A DNA stretch of 64,000 nucleotides from Clostridiales bacterium (GTDB taxonomy: Bacteria; Bacillota; Clostridia; Oscillospirales; Oscillospiraceae), in NCBI GenBank assembly GCA_003150355.1, contig QAMJ01000017.1, forward strand, positions 32,251 through 96,250, given 5' to 3'. Position 1 is the stretch's first letter; each line of letters opens with the position of its first letter. Position numbers and translations under genes: made by a program. This document shows positions 1 through 64,000 of this stretch, in pieces. The notes beneath the pieces were generated by a model that searched no databases, was not told where the DNA came from, and saw nothing but the letters and a program-made list of their open reading frames with translations.

Positions 1-50
1 TGCACTGGTCGTTATCGGTGTGGTACGCTCTAAACGCGGGAAGGACGATA

Positions 51-704
51 ATGCGTAAGCGCAGAGCAAGCCCGTTTTTAATAATAGGAACAGTGCTGCT
101 TGCGGCGGCACTGTCCCTTTATATCCTTAACCGTCTGGACAGCCGCCGCGCCGGTCGGGAGGCGGACAGCGTGCTCGGCGGCGTGCAGACGCAGATACTT
201 GCACACACCCCGCTGCCGACTGAACATGATCCTCAGGCGGGGAATGCTCCGCCGCCCACGCCTATACCGGAAATGCCGGTAGTTACCGTTGACGGAAACG
301 ACTACATCGGATATCTCTCCGTTCCGTCGCTTGGACTCGAACTGCCCATTATGTCCGATTGGGACTATGACAAGCTCCAGCTGGCTCCATGCCGACAACT
401 CGGTTCGGTCTACACGGACGACCTTGTTATCGCTGCGCACAATTATGACACGCACTTCGGCAAGCTGAGGGAGCTGTCCGAAGGAGAAACAGTCCTTTTT
501 ACAGACATGGAGGGCATCGTCAGCACCTATTGCGTTGAGAAGCTCGAAACGCTGAGCCCGGATGCGGTTGATACCGTCCTGAACAGCGGCTATGACCTTG
601 TTCTCTATACCTGCACCAAGGGCGGAAGGACGCGAGTGATAGTGTTCTGTGACAGAGCAGCAGAAACTGCATCTTCATCAGCTCCAAGACAAACGGAAAA
701 GTGA
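51..704 (+). CDS. sortase-family transpeptidase (class not assigned)
   Basis: ORF track 18..704. An in-frame ATG at 51 is preceded by GGAAGGA. N-terminal membrane anchor FLIIGTVLLAAALSLYIL. His region VIAAHNY, TLxTC-like LVLYTCT and a downstream Arg (GGRTRV) fit the sortase active-site layout. Confidence 0.8.
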   Translation: MRKRRASPFLIIGTVLLAAALSLYILNRLDSRRAGREADSVLGGVQTQILAHTPLPTEHDPQAGNAPPPTPIPEMPVVTVDGNDYIGYLSVPSLGLELPIMSDWDYDKLQLAPCRQLGSVYTDDLVIAAHNYDTHFGKLRELSEGETVLFTDMEGIVSTYCVEKLETLSPDAVDTVLNSGYDLVLYTCTKGGRTRVIVFCDRAAETASSSAPRQTEK

Positions 705-809
705 GGCTGAGCATGACAAAGCGCTCGCGGGGCAGCTTGCCCATGCGGACGAGACGAGCATATACACGCTGAGAAACGATAAAATCTCAAGCGGCCGTTT
801 TGATAGGCA

Positions 810-853
810 ATCAAGGCGTGGGCGGTATGCCGCTCACGCCTTGATGCTTTTTT
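810..853 (+). terminator. rho-independent terminator after the sortase gene
   Basis: 11-bp stem ATCAAGGCGTG/CACGCCTTGAT (810-820 and 835-845), followed by GCTTTTTT. Confidence 0.7.
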
Positions 854-864
854 AGCTTTACCTT

Positions 865-1554
865 TCAGTTCTGGCCGTAGTAGGCGTTTTTGCCGTGCTT
901 GCGGAGATAGTGCTTGTCCAGAAGCTCCTGCTGCATGTGTCCGCTGTCGGCGTTGAGCATCATGGTGTGCCAGTCCATGAAGGCGACCTCCTCCATCACA
1001 ACGGCGTTGTGCACTGCCTCCAAGGCGTCCTTGCCCCATGCGAACGGACCGTGCGAATGCACCACAACGCCGGGAACAGCGGCGGGGTCGGTGCAGGCAA
1101 AGGTTTCGATGATGACCTTGCCGGTCTCCTTTTCGTATTCGCCCGCGATCTCATCGGGCGTCATGAGGCGGGTGCAGGGGATGTCACCATAGAAATAATC
1201 CCCGTGCGTCGTGCCCATGGCGGGAATATTGCGCCCAGCCTGAGCGAACGTAGTCGCCCAGCGGGAGTGCGTATGGACGATGCCGCCGCACTTGGGGAAC
1301 GCCTTGTAAAGCTCCACATGCGTGGGGGTGTCGCTTGACGGCTTCCATTTGCCCTCAACGCGCGTACCGTTAAGGTCGACCACGACCATGTCCTCCGTCG
1401 TCATGCCGTCATACGGCACGCCCGACGGCTTTATCACGACAAGCCCGCTTTCCCGGTCGATACCGGAGACGTTGCCCCATGTGAATGTCACAAGGCCATA
1501 CTTCGGCAGCAGAAGATTTGCCCGAAGAACTTCCTCTTTCAGCTTTTCAAGCAT
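865..1554 (-). CDS. araD: L-ribulose-5-phosphate 4-epimerase (class II aldolase/adducin family)
   Basis: 229 aa. N-terminus [39 protein letters not shown] metal-binding motif, and C-terminus [16 protein letters not shown], all typical of AraD. Confidence 0.85.
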
Positions 1555-1573
1555 ATTGCCTCTCCTTTTCTTC

Positions 1574-2932
1574 TCAATCGGTGCTGTTCGCCTTCTCTAT
1601 CACCCGCGCAGCGAGCTTATCGGTGAGCCCGAGGTCGTACACGGTCTGGAAGACGGTGTAGCGTGCGCGTATCTCCTTGCAGTAACGGAACGTGTCCATA
1701 AGCAGTTCATCGTCCACGCCGATGTCTGCCGGGGTGCAGGGACAGCCGATGTCCCGCAGAAGCGCGCGCACGGAGGAACTCTCCGGCAGGGTCTCAAGCT
1801 GAACGCGCACCGCATCCCAGCTGCGCTGCATGCTGTCGATACGCGCGAGACGGCCTTCAATATTGTTTTTGCCTGCTTTCTGCTCCAAGGCAATGACCTC
1901 GCCTGCCGCTGCACCGTAGTGGGCGCGTATCTCCAGCTCCCATGCCGCGGAGTTGTAAGCGCGCGCACTCTCGCGCGCTGCGTCGAAGTCTATATTTTCC
2001 TTGAGCAGCTCCTCGATGAGCATCAGCACCAGCACCGTCCCCACGGCGACCTGCTCGCCGTGCATCGCGGGGCGGATACCGCGCTGCTCAAGTATCGTCT
2101 CCCAATAGTGGGACATATGGTGCTCCGCACCGGAAGCGGGGCGGGAATCGCCGTAAAGACTGATGGCGGCGCCGGAGAGGACGAGACCGCGCATGACGCT
2201 TCCGAGTGTCTCCGGGTCGCGCTGCTTTATCTTCGGGGCTTCCTTCATCACATTCGCTACGCATTCGCGCACAAGCGTGACGATATTATGGCAGTAATGC
2301 TCCCCGTTTATTATCCGCGCAAGCTCCCAGTCGTTGAGGCAGGTGAGCTTGCCGATAAGGTCGCCGAAGCCCGCGACGGTCATGCGGTAAGGCGCGGTCT
2401 TGAGGATATCCGTGTCACCGATGATGACCTCGGTGCAGTGGGCGGGCATGGTGGCCTTGAGGTTGTTGACATTCATGATGCCGATGGAAGCGGCAAAGCC
2501 GTCCATCGGTGCGCCGGTGGCGACAGTGAAGCACGGCAGCTTGAGCTTGAAGCTGGAATAGCGCGTCATGTCGGTTATCGATCCCGTGCCGACGCCGATA
2601 ATGAGGTCGCAGTCGTCCGGCTTATTTATCACGATCTCGCCGAGTGTCGCCTCGTCAAAGCCAAGGTGCGTTAACGTATGCTCTGCCGCGGCGATACCAG
2701 CCGTCTGCATAAGCTCCATGCAGCGCGCGCCCGCGATCCTGTAGGTTATCTCGTCACAGAGAACGAGCGGATGGGCATAGCCCAGACTCTTCACATAGTG
2801 CGGCAGACGCTCAATTGCGCCCGCACCTATCTCCACGCCCTTTATGGGCACATAATGCGTCCGGCCGCAGTCGCACTCCAACTTTATGTTGAGGTATTTT
2901 GAGAGCTCCTGCGGAGTGTTGTACATTTTCAT
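1574..2932 (-). CDS. AraM-like sn-glycerol-1-phosphate dehydrogenase family protein (iron-containing ADH/DHQS-like), paralog 1
   Basis: ORF 1574..2998. Start refined to MKMYN at 2932, downstream of AGGGGAGA. Motifs: [16 protein letters not shown] nucleotide-binding loop, [10 protein letters not shown] metal site. Confidence 0.7.
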
Positions 2933-3008
2933 ATTATCTCCCCTTTCAGGTGATTTCCGGCGGCGTTCACGCTCACGGTGAGCGCCGGCGGAAGTCACCG
3001 CACGGCGG

Positions 3009-3044
3009 TTTTTAAAACATAAGCCCGCATAAAGCGGGCTTATG
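3009..3044 (-). terminator. rho-independent terminator downstream of the ABC-transporter segment (read on the minus strand)
   Basis: 11-bp stem CATAAGCCCGC/GCGGGCTTATG (3018-3028 and 3034-3044). A TTTT tract follows on the minus strand. Confidence 0.6.
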
Positions 3045-3070
3045 TCAGTCAGATATTACAGCTTTGCCTA

Positions 3071-4195
3071 TCAGCCCTGAACAGCGGCGAGGTGCTCGTT
3101 CCACTTGGCAAGAAGGTCAGCCTTCTGTGCAGTCAGAGTGGGGACGTCACGGGTGACCCAGGTGATGTCGCCGGACGCCTTGAGCCATGCGTTCTCGGGA
3201 GAGGTGTAGTTGGCGTTGGTGAAGCGGAGAGTGCCCTGCATGTACTCTGCCATGGCGCTCTGACCCTCAGCGGAGGTGATCCAGTTAACGAAAGCCTTTG
3301 CAGCCGCCATGTGGGGCGCGCCCTTGACGATCGCAACACCGAAAGCAGAGGCGGAAGTGCCGTTGGAGGGGTAGCGAACCTCGGTGACAGCCTCAGTGCC
3401 GAGCTCGGCTGCGCTCTGGTTGAGCTTGATCGCACCGTCCTCGTAGGTCAGGCCGACAACGTACTCACCGTCAGAGACGGAGTTGAAGCAGACGGAAGAC
3501 TTCTCAACAACGACCATGTTCTCAAGGAGAGCGTCGATGTAGTCCCATGCCTCATCGGTGTCGATGCCGTAAACGGAGAAGATGTTGCAGAGGTTGTTCC
3601 ATGCAGCGGAGGAGCTGTTGGGATCGGAGAAGACGATCTTGCCCTTGAGTGCGGGATCGAGGAGGTCTTCGTAGGACTGGATGTTCAGACCGAGTTCCTT
3701 CTCAAGCTCGGTGTTGACGCAGAAGCAAACGGTGGAGAGGTGATCCATGCTGTACAGACCGTTGGGGGTGCTGTAACCTTCCATCTGCTCGTCATCGTTG
3801 TCAGAGACCCATGCTTCGAATATCTCGGCGTACTTGTCGCCGTCGGAATCAGCAAGGCCACCCCAAGTAACGTCGCCCTGGGGGTTGCCGGCTTCGGCCT
3901 GGATCTTCGCGGTGAACTCACCGGCGGAACCGGAGATGACCTCGATCTCAATGTCGGGGTACACTTCGTTGAAGCAGGTCTTGAGAGCGTCAAGGTCGGC
4001 TTCGGTCATGGAGGAGTAGAGGACGAGGGTGTCGCCCAGGTCTTCCTCGACTGCCGCGTCTTCGGCGGGAGCCGCTCCGTCAGCAGCGGGGGCTTCATTC
4101 TTAGCGGGCTGTTCGGCAGGTGCTGCGGACTGTCCGCAGGCGCACAGTGCAAAGATCATGCAAAGCGCCAGTACGAGTGCTAGGATTTTCTTCAT
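3071..4195 (-). CDS. ABC transporter substrate-binding lipoprotein (family-1 SBP, Fe3+/thiamine/2-aminoethylphosphonate-like)
   Basis: Signal peptide with lipobox LCACG, followed by an Ala/Pro/Glu-rich linker. It is adjacent to the permease and ATPase genes. Confidence 0.75.
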   Translation of the reverse strand: MKKILALVLALCMIFALCACGQSAAPAEQPAKNEAPAADGAAPAEDAAVEEDLGDTLVLYSSMTEADLDALKTCFNEVYPDIEIEVISGSAGEFTAKIQAEAGNPQGDVTWGGLADSDGDKYAEIFEAWVSDNDDEQMEGYSTPNGLYSMDHLSTVCFCVNTELEKELGLNIQSYEDLLDPALKGKIVFSDPNSSSAAWNNLCNIFSVYGIDTDEAWDYIDALLENMVVVEKSSVCFNSVSDGEYVVGLTYEDGAIKLNQSAAELGTEAVTEVRYPSNGTSASAFGVAIVKGAPHMAAAKAFVNWITSAEGQSAMAEYMQGTLRFTNANYTSPENAWLKASGDITWVTRDVPTLTAQKADLLAKWNEHLAAVQG

Positions 4196-4265
4196 TTTGG
4201 TTCTCCTTTTTTTTGATATATTCCCGGATGCATTTGCATCTATTGGGCAGTCGTGTGCCGGAGGA

Positions 4266-5918
4266 TCAGAGCTGTATATCGTCCTCGGACTTGCTTATCG
4301 CCATGTAGAGGAAGAGACTCAGTGCGGTGATGACGGTGAGGATGGCCGCAAATGCTGCTGCCGTGCCGTATTCGCCGCGCCCGATGTAGATATACGCCTG
4401 CATGGTGAGGGTAGTGGTCTTGTTGCTGTAAAGTATGACCGAGCTCGACAGCTCTGTCACGATGGCGACCCAGCTGAGGATCGCGCCGGAGAGGATACCG
4501 TTTGACATCATGGGCACGGTTATCTTCACGAAGGTTTTCAGCTTCGACGCGCCGAGGCTTATCGCCGCCTCTTCTATGCTTATCGGGATCTGCATCAAAG
4601 TTGCCGTTGCCGAGCGTATCGTGTACGGCATACGGCGTATCGCAAAGGACATGATCATGATGGCCATCGTGCCGGTGAGGGCAACGGGCTTGGAACCGTA
4701 GGCAATGAGCAGCGCGATACCGATGACGGCGCCGGGCATGATGTAGGGGAGCATAGCGATAGTGTCAAGCGAGTGGTTGAGCGCGTTGTTGCGGCGCACA
4801 ACAAGGTATGCGAGCACGACCGCGATGACGATGATGACCGCAAGGGCGATGATGCCCATGACGAGCGTGTTGCGCGAGGCGAGCACGAGCTTTTTCTTCA
4901 GCGCGCTCTGGTAGTTGACAAGGGAGTACCCCACGCCGAAGAGCGAGCCTTTGCTGTTGCGGAAGCTGAGATAAATGATATATATCTGCGGGAGGATCGC
5001 AATGGCGCAGAGAAGATAGCAGTACAGATGCATGAGGAAGCCGCCGAGACCCTTTGCATCCTTCTTCTCCACGGGGTGCAGGGTGTTGATGGAGAATTTG
5101 AAGCGCCCTGTTGCCCACTTCTGGAGGAAGAATATCACGGCGGTGACGATGACCGCGATAATGGCGAGTGCGGCAGCAAAGTTGTAGTTTGCACCGTTTT
5201 CACCGAGGTACTCGTTATAAAGTAGCACCGGGAAGGTCTTGAAGCCCTCGCCGAGGATGGTGGGCGTACCGAAATCGGCAAACGCCTGCATGAACACCAT
5301 GAGTGTCGCGGCAAGGATGGTGGGCATGGTGAGATGCAGCACGATGCTGAAAAGGCGCTTCACACCGGTGCAGCCCATGTTCGCCGAGGCCTCCATGAGG
5401 GTATTGTCAATGCTTTTGAAAGCGCCGTTCATGTAGATGAACACGAGCGGGAAGAACTTGAGCGTCTGCGACAGGGCAATGCCGCCGAAGCCGTAGATGC
5501 TGGGCAGGGTGATGCCGAGGACAGTTTTGAAAAACTTCGTGATGACGCCGCTGCGTCCAAGCAGCATGACCCACGAGTACGCGCCCAAAAACGGGGCTGA
5601 CATGCAGCAAAGTATGCTGACGACGAAGAGAATCTTCGCGCCCTTGAGGCGGTAGAACGCATAAAAGTACGCAAACGGGATGCCGATCACGAGCGTGAGC
5701 ACCGTGACAAAAATGGTGATCTTGAAGGAGTTATAAATGGTGTCCACATAGTAGCTGTTGCTGAAAAACTTGTGGAACTGCTCCCACGAGAAGCTGCCGT
5801 CGGGCATGATGACTGCCTGCTTGATGACGCCGAACATCGGGTAAATGAGCACCGCGATGAACAGCACCAGCAGAAGCACGGAGACGATCAGCCACCCGTC
5901 AAAACGTTTTTTGACCAT
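4266..5918 (-). CDS. ABC transporter permease, fused double-domain
   Basis: 550 aa and highly hydrophobic. Two tandem permease modules, as in FbpB/ThiP-type permeases. Confidence 0.8.
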   Translation of the reverse strand: MVKKRFDGWLIVSVLLLVLFIAVLIYPMFGVIKQAVIMPDGSFSWEQFHKFFSNSYYVDTIYNSFKITIFVTVLTLVIGIPFAYFYAFYRLKGAKILFVVSILCCMSAPFLGAYSWVMLLGRSGVITKFFKTVLGITLPSIYGFGGIALSQTLKFFPLVFIYMNGAFKSIDNTLMEASANMGCTGVKRLFSIVLHLTMPTILAATLMVFMQAFADFGTPTILGEGFKTFPVLLYNEYLGENGANYNFAAALAIIAVIVTAVIFFLQKWATGRFKFSINTLHPVEKKDAKGLGGFLMHLYCYLLCAIAILPQIYIIYLSFRNSKGSLFGVGYSLVNYQSALKKKLVLASRNTLVMGIIALAVIIVIAVVLAYLVVRRNNALNHSLDTIAMLPYIMPGAVIGIALLIAYGSKPVALTGTMAIMIMSFAIRRMPYTIRSATATLMQIPISIEEAAISLGASKLKTFVKITVPMMSNGILSGAILSWVAIVTELSSSVILYSNKTTTLTMQAYIYIGRGEYGTAAAFAAILTVITALSLFLYMAISKSEDDIQL

Positions 5919-5932
5919 AGCCTGCCCCTCCG

Positions 5933-7048
5933 TTATGCCTTTGCGCAGTCATTGCACACGCCGGTGAGTATGTTCTCGTCGCCGTCGGCAGTGAAGAGGT
6001 TGACCTTATCAGTGTTTATTTTCAGCTTTATCTCGCTCCCTGGCTCGATAATGCTGTCGATGGAGGACTCCTGAATTATCTCGACCTCCTCGCCGGAGGA
6101 CAGGTGCACAAAGTAGTGGGTGTTCAGCCCGAGGAACACGCAGTCATCCACGATGGCGGAGATGCCCTCTGTGCTGTCACGGTCGAGCAGAAATTCTTCC
6201 GGACGCACGGACAGGGTGATCTCCTGCTCTTTCTGCTGCTCGGGACGGACGGTATGTATCTCGGCGCGGTAGCCTGAGAGCGTTTCAAGATAGGTCTTGC
6301 CGCCGTCGACGACGAGCTTGCCCTTTATCACGTTGGAGCGGCCGATAAACGTGGCAACGAAGAGGTTTGCCGGGCGCTGGTAGATGCTCTTGGGGGTGCC
6401 GACATGCTGGATGACGCCGGCGTTCATGACGGCGATACGGTCGGAGACCGCCATGGCCTCCTCCTGGTCATGCGTGACATACACGGTGGTGATGCCGACA
6501 TTGTGCTGGATGTTCTTGATGACCGTGCGCATCTCAACGCGCAGCTTCGCGTCAAGGTTGGACAAAGGCTCGTCCATCAGCAGAACGTCCGGTTCGATGC
6601 ACAGTGCGCGCGCGAGCGCGACGCGCTGCTGCTGACCGCCGGAAAGGCGCTCAGGCATACGGTCGGCGTACTGGTCGATCTGCATGAGCTGCATGAACTT
6701 CTCGGACTGGGTCTTTATTTTGTCTTTGGGGAACTTCTTGTTTTTCAGGCCGAACTCAACGTTCTTTCTGACAGTGTAGTGCGGGAAGATGGCGTAGTTC
6801 TGGAAGACCATGCCAATGTTGCGCTTGGCAGGGTCAAGGTCGTTTATGCGCTTCTCACCGAAGAAGAAGTCGCCGCCCTCGATGCTGTTGAAGCCCGCGA
6901 TCATTCTCAGAAGTGTGGTCTTGCCGCAGCCGGAGGGACCAAGCAGCGTGAAAAACTCGCCCTCTCTAATGTCAAGGCTCAAATCGGGAATGATGACATT
7001 GTCACCGTACTTTTTAAGAGCGTGTTTTATGATGATCTCTTCACTCAC
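5933..7048 (-). CDS. ABC transporter ATP-binding protein
   Basis: Walker A GPSGCGKTT, signature LSGGQQQR, Walker B LLMDEP, plus a C-terminal TOBE-like extension. Confidence 0.9.
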   Translation of the reverse strand: MSEEIIIKHALKKYGDNVIIPDLSLDIREGEFFTLLGPSGCGKTTLLRMIAGFNSIEGGDFFFGEKRINDLDPAKRNIGMVFQNYAIFPHYTVRKNVEFGLKNKKFPKDKIKTQSEKFMQLMQIDQYADRMPERLSGGQQQRVALARALCIEPDVLLMDEPLSNLDAKLRVEMRTVIKNIQHNVGITTVYVTHDQEEAMAVSDRIAVMNAGVIQHVGTPKSIYQRPANLFVATFIGRSNVIKGKLVVDGGKTYLETLSGYRAEIHTVRPEQQKEQEITLSVRPEEFLLDRDSTEGISAIVDDCVFLGLNTHYFVHLSSGEEVEIIQESSIDSIIEPGSEIKLKINTDKVNLFTADGDENILTGVCNDCAKA

Positions 7049-7078
7049 TTGTGCTCTCTCCTTTACATTTGTTGTATA

Positions 7079-8341
7079 TTATTCGATTTCGCATATCTTC
7101 ATCATCCGGCGCGTTCTCATAAGCGTCAGACGATTACGCACAAGGGGTGAATTTTTCAGCAGTACGGGAAGCTCGCTCTCTTCAACACCGATAGAGGCGA
7201 GGTCGCGCTTCGCGTCCAGCATCTCCAAAAGCCCGTAAAGGTACTCCTCCGTCGGGAGCTCGTCAATTATACGCCGCAGCTCGCCCCAGCTCGCGCTGAG
7301 CTTTTCGCGGCTCACCTTTGCAAGGCAGTCGTTTTCATTTTCTTTCATCAGCGAATCCGCCAGCCGCTCGCCGAAGAATTTGCGGAAATGCTCCTCCGGT
7401 ATGGGGGCGTAGTCGGTTATGTACGGGGTTATGTCCTCTATCTTTGCAAGGCGCTTATATTCGCGCACTGCAATGAGCGAGCCGACGCCGGTCTTCTCAC
7501 CGTGCATGGCGGGGAACTTTACCGGGAATGCCTCCGGTTCCATCTCTATCATGTGGGATATATGATGCTCCGCGCCGGAGGCGGGGCGGGAGTTGCCCAT
7601 CATCTGCATTGCGATGCCGCTCATGATGAGCGCGTAGGTCACATCGGCGTAGGCGCTCTCCTCGCCGCGGACAATTCCGGGGACACTCTGCATAACAGTG
7701 TCGGCGGCATCCTGCATTATACTATAAATTTTTTCACAAAGCAACTCATGAGTGAGGACATGCGCCATTTTCCAGTCGGCAAGGGCGGTATACTTCGCCA
7801 TAATGTCTCCCACGCCGCTGCGTACGAGCTCCATGGGAGCGTTTTTGATGATCTCAGTGTCCGCCAGCACTATCTCCGGAGCGACGGCGGGCAGCGTCTT
7901 TTTGAAGCCGTACCACGTCATTGCCGCGACGGTGCTGCAAAAGCCGTCCACGCTCGCGCCAGTCGGGCAGGAGACAAAGCGTATGCCGCGCTCGTGTGCG
8001 CAGAAGCGTGCGATGTCGTGGATGGTGCCGCTGCCGACGGCGACAATGACCTCCACGTCGTCCTCGAGCTTTGCGAGAACCTCCGCCGTGGATATCTCGT
8101 TCGCGTGCAGCCCCGTCGGGTCAAGCACGATCTGCTGCTCGGCACGCGGATGCCTGTCCGCTGTGGCGGCATAGGAGTTTTCACCGTAGAGCGCGCAGCG
8201 CTTACCCGTGACGCCGAACTCCGCCATGTACTTCTCAAACTCAAAAAGGCAGCCCGGCTCTATCACCGCGGCGCGGGTCTCCATAGTATGCTCGCGCCCG
8301 CAGGCGCATTTTCCGGCGTACTTGCTGCAGTCTATAACCAT
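7079..8341 (-). CDS. AraM-like sn-glycerol-1-phosphate dehydrogenase family protein, paralog 2
   Basis: 420 aa. Motifs CACGREH, AVGSGTIHD and ASGAEHHISH parallel paralog 1. Confidence 0.7.
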   Translation of the reverse strand: MVIDCSKYAGKCACGREHTMETRAAVIEPGCLFEFEKYMAEFGVTGKRCALYGENSYAATADRHPRAEQQIVLDPTGLHANEISTAEVLAKLEDDVEVIVAVGSGTIHDIARFCAHERGIRFVSCPTGASVDGFCSTVAAMTWYGFKKTLPAVAPEIVLADTEIIKNAPMELVRSGVGDIMAKYTALADWKMAHVLTHELLCEKIYSIMQDAADTVMQSVPGIVRGEESAYADVTYALIMSGIAMQMMGNSRPASGAEHHISHMIEMEPEAFPVKFPAMHGEKTGVGSLIAVREYKRLAKIEDITPYITDYAPIPEEHFRKFFGERLADSLMKENENDCLAKVSREKLSASWGELRRIIDELPTEEYLYGLLEMLDAKRDLASIGVEESELPVLLKNSPLVRNRLTLMRTRRMMKICEIE

Positions 8342-8357
8342 CTTTCGACGCTCCTCT

Positions 8358-9074
8358 TCAAAGAAACTCTTTCATATACTCACTGAAGCGGGTGTAATCA
8401 TCCACACGGATAAAGCGGAAGTCGGAGCGGTAGACTGCCTCGTCGTTGCCGCCGGGACCGTAATCATCGCCGACATAGACGACCTCGGAATGGTCATAGC
8501 CATACTCGGCGCAGTAGCGGTCGAGCGCGTAATATTTATTGTACGGGAAAGGCGCGAGGTCGAACGACGACGACCCGCCGATGAACACCGTATAATCGGG
8601 AAAAGCGTCGCGCACGACGGGATACATCGGCTTGCGCTTTGCGCGATCCGGGTCGAAGGCGAGCTTGTCGGCAATGTCCGCCGCAGTGCCGAGCAGCGGA
8701 AACGTGACGCAGCCGGAGTCGTGATACTCCACATTATTGCCCTTGAACACCGTGTACCCGAAGCGCTCCCTCAGCGCAGTCACACGGGTCTCGACGCTGG
8801 CGCGGTCACAGGGGGCGTGTTCATCAAAAACATGGTCAAGCTCCCCAGTCGCGGCGTTATACGTGCAGAACTGCATTCCATAATTGCCGATAATATCTAT
8901 GGGGTAGCCGTTCATTTGACTGAATATGCGGCTGCACATCCCCGCACCGACCATCAGAAGCTTATACTTTGCCCGCAGTGCGTCCAGAACACCGAGATTG
9001 GGCTGGGCAAGCTTCGTCTTGTGCTGAGTGAGCGTGCCGTCAAGGTCAAACGCGATCAGTCTTACGTTATCCAT
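8358..9074 (-). CDS. HAD-superfamily (IIB-like) phosphatase
   Basis: Motif I FDLDGTL near the N-terminus. Motif IV GDDYGPGGNDEAV near the C-terminus. Confidence 0.75.
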   Translation of the reverse strand: MDNVRLIAFDLDGTLTQHKTKLAQPNLGVLDALRAKYKLLMVGAGMCSRIFSQMNGYPIDIIGNYGMQFCTYNAATGELDHVFDEHAPCDRASVETRVTALRERFGYTVFKGNNVEYHDSGCVTFPLLGTAADIADKLAFDPDRAKRKPMYPVVRDAFPDYTVFIGGSSSFDLAPFPYNKYYALDRYCAEYGYDHSEVVYVGDDYGPGGNDEAVYRSDFRFIRVDDYTRFSEYMKEFL

Positions 9075-9217
9075 ATTTTTTTGCCTTTCGTATATGAACT
9101 TTTCCTAAACGTGCGTTTTACAACGCTTTGACAATTTTGCATCAAAAATATATATTTCACGCGCCTTGCGGCGGCGTTTTTCATCAAAATAGCTAAACCG
9201 TATTATACTCACAATAC

Positions 9218-9246
9218 TTGACTTCTGCAAGATTTGGCGCTAATAT
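9218..9246 (+). promoter_or_regulatory. SigA-type promoter candidate for the DeoR regulator gene
   Basis: TTGACT (9218-9223), 17-nt spacer, TAATAT (9241-9246). It lies 43 nt upstream of the GTG start. Confidence 0.45.
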
Positions 9247-9250
9247 TGAG

Positions 9251-9269
9251 AAACGATCAAAAACGATCA
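9251..9269 (+). promoter_or_regulatory. tandem direct repeat AAACGATCA-A-AAACGATCA (candidate DeoR operator)
   Basis: Two exact 9-mers with 10-bp phasing, immediately downstream of the -10 element. Confidence 0.4.
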
Positions 9270-9288
9270 GCTTAAGGCAGGGATAGCA

Positions 9289-10032
9289 GTGAAAAACGAG
9301 CGGTACGAAAAAATAATGAATATATTGGCGGAACGCGGCTATGCAAGCGTGGACAGCCTCAGTAAGGAGCTCTTTGTCAGTATGCCGACGGTGCGGCGCG
9401 ATCTGAACACAATGCAGGATCTTGGGCTCGTGGTGCGCAGTCACGGCGGCGTGGTGCAGCGCCTGAGCGATATGGATGGAGGCCCTGCGGTTTTCCGCAT
9501 GGGCGTCAACCCTCAGGAAAAGCTCAAGCTCGATAAGGCAGCTGCAAAGCTGCTGCGCGACAACTGCATGGTGTTCATGGACGAATCTACCACGACGCTG
9601 CACATCATCGACCAGATGAGCGCTTACAAGAACATCACTGTCGTCACCAACAACATCTCCGTTTTGCAGCTCGCCGCGAAGTACCGCGTCCCCACCATCT
9701 GCCTCGGCGGCGAAACGTGCTATGACACGATGAGCTTTTACGGGTATGAGGCGGAGGAACTCATCACGCACTTCGGCATCGACATCATGTTCTACTCATC
9801 CTCGGCGATAACGCCGGGGGCGTGGATCGCCGATTACAGCGCGCGGGCAAACGCCCTGCGCCGCCGCGCCTTACAGCAGGCGGACATGAAGGTGTTCCTG
9901 TGCGACAAGTCAAAGTTTCTGAAGTCCGGCGCGTATATGCTGATGCCGCTGTGCGAGGCGGATCACATCATCACGAATGCCAAACTGCCGGATGAGCTGA
10001 ATACCGGCGCGGCGCGCGTGACGATCGTGTGA
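9289..10032 (+). CDS. DeoR-family transcriptional regulator
   Basis: N-terminal HTH (RYEKIMNILAERGYASVDSLSKELFVSMPTVRRDLNTM) and a C-terminal DeoR sugar-phosphate-binding domain. GTG start. Confidence 0.85.
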   Translation: MKNERYEKIMNILAERGYASVDSLSKELFVSMPTVRRDLNTMQDLGLVVRSHGGVVQRLSDMDGGPAVFRMGVNPQEKLKLDKAAAKLLRDNCMVFMDESTTTLHIIDQMSAYKNITVVTNNISVLQLAAKYRVPTICLGGETCYDTMSFYGYEAEELITHFGIDIMFYSSSAITPGAWIADYSARANALRRRALQQADMKVFLCDKSKFLKSGAYMLMPLCEADHIITNAKLPDELNTGAARVTIV

Positions 10033-10263
10033 AGGACACCCTTTCCTGGTTTCTTTCACCGTATCTTCCTTCCCGTAACTTCTACTGTATACATGTTCTT
10101 TGACACACTCTATAAAGCATCGTTTGTTTTTCTTAGGCATCTGCGCAGCTTGTGCGGAGGAACTGAATAGAATGTAGAAGTAATGGTATCATTCACGGTT
10201 TGTGACTTGGCGGGATACGTGATAAAATATAAGCAATTTAGTAAAGCTTAGGGAGGTGTGCCT

Positions 10264-10564
10264 GTGAATTATATTCTCATGAATAAAGATTCCGCGTGGC
10301 TTTCGTTCTCGTGCAGACGCGATGAGTTTGACGAGGTTGATTTGATGCTATTATATAAAGTGGACACGGAAGGGTGACAGAAAAATATATGTTGGTGCAA
10401 AAATATTTGATCAGCAGGGATGCATTGCCTATCTCTGCAAAACTCCAAATGAGGCTCGCTGCCTCCCCGGTACGTTGGAGGCGCTGAGAGCAGAAGGGGT
10501 ACAGATCGTCATTCTGGACTCACCGGAAATCTATTCCGAATACACACCGTATACCTACATCTAG
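10264..10564 (+). pseudogene. short low-GC gene remnants of unassigned family
   Basis: A 37-codon ORF (GTG at 10264 after GGGAGG, stop at 10375). It is followed in another frame by a roughly 70-codon open stretch with no start codon, ending at TAG 10562-10564 (...IFDQQGCIAYLCKTPNEARCLPGTLEALRAEGVQIVILD...). Confidence 0.3.
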
Positions 10565-10666
10565 GACATGAAAGAGTTTATCGACAGGGTCACCCTGCTG
10601 AACCGTGCATCATGACCTTTGATCCGTTCAGACTATTATTTGACTACTATTCTCTCAGCAGCATAG

Positions 10667-10711
10667 AAAACAGCTTTGAACCATTGCACCGCAACGGTTC
10701 AAAGCTGTTTT
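10667..10711. terminator. strong stem-loop, possibly a bidirectional terminator
   Basis: 16-bp perfect stem AAAACAGCTTTGAACC/GGTTCAAAGCTGTTTT. A-tract and T-tract are built into the stem ends. Confidence 0.55.
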
Positions 10712-10801
10712 GCATATCGTCATATTTTGTGCGTCATATATGAAAACCTGCCAAAATACGCTCGATTCGTGTACGATCGCATAGCTCCGACGCTGAAGGG
10801 C

Positions 10802-10829
10802 GCAGGTTCGAATTCTGTCGGGCATGCCA
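10802..10829 (+). other. degenerate tRNA 3' fragment (T-arm, acceptor 3' strand and CCA); possible att-site remnant
   Basis: GCAGG-TTCGAAT-TCTGT-CGGGCAT-G-CCA has a canonical TTCGAAT T-loop. The position equivalent to the conserved G53:C61 pair is G:T. No complementary 5' acceptor strand (ATGCCCG) and no anticodon arm could be found upstream. Confidence 0.5.
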
Positions 10830-10832
10830 AAC

Positions 10833-10867
10833 AGAACTTCCATCGATGATGGAAGTTCTTCATTTTT
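10833..10867 (+). terminator. rho-independent terminator immediately after the tRNA-like fragment
   Basis: 12-bp stem AGAACTTCCATC/GATGGAAGTTCT, followed by TCATTTTT. Confidence 0.6.
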
Positions 10868-10878
10868 GTGCAGTTTTA

Positions 10879-10887
10879 TGATATAAT
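10879..10887 (+). promoter_or_regulatory. extended -10 promoter element for the AraC-family gene
   Basis: TG-A-TATAAT lies 27 nt upstream of the ATG at 10914. The -35 region is weak. Confidence 0.4.
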
Positions 10888-10913
10888 CGATCTGCCCAAG
10901 GAGGATGAGTTGC

Positions 10914-12497
10914 ATGAGTACATTGATATACTGCCTGTCGGACAAAATCGCAAACGTTTTTCGTGCACAGCTGGCTGACACTCCAATCTCTTTTTCAGCG
11001 ACGGATACAGAGGATCTTGTCAGTGCGGTGCTTTCCAATAACGCCGATTTCCTGCTTATCCAGATACAGTCGGATCCTGCCGGATACAGAGAAAAATTGA
11101 TGCAGCTGTACATGGCGGGGGCAAAGGTGCATATCATTATATTTCACATCGGCAAAGCGTATCAGCTTGCATCAAGCTTTGACCCGGTTCCAGCAGACAA
11201 GGATTTCTGTGATGCGAAGGACATGATATACAAGGCACTGTTCATGTCCATTCTGCAGACAAGACGTGCTGCCGCGGATGACTTTCAATTTACCGCATGC
11301 CCGGATATAGCGCGCAGAGCGGCCAGATACGCACGCGAGGAGCACCTGCGAGAGATATTATCCGGTGTATCTGTCGAGCAGTTCAGAGAGATAAAGCGGG
11401 AGTTCAACCTCGATATCGGCTCACCTCAGGGACATTATCTGATCGTCACTAAAGCGATGCCGCACAACTATTTTGACGACTACACGCATAACCGCAGAGT
11501 ATACAGGATGCTTGACGAGCTGGTTTACGATGGGCTGTACTCAATAGTCAGACGTTACTGCGGGGGCGAGATATTTGAAATAAGCAATAATTCAAAATGC
11601 ATTATAATAAATGACCTGAACCAGCCAAGCGCGAAGAAATATGTAGCGCAATATAATGCCCTCATGTCAGAAATAAAGAAGATTACTGACGACGGAATGA
11701 CCGCGCTGTTTGTCAGCCGGCATATCGATTCCGTAACGGATTTCAATACCGCTTACCGGGAGTGTATAAGCGCAAAGCGCATGCGAGTATTCTACGGTGA
11801 GGACAGCATGCTGCCGGTTTCCGTGCTGCGCCAGAAACGCCCCGCGCCGGATATGGATGAGCTTGACAGGCGCATTACGTCTATACGTGATTTTTCTATT
11901 ATAACACCCATTGCCGTGCTTGGGCAGGACATAAACCATATCTTTCTGAACATCCTGAAGCCCAGTGCGAACATAAACATATACTACTATGCATGCAGTG
12001 CGATAAACGTTATCTACGATGCGTTTTGCCAGCGCTACGGTGTGATGCCGGAAAAACGCGCAATGAGCCGCTGCTTCGACAAATATGTCACGGTCGAGGA
12101 AATGGCTGTCCATTATATCCGCGTGTTCCGCAGCGCCCAGATCAGCGCCGGGGATATGAGCGGAGATGTGGATATCCTGACATATAAAATGACGGCATTC
12201 ATTGAAAAGAAATACGCGCAGGATATATCGCTCGGCGACCTTGCAGAATTTGTAGGCTTCAGCACAAGCTACACAAGCAGATATTTCCACAAGCACACGG
12301 GGAAGTCTTTTTCAAATTACCTTACGGAGCTGAGGATAGAGCAGGCGAAAAAGCTGCTCTCGGAATCCGACCGCCCTGTTGTGACAACGATCGCAAAGTC
12401 CGTCGGATACAACAATCCGCAGTTTTTCTCACGGACATTCAAGGAACTCACAGGCATGACTCCGACGGAGTACGCCGAAAAGAACAGAAAGCTATAA
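10914..12497 (+). CDS. AraC-family transcriptional regulator with a degenerate receiver-like N-terminus
   Basis: ORF 10905..12497. The ATG at 10914 has better spacing from AAGGAGGA. C-terminal double HTH (ISLGDLAEFVGFSTSYTSRYFHKHTGKSF...GYNNPQFFSRTFKELTGMTPTEY). The N-terminal roughly 110 aa are CheY-like, but the expected phospho-acceptor position reads FLLIQIQ. Confidence 0.8.
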   Translation: MSTLIYCLSDKIANVFRAQLADTPISFSATDTEDLVSAVLSNNADFLLIQIQSDPAGYREKLMQLYMAGAKVHIIIFHIGKAYQLASSFDPVPADKDFCDAKDMIYKALFMSILQTRRAAADDFQFTACPDIARRAARYAREEHLREILSGVSVEQFREIKREFNLDIGSPQGHYLIVTKAMPHNYFDDYTHNRRVYRMLDELVYDGLYSIVRRYCGGEIFEISNNSKCIIINDLNQPSAKKYVAQYNALMSEIKKITDDGMTALFVSRHIDSVTDFNTAYRECISAKRMRVFYGEDSMLPVSVLRQKRPAPDMDELDRRITSIRDFSIITPIAVLGQDINHIFLNILKPSANINIYYYACSAINVIYDAFCQRYGVMPEKRAMSRCFDKYVTVEEMAVHYIRVFRSAQISAGDMSGDVDILTYKMTAFIEKKYAQDISLGDLAEFVGFSTSYTSRYFHKHTGKSFSNYLTELRIEQAKKLLSESDRPVVTTIAKSVGYNNPQFFSRTFKELTGMTPTEYAEKNRKL

Positions 12498-12498
12498 A

Positions 12499-12528
12499 AC
12501 GAAGCCGCCCAAAATCGGGCGGCTTCGT
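12499..12528 (+). terminator. stem-loop terminator after the AraC gene
   Basis: 12-bp stem ACGAAGCCGCCC/GGGCGGCTTCGT. The T-tract is weak. Confidence 0.5.
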
Positions 12529-12578
12529 TCTGCCTTGGGATTATGAAGATGAAAAAAGAGAGAGTAGAAATAAGCTGG

Positions 12579-12995
12579 TTATTTAAGCGGCTCGCGGTAT
12601 TTCCGCTCCGCATCCGGGATCATTCTGGCACCCTCTATGGGGGAGGCTGCCATCTGAGCATACTTTGCGAGCACACCTCTTATGCGGCGGGGCTTAGGCG
12701 GCTGCCACCTTTCACGGCGTTTTGCGATGACTTCATCGCTGACCTTGAGTTCGATGGTTCCGTTGGGGATACTGTATTCAATGATATCGCCGTCCTCAAC
12801 GAGTGCGATGAGTCCGCCGACTGCGGCTTCGGGGGCAACATGACCGATAACGCCGCCGACGCTGCCGCCGGAGAAGCGGCCGTCCGTAATGAGCGATACG
12901 CTGGAGCTCAGACCGAGAGCGCGCATGACATTTGCCATGAGCATACCGGGGACTATTTTGTCACAGCTTGCGATGCAGACAAGACCATCAAGCAT
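12579..12995 (-). pseudogene. ilvD: dihydroxy-acid dehydratase (IlvD/Edd family) remnant with a large internal in-frame deletion
   Basis: Only 138 aa. The N-terminal-third motif [11 protein letters not shown] is followed about 12 residues later by the C-terminal motif [11 protein letters not shown]...[11 protein letters not shown]...EDGD. Full-length family members are about 550-620 aa. Confidence 0.8.
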
Positions 12996-13062
12996 AATTA
13001 TGCACGTGCGGGAAAGTTCCTCGCACGTGCAGCAATGAGCAGTGTTTTAGATACAGCCACTC

Positions 13063-13103
13063 TATATCTCCAGCGCGTTATGCAGCTTGTCGCTGGCGGC
13101 TTT
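13063..13103. repeat. 41-nt direct repeat, copy A (matches 23619..23659 with 1 mismatch)
   Basis: TATATCTCCAGCGCGTTATGCAGCTTGTCGCTGGCGGCTTT. The minus strand encodes KKAASDKLHNALEI-stop with a stop codon just upstream, so it is an isolated gene 3' end. Confidence 0.85.
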
Positions 13104-13252
13104 CTTTATGCTTCAATTACCGCATCAGATCATGGGAAGTTTATTTAATAGTTCGCTGCCATGTTGATTTCCTATGATACATCTGCTATGATTACGGCTT
13201 GGATGGCCGTATGCTGCGGCTGCGGCATACGGCGGAAAGCATGGTGGGATAA

Positions 13253-14008
13253 ATGAACGGAAATGATATAATGACCAAAAACGGGATAACGACGCTGACG
13301 CTGCTCATCGAGGCGGACGAGTGTGACACCGCTGCTGTATGGAGGCCGAGCGCGATCGTCACGGCGATGCAGCGAGCGACCCATTACGCGAGAGAAGCGC
13401 TCGGCATCGACTGGTCGTCGCTGGCGGCAAAGGGTGCGCTCTGGGTGGTCTCGCGCGTGAACGTCAGCTTTGAGCGCATACCGAAGATGGGGGAGAATCT
13501 CACGATCAGGGCGATACCGCAGAAGCCGGTGAAGGCGCTGTACCCGTGGCGCTTTGAGTTTTCCGACGGCGAGGGGAGACAGATCGGCACGGGGGAGACC
13601 CTGTGGAACCTGATGGACGCGGACACGCGGCGTCTCGCTATTCTCCCGGATGTCGCGGAGACGCTGCTTCAGGCGGGGATCACAGAACGGGGCGCGCTTC
13701 CCTCGGCGGCGCTGGAGCTGGACGGAGATCCGAGACGGCTGACATTCACCCCGGCGTATACCGACCTCGACATCAACGGCCACGCAAGCCACCTGCGCTA
13801 TATCGACTGGTGCTGCAACATCTTCGGCGCCGGGATAATGAGCAGATACGCCATACAGCGCTTCCGCATAGCATATATGCACGAGGTGCGCATTGACAGC
13901 CACGCGGACATTGAGCTGCGTACGCGGGGGACAGACTTCTCGTTCAGCGGCTATTACGGGGACACACCGGCCTTCGTGATAGACGGGACGCTGGCGGCGC
14001 GCAAATAA
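13253..14008 (+). CDS. acyl-ACP thioesterase family protein
   Basis: 251 aa with a double hot-dog layout. Motifs WVVSRVNVSFERIP and DLDINGHASHLRYIDW are typical of the acyl-ACP thioesterase family. Confidence 0.7.
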   Translation: MNGNDIMTKNGITTLTLLIEADECDTAAVWRPSAIVTAMQRATHYAREALGIDWSSLAAKGALWVVSRVNVSFERIPKMGENLTIRAIPQKPVKALYPWRFEFSDGEGRQIGTGETLWNLMDADTRRLAILPDVAETLLQAGITERGALPSAALELDGDPRRLTFTPAYTDLDINGHASHLRYIDWCCNIFGAGIMSRYAIQRFRIAYMHEVRIDSHADIELRTRGTDFSFSGYYGDTPAFVIDGTLAARK

Positions 14009-14029
14009 GGACAAAAAGACAATATGACA

Positions 14030-14072
14030 GAAACCCGGCGGCAGGGACACAAAGCCCTGCCGCCGGGTTTCT
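14030..14072. terminator. bidirectional terminator between the convergent thioesterase and IclR genes
   Basis: 18-bp perfect stem AGAAACCCGGCGGCAGGG/CCCTGCCGCCGGGTTTCT. Confidence 0.75.
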
Positions 14073-14084
14073 GTATTACTGCGA

Positions 14085-14864
14085 TCACTGCATTTTGAGG
14101 AAGCCCTCTATCCTGCCCTTGAGCTCATACAGCTCATAAAGTATCTTGCGCTCTTTCTCCTCGGTGTAGTCAAAGATCGAGAAGCAGGCTTCAAGCCCAT
14201 AGCAGGTCACATCGTGCTTCTTGATCGGCACGGCGACGGAGCGGACATACATCGTCGATTCCTCATTCGAGACGGCAACACCGGTCTGGCGTGTTGCGTC
14301 GAGGCTCTCGAAAAGCACGGAGGGGTTCGTGATAGTCTTCGGCGTGATCGCGGTGAGCCCCTCGGGGTAGAGGCGCATGACGTCCGCATCGCTCTTCTCA
14401 GCGAGGAGAATCTTACCGGCGGCATCCGCATAAGCGGGGATGCGGCGGCCGACAGCTCTGTACAGGCGCAGCTTTTCAAAGGGGTCGACCCGCTGCACGA
14501 CGAGAACGTCACCGGCGATAAGCTCGCCCATTATAAGGGTAACGTCATTCGCGGAGGCAAAATTATACATGATCTGAAAGATAACGTCGTCCATATTGGA
14601 GTCGCCGACGTATTTCGTACCTATCTCATAGAGCTTATACCCAAGGAAATACTGCATGACAATGGGGTTATAGTGCAGGTACCCATATGAGACGAGCGTG
14701 CGGAGGATGGGAAGAATGCTGCTCTTCGGGGCGTTCAGATAATTTGCGATCTCGGTAAGCGTTTTGCCGGAGTTTTCGGTCTCGGTCAGAAATTCGAGGA
14801 TCAGAACGACGCGCTCGGTTGAGCGGTGCTGGCTGTTGTTGTTTTCAGATACGGTGTTGTCCAC
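14085..14864 (-). CDS. IclR-family transcriptional regulator
   Basis: N-terminal wHTH (RVVLILEFLTETENSGKTLTEIANYLNAPKSSILPILRTLVSYGYL) and a C-terminal IclR effector domain. Confidence 0.85.
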   Translation of the reverse strand: MDNTVSENNNSQHRSTERVVLILEFLTETENSGKTLTEIANYLNAPKSSILPILRTLVSYGYLHYNPIVMQYFLGYKLYEIGTKYVGDSNMDDVIFQIMYNFASANDVTLIMGELIAGDVLVVQRVDPFEKLRLYRAVGRRIPAYADAAGKILLAEKSDADVMRLYPEGLTAITPKTITNPSVLFESLDATRQTGVAVSNEESTMYVRSVAVPIKKHDVTCYGLEACFSIFDYTEEKERKILYELYELKGRIEGFLKMQ

Positions 14865-15457
14865 GGTTGACCTCCTGCGTTCGTATATATGAATTGTTCA
14901 GAATTTCTACAAACCTATTCTATACCATGGCGGGCAGAAAAGCAATACCTTTTGTTAAATGTCCGCTTTTGAATACGAAAGTGAAAAAAGCATGAAAATA
15001 CTATGCGGCTGAAAGAGAACAGCACGTGAACCGCAGTCGTGGCGCATGAAGCCCGAAATGCAGGAAGCCCTGAGAATAAAGAGATAGGTGGACAAACAGA
15101 CGGGAACAGACAAACGCGACTACGTTCGCAAATAAGAACTGTTCGAGCGAAGCACAGGAAACATGCAATTGCCGGACTTGAATTAAAATGTGACAAAAAA
15201 CGAATATTTACGCTGGATGTGGCGTTTTTGCTTCAAAAATAATGCAAAACGGCTGCCGCTTTATCAAGCGTACGAAACAGTATGCCGGCATAGCAAAGTG
15301 TACAAAAAAATAACGAGAATTCAGATATATGGACGAAAATGCGATACCTGTCAAAATGGGTATTGAAATAAAAAGATGCCGATGATATAATTCACATAAA
15401 CGAACCGCGTTCCTATTTACGAACAAAACGGCGCGGACGGACTCAATTAAGTGCGTT

Positions 15458-15471
15458 ATGGCCAAGGCCAT
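15458..15471. promoter_or_regulatory. perfect 14-bp palindrome ATGGCCAAGGCCAT (candidate operator)
   Basis: Lies 31 nt upstream of the TRAP SBP start codon. It abuts a TGATAAAT extended -10-like element. Confidence 0.3.
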
Positions 15472-15501
15472 GATAAATAAAAAAAGAAAGGTAATACGAA
15501 A

Positions 15502-16545
15502 ATGAAAAGACTACTTGCACTCATCCTGACCATGTGCATGGTGCTTGCACTGTGTGCCTGCGGCACCGCCGCCGCACCTGCCGAGACAGCCTCCGCAGAC
15601 GCCGCTGCTCCTGCGGAGACTGCCGAGAAAACTGTTCTCAGCCTTGCTACCGTGTGCGCAGCAGGCACTCCCACCGACCTGACCTGCCTCAAGTTCCAGC
15701 AGATCCTGAACGACTCCGGTCTGTTCGACGTTACCTACTACGGCCAGAGCCAGTACGGTTCCGTTGCTGACATGATGGAAAATGTCCTTGCCGACGATAA
15801 CCTCATCGCTATCGCAAGCCCCGCGGACATCGGAGATGCAGCCGGTGTTGCAGATATGAGCGCTCTTATGGCTCCGTTCCTCTGCAACTATCCCAGAGAG
15901 ATCCGCGCAATCACTGAGAGCGATTGGTTCGCAGGCCTTACCGAGCAGTGCTACGCAAAGAACATCAAGGTCATCAACTGCGACCTCATCGAAGGCACCC
16001 GTTACTTCTGGACTACCAAGAAGGTCGTCGAGCCCTCTGACATGGCAGGCCTCAAGTTCCGCGTTCCCGGCAGCGCAAACTACGTCAATACCTTCACTGC
16101 TTTCGGCGCCACTCCTGTTACCATCGCTGTCGGCGACCTCTACACCGCTCTCCAGAACGGTACCGCCGATGCTTTTGAGTTCCCCCTTGCCGACGCATAT
16201 GCATGGCAGCTCAACGAGGTCAGCAAGTATGTTGCTAACCAGAACTACGTCACCGGCTTTACCGGACTCATCATGTCCGCGAACGTCTGGGAGACCCTGA
16301 CCCCGGAGCAGCAGGAGATCATCAACAACGCTGCCAAGGAATGCAGCGAGTATTGCTTCGACGTTTTCGATGAGAAAACCGAAGAGGCCAAGCAACTGCT
16401 CATTGACGCCGGTATCGAGTTCTACGATGTAGACGTTGATGCATACAGAGCCTGCGTTGATAAGTACTTTGAACTGAGCAACTTCTCTGACGGCGTTCAG
16501 GAGACTCTTGATAACCTGATGGCCGAATACAGAGCAAATCACTGA
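15502..16545 (+). CDS. TRAP transporter substrate-binding lipoprotein (DctP family), system 1
   Basis: Lipobox LALCACG with an Ala-rich linker, DctP-like body, and followed by DctQ/DctM genes. Confidence 0.85.
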   Translation: MKRLLALILTMCMVLALCACGTAAAPAETASADAAAPAETAEKTVLSLATVCAAGTPTDLTCLKFQQILNDSGLFDVTYYGQSQYGSVADMMENVLADDNLIAIASPADIGDAAGVADMSALMAPFLCNYPREIRAITESDWFAGLTEQCYAKNIKVINCDLIEGTRYFWTTKKVVEPSDMAGLKFRVPGSANYVNTFTAFGATPVTIAVGDLYTALQNGTADAFEFPLADAYAWQLNEVSKYVANQNYVTGFTGLIMSANVWETLTPEQQEIINNAAKECSEYCFDVFDEKTEEAKQLLIDAGIEFYDVDVDAYRACVDKYFELSNFSDGVQETLDNLMAEYRANH

Positions 16546-16688
16546 TAACACACATTCATATTTTTCCTGCGCATAAACCGATGTGCTGTTGCTTCTGACT
16601 GCGGAAAGCTGTATACCGCACCCGCGATGGGCGATATACAGCTCCTCCGGGTTGAGGCATCAGCACAATTTGATATGGGGAGATGTTT

Positions 16689-17186
16689 ATGTTAAGTAAA
16701 ATTCGGAAAGCCATAGACAGCGTCGAGCTTGCTTTCTTTGCACTGTGCCTGTCGGCTCTCGTCGCGCTGACAGTGACGGCTGTGATCATGCGGTATGTTG
16801 TAGGCAAACCCTTTGGCTGGACAGAGGAGGTACAGATGCTGCTTTTGGTCTGGTCTGTTTTCTCGGGTGCAAGCATCGCTTTCCGCGAACGCGGTCACAT
16901 AGCCATAGACCTGCTGACAAATGCCCTGCCTAAAAAGGTGCAGGAGGTCATAGAAGTCATAGTATGGATACTCGTGATGATATCCATCTGCATGATATTT
17001 AAGCTGGAGCTTGACAGAACCATGAAGTTCCTTGCGACCGGCCAGTCCACTACCATGCTCAAGATACCCAAGTTCTACATTTATGGTGTGGTCGTTGTAT
17101 GCTGCGCAATGATGGTAGTCAACCATGTGCTTAACGGCATTGAGGATATAAAAAAGTTTTTCCGCAAAGGAGATAGTGCAAAATGA
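16689..17186 (+). CDS. TRAP transporter small permease (DctQ family), system 1
   Basis: ORF 16683..17186. The second ATG (16689) sits 6 nt from GGGGAG. Four hydrophobic segments. The stop overlaps the dctM start. Confidence 0.8.
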   Translation: MLSKIRKAIDSVELAFFALCLSALVALTVTAVIMRYVVGKPFGWTEEVQMLLLVWSVFSGASIAFRERGHIAIDLLTNALPKKVQEVIEVIVWILVMISICMIFKLELDRTMKFLATGQSTTMLKIPKFYIYGVVVVCCAMMVVNHVLNGIEDIKKFFRKGDSAK

Positions 17187-18460
17187 TAAGTAACTACGTA
17201 GCTATCGCAACTCTTATTACGCTTGTCCTGATCTTCTTTAAGGTTCCGGTTTTTGCATCTGTTTTTCTTGGTTCGGTCATATATTTCTCTCTCAACCCCA
17301 ATGTTGATATCGTGATCGCCGCACAGAGGATCACCTCCGGCATGGAGAGCGTTTCCATCTTGGCCTGCCCGTTCTTCATATTCGCGGGTGTGCTGTTTAA
17401 TTACTGCGGCGTGACCGAACGGCTAGTGGAGTTTTGCAGTCTGGTCACCGGACGCATTTACGGCGGTCTGGCACAGACAAACATCCTGCTGTCCACTGTC
17501 ATGGGCGGAATGAGCGGTTCGTCCGTTGCTGATGCGGCTATGGAAGCAAAGATACTTGTCCCCGCAATGAATAAGAGCGGCATGAGCAACGGCTTCTCCT
17601 CGGTCATCACTGCGTTCTCCTCGCTTATCACTCCTCTCATACCTCCCGGGATCGGCATGATCCTTTACGGCACGATGGCAGGCGTTTCGATCGGCAAGCT
17701 CTTCACTTGGGGTCTGATACTCGGTATCTGCACCTGCGCTTCGATGATGTGGTTTACCAAGATCATTTCAAAAAAACGCGGCTATGTTCCGCTCCGTAAT
17801 ACAAAGCTCGCCCCCGGACGGCTGAAGGCCTCCATTAAGAGATCTTTCCCGTCACTGGCGCTTCCGGTAATAATAATCGGCAGCATACGCGTCGGTATTG
17901 CCACCCCGTCTGAGGCGGGTGCGATTGCGGTCGCTTACGCGATAGTTCTCGGCGTAGCGTATAGGGAACTGAACTGGAAAAAGTTCTGCCAGGCTACGCG
18001 CGAAGCGGGCGTGACGATCGGCATGGTGCTTATAATTGTCGGCACATCCTCAATGTACTCATGGATCCTTACCAAGGAACAGGTGCCGCAGGCGATCTCC
18101 GCTATCATGCTCTCCATTATATCCAACAAGTATCTTTTCCTGCTGGTCATCAACCTCATGCTCCTTGTTGTCGGCATGTTTATGGAGGGCTGCGCGGCCA
18201 CGATCATACTTGCACCGCTGCTCGCGCCTATCGCGGCAAGCTACGGCATAGATGCCATCCATTTCGGCATGGTGTTCACGCTCAACCTCGCTGTCGGCTG
18301 CATTACGCCGCCTATGGGCACCGTCATGTTCGCGACCTGCGGCGTTACAGGATGCAGTCTGAAGGAGTTCCTCAGTGAAGGCAAGCCGTATTTCGCTTAT
18401 ATGGCAGTCCTTCTGCTGCTCCTGACCTACGTTCCTTTTGTCTTGCCCGGCTTGTATTGA
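17183..18460 (+). CDS. TRAP transporter large permease (DctM family), system 1
   Basis: 425 aa polytopic protein. ATGA overlap with dctQ. Confidence 0.9.
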   Translation: MISNYVAIATLITLVLIFFKVPVFASVFLGSVIYFSLNPNVDIVIAAQRITSGMESVSILACPFFIFAGVLFNYCGVTERLVEFCSLVTGRIYGGLAQTNILLSTVMGGMSGSSVADAAMEAKILVPAMNKSGMSNGFSSVITAFSSLITPLIPPGIGMILYGTMAGVSIGKLFTWGLILGICTCASMMWFTKIISKKRGYVPLRNTKLAPGRLKASIKRSFPSLALPVIIIGSIRVGIATPSEAGAIAVAYAIVLGVAYRELNWKKFCQATREAGVTIGMVLIIVGTSSMYSWILTKEQVPQAISAIMLSIISNKYLFLLVINLMLLVVGMFMEGCAATIILAPLLAPIAASYGIDAIHFGMVFTLNLAVGCITPPMGTVMFATCGVTGCSLKEFLSEGKPYFAYMAVLLLLLTYVPFVLPGLY

Positions 18461-18520
18461 CCGGAAATGAACTGACAAGGCACAGAGTCCGGAGTGACGG
18501 TGCTATGGAGGGTACAAAAA

Positions 18521-20041
18521 TTGAAAAAGGTATATTTACTGAAAAACAGATATGTCGACTCGGTCACGCTGATGACTGTCGCGGTCGAGTTGACAGAGCG
18601 CGAGGGCATAGACGGCGCGGAGTGCGGCATGGGCACAAAGCAGAATGTCAATCTGCTGCGCGAGCTCGGCTATGAGCTGCCCGCGGACGCAACTTCGAAC
18701 GACGTTATGATAGCGCTCGATGCACAGAGCGAGGAACCGATGCGCGCGGCCTGTGAGTTCGTCGAGGAGTCGCTCTCCACCGGACGCGGAAAGCGCGAAA
18801 AGGTCTATCACAGCGCGGGAGATCTTGCAGAGGGCGAATTTGACGTAGTCCAGATATCACTGCCCGGAGAATATGCGCTGGATGAGGCGTACAAGGCCAT
18901 CGACAAGGGGAGTCATGTGTTCATGTTCACGGCGGATGTGTCCCTCGAACAGGAGCATGACCTCAAGGTATACGCACGCGACCACGGCTGCCTGATGATG
19001 GGACCTGACGCGGGCGTCGGGCTCCTCGGCGGCGTGGCAATGGCTGCCGGCAGTATTGTGAAGTATGGCCCGATAGGCGTTATCGGCGCATCCGGTTCCG
19101 GCTCTCAGGAGGTCGCCTGCCTTATCGAGCAGATGGGCAGCGGCGTGACCTGCGTCCTCGGAACGGGCGGCAGAGACCTGAAGAAGCCCGTGGGCGGCGT
19201 ATCGATGATGGCAGACATGGACAGGCTCGAGCGCGATGATGACACGAAGCTTATCTGCCTTGTGTCCATGCTCGCCGACCGTGACGTTATGGAAAAGGTG
19301 CTCGAGAAAGCCGACACACTCTCAAAGCCCGTCGTCGCCGTGTTCCTCGGCGCGGATGAGGAGCTCTATAAAGGGCATAAGGTGACAGGCACGTTCAACC
19401 TCACGGATGCGGCGAAAGCCTGTGTGAGACTTGTGACCGGTGAAGAGCCGACCCTCGGCCTTACGGCGCAGGAGCGCGAGGAGCTTGCACAGCGTTGCGC
19501 GGGCTCGCTTTCTACCGAACGCAGATATTTCCGTGGCCTCTACACCGGCGGTACCTTCTCCGAGGAGACGCTGATGACTTTCCGCGCCGAGGCACCGGAG
19601 ATCACCCTTTACACCAACCGCGACAACACCGAATATGCCCGCCGGCTCAAAACACACAAGCAGTCAGAGGGCAACACCCTCCTCGACATGGGCGACCTTG
19701 ACTTCACCGCCGAAGCGCCGCACACGGTCTTTGACCCAGCGCAGCGCGTTGTAAGGTTCCGGCAGGAGATAAGCGACCCCAAGGTCGCCCTGATATCCAT
19801 GGATATCATCCTCGGACCCGGAGTTGCGCCAGACCCCGCATCCTGCTATTTGCCGATGATAAGCCAGCACCCGGACATCGTATACGTGTTCGCGGTCTGC
19901 GGCGGCGAGGGCGACCCGCAGGGCAAGGATAAAATAAAGAAGCAGCTCAGAGAAGCGGGCGTGATAGTTGCCGAGAGCAACCATGAGAGCGCCATGCTGA
20001 GCACAGCCATAATGAAGAAGCTGGAGGCGAGAAACAGATGA
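18521..20041 (+). CDS. FdrA-family protein (succinyl-CoA-synthetase-alpha-like)
   Basis: ORF 18494..20041. The in-frame TTG at 18521 follows GGAGGG and gives MKKVYLLKNRYVDSVTLM. From memory, this matches the E. coli FdrA N-terminus pattern (IKKGCFQDSVSLM). Gly-rich CoA-ligase-like loops IGASGSGSQE and GTGGRD. Confidence 0.8.
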   Translation: MKKVYLLKNRYVDSVTLMTVAVELTEREGIDGAECGMGTKQNVNLLRELGYELPADATSNDVMIALDAQSEEPMRAACEFVEESLSTGRGKREKVYHSAGDLAEGEFDVVQISLPGEYALDEAYKAIDKGSHVFMFTADVSLEQEHDLKVYARDHGCLMMGPDAGVGLLGGVAMAAGSIVKYGPIGVIGASGSGSQEVACLIEQMGSGVTCVLGTGGRDLKKPVGGVSMMADMDRLERDDDTKLICLVSMLADRDVMEKVLEKADTLSKPVVAVFLGADEELYKGHKVTGTFNLTDAAKACVRLVTGEEPTLGLTAQEREELAQRCAGSLSTERRYFRGLYTGGTFSEETLMTFRAEAPEITLYTNRDNTEYARRLKTHKQSEGNTLLDMGDLDFTAEAPHTVFDPAQRVVRFRQEISDPKVALISMDIILGPGVAPDPASCYLPMISQHPDIVYVFAVCGGEGDPQGKDKIKKQLREAGVIVAESNHESAMLSTAIMKKLEARNR

Positions 20042-20229
20042 GCAGCGAGCTGAAGCAGACTCCTCAGGAGAAGCCGATACCCAAGAGCAAGCCCTCCGTT
20101 GCCAATATCGGCATAAAGATATTTTACGATTCTATGGCCGCGCAGGGGGTAAAGTGCGCGCAGATCGAGTGGGTTCCGCCTTTCAAGCAATCCGCCGAAA
20201 TCGAGCAGCTCCTGGATGAATTCCTGTAA
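20038..20229 (+). CDS. small translationally coupled ORF (63 aa), function unknown
   Basis: The ATG overlaps the fdrA stop (ATGA). Codon usage matches its neighbours. Motif ANIGIKIFYDSMAAQGVKCAQIEWVPP. Confidence 0.5.
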   Translation: MSSELKQTPQEKPIPKSKPSVANIGIKIFYDSMAAQGVKCAQIEWVPPFKQSAEIEQLLDEFL

Positions 20230-20253
20230 TTTTGTAGTAAAGGTGGAGTAAAT

Positions 20254-21516
20254 ATGCCTGATATGAAACAGAAAATCGCGGAAGCCAACAAGGCTGCCGC
20301 TGCCTGCCTGACAGATAACGACCCGTGGTGGGTCGACGTGCTCCCGGCAGGGGAGGTCGTGGAAGGACTGGAGGATCACATGATCCTGCACTCCGGACCT
20401 CCGGTAGACTTGGACGACATGGTCATGCTGCACAGGCGCGGCATGGTCAGCGCGATGCTTTTTGAAGGCTGGGCGAAGGACGAGAAGGAAGCGATGGAGC
20501 TTCTGCACTCGGGTGAGATAAAGATCGACTCCGCGCTCAACCACAACACGGTCGGCGCTGGCACGGGCATCATCACAAAGTCCCTTGCGATGATCGTCGT
20601 CGAGGATCGGCGCAACCACACCCGCGCCGCGACCTTCCCGGCAGAGGGACCCTTTGAGGGCGGCTTCTGCGGCTGGGGGCTTTACAGCAAGGACATCGCG
20701 GAAAACCTGCGCCATATGCGCGAGGAGCTTTTCCCGCCCATGCGCGAGATGCTGGCGAAAAACGGCGGCATCGCGCTCAAGCCTATCCTTGCCGAGAGCA
20801 TGCAGATGGGCGACGAGAACCACACGCGCCAGACCGCAGCCGACCTGCTGTTTGACAAGATAGTTCTCCCGCAGCTGTTTGCACTTGACCTGCCGAAAGA
20901 GGTCATCATGCAGACAATAAAATACATAGTCGACACTCCGCGCTTCTTCCACTGCTATGGTCAGGGCGCGTCCCGCTCCGCGGCTATCGCGGCGGACGGC
21001 ATCCCTTATTCCACCATGGTCACGGCCTTTGGCGGCAATGGGCGTGAGTTCGGCATAAAGGTCGCGGGACTTCCCGGAAGATGGTTCACAGCCCCGGCGC
21101 CCTATATGACCGGCAAGTACACCTCCACCAAGTTCACGCAGGCCGACCAGCTCCCGTGGATCGGGGACAGCTGCGTCGTGGAGGCCGCGGGCATGGGCGG
21201 CGTCGCCGCGGCGGCAAGCCCGATCGTTCTCAACCTCAGGGGCATGTCCCTTGCCGAGGCGATCGCGCAGACCCGCGAGATGGAGCAGATCACCATCACC
21301 CATAACCCCAATTTCTCCATACCCAATCTGGACTTTGACACGCTGCCCGTCGGCTTCGATATACGCCTTGTGCTCAAGACCGGTATCTGCCCGACCATCC
21401 ACGGCGGTATGTTCAATAAGGAAGGCGGCCTGATCGGCGCGGGCATGGCGCGCGTACCGATGGAGTGCTTTGAAAAGGCAATGAAGGCCTTTGCGGAAGA
21501 GTATAGAGACAAATGA
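20254..21516 (+). CDS. DUF1116-family protein (YlbE-like)
   Basis: 420 aa. Segments such as HSGPP and LFEGWAKDEKEAMELL match my recollection of E. coli YlbE (LFEGWAKDEAQAM). RBS AAAGGTGGAG. Confidence 0.8.
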   Translation: MPDMKQKIAEANKAAAACLTDNDPWWVDVLPAGEVVEGLEDHMILHSGPPVDLDDMVMLHRRGMVSAMLFEGWAKDEKEAMELLHSGEIKIDSALNHNTVGAGTGIITKSLAMIVVEDRRNHTRAATFPAEGPFEGGFCGWGLYSKDIAENLRHMREELFPPMREMLAKNGGIALKPILAESMQMGDENHTRQTAADLLFDKIVLPQLFALDLPKEVIMQTIKYIVDTPRFFHCYGQGASRSAAIAADGIPYSTMVTAFGGNGREFGIKVAGLPGRWFTAPAPYMTGKYTSTKFTQADQLPWIGDSCVVEAAGMGGVAAAASPIVLNLRGMSLAEAIAQTREMEQITITHNPNFSIPNLDFDTLPVGFDIRLVLKTGICPTIHGGMFNKEGGLIGAGMARVPMECFEKAMKAFAEEYRDK

Positions 21517-22700
21517 TGAAAGTATTGGCAGCCAATGTGGGCAGCACCTCGCTGAAGTTCAAGCTGTTTGAGATGCCGGAGGAAGCGGCGCTGTGCGAGG
21601 CAAAAATCGAGCGCGTCGGGAGCCGGGACAAGGCGATATTTGCCTACGGCAGCCTTGTGACCGGTAAGCATTACCGGCTCGAGGGGCAGTGCATCCCGGA
21701 TTACACGACGGGCATACGTATGTTCCTTGAAGCGCTGGTCTCCGGGGAATACGGAGTGATAAAAAGCGTCGGCGAGATCGACCGCATCGGCTTCAAAACC
21801 GTGCTTTCCAAGGGCTTTTACGGCGTACATGAGCTGACGGACGAGGTCATGGACGGGATGCGTGATTATCTGTTCATTGCTCCGGTGCATAACGCGGCGT
21901 ACTTAGAAGCGATAGGCCAGTTTAACAACCTGCTTCCGGACGTGCCGAAGATAGGCGTGTTCGAGACGGCATTTCACACGACGATCCCGATCGAGCGCCG
22001 CATTTACGGCGTGCCGTACGAGTGGTACGAGAAGTATGGCCTGATGCGCATGGGCTATCACGGGGCATCTCACGGCTACATAGCTCAGGAGAGCTGCGCC
22101 TACGGCAAGGCCGGGCGAGTGATATCCTGCCATCTGGGCGGGAGCTGCTCCGTATGCGCGATACAGGACGGCAGGAGCGTTGACACAAGCTTCGGCTTTT
22201 CGCTCCAGTCCGGGCTCATCCATGCCAACCGCACCGGGGACGCAGACCCCTATATGATCCCGTTTTTGCAGAGCGAGGGACTGAGCGCGGAGGAAATCGA
22301 GGACGGGCTGAGCAAGCACGGCGGCCTGCTGGGTATCTCCGGCGTCAGTAATGACATGAGAGACCTCCAGAGCGCTGCGGAGAGCGGAAACGAGCGGGCA
22401 AGGCTCGCCGTCGACGCTTTTGTAAGCGGCATAATAAAGCAGATCGGCGCGTTCTATGCCGAACTCGGCGGGCTGGATCAGCTCGTGTTCACGGGCGGCA
22501 TAGGCGAACACTCGGCGTTTGTGAGAAATGCCGTCTGCTCGCAGCTGCGGCATTTGGGGATCGAGCTTGACGAGGAGAAGAACAGCGCTTCCGAGTCGGT
22601 CGGGGTTGTCTCGGCGGCTGGCTCTGAGGTCCTTGTGACGGTGATACCCGCGAACGAGGAGCTTGGGGTAGCCCGCGAGACCGCGGCCTATGAGCTGTGA
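21513..22700 (+). CDS. acetate/propionate-kinase-family (ASKHA) kinase
   Basis: Family hallmarks: NVGSTSLKF, FETAFH, MGYHGASH, HLGGSCS, NRTGDADP, IPANEE. The start overlaps the DUF1116 stop (ATGATGA). Confidence 0.85.
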   Translation: MMKVLAANVGSTSLKFKLFEMPEEAALCEAKIERVGSRDKAIFAYGSLVTGKHYRLEGQCIPDYTTGIRMFLEALVSGEYGVIKSVGEIDRIGFKTVLSKGFYGVHELTDEVMDGMRDYLFIAPVHNAAYLEAIGQFNNLLPDVPKIGVFETAFHTTIPIERRIYGVPYEWYEKYGLMRMGYHGASHGYIAQESCAYGKAGRVISCHLGGSCSVCAIQDGRSVDTSFGFSLQSGLIHANRTGDADPYMIPFLQSEGLSAEEIEDGLSKHGGLLGISGVSNDMRDLQSAAESGNERARLAVDAFVSGIIKQIGAFYAELGGLDQLVFTGGIGEHSAFVRNAVCSQLRHLGIELDEEKNSASESVGVVSAAGSEVLVTVIPANEELGVARETAAYEL

Positions 22701-22703
22701 GGC

Positions 22704-23525
22704 ATGAAAAGCATTATAAGCACCTGTCAGGGGGAGACGTTCCGCGCCGCGGCGCAGAGCCCGTGGAGCGGAACGATACTCCTTGTGACGCACGGCGGCT
22801 GGTACCTTGAGACGGAGCGGTGGGATATCCTCCTGCTGCATGACGCGCGATTCGGCGAGATACCGATCGGCGCGGCGCTGCCGGATATAGGAGAGCTTCC
22901 GTATGACAAGCGTTTTGAGCATCAGCCGCTGCGCTTTGAGAACGGAACGCTTATGCTAACCGGTGAGCTGCAAATAGAGCTGCGCGGTGAAAAAGAGACA
23001 CGCCAGCATGAAACTGTGGGAGTGTCTCAAAAACGGCTCCGTGAGCTTGAAAAAGCGCTGAGAAATTCTGGGCGCGGAGAACTCAGGTACGCCGCGTGCG
23101 GGCTGCAGCCGCCGGAAGACAGTCCGCTTTGGCGTGAGATGCAGCGGCGCACTGAAGGCTTCCTTGCCGCGGCAGGCGGTGGCTATGAAGAAATATCCGC
23201 GGCGGTAAAGGAACTGCTCGGCCTCGGCAGGGGACTGACGCCCGCCTGCGACGACTGGCTCGCGGGGTATATGTATGCCGCGCGGCGCACCGGGAAAACG
23301 GAGGCCTGCGCGGCGGTAAGCAAAGCCGTGCTGGAATATGCCGGGGAATACACCAACGCTGTCAGTGCCGCGTATCTTCGCGCGGCGGCGCGCGGCGAAT
23401 ATTATGAGTTGCTCGAAGACTGCCTGTTCGGCGAGGACGCGGACAGCATCGCGCGGCTGCTCAGCATCGGCAGCAGCTCCGGGAGCGATATGCTCAGTGG
23501 TATGCTAGCTGTATGTAATGACTGA
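22704..23525 (+). CDS. DUF2877-family protein (YlbF-like)
   Basis: Motifs GLGRGLTPACDDWLAGY, TNAVSAAYLRAAARGEY and IGSSSGSDMLSGML. Starts 4 nt after the kinase gene. Confidence 0.7.
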   Translation: MKSIISTCQGETFRAAAQSPWSGTILLVTHGGWYLETERWDILLLHDARFGEIPIGAALPDIGELPYDKRFEHQPLRFENGTLMLTGELQIELRGEKETRQHETVGVSQKRLRELEKALRNSGRGELRYAACGLQPPEDSPLWREMQRRTEGFLAAAGGGYEEISAAVKELLGLGRGLTPACDDWLAGYMYAARRTGKTEACAAVSKAVLEYAGEYTNAVSAAYLRAAARGEYYELLEDCLFGEDADSIARLLSIGSSSGSDMLSGMLAVCND

Positions 23526-23575
23526 TATGTGCGCGGTGCGCTTTGGAGTGCGCAGGAACAAAGTATAGCGGGTGC

Positions 23576-23621
23576 ATAAGGATACCCCCACGGCTCAGGT
23601 GAGCCGTGGGGGTATCCTTAT
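23576..23621. terminator. 21-bp perfect stem-loop at the operon/remnant boundary
   Basis: ATAAGGATACCCCCACGGCTC-AGGT-GAGCCGTGGGGGTATCCTTAT. There is no T-tract on either side. It overlaps the first 3 nt of repeat copy B. Confidence 0.6.
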
Positions 23622-23797
23622 ATCTCCAGCGCATTATGCAGCTTGTCGCTGGCGGCTTTTTTGTTTTTATCGAGTGCATGGGTGTAGATATCTAAGTTTA
23701 TCCCCAAAACAGCAATAGGCAGCCGCTTGCGGAGGCTGCCTGTTACGAAATATAACAATGCTGTGAAATTTGCTTTATGCGTTGCTTGCGGCTTTCG
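23618..23797 (-). pseudogene. C-terminal remnant of a tyrosine recombinase/integrase
   Basis: A 59-codon open frame without a start codon: ...THKANFTALLYFVTGSLRKRLPIAVLGINLDIYTHALDKNKKAASDKLHNALEI-stop. The LDIYTH(x)...KxAAxKL tail resembles integrase box II with the catalytic Tyr. Confidence 0.5.
23619..23659. repeat. 41-nt direct repeat, copy B (matches 13063..13103)
   Basis: TATATCTCCAGCGCATTATGCAGCTTGTCGCTGGCGGCTTT. There is a single G/A difference from copy A. The offset between copies is 10,556 bp. Confidence 0.85.
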
Positions 23798-24080
23798 TCA
23801 CACTCTTGACGGCGAGCGCCTTCATCGGCTTCATGAGCAGAACGCACACGCCGTTGAACACCAGCGAGCCGACGACGAAGACGAGGATGAACAGCCCGAT
23901 GTTGCTTGCAAATGAAGCGGTATCTATGCAGGCGCAGGTGAGATATGCAAAGCCGACATTGTTGAGCACCTTGGGGGCATAGGGGTGGCCGAGGATGAGC
24001 AGCGCGAGAACAGCGGCGAGCGGGATAAGCAGACCAAAGAGATCGCCGACGATCGGAGTCAGGGCGGAGATGGCGAGCAT
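23775..24080 (-). pseudogene. C-terminal fragment of a polytopic membrane protein (family unassigned)
   Basis: 101-aa hydrophobic ORF. It is truncated at its 5' side by the PucR fragment and runs, out of frame, into the integrase remnant. Confidence 0.3.
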
Positions 24081-24492
24081 GAGGTATTACTATGAGCAGG
24101 CGGTGAAAGCCATAGAATTGAATGGCCTGCTGAACCTGCCGGAGAACCTGTATGAATACAAAAATGTGGCGCTCTACGACCTTATAAACAATGTGGCGCA
24201 AAGCCGCAAGGTCGGGTTTTACTGCCACCCTGCGCTTCTCCAGCTCATGGAGTACGATAAGCAGAACGGCAGCCAACTGTACGAAACTCTAGGATGTCTT
24301 GCAAGGAACGGGTTCAACAGTGCCGCGACAGCTACAGAAATGTTCCTGCACCGCAACACGCTTTCCTACCGCAAACAGAAGATCGCGGCGATGACCGGCA
24401 TTGACCTGGATGATTTCAACACGCAGTTCATGCTGAAATATTCATACATGATCGAGGAGTATATAGGCAAGCAGTCCGGCACAAAGCTGTAA
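24070..24492 (+). pseudogene. PucR/CdaR-family regulator, C-terminal HTH fragment only
   Basis: LYETLGCLARNGFNSAATATEMFLHRNTLSYRKQKIAAMTGIDLDD matches the PucR C-terminal HTH pattern. Only about 140 aa are present, versus about 400-550 aa for the family. Confidence 0.65.
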
Positions 24493-24631
24493 GACGGGAT
24501 TATCTGCGTTGCAGCGATCTCATACCAGGTCACGCCCAGTTCCTCGCAAGTACGGATTATATCCTCAAGCACCATTGTCTTGACATCACCATTATCCAAC
24601 GGCGTATAGTTGTGATCGTCGTCTCCGCTAG

Positions 24632-25312
24632 GAAGCGGCATACAATATCAATCTCAAAGTCTCTGACGATCTGGCGATGATCGGCTTTGATTCGACCTGC
24701 CACAGCTATCTCAATACGCCTGCCATATCCTCCATGGAAAAGCCCGTGAGCGCCACATGGGAAGACGCGATGAAGATAAAGCACATGGCGGATGAATACG
24801 ATGCGAAGATAATGGTCGGCTTTGCCCACTATTACCGCCCCGCATACAGAAAGATGCTCGAACTCGTGCGCACCGGTATGTTCGGCCGTCCCGTGAATAT
24901 TGCGTTCTCGCGTCTCAGCCCCGGCTTCGGCTTCCATGCGAAGAACATGACGGCCTCATGGCGCACGGATCCCAACCTTGCCTGCGGCATGACCATCGAG
25001 TCCGTTTTACATGACTGGAAGCTCATTACCGCAATGGCCGGATCGTTTGAGACGATAAGCTGTAACTACACCGGAACGCTTGAATCCGTGCCGCGTTTCG
25101 ATAACCACACCTCCATCAGCGCGCGCCTCAAAAACGGCGCCATAGCGACGATTGCCGCCTCATGGGCCTGCGATATTCCGCGCTGCTCGCGCGCGTATAT
25201 CGGCGACAAGGGCTCTATCTTCCTCACCGGGGAGGGTATGTTTGAGTTTACCGACCTCACTTGGAAGACCGAGGATATGCCCTATGCGGAGACCCTCCGC
25301 TTGACAGACTGA
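24632..25312 (+). pseudogene. chimeric remnant: LacI-family C-terminal fragment fused to a Gfo/Idh/MocA oxidoreductase lacking its Rossmann domain
   Basis: EAAYNINLKVSDDLAMIGFDSTCHSYLNTPAISSM is a LacI-like (vPeDlaviGfDd...P.lttv) segment. It joins directly to EKPVSATWEDAMKIKHMADEYDAKIMVGFAHYYRPAYRKMLELV, which is the Gfo/Idh/MocA EKP motif onward. An in-frame TAG lies at 24629-24631. Confidence 0.6.
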
Positions 25313-25314
25313 GC

Positions 25315-25357
25315 AGTCAGGGCAGCTGTCCTTTGTGGACGGCTGCCCTGACTTTTA
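25315..25357 (+). terminator. rho-independent terminator (plus strand)
   Basis: 12-bp stem AGTCAGGGCAGC/GCTGCCCTGACT, followed by TTTT. Confidence 0.6.
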
Positions 25358-25364
25358 TATGTCT

Positions 25365-25400
25365 TCAAAAAAGGGCAGCAGCGAAAATCGCTGCTGCCCT
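25365..25400 (-). terminator. rho-independent terminator after the HpcH aldolase gene (minus strand)
   Basis: 12-bp stem AGGGCAGCAGCG/CGCTGCTGCCCT. A TTTTTT tract follows on the minus strand. Confidence 0.7.
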
Positions 25401-25409
25401 GATGATCTA

Positions 25410-26171
25410 TCAGGCTTCCTTAACGCCCTTGACCCATTTTTCGCACATTCTGTAATACATGGACATATCGCCGACCTGGGTGATATAGTCAACGCCGCAT
25501 GCGAACCACTCGTTGGTGTCCTCGGGGTCGATGCCGAGCATACCGGAGTATACGCCCTTGGCCTTGGCCTTTCTGATCATTTCCTTGATAGCGTCCTTTA
25601 CCCGCGGATCGTCAAGCTGGCCGGGGATGCCGAGAGAGACGGAGAGGTCATAGGGACCGAAGAAGACGAACTCTACGCCTTCCTGCTCAAGGATATCGTC
25701 ATACGCCTCGACGCCGTCCTTGCCCTCGATGAGCAGAACGACAGCGACGTCTCTGTTCGAATCCTCAAAGTAGGTCTCGCTCTTGCCGGTATAGCCGTTT
25801 GCTCTGACATAGGGGCAGGCTCCGCGGCGGCCGACAGGGGCGAACTTTGCCCACTTCATGGTGTTGCGGACATCCTCCACGCTGCTGATGCCGGGGACGA
25901 CGATGCCGGCTGCGCCGATATCGAGAGCGTGCTTTATCGCGGTCTCGTCTATGTTGGGGACTCTTATGAGAGGAATGCAGTCAAAGGACTCGGCTGCACG
26001 CACGAGATGGGCGTTGGTCTCGATGCCCCAGCTGCCGTGCTCATTGTCGATGAACACAAAGTCAAAGCCGGTCTTGGCGGTGATCTCCACCATCTCGGGG
26101 CAGGCGGTATTTACAAACATTCCGATGGGTTTTTTCTCTTCAGCCATGAGCTGCTTCATGCTTCTGCGCAT
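25410..26171 (-). CDS. HpcH/HpaI-family aldolase (2-keto-3-deoxy-acid aldolase)
   Basis: FDFVFIDNEHG, IPLIRVP, DIGAAGIVVP and KFAPVGRRG are typical of HpcH/HpaI aldolases. Confidence 0.85.
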   Translation of the reverse strand: MRRSMKQLMAEEKKPIGMFVNTACPEMVEITAKTGFDFVFIDNEHGSWGIETNAHLVRAAESFDCIPLIRVPNIDETAIKHALDIGAAGIVVPGISSVEDVRNTMKWAKFAPVGRRGACPYVRANGYTGKSETYFEDSNRDVAVVLLIEGKDGVEAYDDILEQEGVEFVFFGPYDLSVSLGIPGQLDDPRVKDAIKEMIRKAKAKGVYSGMLGIDPEDTNEWFACGVDYITQVGDMSMYYRMCEKWVKGVKEA

Positions 26172-26193
26172 ATTATTCTAAGCCTCCATTAGA

Positions 26194-27465
26194 TCAGAAA
26201 ACAAGATTTGGGATGAACGACTGTACCTGCGGGAAAAGGGTAACGATAAGGAGCACCACGAAGACCACGCCCATAACGTAAAGAACGTCGGGGAAGCTGT
26301 CCTCTATGCGTATACCGACTATGCGGCAGCCGGTGAACAGGCAGACCGACAGCGGGGGAGTGAGAGATCCGATCGCGGTGTTCATAAGGAGGATAATGCC
26401 GAACTGTACCGGGGTGTATCCGAAGCCGGTCATTATCGGGAGAAGGATCGGGGTCATAAGGATGATTATGGATACCGTCTCCATAAAGGTGCCGAGGATA
26501 AGAAGGATGACAGTGATAACGGCGATGATAAGCACCTTGCTGCTGGTTATGCCCATGAGCCATGCCGTGAAGTTCTGGGGGACGTTCTCGATGGCGAGTA
26601 TCCAGCCCAGCGGAGTTGCCGCGGCAATTATCAGAAGGATGACCGCGCTGCCTATCGCGCTGTCAGCCGCGACCTTTATGAACTGCTTGAGAGTCAGCTC
26701 CTTGTATACGAACACCGCAAGCAGGAACGCATACACGCAGGAGACGACGGCGGACTCGGTGGGAGTGAACATTCCGGACATGACACCGCCGAGGATGATG
26801 ACGGGGGTCATAAGCGGCAGGAGAGCATCGGCAATGATGAACATGATCTCCTTGAAATTATGCTTGACATAGCCGCTGGGGTAGTTTCTCTTGACGGCCA
26901 GAAAAACGATGAGCGCCATGAGGCCGAAGATAACGAGGCAGCCGGGGATGATGCCGGCAAGGAACATTTCGCCGATGGATGCACCGGACGAGCTGCCGTA
27001 GACGACCATGACGAGAGAGGGCGGGATAAGGCTTGCCATAGCGCCGCCCGCTGCCATCAGGGAAGCGGTGATGCCTTTGCCGTAGCCGTCCTTGACCATT
27101 TCAGGCCCCATGAGACCGCCGATAGCCGCAGTGCTTGCGACACCGGAGCCGGAGACCGCGCCGAAAAAGCCGAGAGCCGCGCAGCCGGCTGCGCCGAGAC
27201 CGCCCGGCATCCTGCCGACGATCAGCTTTGCGAGGCGCATAAGGCGCGGCGAGCTGCCGTAGGCCATGATCGCACCGGAGAGCATGAACATCGGAAGCGC
27301 CATCATGGTGAAGGAGCTGACGCCCTCACACATTCTCTGGGCGATGATGGAGAAAGAGCCGCCGGAGGTCATTATGAACGCAAGGCAGCTCATGCCTATC
27401 GAGAAGCCGACGGGTACGCCGATGAGAAGAGTCACCAGCATGACCGCAAAAAGAACACCTATCAT
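26194..27465 (-). CDS. TRAP transporter large permease (DctM family), system 2
   Basis: 423 aa polytopic protein. Overlaps the dctQ stop. Confidence 0.9.
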   Translation of the reverse strand: MIGVLFAVMLVTLLIGVPVGFSIGMSCLAFIMTSGGSFSIIAQRMCEGVSSFTMMALPMFMLSGAIMAYGSSPRLMRLAKLIVGRMPGGLGAAGCAALGFFGAVSGSGVASTAAIGGLMGPEMVKDGYGKGITASLMAAGGAMASLIPPSLVMVVYGSSSGASIGEMFLAGIIPGCLVIFGLMALIVFLAVKRNYPSGYVKHNFKEIMFIIADALLPLMTPVIILGGVMSGMFTPTESAVVSCVYAFLLAVFVYKELTLKQFIKVAADSAIGSAVILLIIAAATPLGWILAIENVPQNFTAWLMGITSSKVLIIAVITVILLILGTFMETVSIIILMTPILLPIMTGFGYTPVQFGIILLMNTAIGSLTPPLSVCLFTGCRIVGIRIEDSFPDVLYVMGVVFVVLLIVTLFPQVQSFIPNLVF

Positions 27466-27953
27466 TCTTTTCTGTCTCCTTTCCCGGCCTCACGGCCTTC
27501 TTTTATCTTCTGTATCGCAAGAACAACGAAGTAAACGACCATGATAACGCTGCCGGCGATAACGGCAAAATAGTTCACGGCGTTCGGGATATGCAGGCCG
27601 GAGCTGTAGATGGTGAGGTTCTTCTTGAATACAGGCAGAGAGATATACGCGAGAGCCACCGTGAACACAGCGCAGAGGATGTTGCTGAAGGCAAGGATAT
27701 ATGCCTTTATTTTCGGACTGAAAAGAGAAACGAAGAAGTCGATCCTCGTGTGGCTGTCGCGGGCGACAGCGAGAGCGGAGCCGAAGAAGGTCACCCATAC
27801 CATGGAGAAGAGGACGATCTCATCGGTCCAGATAAACGATTTGCCGAAGAACACGCGGTTCGCAACCTGCGCAAATGAACACAGGCACATAAGGATCATA
27901 AGAAAAGCGCAGAGCTTCTCCATGACGGAATTCATTATTTTATAAGCTTTCAT
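27462..27953 (-). CDS. TRAP transporter small permease (DctQ family), system 2
   Basis: 163 aa with four TM segments, located between the dctP and dctM genes. Confidence 0.8.
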   Translation of the reverse strand: MKAYKIMNSVMEKLCAFLMILMCLCSFAQVANRVFFGKSFIWTDEIVLFSMVWVTFFGSALAVARDSHTRIDFFVSLFSPKIKAYILAFSNILCAVFTVALAYISLPVFKKNLTIYSSGLHIPNAVNYFAVIAGSVIMVVYFVVLAIQKIKEGREAGKGDRKE

Positions 27954-28060
27954 ATATCTTTCCTTTCATGTATGCGAGCCGCAGTTGACAGCGGTGCGGC
28001 TTCCTTAAAGCCCCGGAATACCTTGCGGTACCCCGGGGCCCGTAACATGCAGCTTAGATA

Positions 28061-29122
28061 TTATGCGAGGGGTTCCTGGCCGGAAGAGGTCAGAGCGAGG
28101 TTGACAGCGTCGGTGCCGTACTTGTCGGTGTACAGAGCCCAGACGGAGTCCATTGCGGACTTGAAGGCTTCAGCATCGATCTCGTTGACTTCCATGCCGT
28201 TGTCCTTGCAGGTCTGGATCATATCTGCCTCAGACTCGCTGCTGAGCTGTCTGTCATAGTCGCGGCACTCTTCGGATGCGGCCTGGATGATCTCCTGATA
28301 CTCGGCAGGCAGGCTTGCCCAGAAGTCGGGGTTGACGATGAAGAGCGCGGTGGAGTAGAAGTGTCCGGACAGGGAGAGGTACTTCTGAACATCATAGAAG
28401 CCGTTGGCGGTGATGATGGACAGGGGGTTCTCCTGGCCGTCGACAGTGCCCTGCTGGAGAGCGGTGTAGAGCTCGCTGAAGTTGATGATGGTCGCGGAAG
28501 CACCGAGAGCCTCAAACATCTTCACGCGGATCTCAGACTGTGCGGAACGGAACTTGATGCCGGCCATGTCTGCGGGAGTGTAGATCGGGCGGACATTGTT
28601 GGTGAAGTGACGGAAGCCGCTTTCCCAGAAGCAGAGGACCTTCAGGCCGGTGGGCTCGATCCAGTTCTCTTTCACGTAGTCGCCGTAAGCGCCGTCGAAA
28701 GCGGCTCTTGCGGACTCAACATCGGGATACATAAAGGGCAGTTCCTCGATTGCGGTCTCGGGAACCATGCTCTGCCAGTTGGACATACCCATGACCATTG
28801 CTGCGGTCAGGGAGCCGTCAATGACCTGCTGGATCTCTTCGAGCTCGCCGCCGAGAACGCTGCTGTCATAAATGTCGACCTTGACGCCGCCGTTGGTCTG
28901 GCTCTCGACCATGTCCTTAAACTTGACAAGGGCGAGGTGAGCGGGATGGGACTGGGAGTTGACGTGCGCTATCTTGAGGGTATAGGTCTTTTCAGGGGCT
29001 GCGTCTGCCTTTGCCTCTGCTGCCGGTGCAGCGCTGCTGTCCTGAGCGGGGGTGCTGCTACCGCAGGCGGCCAGAGCAAATACCATGGCTGCTGCGAGGA
29101 TGATTGCCAGGAATCTTTTCAT
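28061..29122 (-). CDS. TRAP transporter substrate-binding lipoprotein (DctP family), system 2
   Basis: Lipobox LAACG. Classical DctP segment YTLKIAHVNSQSHPAHLALVKFKDMVE. Confidence 0.85.
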   Translation of the reverse strand: MKRFLAIILAAAMVFALAACGSSTPAQDSSAAPAAEAKADAAPEKTYTLKIAHVNSQSHPAHLALVKFKDMVESQTNGGVKVDIYDSSVLGGELEEIQQVIDGSLTAAMVMGMSNWQSMVPETAIEELPFMYPDVESARAAFDGAYGDYVKENWIEPTGLKVLCFWESGFRHFTNNVRPIYTPADMAGIKFRSAQSEIRVKMFEALGASATIINFSELYTALQQGTVDGQENPLSIITANGFYDVQKYLSLSGHFYSTALFIVNPDFWASLPAEYQEIIQAASEECRDYDRQLSSESEADMIQTCKDNGMEVNEIDAEAFKSAMDSVWALYTDKYGTDAVNLALTSSGQEPLA

Positions 29123-29241
29123 TTCTCATATCTCCTTTTTCGGTTTATTGGTACGGTCTTCGAACCAATTTCGCTTTTTAAGCTACCACACGAATTTTGA
29201 AGTGTCAATACGGTTTTGACAAGACCTACGTTTGGAACAAA

Positions 29242-29268
29242 AAAATGGTACAAAGATTGTACCATTTT
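29242..29268. promoter_or_regulatory. 11-bp perfect inverted repeat AAAATGGTACA-N5-TGTACCATTTT (candidate GntR/FadR operator)
   Basis: Located in the divergent region between the TRAP system 2 operon and the GntR gene. The core TGGTACA..TGTACCA fits the GT-N-AC logic of GntR-family operators. Confidence 0.5.
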
Positions 29269-29334
29269 ACCAATAGCTTATCCGCGCACTTTGGAGTACA
29301 ATAATTGTAATAATGATAGAAATGGAATAGCTGT

Positions 29335-30075
29335 ATGTTCGCACCAATTTCCAAACAAACCGTCGTAGAAAACATCATAAATACCATCCTTGAGATGATA
29401 GCAAAGGGAGAGATCAGGCCGGGAAGCTCCCTGCCAAGCGAGCGCGAGCTTGCCTGCCGGCTCAATGTCAGCAGGTCGTCCCTGCGTGAGGCGCTGAAAG
29501 CGCTTGCCTATGAGGGCATAGTGGAAATAAGGCAGGGCTCCGGGACTTATCTGACCGATAAGGCCGTGACCACGACGGCTCCGTTCTTCTCAAATGCGGA
29601 GCAGCTCCTGAGGCAGCACTGCTCCGACTATGACCAGATACTGGAGACAAGGTACATACTTGAGACGGAGATGGTCGCGCTGACGGCGGTGCGTATCGAC
29701 GACGCGGGCATAAATGAGCTGCGTGCATCAATCGGGCGAATGAAGGAGCTGCTTGACGCCTGCTCGTATGAAGCGTACACGATGGAGGATCTGTCTTTCC
29801 ACAACTCCATTGCCAAAAACTGCCGCAACTCCTACCTGTACAGCGCTTACAACATGCTGTTCCCGACCATTGTTGATATAAGCAAGCTCGGCGAGACGGT
29901 GCCTGACAGGCACTGGCCGTCGTATCAGCAGCACATCGGCCTGTTTGAAGCCATTTCGGCGCGCGACGCGGAATTGGCAAAAAAACGCATGGCAGAGCAT
30001 GTGCATTACTGCGGCGAGAATGTGGCGCTGTTCTATTCTTCCGTCGCACTGGAGAGCGCGCCGACCGGAAAGTGA
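29335..30075 (+). CDS. GntR/FadR-family transcriptional regulator (FCD domain)
   Basis: N-terminal wHTH (GSSLPSERELACRLNVSRSSLREALKALAYEGIVEIRQGSGTYL) and an all-helical C-terminal domain. Confidence 0.85.
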   Translation: MFAPISKQTVVENIINTILEMIAKGEIRPGSSLPSERELACRLNVSRSSLREALKALAYEGIVEIRQGSGTYLTDKAVTTTAPFFSNAEQLLRQHCSDYDQILETRYILETEMVALTAVRIDDAGINELRASIGRMKELLDACSYEAYTMEDLSFHNSIAKNCRNSYLYSAYNMLFPTIVDISKLGETVPDRHWPSYQQHIGLFEAISARDAELAKKRMAEHVHYCGENVALFYSSVALESAPTGK

Positions 30076-30112
30076 GCCGCTGAACGGCAGAAAACTGAAC
30101 AATATAAAACCG

Positions 30113-30149
30113 AGGCAGCCGTCCTTCACGGACGGCTGCCTTATTTTTT
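30113..30149 (+). terminator. rho-independent terminator after the GntR gene
   Basis: 12-bp stem AGGCAGCCGTCC/GGACGGCTGCCT, followed by TATTTTTT. Confidence 0.7.
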
Positions 30150-30247
30150 ATAAAGATGAAACGGATTTACAATTGAACATTATGTACAAAATGTAAACTC
30201 GTAAAATGGCAGCCTGACCAAAAATGCGTCGAGGCAGCAAAAATCGG

Positions 30248-30275
30248 TTGACATCGGCGGCAATTATGTTATTAT
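30248..30275 (+). promoter_or_regulatory. SigA-type promoter candidate for the TRAP system 3 operon
   Basis: TTGACA (30248-30253), 16-nt spacer, TATTAT (30270-30275). Confidence 0.45.
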
Positions 30276-30303
30276 GGCGGTGTAAAGTTTGCATAATTAA
30301 AAC

Positions 30304-30321
30304 AGATTTACAAATGTAAAC
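30304..30321. promoter_or_regulatory. operator-like palindrome AGATTTACAAATGTAAAC
   Basis: TTTACA-AA-TGTAAA inverted repeat about 30 nt downstream of the -10. A near-identical 15-mer occurs at 37186..37200. Related half-sites lie at 30164-30179, 30183-30198 and 40623-40630. Confidence 0.45.
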
Positions 30322-30383
30322 ATAAAGCATAAACACGGCAAATCAGCCTGAAGATAAATAAAAAAACAGGAAAGGGATGGACC

Positions 30384-30533
30384 ATGAAAAACATCGCCTG
30401 CATGGGCGCGTTTACGATCGGCCCCAAGCTTGCGGAAGAGCTTCTCAAGACGTGGCTGTCCTGCAAGTTCGATCCGAGCAGCCTGTCCGCACCAAAGGTG
30501 CAGGCCTATCACGATTACGACTACGCAAGGTAA
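30384..30533 (+). CDS. possible 49-aa leader ORF (below the ORF-track size cut-off)
   Basis: The ATG follows GGAAAGGGA. Translation is MKNIACMGAFTIGPKLAEELLKTWLSCKFDPSSLSAPKVQAYHDYDYAR. Third-position GC is high like neighbouring genes, in an otherwise AT-rich spacer. Confidence 0.3.
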   Translation: MKNIACMGAFTIGPKLAEELLKTWLSCKFDPSSLSAPKVQAYHDYDYAR

Positions 30534-30615
30534 TCGAAGCAGAGATCCCTGATCAAGGAATAAGACCGGAAAGGTTTATTCAATAAGCAAGAAGAATAAG
30601 AAAAGGAGAAACAAA

Positions 30616-31689
30616 ATGAAACGTATTCTTTCCATGATCCTTGCCCTGTGCATGGTATTTGCCCTCTGCGCATGCGGCAACAGCTCCGCTCCCGCACAGC
30701 AGACCACTGCTCCCGCAGCCGACAGCGCTGCCGCAGACACCGCCGCTGCTGCACCCGAGATCAAGTTCACCATTTCCACCGACGCTGCAAACCGCACCCA
30801 GTACTGCGAGCTGTTCGTCAAGAACCTCGAAGAGGCTTCCAACGGCCGCATCAAGGGCGAAGTCCTTGCAGCAAACTCCCTCGGCAGCTGCAATGACATG
30901 TGCCAGATGCTCCAGCTCGGCACCCTCGACATCATGCTGTCCGACGATATGTCCGTTGACAGCAACCTGAACGGCGCACTCGGCTTCGCATGGCTGCCCG
31001 GCCTGGTCGCAGACTATGATGAAGCTGACCAGTACTACAACTTCGGCTGGATCGCTGAGAAGGTCGGCGAGATCATGCTCGAGAACAACCTTATCCGTAT
31101 GTCCTCCTTCTGCAACGGCTTCCGTCAGGTCGGCAACGTTGTCCGCCCCATCACCGAGATGAGCGACCTCGCTGGTCTCAAGATCCGTACTCCTTCCGTT
31201 TCCTCCATCGTTGACTTCTACGAGATGTGCGGCGCACTGCCCGTTATGATCGCAGGCTCCGAGGTTCTTTCCGCACTCCAGACCGGCACTGTTGACGGTC
31301 TCGACAACTCCGTTTACAACTACATCAACCAGGGCGTCACCGACGTCGTCAAGTACATCTGCGAACTGAACTACTGCTACGCAGGCGGCTGCTTCATCGC
31401 CGGTACTCCGTTCTGGAGCACTCTGAGCGCTGAGGATCAGGAACTCTTCCTCCAGTGCGCACAGGATGCATCCGATGTGTTCATCACTGACTTCCGCGCA
31501 GAGACCGACCGCATCCTCCAGGAAGGCGTTGACAATGGCCAGTGGGTCATCACTCAGCCCTCCGAAGAGATGCAGGCAGCTCTCCAGGAGATCTACACCC
31601 AAATCTGGGAAAGCTCCCGCGAGACCTACGGTGACGAGATCATGGACGTCATCATCAGCGGCCAGTACAAGGAACTGTCCAACAAGTAA
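30616..31689 (+). CDS. TRAP transporter substrate-binding lipoprotein (DctP family), system 3
   Basis: Lipobox LCACG with an Ala-rich linker and a DctP-like body. Confidence 0.85.
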   Translation: MKRILSMILALCMVFALCACGNSSAPAQQTTAPAADSAAADTAAAAPEIKFTISTDAANRTQYCELFVKNLEEASNGRIKGEVLAANSLGSCNDMCQMLQLGTLDIMLSDDMSVDSNLNGALGFAWLPGLVADYDEADQYYNFGWIAEKVGEIMLENNLIRMSSFCNGFRQVGNVVRPITEMSDLAGLKIRTPSVSSIVDFYEMCGALPVMIAGSEVLSALQTGTVDGLDNSVYNYINQGVTDVVKYICELNYCYAGGCFIAGTPFWSTLSAEDQELFLQCAQDASDVFITDFRAETDRILQEGVDNGQWVITQPSEEMQAALQEIYTQIWESSRETYGDEIMDVIISGQYKELSNK

Positions 31690-31780
31690 TAAACAGTCGG
31701 ACGATTCAAGAGAGGGATTGGGGGTATATTCCTCCAATCCCTCTTACAGAATCCTTTAGCTTCATACGGAGGTATGCTTA

Positions 31781-32317
31781 ATGTCAAAATCAAGAAACAG
31801 CGTGTTCACTGTGCTGGACACCGTAAACTCCGCAATCCTGAAGGTTGAAGAATTCCTTCTCGGCATTATAACCATTGCCCTTGTTGCAGCGATCTTTGTA
31901 GAAGTCTCATGCAGATATATCTTTATGGTATCCACCGCATGGAGCGAAGAGCTTGCGCGATACCTCTTTGTAATGCTGACCTTTGTCGGTTCTTCCTATG
32001 CCTACTATAAGCATGACCATATCGAGATCGACATCCTCAACCAGGTGATCCGCTCCTCAAAGAAAATAAAGAACAAGGACCGTGTGATCAAGGCGGTCAA
32101 CATGATCGGCAACATTTCCACGATGATCTTCCTCGTGATTTTCAACCATATTTTCTGGACGTATCTTATGCAGATAAAGAAGATGGGGCTGCTGTCCCCG
32201 ACCATGCATCTGCCTATGGTGTGGGTCTATTCTTTCGTCTGGATAGGCGGAGCGCTCACAGTCGTACACGGCGTGTACATGCTGCTGTGCGACGTGTTCA
32301 AGCATGAAGAAGCATGA
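31781..32317 (+). CDS. TRAP transporter small permease (DctQ family), system 3
   Basis: 178 aa with four TM segments, located between the dctP and dctM genes. Confidence 0.8.
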   Translation: MSKSRNSVFTVLDTVNSAILKVEEFLLGIITIALVAAIFVEVSCRYIFMVSTAWSEELARYLFVMLTFVGSSYAYYKHDHIEIDILNQVIRSSKKIKNKDRVIKAVNMIGNISTMIFLVIFNHIFWTYLMQIKKMGLLSPTMHLPMVWVYSFVWIGGALTVVHGVYMLLCDVFKHEEA

Positions 32318-32339
32318 GCAATGAAAAGGAGATAAGAAT

Positions 32340-33656
32340 ATGAGTGCAGCAATATCATTACTGATGTTTATAGGAACTTTCCTGATCTTTGCAATGCTTT
32401 TCAGAATGCCCGTCGCACACAGCCTCGGCGCAGCTTCCCTCATGGTTTTCATCACATGCAACCTGAACACGATCACCGTCGGTCAGGCGGCGTTCAACTC
32501 TCTGGACAGCTTTGCATTCCTGGCGATACCGTTCTACATATATGCCGGTACCATCATGGAGCACAGCGGCATATCCAAGACCCTCATTGACTGGCTCAAG
32601 GGGCTTATCGGCAGAGTCCGCGGCGCGCTCGGCATCATCTGCACGCTCGCATCCATGGCTTTCGGCGTCCTGACCGGTTCCGCAATGGCGACCATAAGCG
32701 CCATCGGCAAGGTCATGGCTCCCGAAATGGAGAAGGAGGGCTATCCCCCCGCATATACGAGCGCTCTGCTTTCCGCGACCTGCTTCCTCGGCATCCTTAT
32801 CCCGCCCAGCGTCCCCGGCATCATGTACGCGCTCAGCGCCGGTGAGAAGATATCCGACGTATGGATGGTCACCGTCGGACCCGCGCTCATTTTCGCGGTC
32901 GGCTACATGATAGTCAACTATCTGCGCATCGGCCGCAAGATCGACAAGGCCAGCCTGCCGGCAGCCCTGTCCAGCACGGCCTATCTCAAGAACCTCGGCA
33001 AGAGCACCCTCAACGCTATCCCAGCAATAATGATGCCCGTTATCATTTACGGCTGCATCTACGGCGGCGTCTGCACCCCCACCGAGGCGGGCGCGCTCAG
33101 CGCGGTCTACGGTATTCTCTACTGGATCGTGATCAAAGTCGGCCAGCACAAGAAGACCACCGCTACTTTCTGGCAGGTCGCAGTTATTTCCGGTATTTCC
33201 ACCGCGGCCATCGGCCTGCTCAACGCATATGCCGGTGTTTCCGGCAAGGCCCTCACTCTGGCTGGCATCTCCAATTACCTGTCCGCGGCTGTTACCTCGA
33301 ACATCTCCAGCCGTGTGGAATTCCTGATCCTTGTCAACGTTCTGTTCCTGTTCATGGGAACGTTCATGGATATCAACGCAACGATACTCATTATGACTCC
33401 GCTGCTGCTGCCCGTGGCAAAGACCTACGGCATCACTGCGATCCACTTCGGCGCGATCATCCTTGTTAACATGTGCGTCGGCTTTATGACGCCGCCTTTC
33501 GCTGCCGGTATCTTTGTCAGCACGAAGATAACAGGCGCGAACTTCGGCGCGACGGTGAAAGAAGTTCTGCCGTTTATTCTGGTGGGACTTGTGGCAATCA
33601 TAATCACTACCGCCTGCCCCGGCTTCCTTATGTTCTTCGTCAATCTGCTTGGTTAA
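32340..33656 (+). CDS. TRAP transporter large permease (DctM family), system 3
   Basis: 438 aa polytopic protein. Confidence 0.9.
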   Translation: MSAAISLLMFIGTFLIFAMLFRMPVAHSLGAASLMVFITCNLNTITVGQAAFNSLDSFAFLAIPFYIYAGTIMEHSGISKTLIDWLKGLIGRVRGALGIICTLASMAFGVLTGSAMATISAIGKVMAPEMEKEGYPPAYTSALLSATCFLGILIPPSVPGIMYALSAGEKISDVWMVTVGPALIFAVGYMIVNYLRIGRKIDKASLPAALSSTAYLKNLGKSTLNAIPAIMMPVIIYGCIYGGVCTPTEAGALSAVYGILYWIVIKVGQHKKTTATFWQVAVISGISTAAIGLLNAYAGVSGKALTLAGISNYLSAAVTSNISSRVEFLILVNVLFLFMGTFMDINATILIMTPLLLPVAKTYGITAIHFGAIILVNMCVGFMTPPFAAGIFVSTKITGANFGATVKEVLPFILVGLVAIIITTACPGFLMFFVNLLG

Positions 33657-33694
33657 TAAAGCAATAAATATCAGAAAGGATTTGAGGTGTAACA

Positions 33695-34564
33695 ATGAAC
33701 ATCTACGAAAAAAGAGCTGCCTTTAAAAAGAAAGTCATGGAGAGCGAGGATATGCTCACTCTGGTCGGCGCATTCGACGGCATCACCGCGCGCCTGGTTC
33801 AGCACGTCGGCTTCGACGGCGCGTACATGGGCGGTCAGGCTGCCGCATCCAGCATGCTCGGCGTTCCCGATATCGGCCTTGTGACCGCTACCGAGCAGGT
33901 CAAGCACGCGCATGATCTGGCTTCCTGCATCGATATGCCTTTCCTCATGGACGCCGACACCGGCTACGGCAACGAGGTCAACGCAAGACGCACCATCCAT
34001 GATCTTGAGGACGCCGGTATTTACGGCGCACACTTCGAGGATCAGGTGACCCCCAAGCGCTGCGGCGGCATGAGCGGTGTTCAGGTCATTTCCATGGAAG
34101 AGTACCTCAAGAAGCTGGAAATGATCCTCAAGTACAGAAGAGACCCCAACTTCATGGTCATCGGCAGAACGGACGCAGCTTCCGTTTACGGCCTTGACGA
34201 GGCTATCCGCCGCGGCAACATGATGGCCGACGCCGGGGCAGACATGGTGTTCTACGGCCACGTCCTCAAGAACCTCGACGAGATCAAGCGCGTATGCGAC
34301 GAGACCAAGGTCCCCGTCATGTACTGCCTGATGGAGTTCAGCCGCGACGTATGCTTCACCCTTGACGAGCTCAAGGCGGCGGGCGTGCGCATCTGCATCT
34401 GGCCCAACGGCCTGTGGATGCGCTGGTGGAAGGCTGCACATGACCTGATGGTCCAGTTCAAGGAGACCGGCGACCCCAAGACCTTCTTCGATGATCTCTA
34501 CACTCCCGCTGAGTGCAACGAGCTGCTCGGCATCAAGGAATGGAACCCGAGCGCAGCGGAATAA
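33695..34564 (+). CDS. isocitrate lyase/PEP mutase superfamily enzyme (methylisocitrate-lyase or oxaloacetate-decarboxylase-like)
   Basis: MDADTGYGN, FEDQVTPKRCGG (a KRCGG variant of the KRCGH loop), IGRTDA, and 289 aa length. Confidence 0.8.
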   Translation: MNIYEKRAAFKKKVMESEDMLTLVGAFDGITARLVQHVGFDGAYMGGQAAASSMLGVPDIGLVTATEQVKHAHDLASCIDMPFLMDADTGYGNEVNARRTIHDLEDAGIYGAHFEDQVTPKRCGGMSGVQVISMEEYLKKLEMILKYRRDPNFMVIGRTDAASVYGLDEAIRRGNMMADAGADMVFYGHVLKNLDEIKRVCDETKVPVMYCLMEFSRDVCFTLDELKAAGVRICIWPNGLWMRWWKAAHDLMVQFKETGDPKTFFDDLYTPAECNELLGIKEWNPSAAE

Positions 34565-34606
34565 CGGTATAATTTACCGATATTTCTGCAATGCTTGGTG
34601 AGCCGT

Positions 34607-36148
34607 ATGAAATGTTTTATCGGAATTGATGCCGGAACGAGCGGCATCAAGGTCGTCGTTTTCGACGCGCTCGGCAATGTACGCGGCACCGGCTACCACG
34701 AGTGCGACGTTATCACGCCGCGCCCAGGCTGGGGCGAGCAGGACCCGCGGGAGCTGTGGCGCGCGTGCAGCGCGGCCGTAAAGATGGCCATAGGCAGCGC
34801 CGGCGCGGCGATAGAGGTCGGAGGCATAGGCTTCTCGGGTCAGATGCAGGGCTGCCTGCTCGTCGACCGGAACCTTGAACCGATCGGCAACTGCATCATC
34901 TGGCTCGACCAGCGCTCCAGCGCACAGGTCGATGAGATTTGCAGACTCATTACGGATGACGAAGCGCTGCATCTGACGAGCAACCACTGCCTCAACAGCT
35001 TCTGGGCGCCGAAGCTCCTCTGGATAAGAGAGAACAGACCGGAGGACTATGAGCGCGCATACAAGGTGATGTTCGTCAAGGACTATCTCCGCCTGTGCAT
35101 GACCGGTGAGATCGCGACCGAGGTCAGCGACGCATCGCTTTCATTCATGCTTGACGTCGCCGCACGCAAGTGGTCGTACCCGGTCTTTGACAGGCTGGGT
35201 ATCGACCGCAGTCTCGTGCCGGATACGCTTGCGGAATCCTACGAGGTAGTCGGCAGGCTCAGATGTAGCGTCGCCGAAGAGTGGGGAATCGCGCCCGGCG
35301 TCCCGGTAGCAGCCGGTGCGGGCGATCAGCCGGCAGGCGGCGTCGGAACGGGCATAGTGCGCCCCGGCGTTCTTGGCTCGACCATCGGCACGAGCGGCGT
35401 CGTATTCGGCTGCACGTCCTCTCCACTCATCGATGCGCAGAACCGCGCGATAATGTCTATGGCGCATTCCGCGGAGAACAAATGGTGCTTCCTCGGTCTG
35501 GTGCTCAGCGCGGGCGGCGCGTTCAAGTGGCTGAGGGACACGGTATTCCCGATGCAGAAAGAAGCTTGCGCAAAGAACGGCACGGACATCTACGACTATA
35601 TGACCTCTCTTGCCGCACAGGCGCAGCCCGGCTGCGAGGGGCTGACTTTCCTGCCGTACCTCAACGGGGAAAAGACCCCGATATCCGACGGGAACGCGCG
35701 CGGGGTGCTTTTCGGGCTGTCCTACCGCCACGGCATAAATGAGATCGCTAGGAGCGTGATGGAGGGGATAACCTTTGCCATGCGCGATTCCGTCGAGATA
35801 TGCAGGGAGATGGGACACTCCGTGACCGAGATCCGCGCAAACGGCGGCGGCGCGAAGAGCGAGCTCTGGCTTCAGATGCAGGCGGATATATACAAGTCCC
35901 AGGTCGTGACGATGAACGTTGAGGAAGGCCCGGCGGCGGGCGCCGCGATATTGGCGGCAGTCGGCGCGGGACACTTCGCAGCGGTCGAGGAGGGCTGCAA
36001 CGCATGGCTGAAGGTCACGCGGACTATCGAGCCCGATATGCATAACGCCGCGATCTACGATGAATGCTATGCCCGGTATAAGGCGCTCTACCCTGCGCTC
36101 AGGGAGAGCTTCAGGCTCCAGGCGGAGCTTGTAGACCGGCTGGCGTAG
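34607..36148 (+). CDS. FGGY-family carbohydrate kinase (xylulokinase-like)
   Basis: ORF 34595..36148, with ATG at 34607. Motifs IGIDAGTSGIKVVVFD, GAGDQPAGGVGTG and NGGGAKSELWLQMQADI. Confidence 0.85.
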   Translation: MKCFIGIDAGTSGIKVVVFDALGNVRGTGYHECDVITPRPGWGEQDPRELWRACSAAVKMAIGSAGAAIEVGGIGFSGQMQGCLLVDRNLEPIGNCIIWLDQRSSAQVDEICRLITDDEALHLTSNHCLNSFWAPKLLWIRENRPEDYERAYKVMFVKDYLRLCMTGEIATEVSDASLSFMLDVAARKWSYPVFDRLGIDRSLVPDTLAESYEVVGRLRCSVAEEWGIAPGVPVAAGAGDQPAGGVGTGIVRPGVLGSTIGTSGVVFGCTSSPLIDAQNRAIMSMAHSAENKWCFLGLVLSAGGAFKWLRDTVFPMQKEACAKNGTDIYDYMTSLAAQAQPGCEGLTFLPYLNGEKTPISDGNARGVLFGLSYRHGINEIARSVMEGITFAMRDSVEICREMGHSVTEIRANGGGAKSELWLQMQADIYKSQVVTMNVEEGPAAGAAILAAVGAGHFAAVEEGCNAWLKVTRTIEPDMHNAAIYDECYARYKALYPALRESFRLQAELVDRLA

Positions 36149-36158
36149 ACAAAAGTAA

Positions 36159-36188
36159 ATACAGACACCCGAAACCGGGTGTCTGTAT
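36159..36188. terminator. bidirectional terminator between the convergent kinase and SorC genes
   Basis: 12-bp stem ATACAGACACCC/GGGTGTCTGTAT, flanked by A-rich and T-rich runs. Confidence 0.7.
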
Positions 36189-36208
36189 AAAAAGCAGTAT
36201 TCTTTATT

Positions 36209-37168
36209 TTATTCCTCCATTACCGCGAGGGCGGTTTTGTAATCTGTCACCAGAATATCAACAAAGCCGCCCCTGAGCGCGCCGCGGATGGACAGGGGCT
36301 TGGTGTTGCCGCCGGCAACGGCCATGACATTCTTGCTCTTTCTGAACTGGTTCATGTTGACTGAGACTATCCTGTTCGACACGCTGGTCTGACACAGGTT
36401 ACCGTCGCGGTCAATGAAGTTGCCGCAGACATCCCCGATTGCGCCTGACTCAATGATCTCATCGATCACATCATCGGGGAAGTTGTAATAGCTTTTTTTG
36501 AGATGCTCGCGCGTGGGGATGCGGCCGATGCCGATAAGGCTCAGGTCAAGCTCGCCGGATATGTTGAGTATGTTCGCGATGGAGGGTTCTTTCTTTATCT
36601 CTGCACACAGCAGCTCGGAGTGGCACACAAACGGTGCGTTTATTATGTATGAGCTGCCGCTGTAGCAATTCAGCAGTGACTGCGCAAGGAGGTTTGGCTG
36701 GAAGTTCGCTTCGTTGCACGCGCCGCCCATCAGCGTATACACCTCGATCCCGCTTACGCCGGAATTCGGAGTGAGGTCGTTTATAAGGGCGCTGAGAGTC
36801 CTGCCCCAGCCGAGGCCGATCTTGATATTGCTGTGCATCATACGCTCAAGGTATCTTGCACCCTCAAGAGCCAGCTTGGAGATGAGCGCGTCCTGATCCG
36901 TGTTGTCGGTATCGACGATCTTGACATATTTCATATCGTAGCGGCTTTTGATCCTATCCTCCAGCTCGAGGATGTGACTGATGTTCCGCGTGTCGATGAT
37001 CTCAATCTTGACCATGCCCTCTTCTTTAGCCTCGGCGAGCAGCCGGTTGAGCGTCACTCTGGAGATGCCGAGCATCTTGGCGATGTCGGTATTTGAACAG
37101 TTCTTCTCATAATAATAGTAGAGCGCTTTACGTTTAAGGTAATACCGCTGATCTGCTGAAAGAGCCAT
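36209..37168 (-). CDS. SorC-family (B. subtilis DeoR/CggR-type) sugar-binding transcriptional regulator
   Basis: ORF 36209..37192. The ATG at 37168 follows AGGAGGAT. HTH NTDIAKMLGISRVTLNRLLAEAKEEGMVKIEI plus a sugar-phosphate-binding domain. Confidence 0.8.
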   Translation of the reverse strand: MALSADQRYYLKRKALYYYYEKNCSNTDIAKMLGISRVTLNRLLAEAKEEGMVKIEIIDTRNISHILELEDRIKSRYDMKYVKIVDTDNTDQDALISKLALEGARYLERMMHSNIKIGLGWGRTLSALINDLTPNSGVSGIEVYTLMGGACNEANFQPNLLAQSLLNCYSGSSYIINAPFVCHSELLCAEIKKEPSIANILNISGELDLSLIGIGRIPTREHLKKSYYNFPDDVIDEIIESGAIGDVCGNFIDRDGNLCQTSVSNRIVSVNMNQFRKSKNVMAVAGGNTKPLSIRGALRGGFVDILVTDYKTALAVMEE

Positions 37169-37185
37169 AAATCCTCCTGCACTGC

Positions 37186-37200
37186 TTTGCAAATGTAAAC
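37186..37200. promoter_or_regulatory. operator-like motif TTTGCAAATGTAAAC
   Basis: Differs at 1 of 15 positions from 30307-30321. It lies about 18-32 nt upstream of the SorC start codon, in the divergent control region. Confidence 0.45.
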
Positions 37201-37381
37201 TTCACTGATATTATAAAAGCAGCTGCGGGAAATATCAATAAAAATTTCAGCATATAACGTTGGAAACGGCAAAATATTTTGGCAACAGAATCGACACCGG
37301 CGTACAGAATATGCCGGATATAAATTTGAACGAAACAGACTATGTCTTTTTATAATAAAATCTCTGCCAGGAGGACAGTAT

Positions 37382-38923
37382 ATGGATTACTACATTGGAA
37401 TTGATATCGGCACAGGCGGCGTCAGGACGGGCATCTTCGACCGCGAGGGCAAGTCGGTCATCTTCTGCGCCGAGCCTATCGAGCTCAGCATCCCCCATTC
37501 CGGATGGGCCGAGCAGGACCCGGACGAGTGGTGGAGCGCCCTGTGCGCATCATGCAGGAGAGCTATACAGGAAAGCGGCATTGCTCCGTCTCTCATCAAG
37601 GGGCTCAGCGTTGACACAACGTGCTGCACGGTGATGTTCTCCGGGGACGATATGGTGCCGATGCGCCCGGCCATTATGTGGATGGACATGCGCGCGGCGG
37701 ATCAGGCAAAGTTCATGGCGGCTTCCGGCCATGACGCGCTGAAGTATAACGGGTATGGCCCGGTATCGGCGGAATGCCTCCCTGCCAAGGTGCTCTGGGT
37801 CAAGCAGAATGAGCCTGAGATATATAACCATGCGACGCGCGTTTATGAGTGCACGGACTGGATAATGTACAAGCTCACCGGCAGGTACACCGCAAGCCTC
37901 AACTGCGCCTCCTGCCGCTGGTACTACAACAGCCGCGAGGGCGGTTACCCGAAGAGCTTCTACAACACTATCGGCCTTGAGGATCTGATAGAAAAGCTCC
38001 CGCCGGAGGTGCTGCCGATGGGTGAGTGCGCAGGGCTGCTCAGGGCGGACAGCGCAGCCGAGATGGGACTCGTTGAGGGCATCCCGGTCGGCGAGGGCGG
38101 CGCTGACGCATTCGTCGGCGTGATCGGACTGAACGCAGTTGACAACGGGAAGATGGCGCTCATCACGGGCTCGTCCCACCTGCACGTTGCCCTGATCGAC
38201 AGAGAGATGCACAGCAAGGGAATGTGGGGCACCTACCCCGATGCGATCGTTCCCGGAAAATTTATGATCGAGGGCGGACAGACCTCGACCGGCTCGATAG
38301 TGAACTGGATCAAGAATCAGCTCTGCGGCTACTATGCCGTTCAGGCGGAAAAAGAGGGCGTGAGCGTTTACGATATCCTCAACCGGGAGGCTGAAAAGCT
38401 GCCGGTAGGAGCGGACGGGCTTGTCGCGCTGGACTTCTTCCAGGGCAACAGAACGCCGCACGTCGACCCCAACGTCAGGGGCATGATATACGGGCTTTCG
38501 CTCATCCATACGCCGGCGCATATTTACCGCGCGATCGTGGAGAGCATATGCTTCGGCACGAAAGCGATCATTGACCGCTTTGAGGAATCGGGCTTTTCGC
38601 CGAGCGGCATAGTTATCTCCGGCGGCGTTGTGAAGAGCAGGTTCTGGCTCCAGACCCATGCGGACGTCTGCGATGTGCCCATAATCGTCCCGAAAGAGAC
38701 GGAGGCTCCGTGCCTCGGCTCCGCGATACTGGGTGCGGTGGCGGCCGGGGCGTACCCGGATATAGTTACCGCGGCGGAGAACATGACGGGTGTCGACTAT
38801 ATTCTTGAACCGAACCACGATAAGCATCAGGAATATATGTTCTATTACAAGAAATACCGTGAATTCTATGAGCTTGCAAAAGACTGGATGCACGACGTGA
38901 CGGAATACAGCAAGCGTTCCTGA
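37382..38923 (+). CDS. FGGY-family carbohydrate kinase (ribulokinase/pentulose-kinase-like)
   Basis: IGIDIGTGGVRTGIFD, GGADAFVGVIG and SGGVVKSRFWLQTHADV. RBS AGGAGGA. Confidence 0.85.
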   Translation: MDYYIGIDIGTGGVRTGIFDREGKSVIFCAEPIELSIPHSGWAEQDPDEWWSALCASCRRAIQESGIAPSLIKGLSVDTTCCTVMFSGDDMVPMRPAIMWMDMRAADQAKFMAASGHDALKYNGYGPVSAECLPAKVLWVKQNEPEIYNHATRVYECTDWIMYKLTGRYTASLNCASCRWYYNSREGGYPKSFYNTIGLEDLIEKLPPEVLPMGECAGLLRADSAAEMGLVEGIPVGEGGADAFVGVIGLNAVDNGKMALITGSSHLHVALIDREMHSKGMWGTYPDAIVPGKFMIEGGQTSTGSIVNWIKNQLCGYYAVQAEKEGVSVYDILNREAEKLPVGADGLVALDFFQGNRTPHVDPNVRGMIYGLSLIHTPAHIYRAIVESICFGTKAIIDRFEESGFSPSGIVISGGVVKSRFWLQTHADVCDVPIIVPKETEAPCLGSAILGAVAAGAYPDIVTAAENMTGVDYILEPNHDKHQEYMFYYKKYREFYELAKDWMHDVTEYSKRS

Positions 38924-38938
38924 GATCTGGAGGAAAAA

Positions 38939-39595
38939 ATGGCAGCAATTTCGGCGTCTATACTCGGATGCAGACACACTGAGATCGGCAGCGCGGTTCG
39001 CCGCGCCGCCGCAGCCGGGGCAGAATATATACACATCGATGTGATGGACGGGGATTATGTCGAGAACATGACCTTCGGCCCGCAGCTTGTGAATGAGCTC
39101 AGGGAAATAACCGAGCTTCCGCTTTCAGTCCACTTGGAGACGAACCGACCGGACAGGTTCTTCCGCATTTTTGAAAAGACCGCGGCGGACATAGTGACTT
39201 TCCAGTTCGATGCGTGCGTGAATCCCATACACCTTATAAATGTGATACACGCCGCGGGGAAGAAAGTCGGCGTCGGCGTAGGGCCGGCATACGGCGTGGA
39301 GTGCGTCCGCTATATCCTGCCGTATATAGATTTTCTGAACGTGATGAGCGTTGAGCCCGGCTACGGCGGGCAGCGGTTCGAAGAGTCCGTCTATGAAAAG
39401 CTGAGAGAGGCAAAGCAGATGGTCATGGCGCCGGGGCTTGACGTCAGGCTCTGCGTCGATGGGGGCGTGAACACGGAGAACGCACCGCTCCTCGCTGAGG
39501 CGGGCGCGGACATTCTCATCTGCGGCTCGTCGGCATTCAGAAATGACGAGGTTGAAAAGAACATAAACGGACTTATCCGGAGCATCGGAGGATAA
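38939..39595 (+). CDS. ribulose-phosphate 3-epimerase family protein
   Basis: IHIDVMDGDYVENMTFGP, MSVEPGYGGQRF and VDGGVN motifs. 218 aa. Confidence 0.8.
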   Translation: MAAISASILGCRHTEIGSAVRRAAAAGAEYIHIDVMDGDYVENMTFGPQLVNELREITELPLSVHLETNRPDRFFRIFEKTAADIVTFQFDACVNPIHLINVIHAAGKKVGVGVGPAYGVECVRYILPYIDFLNVMSVEPGYGGQRFEESVYEKLREAKQMVMAPGLDVRLCVDGGVNTENAPLLAEAGADILICGSSAFRNDEVEKNINGLIRSIGG

Positions 39596-39642
39596 GCGCA
39601 TATCATAAGTCAGGCGTGTGGTTTTGCCGCAGGAGGGATATT

Positions 39643-40539
39643 ATGGGCAAGACAAGTGAAAATGAACGCAGCAAGGCACTGGAGGGCATCAGGCTTTCAG
39701 CCGGGAATGCCGGGAGACTGACCGTAGGCACGCAGAGCGTACGCACAAGCCCATGCAGGTGCGATAAGGTCAGCATAGTCGTATGCGGCCGTGTCGGATA
39801 TGAAGCGGCGCTCGGCTTCATGCTTGGCGAGAACCTCGCGGATGCAGTCATTGTGGAGCCGGAGCCTGACCCCTATGCGATCATGCGCACGGCAATTTCC
39901 GTAAACTACGGCGACAGGGGCGTACTGCTCATCTGCGGCAGCAGTGAAGAGGAAAAAGGCACCGTCATGGCTGCTGGCGGCCTGCTGGAGGAGAGCGGCT
40001 TCAACAATGAAGTGGTATATGTTGAGGACTGCATTGCGCCCGGCGGCACGGAGCAGATGAACGCGGGCTACTTCCAATGCGTGAAAATAGCAGGGGCGGC
40101 TGCGGCGAGCGGAATGACCCTGAAAGAGACCTATTACACTGTCAGAAAAGCGAGGAACCTTGTGAAGAGCATAAGCGTCAGAGATGCTCTTTCGTCCGGA
40201 GGACGGGGGAGAGATGACGCCGGTGCACTCTTCGGCGAGGGGGCTATGGAGAAGATAGCCTTCCAGCTGCGGCAGGCCTCACGCGCACGCACAGGAGATA
40301 CCGTCTGCACCTATATAAGCGGGGCGGGCGGAGTAACCCTGGCTGAGCTCGGCAGGGCGAATTACCATCTGTACCGCAGCCTCACGGAGCGGGGCATAGC
40401 CGTGCATGACGCGCTGATAAACCCCGTGCCGGTCGGAGCGGCGAGCGCGGATATCGCGATCTCCATGATGCTGCTGCCGGACGAGCTGAAGAAATACTAC
40501 GATATGCCGTGCAGCGCACTTTACTATAATAAGACCTGA
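39643..40539 (+). CDS. Dak1 (DhaK)-domain protein with a degenerate active site
   Basis: ORF 39616..40539, with ATG at 39643 after GGAGGGA. Appears collinear with my recollection of E. coli DhaK. The GGGSGHEP loop reads CGRVGYEA, and the substrate-binding IHGEPG reads GEGAMEK. Confidence 0.7.
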   Translation: MGKTSENERSKALEGIRLSAGNAGRLTVGTQSVRTSPCRCDKVSIVVCGRVGYEAALGFMLGENLADAVIVEPEPDPYAIMRTAISVNYGDRGVLLICGSSEEEKGTVMAAGGLLEESGFNNEVVYVEDCIAPGGTEQMNAGYFQCVKIAGAAAASGMTLKETYYTVRKARNLVKSISVRDALSSGGRGRDDAGALFGEGAMEKIAFQLRQASRARTGDTVCTYISGAGGVTLAELGRANYHLYRSLTERGIAVHDALINPVPVGAASADIAISMMLLPDELKKYYDMPCSALYYNKT

Positions 40540-40712
40540 GCCGGCGGCAGGCATATAAAACGGAATATGTTTTATCCCGCGGTGCGTCCGGGTGCGTCTG
40601 AGCGCGCGGGCGGCCGTGCGGAGATTTACATATATTATAATGGTAGGGCAGAGCGCGTCAGGCGCACTCTGCAAAGCCACCTGAGCAATACATTTTTAAG
40701 GAGAAAAAAGAA

Positions 40713-41552
40713 ATGTTGGTATCATCTAAGGAATTGTATAGAACTTCGCGCGAAAAGAACTTTGCTTTCCCTGCGGCAAATTTTGTGGATCAGCTCTCGG
40801 CTTCGGCGCACATTGCCGCGGCGGAAAAGCTGGGGCTTCCTCTCATCCTCGCCTTTGCGCAGGTGCATCAGCAGTTCCTGTCGTTCGATGAGGCGATCGC
40901 GATCGGCCAATACTACGCCGAAAGCGCAAAGGTGCCCGTCGTGCTCCATTTGGATCACGGCACGGACAAGGACTTTATTTTCAAGGCCATCGACTCCGGC
41001 TTCAGCTCCGTTATGATCGACGCTTCCGCTGAGAGCTTTGATGAGAACGTCCGCCGGACGAAGGAAATCGTGAAATATGCGCATCTGCGCGGCGTCGTTG
41101 TTGAGGCGGAGATAGGCCACGTCGGAGAAGGCTCCGAATACAGCGACCATAATACCAGCAACAATATCTATACAACGGTCGAGGAAGCCGGCAGGTTCTG
41201 CGAGCTTACTGAGGTCGACTCGCTCGCCGTCTCTATCGGCACGGCACACGGCGCATATAAGGGCATTCCCAATATCGACTTCCAGCGCCTTGCGGAGCTG
41301 CGCGCCGCGCTTGAGACTCCGCTGGTGCTCCACGGCGGTTCCTCCTCCGGTGATGAGAACCTGCACAAGTGCGCGACCGGCGGCATCAGCAAGATCAATA
41401 TCTATACCGACTTCGTCCTCAGCGCCTATAAAAAGGTGGAAGAGCGCGGCGGCAAGGATTATTACGCGATCCGCCAGGCAATGAAGGACGGCATGATGGA
41501 GTGCCTTGAGCACTACTACGATGTGTTTGACACACGCAAATACAATGCGTGA
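40713..41552 (+). CDS. class II ketose-bisphosphate aldolase (FbaA/GatY/KbaY family)
   Basis: VVLHLDHG, MIDAS, VEAEIGHVG, SIGTAHG and LHGGSS motifs. 279 aa. Confidence 0.85.
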   Translation: MLVSSKELYRTSREKNFAFPAANFVDQLSASAHIAAAEKLGLPLILAFAQVHQQFLSFDEAIAIGQYYAESAKVPVVLHLDHGTDKDFIFKAIDSGFSSVMIDASAESFDENVRRTKEIVKYAHLRGVVVEAEIGHVGEGSEYSDHNTSNNIYTTVEEAGRFCELTEVDSLAVSIGTAHGAYKGIPNIDFQRLAELRAALETPLVLHGGSSSGDENLHKCATGGISKINIYTDFVLSAYKKVEERGGKDYYAIRQAMKDGMMECLEHYYDVFDTRKYNA

Positions 41553-41558
41553 CGGTGA

Positions 41559-42266
41559 ATGACGATGAAAAAAGTAAGAGTACCTTTTCTTGTAGTTAAC
41601 CCTAAATCGTATCTCTACGGCGAGGAGAGCCTGAAGCTTGCAATGGCGGCGGATCAGGCAGCGGCAGAGACCGGCGTTGAAGTCCTCTTTACGGCGCCGT
41701 TTGCGGATCTGCGTTACATACGCCAGAATACAAGGCACGTGATAGTCACCGCGCAGCATATGGAGTCCCTGTGCCCCGGACGCGGGATGGGGCACGTTCT
41801 GCCGGAATCCCTCAAGGCGGCGGGCGCCGGTGCGGTGTTCCTCAACCATGCGGAGAACCCGCTGCCCGTGTGCGAGCTTGCCGCGTGCATAAAGCGCGCA
41901 AAGGAGCTGGACATGGTAACCGTTGTCTGCGCAGACTCCGTAAAGGAGGGGCTTGCCGTGGCCATGCTCGAACCGGACATTCTTCTGTGTGAGCCGACTG
42001 AGCTGATAGGGACCGGCAAGGTGGCGGACAACAGCTATGTTATCGAGGCCACATCAAAGATCCGCGCGATAAACCCGGAGATACTGGTTATGATCGCCTC
42101 CGGAGTTTCCACAGCGGACGACGTGTATAACGTCATCAGGCTCGGCGCGGACGGCACCGGCGCGACCAGCGGCATACTGAAGGCACCGGATCCGTGCCTG
42201 AGAGTGATGGAGATGGCCAGAGCAATGGCACAGGCAGTAAAGGACAGAGAACAGCAGGGAGACTGA
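41559..42266 (+). CDS. triosephosphate-isomerase-family protein, short archaeal-type
   Basis: 235 aa. LNHAENPL corresponds to archaeal NHSE(R/H)R, and CEPTELIGTG corresponds to archaeal EPPELIGTG rather than bacterial AYEPVWAIGTG. Confidence 0.75.
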   Translation: MTMKKVRVPFLVVNPKSYLYGEESLKLAMAADQAAAETGVEVLFTAPFADLRYIRQNTRHVIVTAQHMESLCPGRGMGHVLPESLKAAGAGAVFLNHAENPLPVCELAACIKRAKELDMVTVVCADSVKEGLAVAMLEPDILLCEPTELIGTGKVADNSYVIEATSKIRAINPEILVMIASGVSTADDVYNVIRLGADGTGATSGILKAPDPCLRVMEMARAMAQAVKDREQQGD

Positions 42267-42268
42267 AC

Positions 42269-42790
42269 ATGAGCGTATACAAAGAGCATCTTAAATTACA
42301 GTCGCACGGGGGTACGCCCTCCTACATAAACGTGACGCCGCAGGTCAGGGCGGCGATAGAGAACAGCGGCATCAAAGAGGGAATATGCGTGGTCATTTCC
42401 CCGCACACTACCTGCGGCGTGTTCTTCGAAGAGTTCGTCCATGACATCACCCCCGAGGGGGACGAGTTTCTTCAGGCAGACCTGAACGATGTGCTGAAAA
42501 AGATCATCCCCGATCATACGGACGCAAGCCAGTTCCGCTACCCCGGCCCCGAGCATTTCAGGATAGTGCGGACATGGCCGAATGCGGCGGATTATCTGCC
42601 GGATGACGATATCAGCGACCTGTATAACGGGGACGCTCACCTCAAGGCGACGGTGATCGGCTCGAGCCAGACCTTTGAGGTCACGGACGGCAAGCTCGGC
42701 GTCGGCACGACGGGGTATGTCTACTTCGTCGATTTCGACCGCACGCGCCCCCGCGAGAGAAAGTGCTCCGTCGTTGTGATCGGAGAATAA
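42269..42790 (+). CDS. YjbQ/UPF0047-family protein
   Basis: ORF 42194..42790, with ATG at 42269 just after the TIM stop. INVTPQVRAAIENSGIKEGICVVISPHTTCGVFFEE is typical of the family. Confidence 0.8.
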   Translation: MSVYKEHLKLQSHGGTPSYINVTPQVRAAIENSGIKEGICVVISPHTTCGVFFEEFVHDITPEGDEFLQADLNDVLKKIIPDHTDASQFRYPGPEHFRIVRTWPNAADYLPDDDISDLYNGDAHLKATVIGSSQTFEVTDGKLGVGTTGYVYFVDFDRTRPRERKCSVVVIGE

Positions 42791-42807
42791 TGTCCCGGAT
42801 ATATAAC

Positions 42808-42853
42808 GTCAAAAAACCTCTTTTGCCTTAGCTGGCAAAAGAGGTTTTTTGAC
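42808..42853. terminator. bidirectional terminator between yjbQ-like and truA
   Basis: 20-bp perfect stem GTCAAAAAACCTCTTTTGCC/GGCAAAAGAGGTTTTTTGAC. Confidence 0.8.
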
Positions 42854-42855
42854 TG

Positions 42856-43593
42856 TCAGTACCGCACGTCCCACAGGCACAGTCCCTGCGCCGGGGCGGT
42901 GAAGCCCGCATTTTTCCTGTCGCGGCTTTGCAGCGCCGCGGCGACGTTTTCCACATCGCGCTCGCCGCGCCCGGCCTCGATAAGTGTCCCGACGATGATG
43001 CGCACCATATTATATAGAAAGCCGTTTCCGGTAAGCAGGATGCGCAGCTCATCGCCCTGCCGGTCGATCTCTATGCTTTTGAGCGTTCTGACCGCGGATT
43101 TCTTCATGTGCCGGTTCGAGCAGAAGGCCGTGAAATCATGCTCCCCGATGAGCGCCTGCGCTGCACGGCGCATCGCGTCCGTATCGAGCACGCTGGGATA
43201 ACGATAGACGTATTTCCGCTCGAACACATTCGGTGCGTCACTGTTCCATATACGGTAGAGGTAGCCCTTCTCCGTGCAGGAAAGCCGCGCATGAAACCGC
43301 GGCGGCGCTTCTTCAAGCGAGAGCGCGCCGATGTCCTCCGGCAGGTACTGCCGCAACCGCGCGAGAAGCTCCGCACAGCCCATGTCCATCTCTGCCCGGA
43401 ATGAGCAGACCTGCCGCCTTGCGTGAACGCCCGCGTCCGTCCTGCCGCAGCCGGCGATCTCCACCGGCTGACCGAGCAGCCGAGTCAGCAGCGCTTCTAT
43501 CTTTTCCTGTATGGTGTTGCCCGTGTTGCCCTGCTTCTGCCAGCCGCTGTACCGGCTGCCGTCATAGCAGAGCGTGAGCCTGAAATTTCTCAT
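42856..43593 (-). CDS. truA: tRNA pseudouridine(38-40) synthase
   Basis: MRNFRLTLCYDGSRYSGWQKQ..., catalytic GRTDAGVHA, 245 aa. Confidence 0.9.
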   Translation of the reverse strand: MRNFRLTLCYDGSRYSGWQKQGNTGNTIQEKIEALLTRLLGQPVEIAGCGRTDAGVHARRQVCSFRAEMDMGCAELLARLRQYLPEDIGALSLEEAPPRFHARLSCTEKGYLYRIWNSDAPNVFERKYVYRYPSVLDTDAMRRAAQALIGEHDFTAFCSNRHMKKSAVRTLKSIEIDRQGDELRILLTGNGFLYNMVRIIVGTLIEAGRGERDVENVAAALQSRDRKNAGFTAPAQGLCLWDVRY

Positions 43594-43752
43594 TGCCGTC
43601 CCCTCCGCGCCTCAGTTTACACTATCGGCGGGCTTCGTGCAAGACACATTTGTTAAGTATCAGTTTGATTATAAATGCGCAATTGTTAAAAATACACATA
43701 TCGAGCCGCGTTTTCTTGACGGAAAAAATACGAAATTCATTACATTTTCGAA

Positions 43753-43781
43753 TTGAAGAATCCCACGGAGAGTGGTAATAT
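43753..43781 (+). promoter_or_regulatory. SigA-type promoter candidate for the 633-aa gene
   Basis: TTGAAG, 17-nt spacer, TAATAT. It lies about 75 nt upstream of the ATG at 43857. Confidence 0.4.
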
Positions 43782-43856
43782 ATTAACAATAAAGTGGGTC
43801 TATGTTTTTTGTGGACCAGGCTCATTGAGCTATAAATCAGAAAAGAGGTTCGAACA

Positions 43857-45758
43857 ATGTATACAGACGCTTATTTGGCAAAGTTCGTTCTGCCCGAGGA
43901 CCTTATGCAGACGCTGAAAAACTCCAACTGCCTCTGCTATCCCGAGACCAAGGAGCAGCTCATCGAGATGTGCTACGGCCCCACGCATTCCTCCAAGTTT
44001 GACGTGTGCTACAGCATCGACGGCAAGGGTCTTGTCAAGGAGGCCGAGGTCGTCCGCTGCAAGAACGGCACTGCCGTCAACTTCATGGAGGACTATATGC
44101 GCCGCCGCGACCCCGACTGCATGCGCATCGGCGACGATCTGCCTACTGACAAGCCGCGTTTTGCCGACGTCTACGGCTATAAGTTCTCCAAGCTCCGCAA
44201 GGAGACTATGGATTGGCTCGGCTCCCAGCGCCTTATAATGCTGCCGTTCCACGCAGGCGGAAGGTATTACGGCTATGACAGCCTTATGATCTGCCCGATG
44301 AACGCCGCGTTCTTTGCGCTGTCGCTGGCAAATATGCAGGGCTTTGTCAGCATCAACGATGTTGAGGACGGCTTCACTCCCCGTGCCATCATCTACGTCG
44401 CCCCGCCCTTCCGTCACACCCACTTCAACGGCAAGCAGGTTGTTGTCCATCAGCGCAGCGAGAACCTGCACGAGGTCTTTGCATATAACCTCTATCCCGG
44501 CCCCTCCGCGAAGAAGGGCGTGTTCTCCATGCTTCTCGACATCGGCGAGAACGAAGGCTGGATAACCAACCACGCTTCCGCTGCGAGACTCGAATCTCCT
44601 TACGAGATGGAGACCGTCTTCATGCATGAGGGCGCTTCCGGCGGCGGCAAGAGCGAAATGCTCGAAGAGATCCACCGTGAGGAGGATAACCGCCTGCTCA
44701 TGGGTATCCACACCGTCAGCGGTGAAAAGTATTACCTGTCCCTCGGCGAGACCTGTAAGATCCACCCGATCGCCGACGATATGATCCTTGCCCACAAGGA
44801 TATGCAGAACAACTCCGGCCACCTCGTCATTGCTGACGCGGAGGACGGCTGGTTCCTGCGCATGGACGGCGATAACTACTACGGCAACAGCCCGGAGTAT
44901 GAGCGCATAAGCATCCACCCGTCAGAGCCGCTTGAGTTCTTCAATATGGACGCCGTCCCCGGCGCGACCTGCCTTATCTGGGAGCATGTCCCCGAGTCTG
45001 ACGGCAAGCCCTGCACCAACCCCCGCGTCATTATCCCGCGCAATATGATCGAGAACATCGTCCCCGGCAATGAGCCGCAGGAAGTCAATGTCCGCTCCTT
45101 CGGCGTACGTATGCCGCCGTCCACGGTCATGGCTCCGAACTACGGCGTCATGGGCATGGTGCAGGTAGTCCCGACCTCTATCGCGTGGCTCTGGCGTCTC
45201 ATCGCGCCGCGCGGCTTCAAGAACCCCTCCATCGCCGATGCCAATGCCGGCAGCGGCCTGAAGGCTGAAGGCGTCGGCTCCTACTGGCCGTTCTCCACCG
45301 GCAAGAAGGTCACTCAGGCCAATATGCTGCTCCATCAGATGCTTGCCTGCCCGAACACGCTGAACATCCTCATCCCGAACCAGCACATCGGCGCATATCA
45401 GGTCGGCTTCATGGGCGAATGGATCACCCGTGAGTACCTTGCGCGCCACGGCGGCACCATCAGGATGAAGCACCTTGTCCCGGCCCGCTGCCCGATCTTC
45501 GGCTACTCGCTCGACGAGATGAAGATCGACGGTCAGTATGTCCGTCAGACTTTCCTGCGTCCTGAGCTCCAGTCTAAGCTGGGCTTCGAGGGCTACGACG
45601 CCGGCGCGAAGATCCTGACTGACTTCTTCAAGGAGCAGCTCAAGCAGTTCATGACCGACGACCTTGATCCGCTTGGCCGTCAGATCATTGAGCTTGTGAT
45701 GAACGACGCTCCTCTGGAAGATTACCTCGCCCTGACCCCGCTCACCAACCTGAAATAA
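43857..45758 (+). CDS. uncharacterised 633-aa protein with an HprK/PEPCK-like P-loop (probably the family annotated as DUF4914)
   Basis: Long ORF with native codon usage. Single P-loop HEGASGGGKSEMLEEI, resembling the HprK/P GxSGxGKSE loop. No TM segment or signal peptide. Monocistronic, between a promoter and a terminator. Confidence 0.6.
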   Translation: MYTDAYLAKFVLPEDLMQTLKNSNCLCYPETKEQLIEMCYGPTHSSKFDVCYSIDGKGLVKEAEVVRCKNGTAVNFMEDYMRRRDPDCMRIGDDLPTDKPRFADVYGYKFSKLRKETMDWLGSQRLIMLPFHAGGRYYGYDSLMICPMNAAFFALSLANMQGFVSINDVEDGFTPRAIIYVAPPFRHTHFNGKQVVVHQRSENLHEVFAYNLYPGPSAKKGVFSMLLDIGENEGWITNHASAARLESPYEMETVFMHEGASGGGKSEMLEEIHREEDNRLLMGIHTVSGEKYYLSLGETCKIHPIADDMILAHKDMQNNSGHLVIADAEDGWFLRMDGDNYYGNSPEYERISIHPSEPLEFFNMDAVPGATCLIWEHVPESDGKPCTNPRVIIPRNMIENIVPGNEPQEVNVRSFGVRMPPSTVMAPNYGVMGMVQVVPTSIAWLWRLIAPRGFKNPSIADANAGSGLKAEGVGSYWPFSTGKKVTQANMLLHQMLACPNTLNILIPNQHIGAYQVGFMGEWITREYLARHGGTIRMKHLVPARCPIFGYSLDEMKIDGQYVRQTFLRPELQSKLGFEGYDAGAKILTDFFKEQLKQFMTDDLDPLGRQIIELVMNDAPLEDYLALTPLTNLK

Positions 45759-45776
45759 GCACAAAACGCATATATA

Positions 45777-45817
45777 ACAAAACTCCCGCCGTGCGTAACG
45801 CACGGCGGGAGTTTTGT
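45777..45817. terminator. bidirectional terminator
   Basis: 19-bp perfect stem ACAAAACTCCCGCCGTGCG/CGCACGGCGGGAGTTTTGT. Confidence 0.8.
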
Positions 45818-45834
45818 GCTGTTTTAAAAAGGGT

Positions 45835-47016
45835 TTACCGAATTTCTTCAATGACCTTTTTGAACGCGGGGAGGCTGCGGCGGATCATGTCGGGATCGAC
45901 GCAGGTGCTGACGCGGCAGAAGCCGGGGCAGCCGAAGGTATCGGCCGGGACGATAAGCAGGTTCTCGCGCTTTGCGAGCTCAGAGAAAGCTCTCGAATCC
46001 CCATTGGGGGATTTGACCATCATGTAGAACGCGCCCTGAGGCTTGACGCAGTCATAGCCCATCTCGGTCAGTGCGTTATACAGGAGGCTGCGGTTCTGGT
46101 CATATGCCGCAAGGTCGGGGCGCAGAGCCGCGGCGCGGGCAATGACGAGCTGCATCATGGACGGCGCGCAGACATGGCCGCAGGCGCGGGAAGCGCCGGC
46201 GACGGCGGCGAAGAGCAGGGCGCTGTCGGTGACGGTATCGGGGATGCAGACATAGCCGATGCGCTCGCCCGGCATGGAGAGGGACTTGGAGTAGGAATAG
46301 CACACGACGGTGTCGCGGTATATGCTTGGGATAAAGGGCACTACGGCGTTATCGTACACAAGCTCGCGGTACGGCTCATCGGCGATTATATAGATCGGGT
46401 GGCCAAACTCCGCGCTCCTGCGCTCAAGGAGAGAAGCAAGCTCACGCAGCGTCTCCTCGCTGTAAATGACACCGGAGGGGTTATTCGGGGAGTTGATGAT
46501 GACGGCCTGAGTGTGCGGCGTGAGCGCTTGGTCGAGCGCTTCAACGTTTATCTGGAAGCTCTCGGTATCGGGCGCGACCTCGACAAACTTGCCGCCGTTG
46601 CAGGAGACGAACACCTGATATTCCGGGAAATACGGCGCGACGGCGATGAACTCCGCCCCCTGCACCGCGAGCGCGCGTATCACCGCGACGAGCGCGGGAG
46701 CCGCGCCGCAGGTGAAGAAGATATTCTCGGGTCTTATGCTCATGCCGCTGCGCGCACTGAGGTCATCGGCGACGGCGCGGCGCGCTTCCATCGCACCGGC
46801 GGCGGGGGTATAGCCATGCAGGGCGAGGCTGTCGCCCTCCAAAAGCTCGCGGATGATATCCGCGATGGCCGCAGGCGCGGGCACGGAGGGATTGCCTATA
46901 GAATAGTCATACACGTTCTCTTTGCCGACGACCGCCGCCTGACGGATGCCGTATTCAAAAAGCTCGCGTATCTCTGACTTCTTTGTTCCAAGCTGAATGA
47001 AGCTTTCGGAGATCAT
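45835..47016 (-). CDS. class I/II pyridoxal-phosphate-dependent aminotransferase
   Basis: YDYSIGNPSVP, NSPNNPSG and YSYSKSLSMPGERIGY (PLP lysine). The start overlaps the buk stop. Confidence 0.85.
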   Translation of the reverse strand: MISESFIQLGTKKSEIRELFEYGIRQAAVVGKENVYDYSIGNPSVPAPAAIADIIRELLEGDSLALHGYTPAAGAMEARRAVADDLSARSGMSIRPENIFFTCGAAPALVAVIRALAVQGAEFIAVAPYFPEYQVFVSCNGGKFVEVAPDTESFQINVEALDQALTPHTQAVIINSPNNPSGVIYSEETLRELASLLERRSAEFGHPIYIIADEPYRELVYDNAVVPFIPSIYRDTVVCYSYSKSLSMPGERIGYVCIPDTVTDSALLFAAVAGASRACGHVCAPSMMQLVIARAAALRPDLAAYDQNRSLLYNALTEMGYDCVKPQGAFYMMVKSPNGDSRAFSELAKRENLLIVPADTFGCPGFCRVSTCVDPDMIRRSLPAFKKVIEEIR

Positions 47017-48101
47017 TTGTTCTTCCCCTTTCCATCACTTGCGTGATACACATTGGGCTGCTCCTCGCCGGTCAGCATACGCACGCCGCCGAGAGCCAGC
47101 GCCTCCATTTCCGTTTCACCGGCGAGCACGCACACCGGCGCGATGAAGCCGACATAGTCCTTTATCTTGCCCGTCAGAAGCTCCGAGTAAGCGAGGCCGC
47201 CGGTGAGGATGATCGCGTCGCAGTCGCCTTTGAGGACGATGGAGAGCAGCCCTATCGTTTTTGCGATCTGGTATGCCTGCGCGTCGAGGATGAGGGCGGC
47301 GTGTTCGTCGCCGTCCTTTATCATCTGCTCGATAACACGGCAATCGCTCACGCCGAGGTGGGCGTACATGCCGCCGCGGCCGCGTATCTTGCGGCGCATC
47401 TCCTCGTAGGTGTACTTGCCGGAGTAGCACAGCTTTATCATCGAGAGCGCCGGGGCGCAGCCCGCGCGCTCGGGCGAGAACTGGCCGTCGTCATCGCCGA
47501 CGGAGTCGACGATCTCGCCGTGCCGGTGGACGCTTGCGGACACGCCGCCGCCCATATGGACGACGATGAGGTTCATGTCCCTGTAGTTTCTGCCCTGCTG
47601 CTTTGCGTAGCGGATGGCCATGGCGCGGCTGTTGAGCACGTGGCAGAAGCTCTGCCGCTCGATCTCCGCGTAGCCGGTGATCTTGGCAATGTCGGTGAGC
47701 TCGCCCGAGGTCACGGCGTCATAGATATATGCCGGGATACCCAAGGGCTGGGCAAGCTCGCGCGCGAGCAGTCCGCCGAGGTTCGAGGCATGCGGCTGAC
47801 TCAGCTCGTCATCGACAAGGGCGCGGCACAGCTCATCGTCAACGATATAGCCGCCCGTCCTGAGGCCGAACACCAGCCCGCCGCGGCCTATGACGGCGGC
47901 AAGCTCCTTTTGGTCAATGCCGTTTCGCTCCATGAATGAGCGGATGACAGACAAGCGCATGGGGACCTGTTCGGCAATGGTATGGTACTGCTGAAGCTCG
48001 GCGGCGTCATGGTCAAGGCTCTCCTGCACGAGCTTTTCAGCGCCGTCATAAAGGGCAAGCTTCGTGCTCGTGGAGCCGGGGTTTATGATAAGCAGCTTCA
48101 T
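47013..48101 (-). CDS. buk: butyrate kinase
   Basis: MKLLIINPGSTSTKLALYD, HLGGGVS-like VHMGGGVSA, 362 aa. Overlaps the ptb stop. Confidence 0.9.
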   Translation of the reverse strand: MKLLIINPGSTSTKLALYDGAEKLVQESLDHDAAELQQYHTIAEQVPMRLSVIRSFMERNGIDQKELAAVIGRGGLVFGLRTGGYIVDDELCRALVDDELSQPHASNLGGLLARELAQPLGIPAYIYDAVTSGELTDIAKITGYAEIERQSFCHVLNSRAMAIRYAKQQGRNYRDMNLIVVHMGGGVSASVHRHGEIVDSVGDDDGQFSPERAGCAPALSMIKLCYSGKYTYEEMRRKIRGRGGMYAHLGVSDCRVIEQMIKDGDEHAALILDAQAYQIAKTIGLLSIVLKGDCDAIILTGGLAYSELLTGKIKDYVGFIAPVCVLAGETEMEALALGGVRMLTGEEQPNVYHASDGKGKNK

Positions 48102-49015
48102 GCTTTTGCTCCCTTTCCGCCGCTCATGAGCGCGCAGACCAGCAGGGAATTGTACTTCTCTTCAAAGCTTGCGCTTCTGGAATTGAGGGCGATAGGGCAC
48201 TTCGCGCCGATGACGACGCCCGCCATCTTTGCACCCGCAAACTCAATGAGTGCCTTGACCATGATGTTTCCCGCGGACATGCTCGGGACGACGAGGATAT
48301 CCGTCCTTCCCGTGACGGGGCTTTCATAGCCCTTGATCTTTGCCGACTCCGCGTCGAGCGCGAGGTCGAGCGATATCGGCCCCTCGAGAATGCAGCGGCC
48401 AAATTCGCCGTCCAGTGCCGCCTGCTTGAGCGCTGCCGCGTCGACGGTCTCAATGATCTTGGGGCTGACGTTCTCTGCCGCGCAGAGCGCGGAGAGCAGC
48501 GGCTCCTCATAGCCGAGGGCGTGGAACATCTCGACGGCATTCCTGACGATGGCCTTTTTGCCCTCGAGGTCGGGGTTCGGCATCATGCCGCCGTCTGTCA
48601 CGCCGAGGAGCTTGGCATAGCCGGGCACCTCAAGCAGCGCGACATGGGACATTGGCCGCCCGATGCCGATACCGGTCTGCTTGTTCACGACGGCCTTGAG
48701 GATGGTCGCGGTCTGCATCAGCCCTTTTTGCAGGAAGTCTGCCTTGCCGTCGCGGATGAGCTCGACGGCGATGTGCGCTGCGTCCTCGTCCGTGTCGGCA
48801 TTTATGACGGTCGCGGGGTCAATCTCGCAGCCGAGGGTGCGGCCGGCGGAAAGGATCTCGTCAGCATGGCCGATAAGAATATAGCGGAGGATACCCTCCT
48901 GCGCGGCGCGGAGCACCGCTTCGAGAGTATGCCCGTCATGCGCGCAGGCGACGGCGACGGTCTTGGGTTCCGCGCTGCCGACGCATTTGCGCAGGTCTTC
49001 AAAATTGTGGAGCAT
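48098..49015 (-). CDS. ptb: phosphate butyryltransferase (phosphate acyltransferase)
   Basis: 305 aa Pta/Ptb-family protein, immediately upstream of buk. Confidence 0.85.
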   Translation of the reverse strand: MLHNFEDLRKCVGSAEPKTVAVACAHDGHTLEAVLRAAQEGILRYILIGHADEILSAGRTLGCEIDPATVINADTDEDAAHIAVELIRDGKADFLQKGLMQTATILKAVVNKQTGIGIGRPMSHVALLEVPGYAKLLGVTDGGMMPNPDLEGKKAIVRNAVEMFHALGYEEPLLSALCAAENVSPKIIETVDAAALKQAALDGEFGRCILEGPISLDLALDAESAKIKGYESPVTGRTDILVVPSMSAGNIMVKALIEFAGAKMAGVVIGAKCPIALNSRSASFEEKYNSLLVCALMSGGKGAKA

Positions 49016-49037
49016 AGTCGTTCTCCGTTTCTGTGTA

Positions 49038-49619
49038 TTATTTGCCGGCAGCCTCGTGACCTGCGCGGAAAGCGCGCAGGTTCAGCTCCCGGAACTTCTC
49101 CGGTACGGTCTCGGCGATGACGCTCTCCCAGTCGATATCGTCCATGCTGAGCGCCTTTGCCATGCTGCCGAAGAGCACGATGTTCATGCACTTGGCGCTG
49201 CCGAGGCTCTCTGCGATCTCGGCGGCGTTGAGGACATAGCAGCGGAAGTGCTGCTGCATGGCCTCAAGGCAGCCATCGGGGTATTCGCACAGCCCGGCGG
49301 CGATGCTGGAGGAAGCGATCTCATAGTCGTTTATGACGGCGATGCCGTCAGGCTTGAGGAAGTCGGCATAGCGCACGGCTTCCATTTTCTCAAATGCGAC
49401 GATGATATCCGCCGCGCCCTTGCCGATGACGGGAGAATTGACCTTTTCGCCCCAATGCACCTGCGTGGAGACGCTGCCGCCACGCTGGCTCATGCCGTGG
49501 ACTTCGGACATCTTGACATCGTACCCGGCCTTCATCAGGCCGTTTACGAGAACCTTCGCGGTGAGGATAGCGCCCTGACCGCCTACGCCTACCAAAAGAG
49601 CACTCTTAGTGTTTTTCAT
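49038..49619 (-). CDS. iorB: indolepyruvate:ferredoxin oxidoreductase, beta subunit
   Basis: 193 aa. LLVGVGGQGAILTAKVL N-terminus. Follows iorA by 3 nt. Confidence 0.85.
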   Translation of the reverse strand: MKNTKSALLVGVGGQGAILTAKVLVNGLMKAGYDVKMSEVHGMSQRGGSVSTQVHWGEKVNSPVIGKGAADIIVAFEKMEAVRYADFLKPDGIAVINDYEIASSSIAAGLCEYPDGCLEAMQQHFRCYVLNAAEIAESLGSAKCMNIVLFGSMAKALSMDDIDWESVIAETVPEKFRELNLRAFRAGHEAAGK

Positions 49620-49622
49620 GGC

Positions 49623-51374
49623 TCAGTTCTCCTTTCTCGAAATGGCGCCGCGCGGGCACACCTGCGCGCACACCGTGCAGCCGACGCACTGGATGGGGTC
49701 GATGCCGGCCTTCTTATCGCGCACGGTTATTGCCGGGCATGCGACCTTGAGGCACATTTTGCAGCCGATGCACTTATCGGTATCGACAGAGCACAGGCCG
49801 ATATCGTGCTTGATGCGCTTGATGAGCAGGCAGGGGCGGCGCGTGATTATAGCTGCGGGGACCTCGGAGGCGAGGGCGTCCTGCACTGCATTTTCCATCG
49901 CCGTGAGATCCTGCGGGTCGACGATGATTATGTTCTTATAGCCGTAGGCCGCGAGGATATCCTCGATCTTGAGCTTCTCGGCGATATCGCCCTGGAGCGT
50001 TCTGCCGCTGCCGGGGTTATCCTGATGGCCGGTCATGCCGGTGATGGAGTTATCAAGCACGACGGGGATGATGCTGCCCTTGTTGTAGATTATTTCCGCC
50101 GCGCCGGTCATGCCGCTGTGGAAGAATGTGGAGTCGCCAAGGACGCCGAAGATCTTCTTGTGCTGGCCGGTGACGTCAAAGGCCTTAGACATGCCCATGC
50201 CGACGCTGAAGCCCGCGCCCATGCACACGACGCTGTCGAGCGCGTTGAGGGGAGCCGAGCCGCCGAGGGTATAGCAGCCGATATCGCCCGCGACGACGAA
50301 GTCCTTGTGCTTTGCCATCGTATAGAAGAAGCCGCGGTGCGGGCAGCCGGGGCAGAGAGCGGGCGGACGGGACACGGCGGCGACGCCGACGTCCACGGTC
50401 TGCGGCTTCTCGCCGAAGATGCGCTCGCGCAGGAGCTGGGGATTGAGCTCATAGAGCTTGCCGGTCATGGCCTTGCCCTCGCAGGGGATGCCTGCAGCGA
50501 GGATCTGGGACTCCATGAAGCCGTCGAGCTCTTCGATGACATAGAGCTTATCGACCTTGGAGGCAAAGTCACGGATAAGCTCGATAGGCAGCGGGTTTGT
50601 CAGCCCGAGCTTGAGGAAGGAGGTGTCCTCGGGGAAAGCGTCCTTTGCGTACTGATACGCGATGGACGCGGTGACGACGCCGACCTTTCCGCCGTTTATC
50701 TCCATGCGGTTGAGAGGAGAAGCGCAGGCATATTCTTCAAGCGCCTGCATATTCTTTTCGAGCTTGGGGTGATTCATCATCGCGTTTGCCGGGGCGGCGA
50801 TGTTTTTGCGCGGGTTACGCACATACTGAGGCACCGGGCGCTCCTCGCGTGTGCCGAAGGAGACAAGGCTCTTGGAGTGCGCGACTCTGGTCGTCGTGCG
50901 CAGCAGCACGGGCACATCGAACTTTTCGGATATCTCATAGGCCGTGCGCATGAAGTCAAGGCACTCCTGAGAATCCGAGGGCTCGATCATGGCAAGGCGC
51001 GCTGCGCGCGCATAGTGCCGGCTGTCCTGCTCATTCTGGGAGGAGTGCATGCTCGGGTCGTCCGCGACGACGATAACGAAGCCGCCGCCCACGCCGTTGT
51101 AAGCTGCGGTGAACACCGGGTCGGCCGCGACGTTCAGGCCGACGTGCTTCATCGCGCACAGGCTGCGCACACCGGCAAGGCTTGCCCCATATGCCACCTC
51201 GGACGCGACCTTCTCGTTCGGCGCCCATTCGCAGTACAGATCGTCCTTGTACTGCGGGAGCGACTCGAAGATCTCGGTGCTGGGCGTGCCGGGATATGCC
51301 GAGCACACCTTTACACCGGCTTCATACGCGCCGCGCGCAAGGGCTTCATTGCCTGAAAACAGAATTTTTTCCAA
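49623..51374 (-). CDS. iorA: indolepyruvate:ferredoxin oxidoreductase, alpha subunit
   Basis: 583 aa. TPP-binding region GDIGCY...GDSTFFHSG. C-terminal double 4Fe-4S motifs CIGCKMCLKVACP and CVGCTVCAQVCP. Confidence 0.9.
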   Translation of the reverse strand: MEKILFSGNEALARGAYEAGVKVCSAYPGTPSTEIFESLPQYKDDLYCEWAPNEKVASEVAYGASLAGVRSLCAMKHVGLNVAADPVFTAAYNGVGGGFVIVVADDPSMHSSQNEQDSRHYARAARLAMIEPSDSQECLDFMRTAYEISEKFDVPVLLRTTTRVAHSKSLVSFGTREERPVPQYVRNPRKNIAAPANAMMNHPKLEKNMQALEEYACASPLNRMEINGGKVGVVTASIAYQYAKDAFPEDTSFLKLGLTNPLPIELIRDFASKVDKLYVIEELDGFMESQILAAGIPCEGKAMTGKLYELNPQLLRERIFGEKPQTVDVGVAAVSRPPALCPGCPHRGFFYTMAKHKDFVVAGDIGCYTLGGSAPLNALDSVVCMGAGFSVGMGMSKAFDVTGQHKKIFGVLGDSTFFHSGMTGAAEIIYNKGSIIPVVLDNSITGMTGHQDNPGSGRTLQGDIAEKLKIEDILAAYGYKNIIIVDPQDLTAMENAVQDALASEVPAAIITRRPCLLIKRIKHDIGLCSVDTDKCIGCKMCLKVACPAITVRDKKAGIDPIQCVGCTVCAQVCPRGAISRKEN

Positions 51375-51457
51375 TGAAGTTGACCACCTTTCTTATTTAC
51401 ATCTTTACTCATCTCTGCAAGTTTTCACTTTCCGGTAGCTTAATTTTATTCAATTAC

Positions 51458-51486
51458 TTGAAAAATGTAAAACGCAATAATATAAT
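51458..51486 (+). promoter_or_regulatory. near-consensus SigA promoter for the LysR gene
   Basis: TTGAAA (51458-51463), 17-nt spacer, TATAAT (51481-51486). Confidence 0.55.
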
Positions 51487-51517
51487 GAAGTCATAAGCTT
51501 CGCTTATATTAGAGAGG

Positions 51518-52441
51518 GTGATATCTTTGACAATGGCGCAGGTCTTATATGTCCTTGAGATAGCGGACTGCCGGAGCATATCCGCCGCGGCGGCGCGGCT
51601 GTATCTGTCGCAGTCGGCGCTTTCGCAGCAGGTGCAGCGGCTGGAGGCGGAGCTTGGCTACACGCTCTTTTCCCGCACACCGCGCGGCCTTACGCTCACA
51701 CCCTCGGGAGAAAAATTCTGCCGCGAGGCGCGGACAGTGGCGGACACATGGCGCAGCTTCTGCGGTAAGGTGCACCCCGGCGGCCAGAGCCGCAAGCCCC
51801 TGCGCGTCGGGCTTGGCGCACGGGTATACTCGAACAATCTTTTTCAGGACGTTGTGCGCTTCTTTGATGAGCACCCGGATATCGATGTGAACTTCGTCAC
51901 GGAGTCGGGGCGCGATATGCTGGCAGGCCTGCGCGACGGGAGCATTGACTTTGCACTGGACAGGCTCCAGGCCGGGGACGAGACGGGGCAGGATATGTTC
52001 GTGTGCGATCTGGTGCATGAACGGCAGTGTCTCATCATGGCGCAGTCCGATCCGCTCGCGTCACGCGAAAGCGTCGCTTTCCGTGATCTGCACGGGAAAA
52101 CGGTGATCTCCGGCCCCAAGGACTCCGCCGAGGACAGGACCCTTAGCAGTATATGCCGCAAATATTCGGTGGAGCCCGGACGCATATACCGCTCGGACGG
52201 CATCGACACTACCATGCGCCTTGTGCGCGCGGGGAAGGGCTACGCCATCGGACCGGAGTCCTTCGGGGAATACTATCAGGTCACGGCCGTGCCGGTGGAG
52301 CCGGAGCGGATAATCTCGCTGAAATTCATATGCATGCAGCACAGCCTGCGCCGCGAGGAGATACAGCTGTTCCGCAGCTATCTGTGCGGCATATGCCATG
52401 AGCGCGGCAGGGCGTGCGCGCAGTGCAGCAATGAGCCGTAA
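51518..52441 (+). CDS. LysR-family transcriptional regulator
   Basis: HTH AQVLYVLEIADCRSISAAAARLYLSQSALSQQVQRLEAELG. The start is ambiguous: GTG 51518, TTG 51527 or ATG 51533. Confidence 0.85.
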   Translation: MISLTMAQVLYVLEIADCRSISAAAARLYLSQSALSQQVQRLEAELGYTLFSRTPRGLTLTPSGEKFCREARTVADTWRSFCGKVHPGGQSRKPLRVGLGARVYSNNLFQDVVRFFDEHPDIDVNFVTESGRDMLAGLRDGSIDFALDRLQAGDETGQDMFVCDLVHERQCLIMAQSDPLASRESVAFRDLHGKTVISGPKDSAEDRTLSSICRKYSVEPGRIYRSDGIDTTMRLVRAGKGYAIGPESFGEYYQVTAVPVEPERIISLKFICMQHSLRREEIQLFRSYLCGICHERGRACAQCSNEP

Positions 52442-52448
52442 TAAAAAG

Positions 52449-52485
52449 AGACACCGCTCCAATGGGAACGGTGTCTGCTTTTTTG
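52449..52485 (+). terminator. rho-independent terminator after the LysR gene
   Basis: 8-bp stem AGACACCG/CGGTGTCT, followed by GCTTTTTT. Confidence 0.7.
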
Positions 52486-52497
52486 AATCAATGAAAC

Positions 52498-52683
52498 TCA
52501 GACGATCCTTCTGTCGCGGACCTGAGAATCATAGTGCTTATTGAGCAGGGGACGGACGACGTAATAGATGAGCTTGTTTTCGCCGTTGGTCATGTACAGG
52601 CCGAAGGTGACGACGAAGAACACCAAAGCTATAACGACGAGCTTGCCCAGAAGCTTAAAGAGGAACTTAAAGAATTTCTTCAT
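52498..52683 (-). CDS. small (61 aa) single-TM protein, last gene of the dehydratase-like operon
   Basis: MKKFFKFLFKLLGKLVVIALVFFVVTFGLYM... It lies 18 nt downstream of the 535-aa gene on the same strand. Confidence 0.45.
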   Translation of the reverse strand: MKKFFKFLFKLLGKLVVIALVFFVVTFGLYMTNGENKLIYYVVRPLLNKHYDSQVRDRRIV

Positions 52684-52701
52684 AAACGCTTTCCGCCTTT
52701 C

Positions 52702-54309
52702 TTAGTATGCCATGGAGTCGTCAAACTCTACGATGGTCGGGTCAAGCGGCTTCTCGTTGAGAACAACGGACATATAGTTGTTGACGCAGTTTCTCATATC
52801 CTGACGGGACACGGTGCGGCAGTCCTCAAGGTCATGCTCGATGAAGATGAAGTGGAAGCCGAGGTCGCGCGCCTGCTCCTCCATGAGAGCATGGACGCCG
52901 AGCATACCCTTGCAGGCGATATTGTCGTTGAAGAGGACCATATCGCAGTTGAAGTTCTTTGCCCACTCCCAGATGGCGTTGACGTTCTCCCAGCCGCCGA
53001 CGGCATGGTGACGCATGGTGGCCTTCTCGGAGAACACGGCCAGATCCTTGATGGCCTGCTCGGGGTTCTCCGTGTCGATCATGTTGTGACCCATGGTGGA
53101 GTCCATGTTCAGGACGATGTTGATGCCCCAGCAGTTCTGCGTCCAGGTCGGGAAGTCGGTATAATAGACCGCGGAGGGTCCCCACAGGAATGCGCGGTGG
53201 CGCGTCCTGCCGCCGAAAGGCTCATACTTCTCCTCATACGCCTTGCGCATGATCTCGATGACCTTGCGGTCGACCTTGTTGAAGTACGGATCGGTGCCGT
53301 TGACGGAAGCCCAGGAGTACAGGCGGTAGAGCGTCTCGGCGATGCCGCAGAGGGCGGCGTAGGGGGTCTTGAAGTAATCCCACTTCTCAAGCTCGATGGT
53401 GTTCTGCTCGTTCATGAGCTTTGCGTACTTGAACAGCTCGTCCCAGTCGTACTTTACGCCATATTCCTTCTCAATGAAAGCGATGGTATCCTTAAGGACC
53501 TGAGTGGAATAGGGGTGTGCGCCCGGCTCGTTGTGGATCATGGCCAGCGTTACGGGGAAGTCCGGCAGGTTCACGCGGCGGCGCTGGATCATCGAGGTGC
53601 ACTCGGAGGCGTTGCAGGGCATGTTGGTAGTGACGAAGGCCTTGCCGATTATCGGGAAGGCGTCGTCTATCGCAACGCCGGTCTCAGCCGCGCAGCGGGA
53701 GCAGACGTCAGCAGGCAGACCGAAGGATTCGGCAACGTCGATATAATACGGCTCGATATGCTGGTCAACATCGCAGATGATGAACTCAGGCAGCGTCTGG
53801 AGCGGGAAGGGGATAAGCCCCTTGAAGCCGGTCATGAACAGCGGAGGCAGGACTTCATCGAAGGGGATGAAGTCATCGCTGCGCGGGCCGCCGCCGAGAC
53901 GCTTGTCGTTTGCGAGCACGAGCGCGATGCGCTTTGTCAGGCTCTGGACGATGGCGTGCATGTTCGCATGGGCGGTGCGCAGCTCATAGCCGCGGAAGCC
54001 CTCGAACAGACGGTCGATAAACATAAAGGTGCCGAGGTAGGAGCCCATCCAACGGTACTCCCAGAAGCCCTTGAGGCAGGGGATAGGAGCGGAGGCGACC
54101 ATCTGCACCATGCTCAGCAGGTTATTGAGCCACTGGGTGTAATCATAGAAGGTGTCCTTCACGCCGCGCCATTCGCGCCATTTGGCGACGCCGGTCTTGT
54201 CATAGTAGCGGGAGCGCTGACCGCCGACACCGTGCTCGGCCTGCCAGATGGGGTCGAAGCGTTCGAGCTTTTTATCAATAGCGGCTATAAGCTTATCTGT
54301 TGCTTTCAT
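52702..54309 (-). CDS. 2-hydroxyacyl-CoA dehydratase / benzoyl-CoA reductase D-component-family protein (large, 535 aa)
   Basis: Family-typical layout with Cys-containing segments (GLPADVCSRCAAE, NMPCNASECT, NDNIACKG). Separated from the 398-aa partner by 3 nt. Confidence 0.75.
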   Translation of the reverse strand: MKATDKLIAAIDKKLERFDPIWQAEHGVGGQRSRYYDKTGVAKWREWRGVKDTFYDYTQWLNNLLSMVQMVASAPIPCLKGFWEYRWMGSYLGTFMFIDRLFEGFRGYELRTAHANMHAIVQSLTKRIALVLANDKRLGGGPRSDDFIPFDEVLPPLFMTGFKGLIPFPLQTLPEFIICDVDQHIEPYYIDVAESFGLPADVCSRCAAETGVAIDDAFPIIGKAFVTTNMPCNASECTSMIQRRRVNLPDFPVTLAMIHNEPGAHPYSTQVLKDTIAFIEKEYGVKYDWDELFKYAKLMNEQNTIELEKWDYFKTPYAALCGIAETLYRLYSWASVNGTDPYFNKVDRKVIEIMRKAYEEKYEPFGGRTRHRAFLWGPSAVYYTDFPTWTQNCWGINIVLNMDSTMGHNMIDTENPEQAIKDLAVFSEKATMRHHAVGGWENVNAIWEWAKNFNCDMVLFNDNIACKGMLGVHALMEEQARDLGFHFIFIEHDLEDCRTVSRQDMRNCVNNYMSVVLNEKPLDPTIVEFDDSMAY

Positions 54310-54312
54310 ATT

Positions 54313-55509
54313 TCACTTGCCTCCCTGTATCTGCTTGATTTCCAGAGACTCAATAAAGGCTTGGAAGCGGGTGCGGAGCTGGCCGACCGCGCCGAGAGCG
54401 TATTCCTTCTCGATGGTGCAGGTGGGGATGCCGAGCTCGTTTGTGAAAATGTGGTGGGCGAGGACCTTTTCGTAGCTCCAGAACTCGCAGAACTTCATGT
54501 TCTCATAGATGATGCCGTTGGCATGGAACTCATCGACAAGGCGCTTGACCTCACTGTGGCGCTGGTCTATCTTCTCGCCGTCCATGAAGCGGGCGCACTG
54601 GTTCCAGAACAGGTAGTGACGGCAGATGGCGTCATAGGCGCTCTCGCCGTCGCGGATCTCGATCTGCTCGCGGCCGGGGAAGGAGCCGAAGCAGTAACGG
54701 TCGGCAACGACCATCGCGCCGCAGCTCTCGACGAGCTTGGTGAAATCCGGGTCGTCTATCTCGGAGCCGACGAGCACGACCTTTGCGCGGAACGGGAACT
54801 TCTCTTCCGGTTCGCGGGTCTTGAGCTCTTCAAGCGTCTCCTCAAGGTAGGGCTTTATGAGATAATGCGGGCAGACCTGGCTGACAAGCTCGATGACGTG
54901 GAACTCATAGCCGGTGATGTTGGGGTTTTCCGCCTTGCGGAAATTGCCGATCTCGGTGATGATGCGGCTTATCTCGTTATGATCCTCGATGGCCTTGCGC
55001 ATGGCCTCCTCGGAGGTATCGATGCCGTATTCATCGTGCAGCTTGTCGACGACCTTGAGCTTGAGCTGTGCCTTGTAATAGTCAAGGTTCGTCTTATCGC
55101 CCTTCATGGGCGGGTCGATCTGGGTGACGAAGAACCTGTCGTTCTTCACGGGGTTAATGAGGAAGAAGTGCTCCTCCATACGCTCCATCGTGGCGCAGCA
55201 CTCCGCGCCGAACAGGGCGTTGAGGTAGTTGTAGCCGCCTTCGATCGCGCGCTCAAGGATGGAGCGGGCGTAGGGGCAGGTGCGGTTGGTCATGTAGTAG
55301 CTGGCGACATCGGTGGATGTGCAGCGCGGCGCTCTCAGTCTGGACGAGAAGCAGCCGGGAAGGTTAAGCAGGACCTCGGGTATGTAGTAGCAATTGTAGC
55401 CCAGAGCATACTTGCCTTCGTTCACTGCCTGAGTGACAAGCTCATTTTGAGCATCCTGAAGCAGGTTCTCAAAATAAATAAGATGCTTAAGATCTTTCAA
55501 GCAATACAC
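54313..55509 (-). CDS. 2-hydroxyacyl-CoA dehydratase-family protein (398 aa partner subunit)
   Basis: GYNCYYIPEVLL, RTCPYARS and FGAECCATMERM segments are typical of the HgdB/BcrC/BadD family. The GTG at 55509 overlaps the putative RBS, so the in-frame TTG at 55500 is an alternative start. Confidence 0.75.
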   Translation of the reverse strand: MYCLKDLKHLIYFENLLQDAQNELVTQAVNEGKYALGYNCYYIPEVLLNLPGCFSSRLRAPRCTSTDVASYYMTNRTCPYARSILERAIEGGYNYLNALFGAECCATMERMEEHFFLINPVKNDRFFVTQIDPPMKGDKTNLDYYKAQLKLKVVDKLHDEYGIDTSEEAMRKAIEDHNEISRIITEIGNFRKAENPNITGYEFHVIELVSQVCPHYLIKPYLEETLEELKTREPEEKFPFRAKVVLVGSEIDDPDFTKLVESCGAMVVADRYCFGSFPGREQIEIRDGESAYDAICRHYLFWNQCARFMDGEKIDQRHSEVKRLVDEFHANGIIYENMKFCEFWSYEKVLAHHIFTNELGIPTCTIEKEYALGAVGQLRTRFQAFIESLEIKQIQGGK

Positions 55510-55584
55510 CTCTTTTGAAATTTTTCCGTTTTCCGCAAGGCAAGCGTGCCGCAGCGCATCGCAGGCGCGCTCGCTTATGACAAA

Positions 55585-55613
55585 AGTTTAGCACATCGGA
55601 ACTCGATAGTCAA
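55585..55613 (-). promoter_or_regulatory. SigA-type promoter candidate for the dehydratase-like operon
   Basis: On the minus strand: TTGACT, 17-nt spacer, TAAACT. It lies about 70 nt upstream of the start. Confidence 0.35.
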
Positions 55614-55860
55614 GGAAATCACTGAAATCTCTTGGTATTTTCAACTTTTTTTCACCGTATCGCAAACGTGTTCTGACACGCAGGAGGCTTTTGTATAGCC
55701 TTGCCTAACATTATATCCGGAAGAAAATTTACCGACGATTCACATATCGCTCTTGCACACGGCGCAGAAAAATGTTAATCTGTTCTCAGGGGAAACCGAC
55801 CACGGTGCCGGTTTCCGGTTTACGAAAATCTAAACATAATTTACAGGGAGAGTGGTTATT

Positions 55861-56274
55861 ATGGTCAAACTGATTATAGGCCTGAAGGGATCCGGCAAGA
55901 CGAAAGCTCTGGTGGGTCTGGTATGCAAAGCGGTCGATGAGGATACCGGCGACGTTATCTGCATCGAGAAGGATCGCAAGCTCACTTATGACATTCCTTA
56001 CAAGGCGCGTCTTATCGACGCCGGCAGCTACGATATCGGCAGCTATGAGTTCCTGAAGGGCTTCATTTCCGGTATACACGCAGGCAATTATGACATTACC
56101 CACTTCTTCATTGATAATTTCTTCAAGCTCGTGGATGATAAGTCCGAGGGCTCGCTCGTCGGCTTCATCCAGTGGCTGGCGGCATACTCCGATAAGGAGA
56201 ACATCGAATTCGTCATCAGCATCTCGATGGATCCCGAGACTGCACCCGACGTGCTGAAGCAGTACATGATATAA
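55861..56274 (+). CDS. small P-loop NTPase-like protein (137 aa), family unassigned
   Basis: ORF 55852..56274, with ATG at 55861 eight nt after AGGGAGAG. Walker A GLKGSGKTK. Candidate Walker B HFFIDNF. Confidence 0.55.
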   Translation: MVKLIIGLKGSGKTKALVGLVCKAVDEDTGDVICIEKDRKLTYDIPYKARLIDAGSYDIGSYEFLKGFISGIHAGNYDITHFFIDNFFKLVDDKSEGSLVGFIQWLAAYSDKENIEFVISISMDPETAPDVLKQYMI

Positions 56275-56280
56275 ATAACA

Positions 56281-56311
56281 ACAGGCTCGCCGCAAATCAC
56301 GGCGAGCCTGT
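56281..56311. terminator. bidirectional terminator
   Basis: 12-bp stem ACAGGCTCGCCG/CGGCGAGCCTGT, followed by TTGTTT. Confidence 0.7.
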
Positions 56312-56315
56312 TTGT

Positions 56316-56795
56316 TTATGCAAAGCGATACGCTAAGAATACGAGCGCGGCGATGACAATGATGACGATGACCGGGACGAGCGGGTTCATCTGATCCTGC
56401 GCCGCCCTGTGCGCGTCACCGTATTCCTCGGTGAGACTGTCCCGCCCCGAGACGGCGCACATGCAGGCACAGCACAGCTCCCGCGCGTCCTCGGCGGGAA
56501 TGTCCGGAAGCGCCTGCGCGAGCCTTGCGGCGAGGGCGTCCATCGCGCGGCGCTGCTCATCGGCAGAGCTGCACCGGAGCCGGGTAAGCTCCGCGCCGCC
56601 GTCCAGCTCCGCGAACGTTTCAAACAGCCGGTATACCGCGCCGTCACGGTCGGCGCGCCAATAGCGCAGCACCGCTGCCCTGAACACGAGGCGGGTCGTA
56701 AAGGTCGCGTCCGAGCCGTAGCCGGAGTTTTCATTCACCTGCCTGAGCGCTGCCTTGAGGCACTCAAGCTCTGTGCGCTCCTGCTCCGTCATCAC
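56316..56795 (-). CDS. hypothetical protein with a C-terminal TM anchor
   Basis: 159 aa. The start overlaps the stop of the S4-domain gene (ATGA). Cys cluster CCACMC. C-terminal LVPVIVIIVIAALVFLAY. Confidence 0.5.
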   Translation of the reverse strand: MMTEQERTELECLKAALRQVNENSGYGSDATFTTRLVFRAAVLRYWRADRDGAVYRLFETFAELDGGAELTRLRCSSADEQRRAMDALAARLAQALPDIPAEDARELCCACMCAVSGRDSLTEEYGDAHRAAQDQMNPLVPVIVIIVIAALVFLAYRFA

Positions 56796-57034
56796 GGAAG
56801 CTCCTTGTACATTGCGGGCGCATCCGCCTTGGTCGCGTTCTCGGTCACGGCGGTGACCTCGACCTTGAGAGTGCGCTGGCCGAAGGCGATCTCGATCACG
56901 TCGCCGACCTTGACCTGATAGCTGGCCTTGACCTGCCTGCCGTTTACGCTGACGCGCTCGCCGTCGCAGGCGTCGTTGGCGACAGTGCGGCGCTTTATCA
57001 GCCGGGAAACTTTCAGATATTTATCGAGCCTCAT
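56792..57034 (-). CDS. S4-domain RNA-binding protein (YabO/Hsp15-like)
   Basis: ORF 56792..57124, with start refined to MRLDKYLKVSRLIKRRTVA at 57034, 6 nt after GGAG. Confidence 0.8.
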   Translation of the reverse strand: MRLDKYLKVSRLIKRRTVANDACDGERVSVNGRQVKASYQVKVGDVIEIAFGQRTLKVEVTAVTENATKADAPAMYKELP

Positions 57035-57133
57035 CATAAACTCCTTATGAATGGATGACACCATCAGCTGATGGTATTTATAAAACAGCCGCCTTTTCTG
57101 AACGGAAAGGCGGCTGAAAATCAAAGCTTATTC

Positions 57134-57409
57134 TTACTTTGCGACGACGTCCTTCAGAGCCTTACCGGCCTTGAAAACGGGAACGCGGCTTGCGGGGATC
57201 TGGATCTCTTCCTTGGTCTTGGGGTTGCGGCCGACGCGGGCGTTGCGCTCCTTGACCTCAAATGCGCCGAAGCCGACGAGCTGAACCTTGTCACCGCCGA
57301 CGAGAGCTGCGGTAATGGCCTCGAATGCTGCATTAACGGCCTTTTCGCTGTCCTTCTTGGAAAGAGCGGTCTTCTCTGCGACGGCTGCTACGAGTTCTGC
57401 CTTATTCAT
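57134..57409 (-). CDS. hup: DNA-binding protein HU
   Basis: [32 protein letters not shown]...[39 protein letters not shown]. Confidence 0.9.
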
Positions 57410-57587
57410 TATATATTTCCTCCTAATTGATTCTACGGCTTGCTGCCTGTTTATTGGAGTGTTCCCCAAAAGGCGGTGGAATACTCATTGCCGTACTGCC
57501 CGCTGAACGGACAGCAGTCAAACTCTACCACACTTTTCCCTGTTAATCAAGAGAAAATTGCAATATAATCAGAGTTTCACATAAAAA

Positions 57588-59228
57588 TTAACGGATGTGC
57601 AAGAAATTCGCGATTTTTTCCCCGCCGGGGATGAGTTTCATGTCCTCTTTGGTGATGGAGCGGAGCGCGATAGTCGACACGAGATACACTATCACCGCGA
57701 CGGCGATGGCCACAAGCATGCACAGCGCGATGCGCGACCACGAGGCTGCACCGATAAAGCGCGAGCACAGGCCGTATATCGCCCAGGCTGCCGCGCCCAT
57801 GAGGACGCTTGCGGCGAGGGGACGGGCAAAGATGCCGAAGAGCTTCGGGCGGTGATTGAGAGCGACACATATAAAGATGTAGTTCATCAGCGCCATGACG
57901 ATGTAGCTGACGAGAGTACCGACCGGCGCGCCGTATATGTTGATGGAGCGCTGCGCGACGAGGAACCAGTTGACAATGATCTTCACAAGCCCGCCGCTTA
58001 TCATTGTGACCATCGTGAGCTTTTCGTGCCCGGAGGCCTGGAGAATGGCGTTTTCCATCAGCACTGTGCAGACGAAGAACGAAGCCGCGCCCATTATTGC
58101 CAGCAGTCCCGGACCCGCGGCGTTGCTGTTGGGGTAGAGGACGTTCATTATCGGGTAGGCAAGGACAGTGAGCCCCACACCCATCGGCAGGCTGATGACG
58201 GCGGAGATGCGCATCGCGTCCGCCGAGGTCCTGCGTGCAGCGGCGTTTGCGCCCTTGGCGATAGCGCCGGATATCTCCGGGACGATCGCTATCGTGAGCG
58301 GCGTTATGAAAGCCGCAGGGAGATTGAAGAGCGTCTGCGCCTTGCCGTATACGCCGTAGAGTACCTTCGCCTGATAATAGGAGAAGCCCGCGGCGGACTG
58401 GAGACGGTTCATGCAGAGCTTGGAGTCGACGGAGTTGAGGATGGCCATGATGCATGCGCCGAATGCGATGGGGATGCCGATGGAGAGAATATCCTTGACG
58501 ATCTTCCACGCGGGGGCGACGACCCCATCATCGTCAGGCGTGTCGTTCGGGTCGTGGATACCGGCAGTGTAGGGGGCGGAGAGCTCGGAGTAATGGCGGC
58601 GCTTGTATATTATCATATACAGCAGGGAAATGACCGAGCCGATGGAGACGCCGAGTATCGCGCCGGCGGAGCCCACGGGCTTGCCGAAGCCGGCCTTGAG
58701 CAGGCACGAGGCGAGGATAAGCCCGGAGATGACCTTGAAGAGCACCTCGAGCACTTCATCCACCGTCGTGGGGATCATGTTGCCGTTGCCCTGACAGTAG
58801 CCGCGGTAGGCGGAGACAAGGCACACCAGCAGTATTGACGGCGCCATGGCCTTTATGCTCAGCGCGGCGTCGGGGTTCTCAAGGTACTTCGCGGCGAGCC
58901 ATTCCGGGAACAGGAACAGGATCAGCGCGAAGATGACGCCTATCACCGCAAAGGTCGCGAGTGCGACGCGGAAAGTCTTTTCCTCCTGCTTTGCGCGGCC
59001 GTTCGCGTCGGCCTCGGCGATGAGGCGCGAGAGTGCAACGGGAAGACCCGCTGTTGCCAGAGTGAAGAAGATGAAATAGATACTGTAGGCGCTGGTGAAC
59101 ATGGAATAGCCTTCATCGCCCAGTATGTTGCCGAGAGGTATTTTATAGATGAAGCCCAGCAGCTTCATTATGATAACGCCGACGGTGAGTATCGCGGCGC
59201 CGTGTATGAAATTCTGCTTCTTTGCCAT
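57588..59228 (-). CDS. MOP-superfamily flippase (polysaccharide biosynthesis / SpoVB-MurJ-like)
   Basis: ORF 57588..59291, with ATG at 59228 after AGGAGGG. About 14 TM segments. Confidence 0.8.
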   Translation of the reverse strand: MAKKQNFIHGAAILTVGVIIMKLLGFIYKIPLGNILGDEGYSMFTSAYSIYFIFFTLATAGLPVALSRLIAEADANGRAKQEEKTFRVALATFAVIGVIFALILFLFPEWLAAKYLENPDAALSIKAMAPSILLVCLVSAYRGYCQGNGNMIPTTVDEVLEVLFKVISGLILASCLLKAGFGKPVGSAGAILGVSIGSVISLLYMIIYKRRHYSELSAPYTAGIHDPNDTPDDDGVVAPAWKIVKDILSIGIPIAFGACIMAILNSVDSKLCMNRLQSAAGFSYYQAKVLYGVYGKAQTLFNLPAAFITPLTIAIVPEISGAIAKGANAAARRTSADAMRISAVISLPMGVGLTVLAYPIMNVLYPNSNAAGPGLLAIMGAASFFVCTVLMENAILQASGHEKLTMVTMISGGLVKIIVNWFLVAQRSINIYGAPVGTLVSYIVMALMNYIFICVALNHRPKLFGIFARPLAASVLMGAAAWAIYGLCSRFIGAASWSRIALCMLVAIAVAVIVYLVSTIALRSITKEDMKLIPGGEKIANFLHIR

Positions 59229-59341
59229 GCGGTGCCCTCCTGAAAGCAGAGATACTATAAATTTGAAAATACGTTCCAAATATACACGCATAATAACAAA
59301 AAATCAAGGGCAATACCGCGCATGGTACTGCCCTTATGATC

Positions 59342-60715
59342 TTAGTGCTTCGACAGGATGTGGCGCGCCACGTGTACGCCGCTTGCGGAGGCGTGGGACA
59401 GGGAGTGCGTGACACCGGAGCAGTCGCCGATGACATACAGACCGGGGCACTTGGTCTGGAGATCGTCGTCGATCTCGACTTCCATATTATAGAACTTGAC
59501 CTCAACGCCGTAGAGCAGAGTGTCGTCATTGGCGGTGCCGGGGGCAATCTTGTCAAGGGCGTAGATCATCTCGATGATGCCGTCGAGTATACGCTTGGGG
59601 ATGACAAGGCTCAGGTCGCCGGGAGTGGCAGCGAGGGTCGGCGTGACGAAGTTTTCCTGGATCCTGCGCTCGGTGCTGCGGCGGCCGCGGACAAGGTCAC
59701 CGAAGCGCTGCACCATGACGCCGCCGCCGAGCATGTTCGACAGGCGCGCGATGCTCTCGCCGTAGCCATTGGAGTCCTTGAACGGCTCGGAGAAGTGCTT
59801 GGAGACGAGCAGGGCGAAGTTCGTGTTCTCGGTGTGCTTTGCGGGATCCTCATAGCTGTGGCCGTTGACGGTGACGATGCCGTTGGTGTTCTCGTTGACG
59901 ACGACGCCGTGCGGGTTCATGCAGAAAGTGCGCACCAGATCCTCGAACTTCTCCGTACGGTAGACTATCTTGCTCTCATAGAGCTCATCGGTGAGGTGGG
60001 AGAATATCTCCGCGGGCAGTTCGACGCGCACGCCGATGTCGACGCGGTTGGACTTGGTCGGGATATCCAGCGAGGAGCAGACGGATTCCATCCACTTGCT
60101 GCCGCTGCGGCCGACGGAGATGATGCAGTCGGTGCAGGTGTAGCTCTCATTGCCGAGCCGGACCTCGTAGCCGCCCTCGACCTTGGCAACGCCCGTGACG
60201 GCGGACTCAAAGTGGAAGTCCACGCAATCCTTGAGCTCGTTGTATATGTTCTCCAGCACGACGTAGTTTATGTCGGTGCCGAGGTGGCGCACCTGCGCGT
60301 CAAGCAGATGCAGGCCGTTTTCAAGGCACATGCGCTTGATGCCGGTGTTCGCGGTGGAGTAGAGCTTCGTGCCCTCGCCGCCGTGGGTGCGGTTTATTTC
60401 ATCGACGTACATCATGAGGTCGATCGCTTCCTGCTTGCCGACATGCTCATAGAGCGTGCCGCCGAACTGGTTGGTGATGTTGTACTTACCGTCGGAGAAA
60501 GCGCCCGCGCCGCCGAAGCCGCTCATTATATTGCAGATATTGCACTTGACGCAGGACTTGATCTTTTTGCCGTCGATGGGGCATCTGCGCTTATCCAGCG
60601 GACGGCCAAGCTCGAACACCGCGACCTTGAGACCGCGGTTTGCCTTGACCAGCTCATAGGCGGAGAAGATACCGCCGGGGCCCGCACCGATAACTATTAC
60701 GTCGTAATCTGCCAT
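59342..60715 (-). CDS. FAD-dependent oxidoreductase (uncharacterised dehydrogenase family)
   Basis: N-terminal dinucleotide fold MADYDVIVIGAGPGGIFSAYEL. C-terminal GLYVIGDCSG. Confidence 0.8.
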   Translation of the reverse strand: MADYDVIVIGAGPGGIFSAYELVKANRGLKVAVFELGRPLDKRRCPIDGKKIKSCVKCNICNIMSGFGGAGAFSDGKYNITNQFGGTLYEHVGKQEAIDLMMYVDEINRTHGGEGTKLYSTANTGIKRMCLENGLHLLDAQVRHLGTDINYVVLENIYNELKDCVDFHFESAVTGVAKVEGGYEVRLGNESYTCTDCIISVGRSGSKWMESVCSSLDIPTKSNRVDIGVRVELPAEIFSHLTDELYESKIVYRTEKFEDLVRTFCMNPHGVVVNENTNGIVTVNGHSYEDPAKHTENTNFALLVSKHFSEPFKDSNGYGESIARLSNMLGGGVMVQRFGDLVRGRRSTERRIQENFVTPTLAATPGDLSLVIPKRILDGIIEMIYALDKIAPGTANDDTLLYGVEVKFYNMEVEIDDDLQTKCPGLYVIGDCSGVTHSLSHASASGVHVARHILSKH

Positions 60716-60871
60716 TTTGAATCAATTCCTCTTTCTTTCGCAAAAAAATATACTGCCTGTCGTGTGCCCGGTTCCCGGTGGGAACAGCAGCCGACAGAGC
60801 AGCGTCAATGTATCCTCGATTAGACTAACACACTTGACACCCGAAGTCAAGTGAATGAACTGTAAACATAT

Positions 60872-60912
60872 CTTTTTGCCAAAGAACCTCTTAGATGTTC
60901 TTTGGCAAAAAG
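60872..60912. terminator. 16-bp stem-loop flanked by T-tract and A-tract (bidirectional terminator-like)
   Basis: CTTTTTGCCAAAGAAC-N9-GTTCTTTGGCAAAAAG. Confidence 0.5.
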
Positions 60913-61027
60913 GGGCTGCACTCCGTTCTGCGCCTCATTGTCCGCTTTAAGCGGACAATTCGACACTCACTTCGTGAGAAGTATTTTCTCCGACGTACAC
61001 GCCGCCGGAGAAAATGTATTTGACTGA

Positions 61028-61049
61028 TTTTTTGCCTGCGGGCAAAAAA
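61028..61049 (-). terminator. terminator after the 622-aa gene
   Basis: TTTTTTGCC-TGCG-GGCAAAAAA, 36 nt downstream of the stop at 61085. Confidence 0.6.
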
Positions 61050-61084
61050 CTCTGCGAGGCTTTTTCCAATCTGTAATTGCGTGT

Positions 61085-62953
61085 CTATTGCACGGCTTCC
61101 GCGGTGACTTCAGGCTCGGCGGTCTCCGCCGCATCGTCCGCGCTGTCCGCTTCTTCGCTCTGCGCGGCGGCCTCTGCAGCGAGCTTTGCCTCCTCTTCCG
61201 CGGCCTTCTTCGCTTCCTCGGCGGCCTTCGCGTCGGGCGCGTAGACATAGCCGTAGACGAAATCTGTCACAACGGCTTTGCTGACATTGCCGTTTTCTAT
61301 GACGGTCTTTTTCGTGAGACGGCCATCGCCGTCATATTCGTATTTGATGTTGCCGACCAGCGTGCTGTTTGCGTCGTACTTGTCCTGCTGGTACAGCAGC
61401 TCTCCCTTGTAGGTGTTCACAAAGTCGTAAGCCGTGCCGTCGGCCTCGATGTATCTGTCCATGCTGCCGTGCCGGTCGTACTCCTCGATCCAGAGCGTGT
61501 CTTCACTGCCCTCGGCAAGAGCGGTGCAGGAGGACATAGTCCCGTCATCATAGTATTCGTACACATAGTCATATTGGAACACGCCGCCCTGACCGAGCAG
61601 GTTCCCATGATCGTCATAGACGGAGGAGACCTGATCGCGCGTGAGGGTGTAGCTGCCGTCGGGCGCGTATTCGTACTCATAGGTCTGGTCATCCATCGAG
61701 GGGTACTCGGAGTACAGCCGCGTCTCGGACAGCAGAACACCGTCGCTTGTATAGGCATAGGTCGTTGTCAGGGGGCCGGAGCAGCTCTCGTCATAGCTCG
61801 TCGTCATGCTGACCCTGCGCTGGACGAAGCCGTCGGCCTTTTCCGCGCTGTCGCAGTAATCGCCGAGCTCGGTATAGAGCGCCTGCGCTTCGTCAAAGCT
61901 GCCATCCTCAAGAAGCTTGCCAGCTTTTTGATACAGCGCTTCGAGCGCCTTCTCGGCGGCGTCTTCATAATCACCGAGGGCGATAAACGCATCGTGCGCT
62001 TCGTCAAAGCTGCCGTCTTCAAGGAGCTTGCAGGCCTTAGTGTAGGCGGTGTTCTCCTGCCCCTTGCCTGCGGCTTCCTCGGCCTTTACGGCGCTGTCCT
62101 TATAATTGCCGAGCTTTGTGAAAGCGACGTCGGCTTCGTTGTAGCGCCCGGCGTCGAGCAGGGCGAGAGCATCGTCATAGGCGCGGGCGTTTCTTGATGA
62201 TACCACGGAGAAAACTATTGCCGCCGCTGCGATGAGCGCGATGGGCACGGCAATAAGAGCGATCTTCTTAGCCTTTTTCGCGTGCGCGTCACGCACGGCG
62301 TCGACGGCGGAGGCGTGCTCCTCTTCGCGGCGGAGACGCTCAGTCTTTTCCTCGCGGAGCCGGTCAACATCGAGCTTGGCAATGAGCGTATCCAGCTCCT
62401 GAGAGCATACATGGCAGCGCTCGCCGTCGCGGTTTATCTCGCCGCAGGCGCACAGCCACAGGTCCTTCTGGCGCATGGGCACAAAGGCGCTCTTCGGCGT
62501 GGTGTCTATCCGGTACTGCTTTGCAAGCTCCTTGTCCCAGAGCTTCGTGTCGAGCCCTGCCTGCTCCTGCAGCGGCTCCCAGCGCTGAGAGTCGGAGACG
62601 TAGCTGCCGCCGTCGGCATAGTAGACCGCGAGCACCGCCGCGGAGTAGGAGCGCACCGAACGGTCGGGGAGGTAGACGGCCTCCTTCGAGCCCCAGTATT
62701 CATCGCGCCCTATCTCAAGGTCGAGGTACTGGTGCTCTTCCCGGCAGACGACGGCCTTAGCCATGTCGTACCCGGTGATGAGCACCTTTATTGCGCGGAT
62801 GGGACGGCTGCATATGGAGCGGTACTTGAGCTGCGCCAGCACCTTCCCGGTCTGGTTATCCTTGAGCAGCGCCCCCGCTGCGATGACGAGCGGCGCACCC
62901 TCCGTATAGAGATTTTCCGGCAGGGTATAAAGCCTTGTGTATCTTTCCGCCAT
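61085..62953 (-). CDS. multi-domain membrane protein: cytoplasmic domain with zinc ribbon, one TM segment, three 36-aa helical repeats, YD-repeat-like region, Ala/Glu-rich tail
   Basis: CACGEINRDGERCHVC (zinc ribbon), TM IALIAVPIALIAAAAIVFSVV, three LLEDGSFDEA..LGDY.D.AEKA repeats, YEYDGDGRLTKK-type YD motifs. Confidence 0.7.
   Translation of the reverse strand: MAERYTRLYTLPENLYTEGAPLVIAAGALLKDNQTGKVLAQLKYRSICSRPIRAIKVLITGYDMAKAVVCREEHQYLDLEIGRDEYWGSKEAVYLPDRSVRSYSAAVLAVYYADGGSYVSDSQRWEPLQEQAGLDTKLWDKELAKQYRIDTTPKSAFVPMRQKDLWLCACGEINRDGERCHVCSQELDTLIAKLDVDRLREEKTERLRREEEHASAVDAVRDAHAKKAKKIALIAVPIALIAAAAIVFSVVSSRNARAYDDALALLDAGRYNEADVAFTKLGNYKDSAVKAEEAAGKGQENTAYTKACKLLEDGSFDEAHDAFIALGDYEDAAEKALEALYQKAGKLLEDGSFDEAQALYTELGDYCDSAEKADGFVQRRVSMTTSYDESCSGPLTTTYAYTSDGVLLSETRLYSEYPSMDDQTYEYEYAPDGSYTLTRDQVSSVYDDHGNLLGQGGVFQYDYVYEYYDDGTMSSCTALAEGSEDTLWIEEYDRHGSMDRYIEADGTAYDFVNTYKGELLYQQDKYDANSTLVGNIKYEYDGDGRLTKKTVIENGNVSKAVVTDFVYGYVYAPDAKAAEEAKKAAEEEAKLAAEAAAQSEEADSADDAAETAEPEVTAEAVQ
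61826..62182 (-). repeat. intragenic tandem repeat (three units of about 108 nt / 36 aa)
   Basis: Units 2 and 3 share LLEDGSFDEA(H/Q).....LGDY.D.AEKA and long near-identical DNA stretches (TCGTCAAAGCTGCC). Unit 1 is more divergent. Confidence 0.6.
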
Positions 62954-62965
62954 GGCTGTCCCTCC

Positions 62966-63208
62966 TTAAAGATCGGGCAGCTCGTCATTGCTGACGACGC
63001 TCTGCCCCACGCTTCTGTCGGGCATGGCGGCTATCAGCAGGTAGCCGACAAAGCCGAGAAGGAACGATATCCAGAAATACTTGCGCTCATGGTAGCCCTT
63101 GTCCTCGGCGATCCTGAAGAACTCACCGGCGACGAACCAGGAGATCACGAGCGCCGCGACGACGGCAAGGATGATAATTATCGGGAGAAGCAGCCCGACA
63201 GAGTTCAT
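62966..63208 (-). CDS. small two-TM membrane protein
   Basis: ORF 62966..63349, with start refined to MNSVGLLLPIIIILAVVAALV at 63208. Confidence 0.5.
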   Translation of the reverse strand: MNSVGLLLPIIIILAVVAALVISWFVAGEFFRIAEDKGYHERKYFWISFLLGFVGYLLIAAMPDRSVGQSVVSNDELPDL

Positions 63209-63385
63209 GGTCACACCCACTTTCGAAAGGGTTACATAACGTGTTAATATTATACCAGCAGCGGGGCAAGAAATCAATAATGACTTGTGAACATTGCTGG
63301 AAAAAGCGCTTTTCGCGGTGGTTGGTGTGGTAAAAAGAAAAAACGGCACTCTCCGAACAGTCGGAGAGTGCCGGCAGAGTATGTG

Positions 63386-64000
63386 TTAGTGTTTCGAGTG
63401 CTTGGACTTCTTCTTGTTGCGCTTGGAGCTTATCACGATTGCCGCGATAATTGCGGCGATTATCGCCATGATGCTGATAACGGCGGCGGTGATAAGTGCC
63501 CCGGCGCTTGCTTCCTTAACGGGAGCGGCGCTCGCCGTCGGAGACGGCAGGGCAGTGGCGGACGGAGAAACGCTCGGTGAGACGCTTGCCGACGGCGCGG
63601 GCGTGGCTGACGGAGATGCGCTCGGCTTCGGCGTCGCGGTGGGCTTGGGAGAGGGCGAAGCCGCGGCGGTGACGGTTATCTTTGCCGCGTCAGTGTACTC
63701 CCACTCTCCGTCCTCACTGCTGAACAGGCAGGCTACCGACCAGCCGTTCATGCCCTGAGGGACGTTTGAGATGGTGAACACCTCGCTGTTGCCGCCGCTG
63801 AGGCGGAGATCGGGGAAGTAGCCCCATATCTTGTCAAAGACTATCTCTGTGCCGTTCTTGTCGTAAAAGCGCCATGCGCACCATGAATAGTTATCCGCGC
63901 GGGCGATGAACATGGCGGACTCACCGGCTTTGAGCGTCTCCCCGGTGGGCTGCTTGGTTATTACCGGCACCGATGGTGTAGCAGCCGGCGTGGCGGTAGG
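63386..64000 (-). CDS. cell-surface protein (5' partial): Ig-like domain, Pro/Ser/Thr/Ala linker, C-terminal TM and basic tail
   Basis: The reading frame stays open to the window edge. TATPKPSASPSATPAPSASVSPSVSPSATALPSPTASAAP linker, TM ALITAAVISIMAIIAAIIAAIVI, tail KRNKKKSKHSKH. Confidence 0.6.
   Translation of the reverse strand, partial: PTATPAATPSVPVITKQPTGETLKAGESAMFIARADNYSWCAWRFYDKNGTEIVFDKIWGYFPDLRLSGGNSEVFTISNVPQGMNGWSVACLFSSEDGEWEYTDAAKITVTAAASPSPKPTATPKPSASPSATPAPSASVSPSVSPSATALPSPTASAAPVKEASAGALITAAVISIMAIIAAIIAAIVISSKRNKKKSKHSKH

What the first reader, a model, noticed from the sequence alone, without database searches (positions are those of the whole stretch)
43857..45758. Stand-alone 633-aa uncharacterised protein with an HprK/PEPCK-type P-loop
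This is a large, well-expressed-looking monocistronic gene with its own promoter candidate and a 19-bp-stem terminator. It sits between truA and the aminotransferase operon. The only recognisable catalytic signature is HEGASGGGKSEMLEEI, which resembles the GxSGxGKSE loop of HPr kinase/phosphorylase and the kinase-1a loop of ATP-dependent PEP carboxykinase. I believe this corresponds to the family annotated as DUF4914, for which I know of no assigned function. The size, the lack of TM or signal sequences and a PEPCK-like loop suggest a soluble nucleotide-dependent phosphotransfer or carboxykinase-like enzyme.
Basis: partly seen in the sequence, partly recalled or inferred. Interest (0 to 1): 0.65.

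Follow-up and report, generated by a model that had tools for sequence, protein, structure and literature searches.

The report
Uncharacterised fourth type of PEP-carboxykinase-like enzyme
This well-expressed stand-alone gene of a pig-gut Oscillospiraceae bacterium encodes a DUF4914 protein that folds like PEP carboxykinase and keeps its catalytic residues, yet belongs to none of the three known classes, so it is probably an unstudied enzyme of central carbon metabolism.

Summary
ORF 43857-45758 (+, 633 aa) is a full-length DUF4914 protein (Pfam E = 7e-303). It has a phylogenetically conserved promoter, a good RBS and a 19-bp-stem terminator. It is transcribed in four gut metatranscriptomes. 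The protein is soluble and under strong purifying selection.

The P-loop is invariant down to 25% identity. It is not the only signature. Profile searches, hhalign and a confident AlphaFold model (pLDDT 92.7) match only PEP carboxykinases, from all three known classes (ATP, GTP, PPi), at 11-16% identity. HprK/P never appears.

Twelve PEPCK catalytic positions are at least 99% conserved in 263 family members. These include both PEP/OAA-binding arginines, the Tyr, the Lys-Lys pair, the Mn2+ ligands, the P-loop and the kinase-2 Asp-Asp. The adenine/guanine contacts are not recognisable, so the phosphoryl donor is unknown.

The family spans many phyla. In some lineages it lies beside canonical GTP-PEPCK, pyruvate kinase, an L-lactate transporter, adenylate kinase or carbonic anhydrase. 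Often an orphan kinase-like gene follows it.

I conclude it is an uncharacterised fourth branch of the PEPCK superfamily, most likely doing PEPCK-type chemistry at the PEP/oxaloacetate/pyruvate node. No paper on it was found.

The parts
43753..43758 (+). -35 promoter element TTGAAG
   Evidence: Read. TTG is invariant in 10 related genomes with otherwise diverged intergenic DNA.
43773..43781 (+). Extended -10 element TGgTAATAT, 17-nt spacer from the -35
   Evidence: T, G, T, A, A, A and T are invariant across the 10 genomes. An RNA contig starts downstream at 43817.
43843..43848 (+). Ribosome-binding site AAGAGG, 8 nt before the ATG
   Evidence: A GAGG-like core is conserved in the upstream alignment.
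43857..45758 (+). CDS, 633 aa, DUF4914 / PEPCK-superfamily enzyme
   Evidence: dN/dS 0.05-0.15. Transcribed.
44100..44114 (+). R82-R-R84-D-P: R84 aligns with the PEP/OAA-binding Arg (E. coli R65, rat GTP-PEPCK R87)
   Evidence: hhalign register against GTP-PEPCK. R82 and R84 are present in 262 of 263 members. The equivalence to E. coli R65 is inferred from motif similarity, because the E. coli alignment starts at residue 102.
44493..44519 (+). PEPCK-specific motif Y213-P-G-P-S-A-K219-K220-G (E. coli Y207, G209, K212, K213)
   Evidence: Aligned by hmmsearch and hhalign. Conserved in 262-263 of 263 members. The metagenome scanner picked it as one of the family's most conserved stretches.
44571..44582 (+). 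H239-A-S-A (E. coli H232, a Mn2+ ligand)
   Evidence: His in 262 of 263 members.
44631..44657 (+). Kinase-1a P-loop G259-A-S-G-G-G-K265-S266-E267 (E. coli G248..K254-T255-T256)
   Evidence: S261, G262 and K265 in 263 of 263 members; E267 in 262 of 263.
44769..44780 (+). Kinase-2 I-A-D307-D308 (E. coli D268-D269; GTP-PEPCK 'GDDIAW')
   Evidence: Asp-Asp in 263 and 262 of 263 members.
44841..44861 (+). E329-D-G-W-F-L-R335 (E. coli E282-G-G-C-Y-A-K288; phosphate-binding Lys replaced by Arg)
   Evidence: E329 in 263 of 263; R335 in 262 of 263.
45018..45026 (+). N388-P-R390 (E. coli N331-T-R333, substrate-binding Arg)
   Evidence: Asn and Arg in 263 of 263 members.
45219..45266 (+). Low-confidence loop, residues 455-470, flanked by near-invariant N456-P-S and E471-G-x-G474; possible mobile active-site lid (inference only)
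   Evidence: pLDDT about 60 only in this stretch. Flanking residues are at least 90% conserved.
45375..45392 (+). Family-specific P507-N-Q-H-I-G512 motif at the position of ATP-PEPCK 'NTGW' (nucleotide-binding region)
   Evidence: for the register. P507 and G512 in 263 of 263 members.
45777..45817 (+). Intrinsic terminator: 19-bp stem, 3-nt loop, T-run
   Evidence: RNA contigs end at about 45759 and do not bridge to the next gene.

Best explanation
The gene encodes a soluble, constitutively well-expressed enzyme that represents a fourth, so far uncharacterised branch of the PEP carboxykinase superfamily (Pfam DUF4914).

Shown: it has the two-domain PEPCK fold, and the PEPCK active-site residues are retained across the family.

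Inferred: it works like a PEPCK. A P-loop Lys/Ser with Mg2+ holds the transferred phosphoryl group. A second metal, bound by the Lys220/His239/Asp308 triad, stabilises enolpyruvate. Two arginines (R84, R390) and Tyr213 hold the C3/C4 acid and CO2. The most likely reaction is therefore oxaloacetate + phosphoryl donor <-> PEP + CO2 + acceptor, or a very close variant at the PEP/oxaloacetate/pyruvate node.

Unresolved: the phosphoryl donor (ATP, GTP, PPi or other), because the base-binding residues of the ATP and GTP classes are not recognisable. In some lineages the gene sits beside a canonical GTP-PEPCK gene, so its role is probably not a simple duplicate of that enzyme. It more likely differs in cosubstrate, direction or regulation.
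For: - Profiles of the family against all PDB sequences hit only PEPCKs: 1j3b E = 3.3e-9, 1ytm 5.8e-7, 1ii2 5e-5, repeated with a 30-sequence profile.
- hhalign gives E. coli PckA 93.6% probability, E = 2.2e-7, and a GTP-PEPCK 95.3%, E = 2.4e-8.
- The AlphaFold model has pLDDT 92.7 and pTM 0.91. All top 50 Foldseek PDB hits are ATP-, GTP- or PPi-PEPCKs, E about 1e-23, TM 0.60-0.78. The only significant hits in the viral library are giant-virus PEPCKs.
- The residue map from these registers is R65>R84, Y207>Y213, K212>K219, K213>K220, H232>H239, S250>S261, K254>K265, T255>S266, D268>D307, D269>D308, K288>R335, R333>R390. Each is at least 99% conserved in 263 full-length members at 25-87% identity.
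- dN/dS is 0.05-0.15. The protein is about 85% identical where the neighbouring truA is 65-70%, and 61-67% identical across phyla.
- It is transcribed in four gut metatranscriptomes while the surrounding genes are mostly undetected.
- Gene context in other lineages points to the PEP/pyruvate/OAA node: canonical GTP-PEPCK adjacent in two independent lineages, L084 and L100; pyruvate kinase in the same gene string in L174/L175; an L-lactate MFS transporter (NCBIfam equivalog) in about 6-7 lineages, adenylate kinase in 3, and beta-carbonic anhydrase downstream on the same strand in 2.
Against: - There is no biochemical evidence of any kind.
- The curated PEPCK_ATP model touches only 1 of 30 members (E = 0.12) and PEPCK_GTP touches none. 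Identity to every PEPCK class is only 11-16%.
- The adenine-stacking Arg (E. coli R449) has no counterpart, and the T455 position is variable (A 117, T 111, S 20). The C-terminal half alone shows no significant similarity to ATP- or GTP-PEPCK.
- Additional family-specific invariant residues (E62, R82, R186, H198, E267, F479, P507-G512) suggest a substrate or cosubstrate pocket that differs from known PEPCKs.
- Coexistence with a canonical PEPCK (L084, L100) means the cell may not need a second enzyme for the same reaction.
- The neighbourhood associations are each seen in few lineages, and none holds in the window's own lineage, where neighbours are housekeeping genes.
- I could not inspect model coordinates, so clustering of these residues in 3D is inferred from alignment registers only.
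Confidence: 0.55

Rival explanations
1. It is a compact Pi/PPi-dependent PEP carboxykinase (PEP + CO2 + Pi <-> OAA + PPi). Paired with a nucleotide-dependent PEPCK, it could run a cycle whose net result is NTP + Pi -> NDP + PPi, supplying pyrophosphate.
For: - Query-normalised TM-scores are highest for the PPi-PEPCK structures: 8e1u and 6k31 give 0.68-0.73, against 0.60-0.68 for the ATP and GTP types.
- Base-binding contacts of the ATP and GTP enzymes are not recognisable.
- The gene lies directly beside a GTP-PEPCK gene in two lineages.
- The P-loop wording GxSGxGKSE is that of HprK/P, an enzyme that uses PPi and Pi (own knowledge, not tested here).
- The PPi source of PPi-dependent glycolysis is reported as still unknown (PMC8863071).
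Against: - Known PPi-PEPCKs are about 1100 aa with extra domains, and their sequence identity to this protein is the lowest of the three classes (11-12%).
- No sequence-level hit to PPi-PEPCK appears in the PDB profile searches.
- The C-terminal domain, which binds the nucleotide in the ATP and GTP classes, is retained and highly conserved.
- An adenylate kinase neighbour in three lineages hints at adenine nucleotides.
- There is no evidence that organisms carrying DUF4914 use PPi-dependent glycolysis.
Confidence: 0.13
2. It is a PEPCK-fold kinase acting on a different small molecule (for example another 2-oxo or 2-hydroxy acid such as pyruvate or lactate, or a phosphorylated or sugar acid), with no carboxylation step.
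For: - Extra invariant basic and acidic residues are absent from PEPCKs (E62, R82, R186, H198, E267).
- It coexists with canonical PEPCK.
- Frequent neighbours are an L-lactate transporter and an orphan kinase-like protein rather than C4-acid enzymes.
- In the window it lies next to a sugar/polyol catabolic cluster.
Against: - The residues that in PEPCK hold the carboxylate/CO2 side (Tyr213, R84, R390) and the enolate-stabilising metal triad are all invariant. That would not be required for a simple hydroxyl kinase.
- The window's sugar cluster is not a conserved neighbour.
- A carbonic anhydrase gene follows on the same strand in two lineages.
Confidence: 0.2
3. It is a protein kinase/phosphorylase in the manner of HPr kinase/phosphorylase, acting on a protein substrate.
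For: HprK/P and PEPCK share a P-loop domain fold (own knowledge).
Against: - No HprK/P chain appears among the top 50 fold hits or among sequence-profile hits up to E = 10.
- Pfam Hpr_kinase models hit 0 of 30 members.
- The protein has the full N-terminal PEPCK domain and small-molecule binding residues that HprK/P lacks.
Confidence: 0.03
4. It is a non-catalytic, regulatory or structural relic of a PEPCK.
For: None specific. It coexists with canonical PEPCK in two lineages.
Against: Every catalytic position is at least 99% conserved over 263 sequences from many phyla. dN/dS is 0.05-0.15. It is well transcribed.
Confidence: 0.03

Closest known systems
ATP-dependent PEP carboxykinase (PckA; Pfam PEPCK_ATP PF01293; e.g. 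E. coli 1aq2, Thermus 1j3b)
   Same: - Two-domain fold: Foldseek E = 8e-24, TM up to 0.78 on the target.
- It is the only class reached by plain profile-sequence search: 1j3b at 3.3e-9, including part of the C-terminal domain.
- All mapped catalytic residues are retained.
- Both are typically stand-alone genes (own knowledge).
   Different: - Identity is 14-16%. The curated Pfam model does not recognise the protein.
- The P-loop reads GASGGGKSE instead of GLSGTGKTT.
- There is an insertion of about 25 residues between the P-loop and the Asp-Asp motif.
- K288 is replaced by Arg.
- The adenine contacts are not conserved: R449 has no counterpart and T455 is variable.
- The protein is about 90 residues longer.
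GTP-dependent PEP carboxykinase (Pfam PEPCK_GTP PF00821; e.g. 2fah, M. tuberculosis 4wie)
   Same: - Fold: E = 1.2e-23, TM 0.65-0.71.
- Best hhalign probability (95.3%), in a register that also covers the N-terminal substrate Arg and the 'DDxxW...NPExGxF' region.
- A similar spacing between the P-loop and the Asp-Asp motif.
   Different: - Identity is 12-15%. No Pfam hit.
- The P-loop reads GASGGGKSE instead of the GTP-type PSACGKT seen in the L084 enzyme.
- No recognisable guanine-binding region.
- It coexists with, and sits next to, a true GTP-PEPCK in L084 and L100.
PPi-dependent PEP carboxykinase (Actinomyces 6k31, Propionibacterium 8e1u)
   Same: Shared core fold, with the highest query-normalised TM-scores of the three classes, 0.68-0.73. 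Like this protein, it belongs to neither nucleotide-specific class.
   Different: About 1100 aa against 633 aa. Identity is 11-12%. No sequence-profile hit. Use of PPi by DUF4914 is untested.
HPr kinase/phosphorylase (HprK/P)
   Same: P-loop wording GxSGxGKSE, including the Glu after Lys-Ser (the motif is recalled from knowledge).
   Different: Not detected by profile, by Pfam model or by fold search. HprK/P is about half the size and lacks the PEPCK N-terminal domain and the PEP/OAA-binding residues.

Membership tests
Pfam DUF4914 (PF16260) | Score above the curated gathering threshold over the full-length model | tested here: met
   1005.8 bits against a cutoff of 25.7; E = 7.1e-303; profile positions 1-612 of 612. 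All 30 diverse members match.
PEPCK superfamily (fold level) | Two-domain PEPCK fold (N-terminal domain plus P-loop nucleotide-binding C-terminal domain) | tested here: met
   Model pLDDT 92.7. All top 50 PDB fold hits are PEPCKs, E about 1e-23, TM 0.60-0.78, about 640 aligned columns.
PEPCK (functional motifs as listed in PMC12547629) | PEPCK-specific domain for PEP/OAA binding (Y-x-G-x-x-K-K-G; substrate arginines) | tested here: met
   Y213/G215/K219/K220, R84 and R390 are aligned and at least 99% conserved. Motif list.
PEPCK (functional motifs as listed in PMC12547629) | Kinase-1a P-loop | tested here: met
   G259-x-S-G-x-G-K265-S266 is aligned to GLSGTGKT and is invariant.
PEPCK (functional motifs as listed in PMC12547629) | Kinase-2 (Mg2+-binding Asp-Asp) and the Mn2+ ligands Lys/His/Asp | tested here: met
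   D307-D308, K220 and H239 are aligned and at least 99% conserved. Metal binding itself was not tested.
PEPCK (functional motifs as listed in PMC12547629) | Adenine- or guanine-binding site | tested here: inconclusive
   The R449 equivalent is absent and the T455 position is variable. The C-terminal half alone gives under 1% hhalign probability to the ATP and GTP enzymes. The domain is nevertheless present in the fold.
ATP-PEPCK (Pfam PEPCK_ATP PF01293) | Match to the curated family model | tested here: not met
   No hit for the window protein at E <= 1. Only 1 of 30 family members hits, at E = 0.12.
GTP-PEPCK (Pfam PEPCK_GTP PF00821) | Match to the curated family model | tested here: not met
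   0 of 30 members at E <= 10. A genuine PF00821 gene lies next to DUF4914 in L084.
PPi-PEPCK | Protein of about 1100 aa with the extra domains of 6k31/8e1u; PPi as the donor | tested here: not met
   Length is 633 aa. TM normalised on the target is only 0.40-0.43. Donor use cannot be tested with these tools.
PEPCK (enzyme activity) | Catalyses OAA + donor <-> PEP + CO2 | not testable with these tools
   Requires an enzyme assay.
HPr kinase/phosphorylase | Match to the Hpr_kinase models or the HprK/P fold; protein substrate | tested here: not met
   No Pfam hit in 30 members. No PDB profile hit up to E = 10. None among the top 50 fold hits. Only the P-loop wording is shared.

The most novel reading that the evidence does not exclude
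DUF4914 is a compact PEP carboxykinase that uses Pi/PPi (or another non-canonical donor such as ADP or polyphosphate) instead of ATP/GTP. Together with a canonical nucleotide-dependent PEPCK it would form a PEP/oxaloacetate cycle that converts NTP + Pi into PPi. That would be a candidate for the long-sought non-biosynthetic pyrophosphate source of anaerobes with PPi-dependent glycolysis. In many lineages it would be controlled by a dedicated, previously unnoticed protein-kinase-like partner.
Probability: 0.12. Interest if true: 0.9.

Novelty: new variant of a known kind. Interest (0 to 1): 0.7.

Why it matters
A 2025 paper still counts only three PEPCK types: ATP, GTP and PPi (PMC12547629). 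DUF4914 would be a fourth branch. It is large (more than 8000 clusters at 90% identity) and very slowly evolving. It is found in gut Oscillospiraceae and also in Verrucomicrobia, Chloroflexota, Hydrogenedentes, Acidobacteria, cyanobacteria and Proteobacteria. It is well transcribed in animal guts.

If it acts at the PEP/oxaloacetate/pyruvate node, metabolic models of many gut, rumen and environmental bacteria are missing a reaction at the main branch point between glycolysis, gluconeogenesis and the C4 acids.

Its unknown phosphoryl donor, its coexistence with canonical PEPCK and its orphan kinase-like partner make it directly testable with standard enzymology. It is also a possible lead on the unresolved pyrophosphate economy of PPi-dependent anaerobes (PMC8863071).

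Tried and rejected
- **HprK/P relationship.** Looked for by PDB profile search, Pfam and fold search. Not found.
- **Functional link to the window's neighbours.** The truA adjacency is conserved only within the Limivicinus-like lineage and is divergent. The aminotransferase/buk/ptb/ior operon and the sugar cluster are not conserved neighbours. Recurrent Oscillospiraceae neighbours are housekeeping genes.
- **Riboswitch or other RNA element in the roughly 70-nt leader.** No Rfam family reaches gathering score anywhere in the window.
- **MpsC-domain neighbour as evidence for a CO2/bicarbonate link.** Withdrawn after reading PMC6689103, which shows MpsC is not a functional part of MpsAB.
- **Deciding the phosphoryl donor from sequence.** The C-terminal half gives no significant hhalign match to ATP- or GTP-PEPCK, and a by-eye resemblance to the GTP-type 'WPGFGEN' region is not conserved in the family. 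Abandoned.
- **3D clustering of the catalytic residues.** Model coordinates are not exposed to the sandbox.
- **Genome-wide co-occurrence with canonical PEPCK, PPDK and PPi-PFK.** Not possible. The single genome scan returned only close relatives, and no canonical PEPCK lies in the 64-kb window or the Oscillospiraceae loci.
- **Literature.** Searches for DUF4914, PF16260, 'PEP carboxykinase-like' and a new PEPCK class found nothing relevant.
Full report
**1. The observation.** The ORF 43857-45758 (+) of 633 aa exists as described. Pfam assigns it to DUF4914 (PF16260) over the whole model at E = 7.1e-303. NCBIfam has no model for it, and the single sequence finds nothing among PDB sequences.

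It lies between truA (minus strand) and a convergent aminotransferase / butyrate-kinase-like / phosphotransbutyrylase / iorB / iorA operon. Further upstream is a sugar or polyol cluster: TRAP DctM, two FGGY kinases, a SorC-type regulator, an epimerase, a Dak1-like protein, a class II aldolase, a TIM-like protein and a UPF0047 protein.

The 19-bp-stem terminator at 45777-45817 is confirmed. An AAGAGG ribosome-binding site sits 8 nt before the ATG. The promoter is real by phylogenetic footprint. TTG of a -35 TTGAAG (43753-58) and an extended -10 TGnTAAnAT (43773-81), 17 nt apart, are invariant in ten related genomes whose intergenic sequence is otherwise diverged.

The protein has no hydrophobic segment or signal-like N-terminus.

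**2. Expression and selection.** The sequence occurs in many pig and other gut metagenomes and in at least 14 metatranscriptomes. In four RNA runs, contigs cover 43817-45759 almost completely. truA and the upstream operon are not covered, and no contig joins the gene to a neighbour. In the same runs the 20 kb upstream is almost silent. Contig depth is a poor measure of expression, but the pattern fits a well-expressed monocistronic gene.

Pairwise dN/dS against seven relatives is 0.05-0.15. In the same loci the protein is about 85% identical where truA is 65-70%.

**3. The family.** More than 8000 clusters at 90% identity match, which is the cap of the search. Yet there are only 671 representatives at 50% identity, most of them fragments. 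The family is therefore large but very slowly evolving. Members named by their sources come from:
- Oscillospiraceae and Candidatus Limivicinus
- Hydrogenedentes, Verrucomicrobia, Chloroflexota/Anaerolineales and Bryobacteraceae
- Bdellovibrionales
- Thiocapsa and Oscillatoria

Identity between phyla is 61-67%.

**4. The P-loop test.** In alignments that reach 25-28% identity, S261, G262, K265 and E267 are invariant. Across 263 full-length members the whole G-x-S-G-x-G-K-S-E is at least 99% conserved.

**5. What it is related to.** A profile of the family searched against all PDB sequences returns only PEP carboxykinases:
- Thermus ATP-PEPCK 1j3b, E = 3.3e-9, in two stretches that include part of the C-terminal domain
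- Anaerobiospirillum 1ytm, 5.8e-7
- T. cruzi 1ii2, 5e-5
- E. coli at about 0.05, and GTP-PEPCKs near E = 1.5

A 30-sequence profile gives the same result. hhalign gives 93.6% probability (E = 2.2e-7) to E. coli PckA and 95.3% (E = 2.4e-8) to a bacterial GTP-PEPCK.

The AlphaFold2 model is confident (pLDDT 92.7, pTM 0.91). Its top 50 Foldseek hits in the PDB are all PEPCKs of the ATP, GTP and PPi classes, with E about 1e-23, TM 0.60-0.78 and 11-16% identity. The viral library gives only giant-virus PEPCKs.

HprK/P never appears, and the Pfam Hpr_kinase models hit none of 30 members. The curated PEPCK_ATP model touches only 1 of 30 members at E = 0.12, and PEPCK_GTP none. The protein is thus a remote homologue, roughly equidistant from the three known classes, and a member of none.

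**6. The active site.** I used E. coli PckA from MG1655 as the numbering reference and the registers. The PEPCK catalytic positions map as follows:

| E. coli PckA | Window protein | Note |
|---|---|---|
| R65 | R84 | via the GTP-PEPCK register |
| Y207 | Y213 | |
| G209 | G215 | |
| K212 | K219 | |
| K213 | K220 | |
| H232 | H239 | |
| S250 | S261 | |
| K254 | K265 | |
| T255 | S266 | |
| D268 | D307 | |
| D269 | D308 | |
| E282 | E329 | |
| K288 | R335 | Lys replaced by Arg |
| N331 | N388 | |
| R333 | R390 | |

Each is conserved in 262-263 of 263 members. From established knowledge of PEPCK structures, K213/H232/D269 bind the catalytic Mn2+, K254/T255 and D268 serve the nucleotide-Mg2+, and R65, R333 and Y207 hold oxaloacetate/PEP and CO2. 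A pseudoenzyme or a simple P-loop NTPase would not need this whole set. The metagenome scanner independently chose YPGP[SG]xKKG and G[AP]SG[GS]GKSE as the family's most conserved stretches.

**7. What differs.**
- The P-loop reads GASGGGKSE, with an invariant Glu after Lys-Ser, as in HprK/P.
- About 25 residues are inserted between the P-loop and the Asp-Asp motif, a spacing that resembles GTP-PEPCK.
- The adenine-stacking Arg of ATP-PEPCK has no counterpart, and the T455 position is variable.
- The C-terminal half alone has no significant similarity to ATP- or GTP-PEPCK.
- Family-specific invariant residues exist: E62, R82, R186, H198, F479, P507-N-Q-H-x-G512 and G549.
- The only low-confidence internal stretch of the model, residues 455-470, is flanked by near-invariant N-P-S and E-G-x-G. 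It may be a mobile lid, but that is inference.
- Query-normalised TM-scores are highest for PPi-PEPCK (0.68-0.73, against 0.60-0.68). This is a weak hint at best.

The phosphoryl donor therefore cannot be assigned.

**8. Gene context elsewhere.** In the window's own lineage the recurrent neighbours are housekeeping genes: truA, a PotA-like ABC ATPase and a Ddl-like ligase, the last two recognised by eye. Single loci from other phyla share no neighbours with each other.

I then fetched 80 environmental loci using a family consensus as the query. Together with the earlier loci this gave 91 loci in 69 lineages at 85% identity. I clustered all ORFs within 6 kb of the gene. The recurrent partners were:

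- **(a) An unannotated protein of about 290 aa.** It lies 14-73 nt downstream, mostly on the same strand, and is found in 14 loci from several independent lineages.
- **(b) An L-lactate MFS transporter.** NCBIfam equivalog SfMCT, 350.8 bits against a cutoff of 320, in about 6-7 lineages.
- **(c) Adenylate kinase**, in 3 lineages.
- **(d) Beta-carbonic anhydrase.** Downstream on the same strand in 2 lineages, plus one locus with it 7 kb away.
- **(e) A canonical GTP-PEPCK gene** directly adjacent and co-directional in two independent lineages, L084 and L100.
- **(f) An MpsC-domain protein**, in 7 loci.

I first read (f) as a bicarbonate link. [quoted passage not shown] None of these partners is in the window or in the Oscillospiraceae loci.

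**9. The partner.** The 290-aa family has 483 members, all labelled 'hypothetical', with no Pfam, NCBIfam or PDB sequence match. Starting from three distant partner genes, each one lies immediately downstream of a DUF4914 gene:
- In Thiocapsa it is followed by an MFS transporter.
- In Oscillatoria and in an unclassified metagenome contig it is followed by pyruvate kinase, at gaps of 4 and 28 nt.

Its invariant residues look like a protein-kinase core: a G-loop-like GATGAVYRV, VVK, FEEF, DHKxRH and DYE. Its model (pLDDT 82, pTM 0.84) matches only protein-kinase-like folds (ULK1/2, Myt1, WaaP, Rio2, PknB), with modest scores of E about 5e-4 and TM 0.3-0.4. It is probably a divergent kinase that either regulates the DUF4914 enzyme or acts in the same pathway. 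That is inference.

**10. Interpretation.**
- *Shown:* PEPCK fold, a conserved PEPCK-type catalytic set, strong constraint, transcription, and wide distribution.
- *Inferred:* metal-assisted phosphoryl transfer coupled to enolpyruvate, most likely interconversion of oxaloacetate and PEP + CO2. The context with PEPCK, pyruvate kinase, lactate uptake, adenylate kinase and carbonic anhydrase fits the PEP/pyruvate/oxaloacetate node.
- *Not known:* the donor, the physiological direction, and why some genomes keep it beside a canonical PEPCK.

Rivals are a Pi/PPi-dependent variant, a PEPCK-fold kinase for another acid, an HprK/P-like protein kinase (largely refuted) and a non-catalytic relic (refuted by conservation).

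**11. Novelty.** No paper in the searchable library mentions DUF4914 or PF16260. A 2025 paper still lists three PEPCK types, and searches for a new class found nothing. The family itself is catalogued, and its remote PEPCK similarity may already be recorded in database clan or superfamily assignments that I could not consult. I therefore rate it as a new variant of a known kind, not categorically new.

Noticed in passing
L117:9309-10193; also L096:6453-7295, L126:5656-6522, L131:5541-6584, L173:6001-6960, L174:6001-6909, L175:6001-6915: An orphan family of about 290 aa (483 members, all 'hypothetical', no Pfam or NCBIfam model) lies immediately downstream of DUF4914 genes in Verrucomicrobia, Thiocapsa, Oscillatoria and others. 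It has protein-kinase-like invariant motifs (GATGAVYRV, VVK, FEEF, DHKxRH, DYE) and a kinase-like predicted fold. It is absent from the window.
   Followed up: yes
L084:5749-7605 and L100:11206-12573: A canonical GTP-type PEPCK gene sits directly beside the DUF4914 gene on the same strand in two independent lineages. These genomes therefore encode both enzymes as neighbours.
   Followed up: partly
L174:6914-8350 and L175:6944-8377: Pyruvate kinase follows the DUF4914 gene and its kinase-like partner in a tight co-directional string (gaps of 4 and 28 nt). It looks like a three-gene operon.
   Followed up: partly
L096:4550-7939 and L109:4-3251: DUF4914, the kinase-like partner and a beta-carbonic anhydrase form a co-directional string. 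The carbonic anhydrase ORF overlaps the end of the partner ORF.
   Followed up: partly
window 32340-42790: This is a sugar or polyol catabolic island: TRAP DctM, two FGGY kinases, a SorC-type regulator (minus strand), a ribulose-phosphate 3-epimerase-like protein, a Dak1-like protein (weak, partial Pfam match), a class II aldolase, an atypical TIM-like protein (E = 1.4e-19 only) and a UPF0047 protein. It resembles tetritol/erythrulose-type pathways (from memory). The listed GTG start of the UPF0047 ORF (42194) overlaps the TIM-like gene, so the true start is probably the ATG near 42269.
   Followed up: no
window 45835-51374 (minus strand): An aminotransferase, a butyrate-kinase-like protein, phosphotransbutyrylase and indolepyruvate/2-oxoacid:ferredoxin oxidoreductase (iorB, iorA) form an operon, with a LysR regulator at 51518-52441. 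This is a typical amino-acid-to-acyl-phosphate fermentation module. It is transcribed in two of the four metatranscriptomes. It is not a conserved neighbour of DUF4914.
   Followed up: partly
window 52534-55518, 59336-60823, 61085-62953: Three long ORFs (994, 495 and 622 aa) have no Pfam match at E <= 1e-5. The 994-aa ORF overlaps two long minus-strand ORFs (52702-54309 and 54313-55509), so the coding strand there is unclear.
   Followed up: no
L001 (CAVFGM010000157.1): A contig binned as 'Bacteroidaceae bacterium' carries a DUF4914 protein 100% identical to the window's and a truA 93% identical. All other close relatives are Oscillospiraceae, so the bin label is probably wrong.
   Followed up: no
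window 23800-24500: This is the only other spot in 22-42 kb with metatranscriptome contigs. It lies in a stretch without long ORFs. It holds a 101-aa hydrophobic ORF on the minus strand (23775-24080) and a 165-aa ORF on the plus strand (23995-24492).
   Followed up: partly
L107, L115, L140, L144, L161, L166, L169: Small MpsC-domain (PF10057) proteins recur upstream of DUF4914 on the same strand in several lineages. The function of this domain is unknown, and it is not part of the MpsAB bicarbonate system according to PMC6689103.
   Followed up: partly
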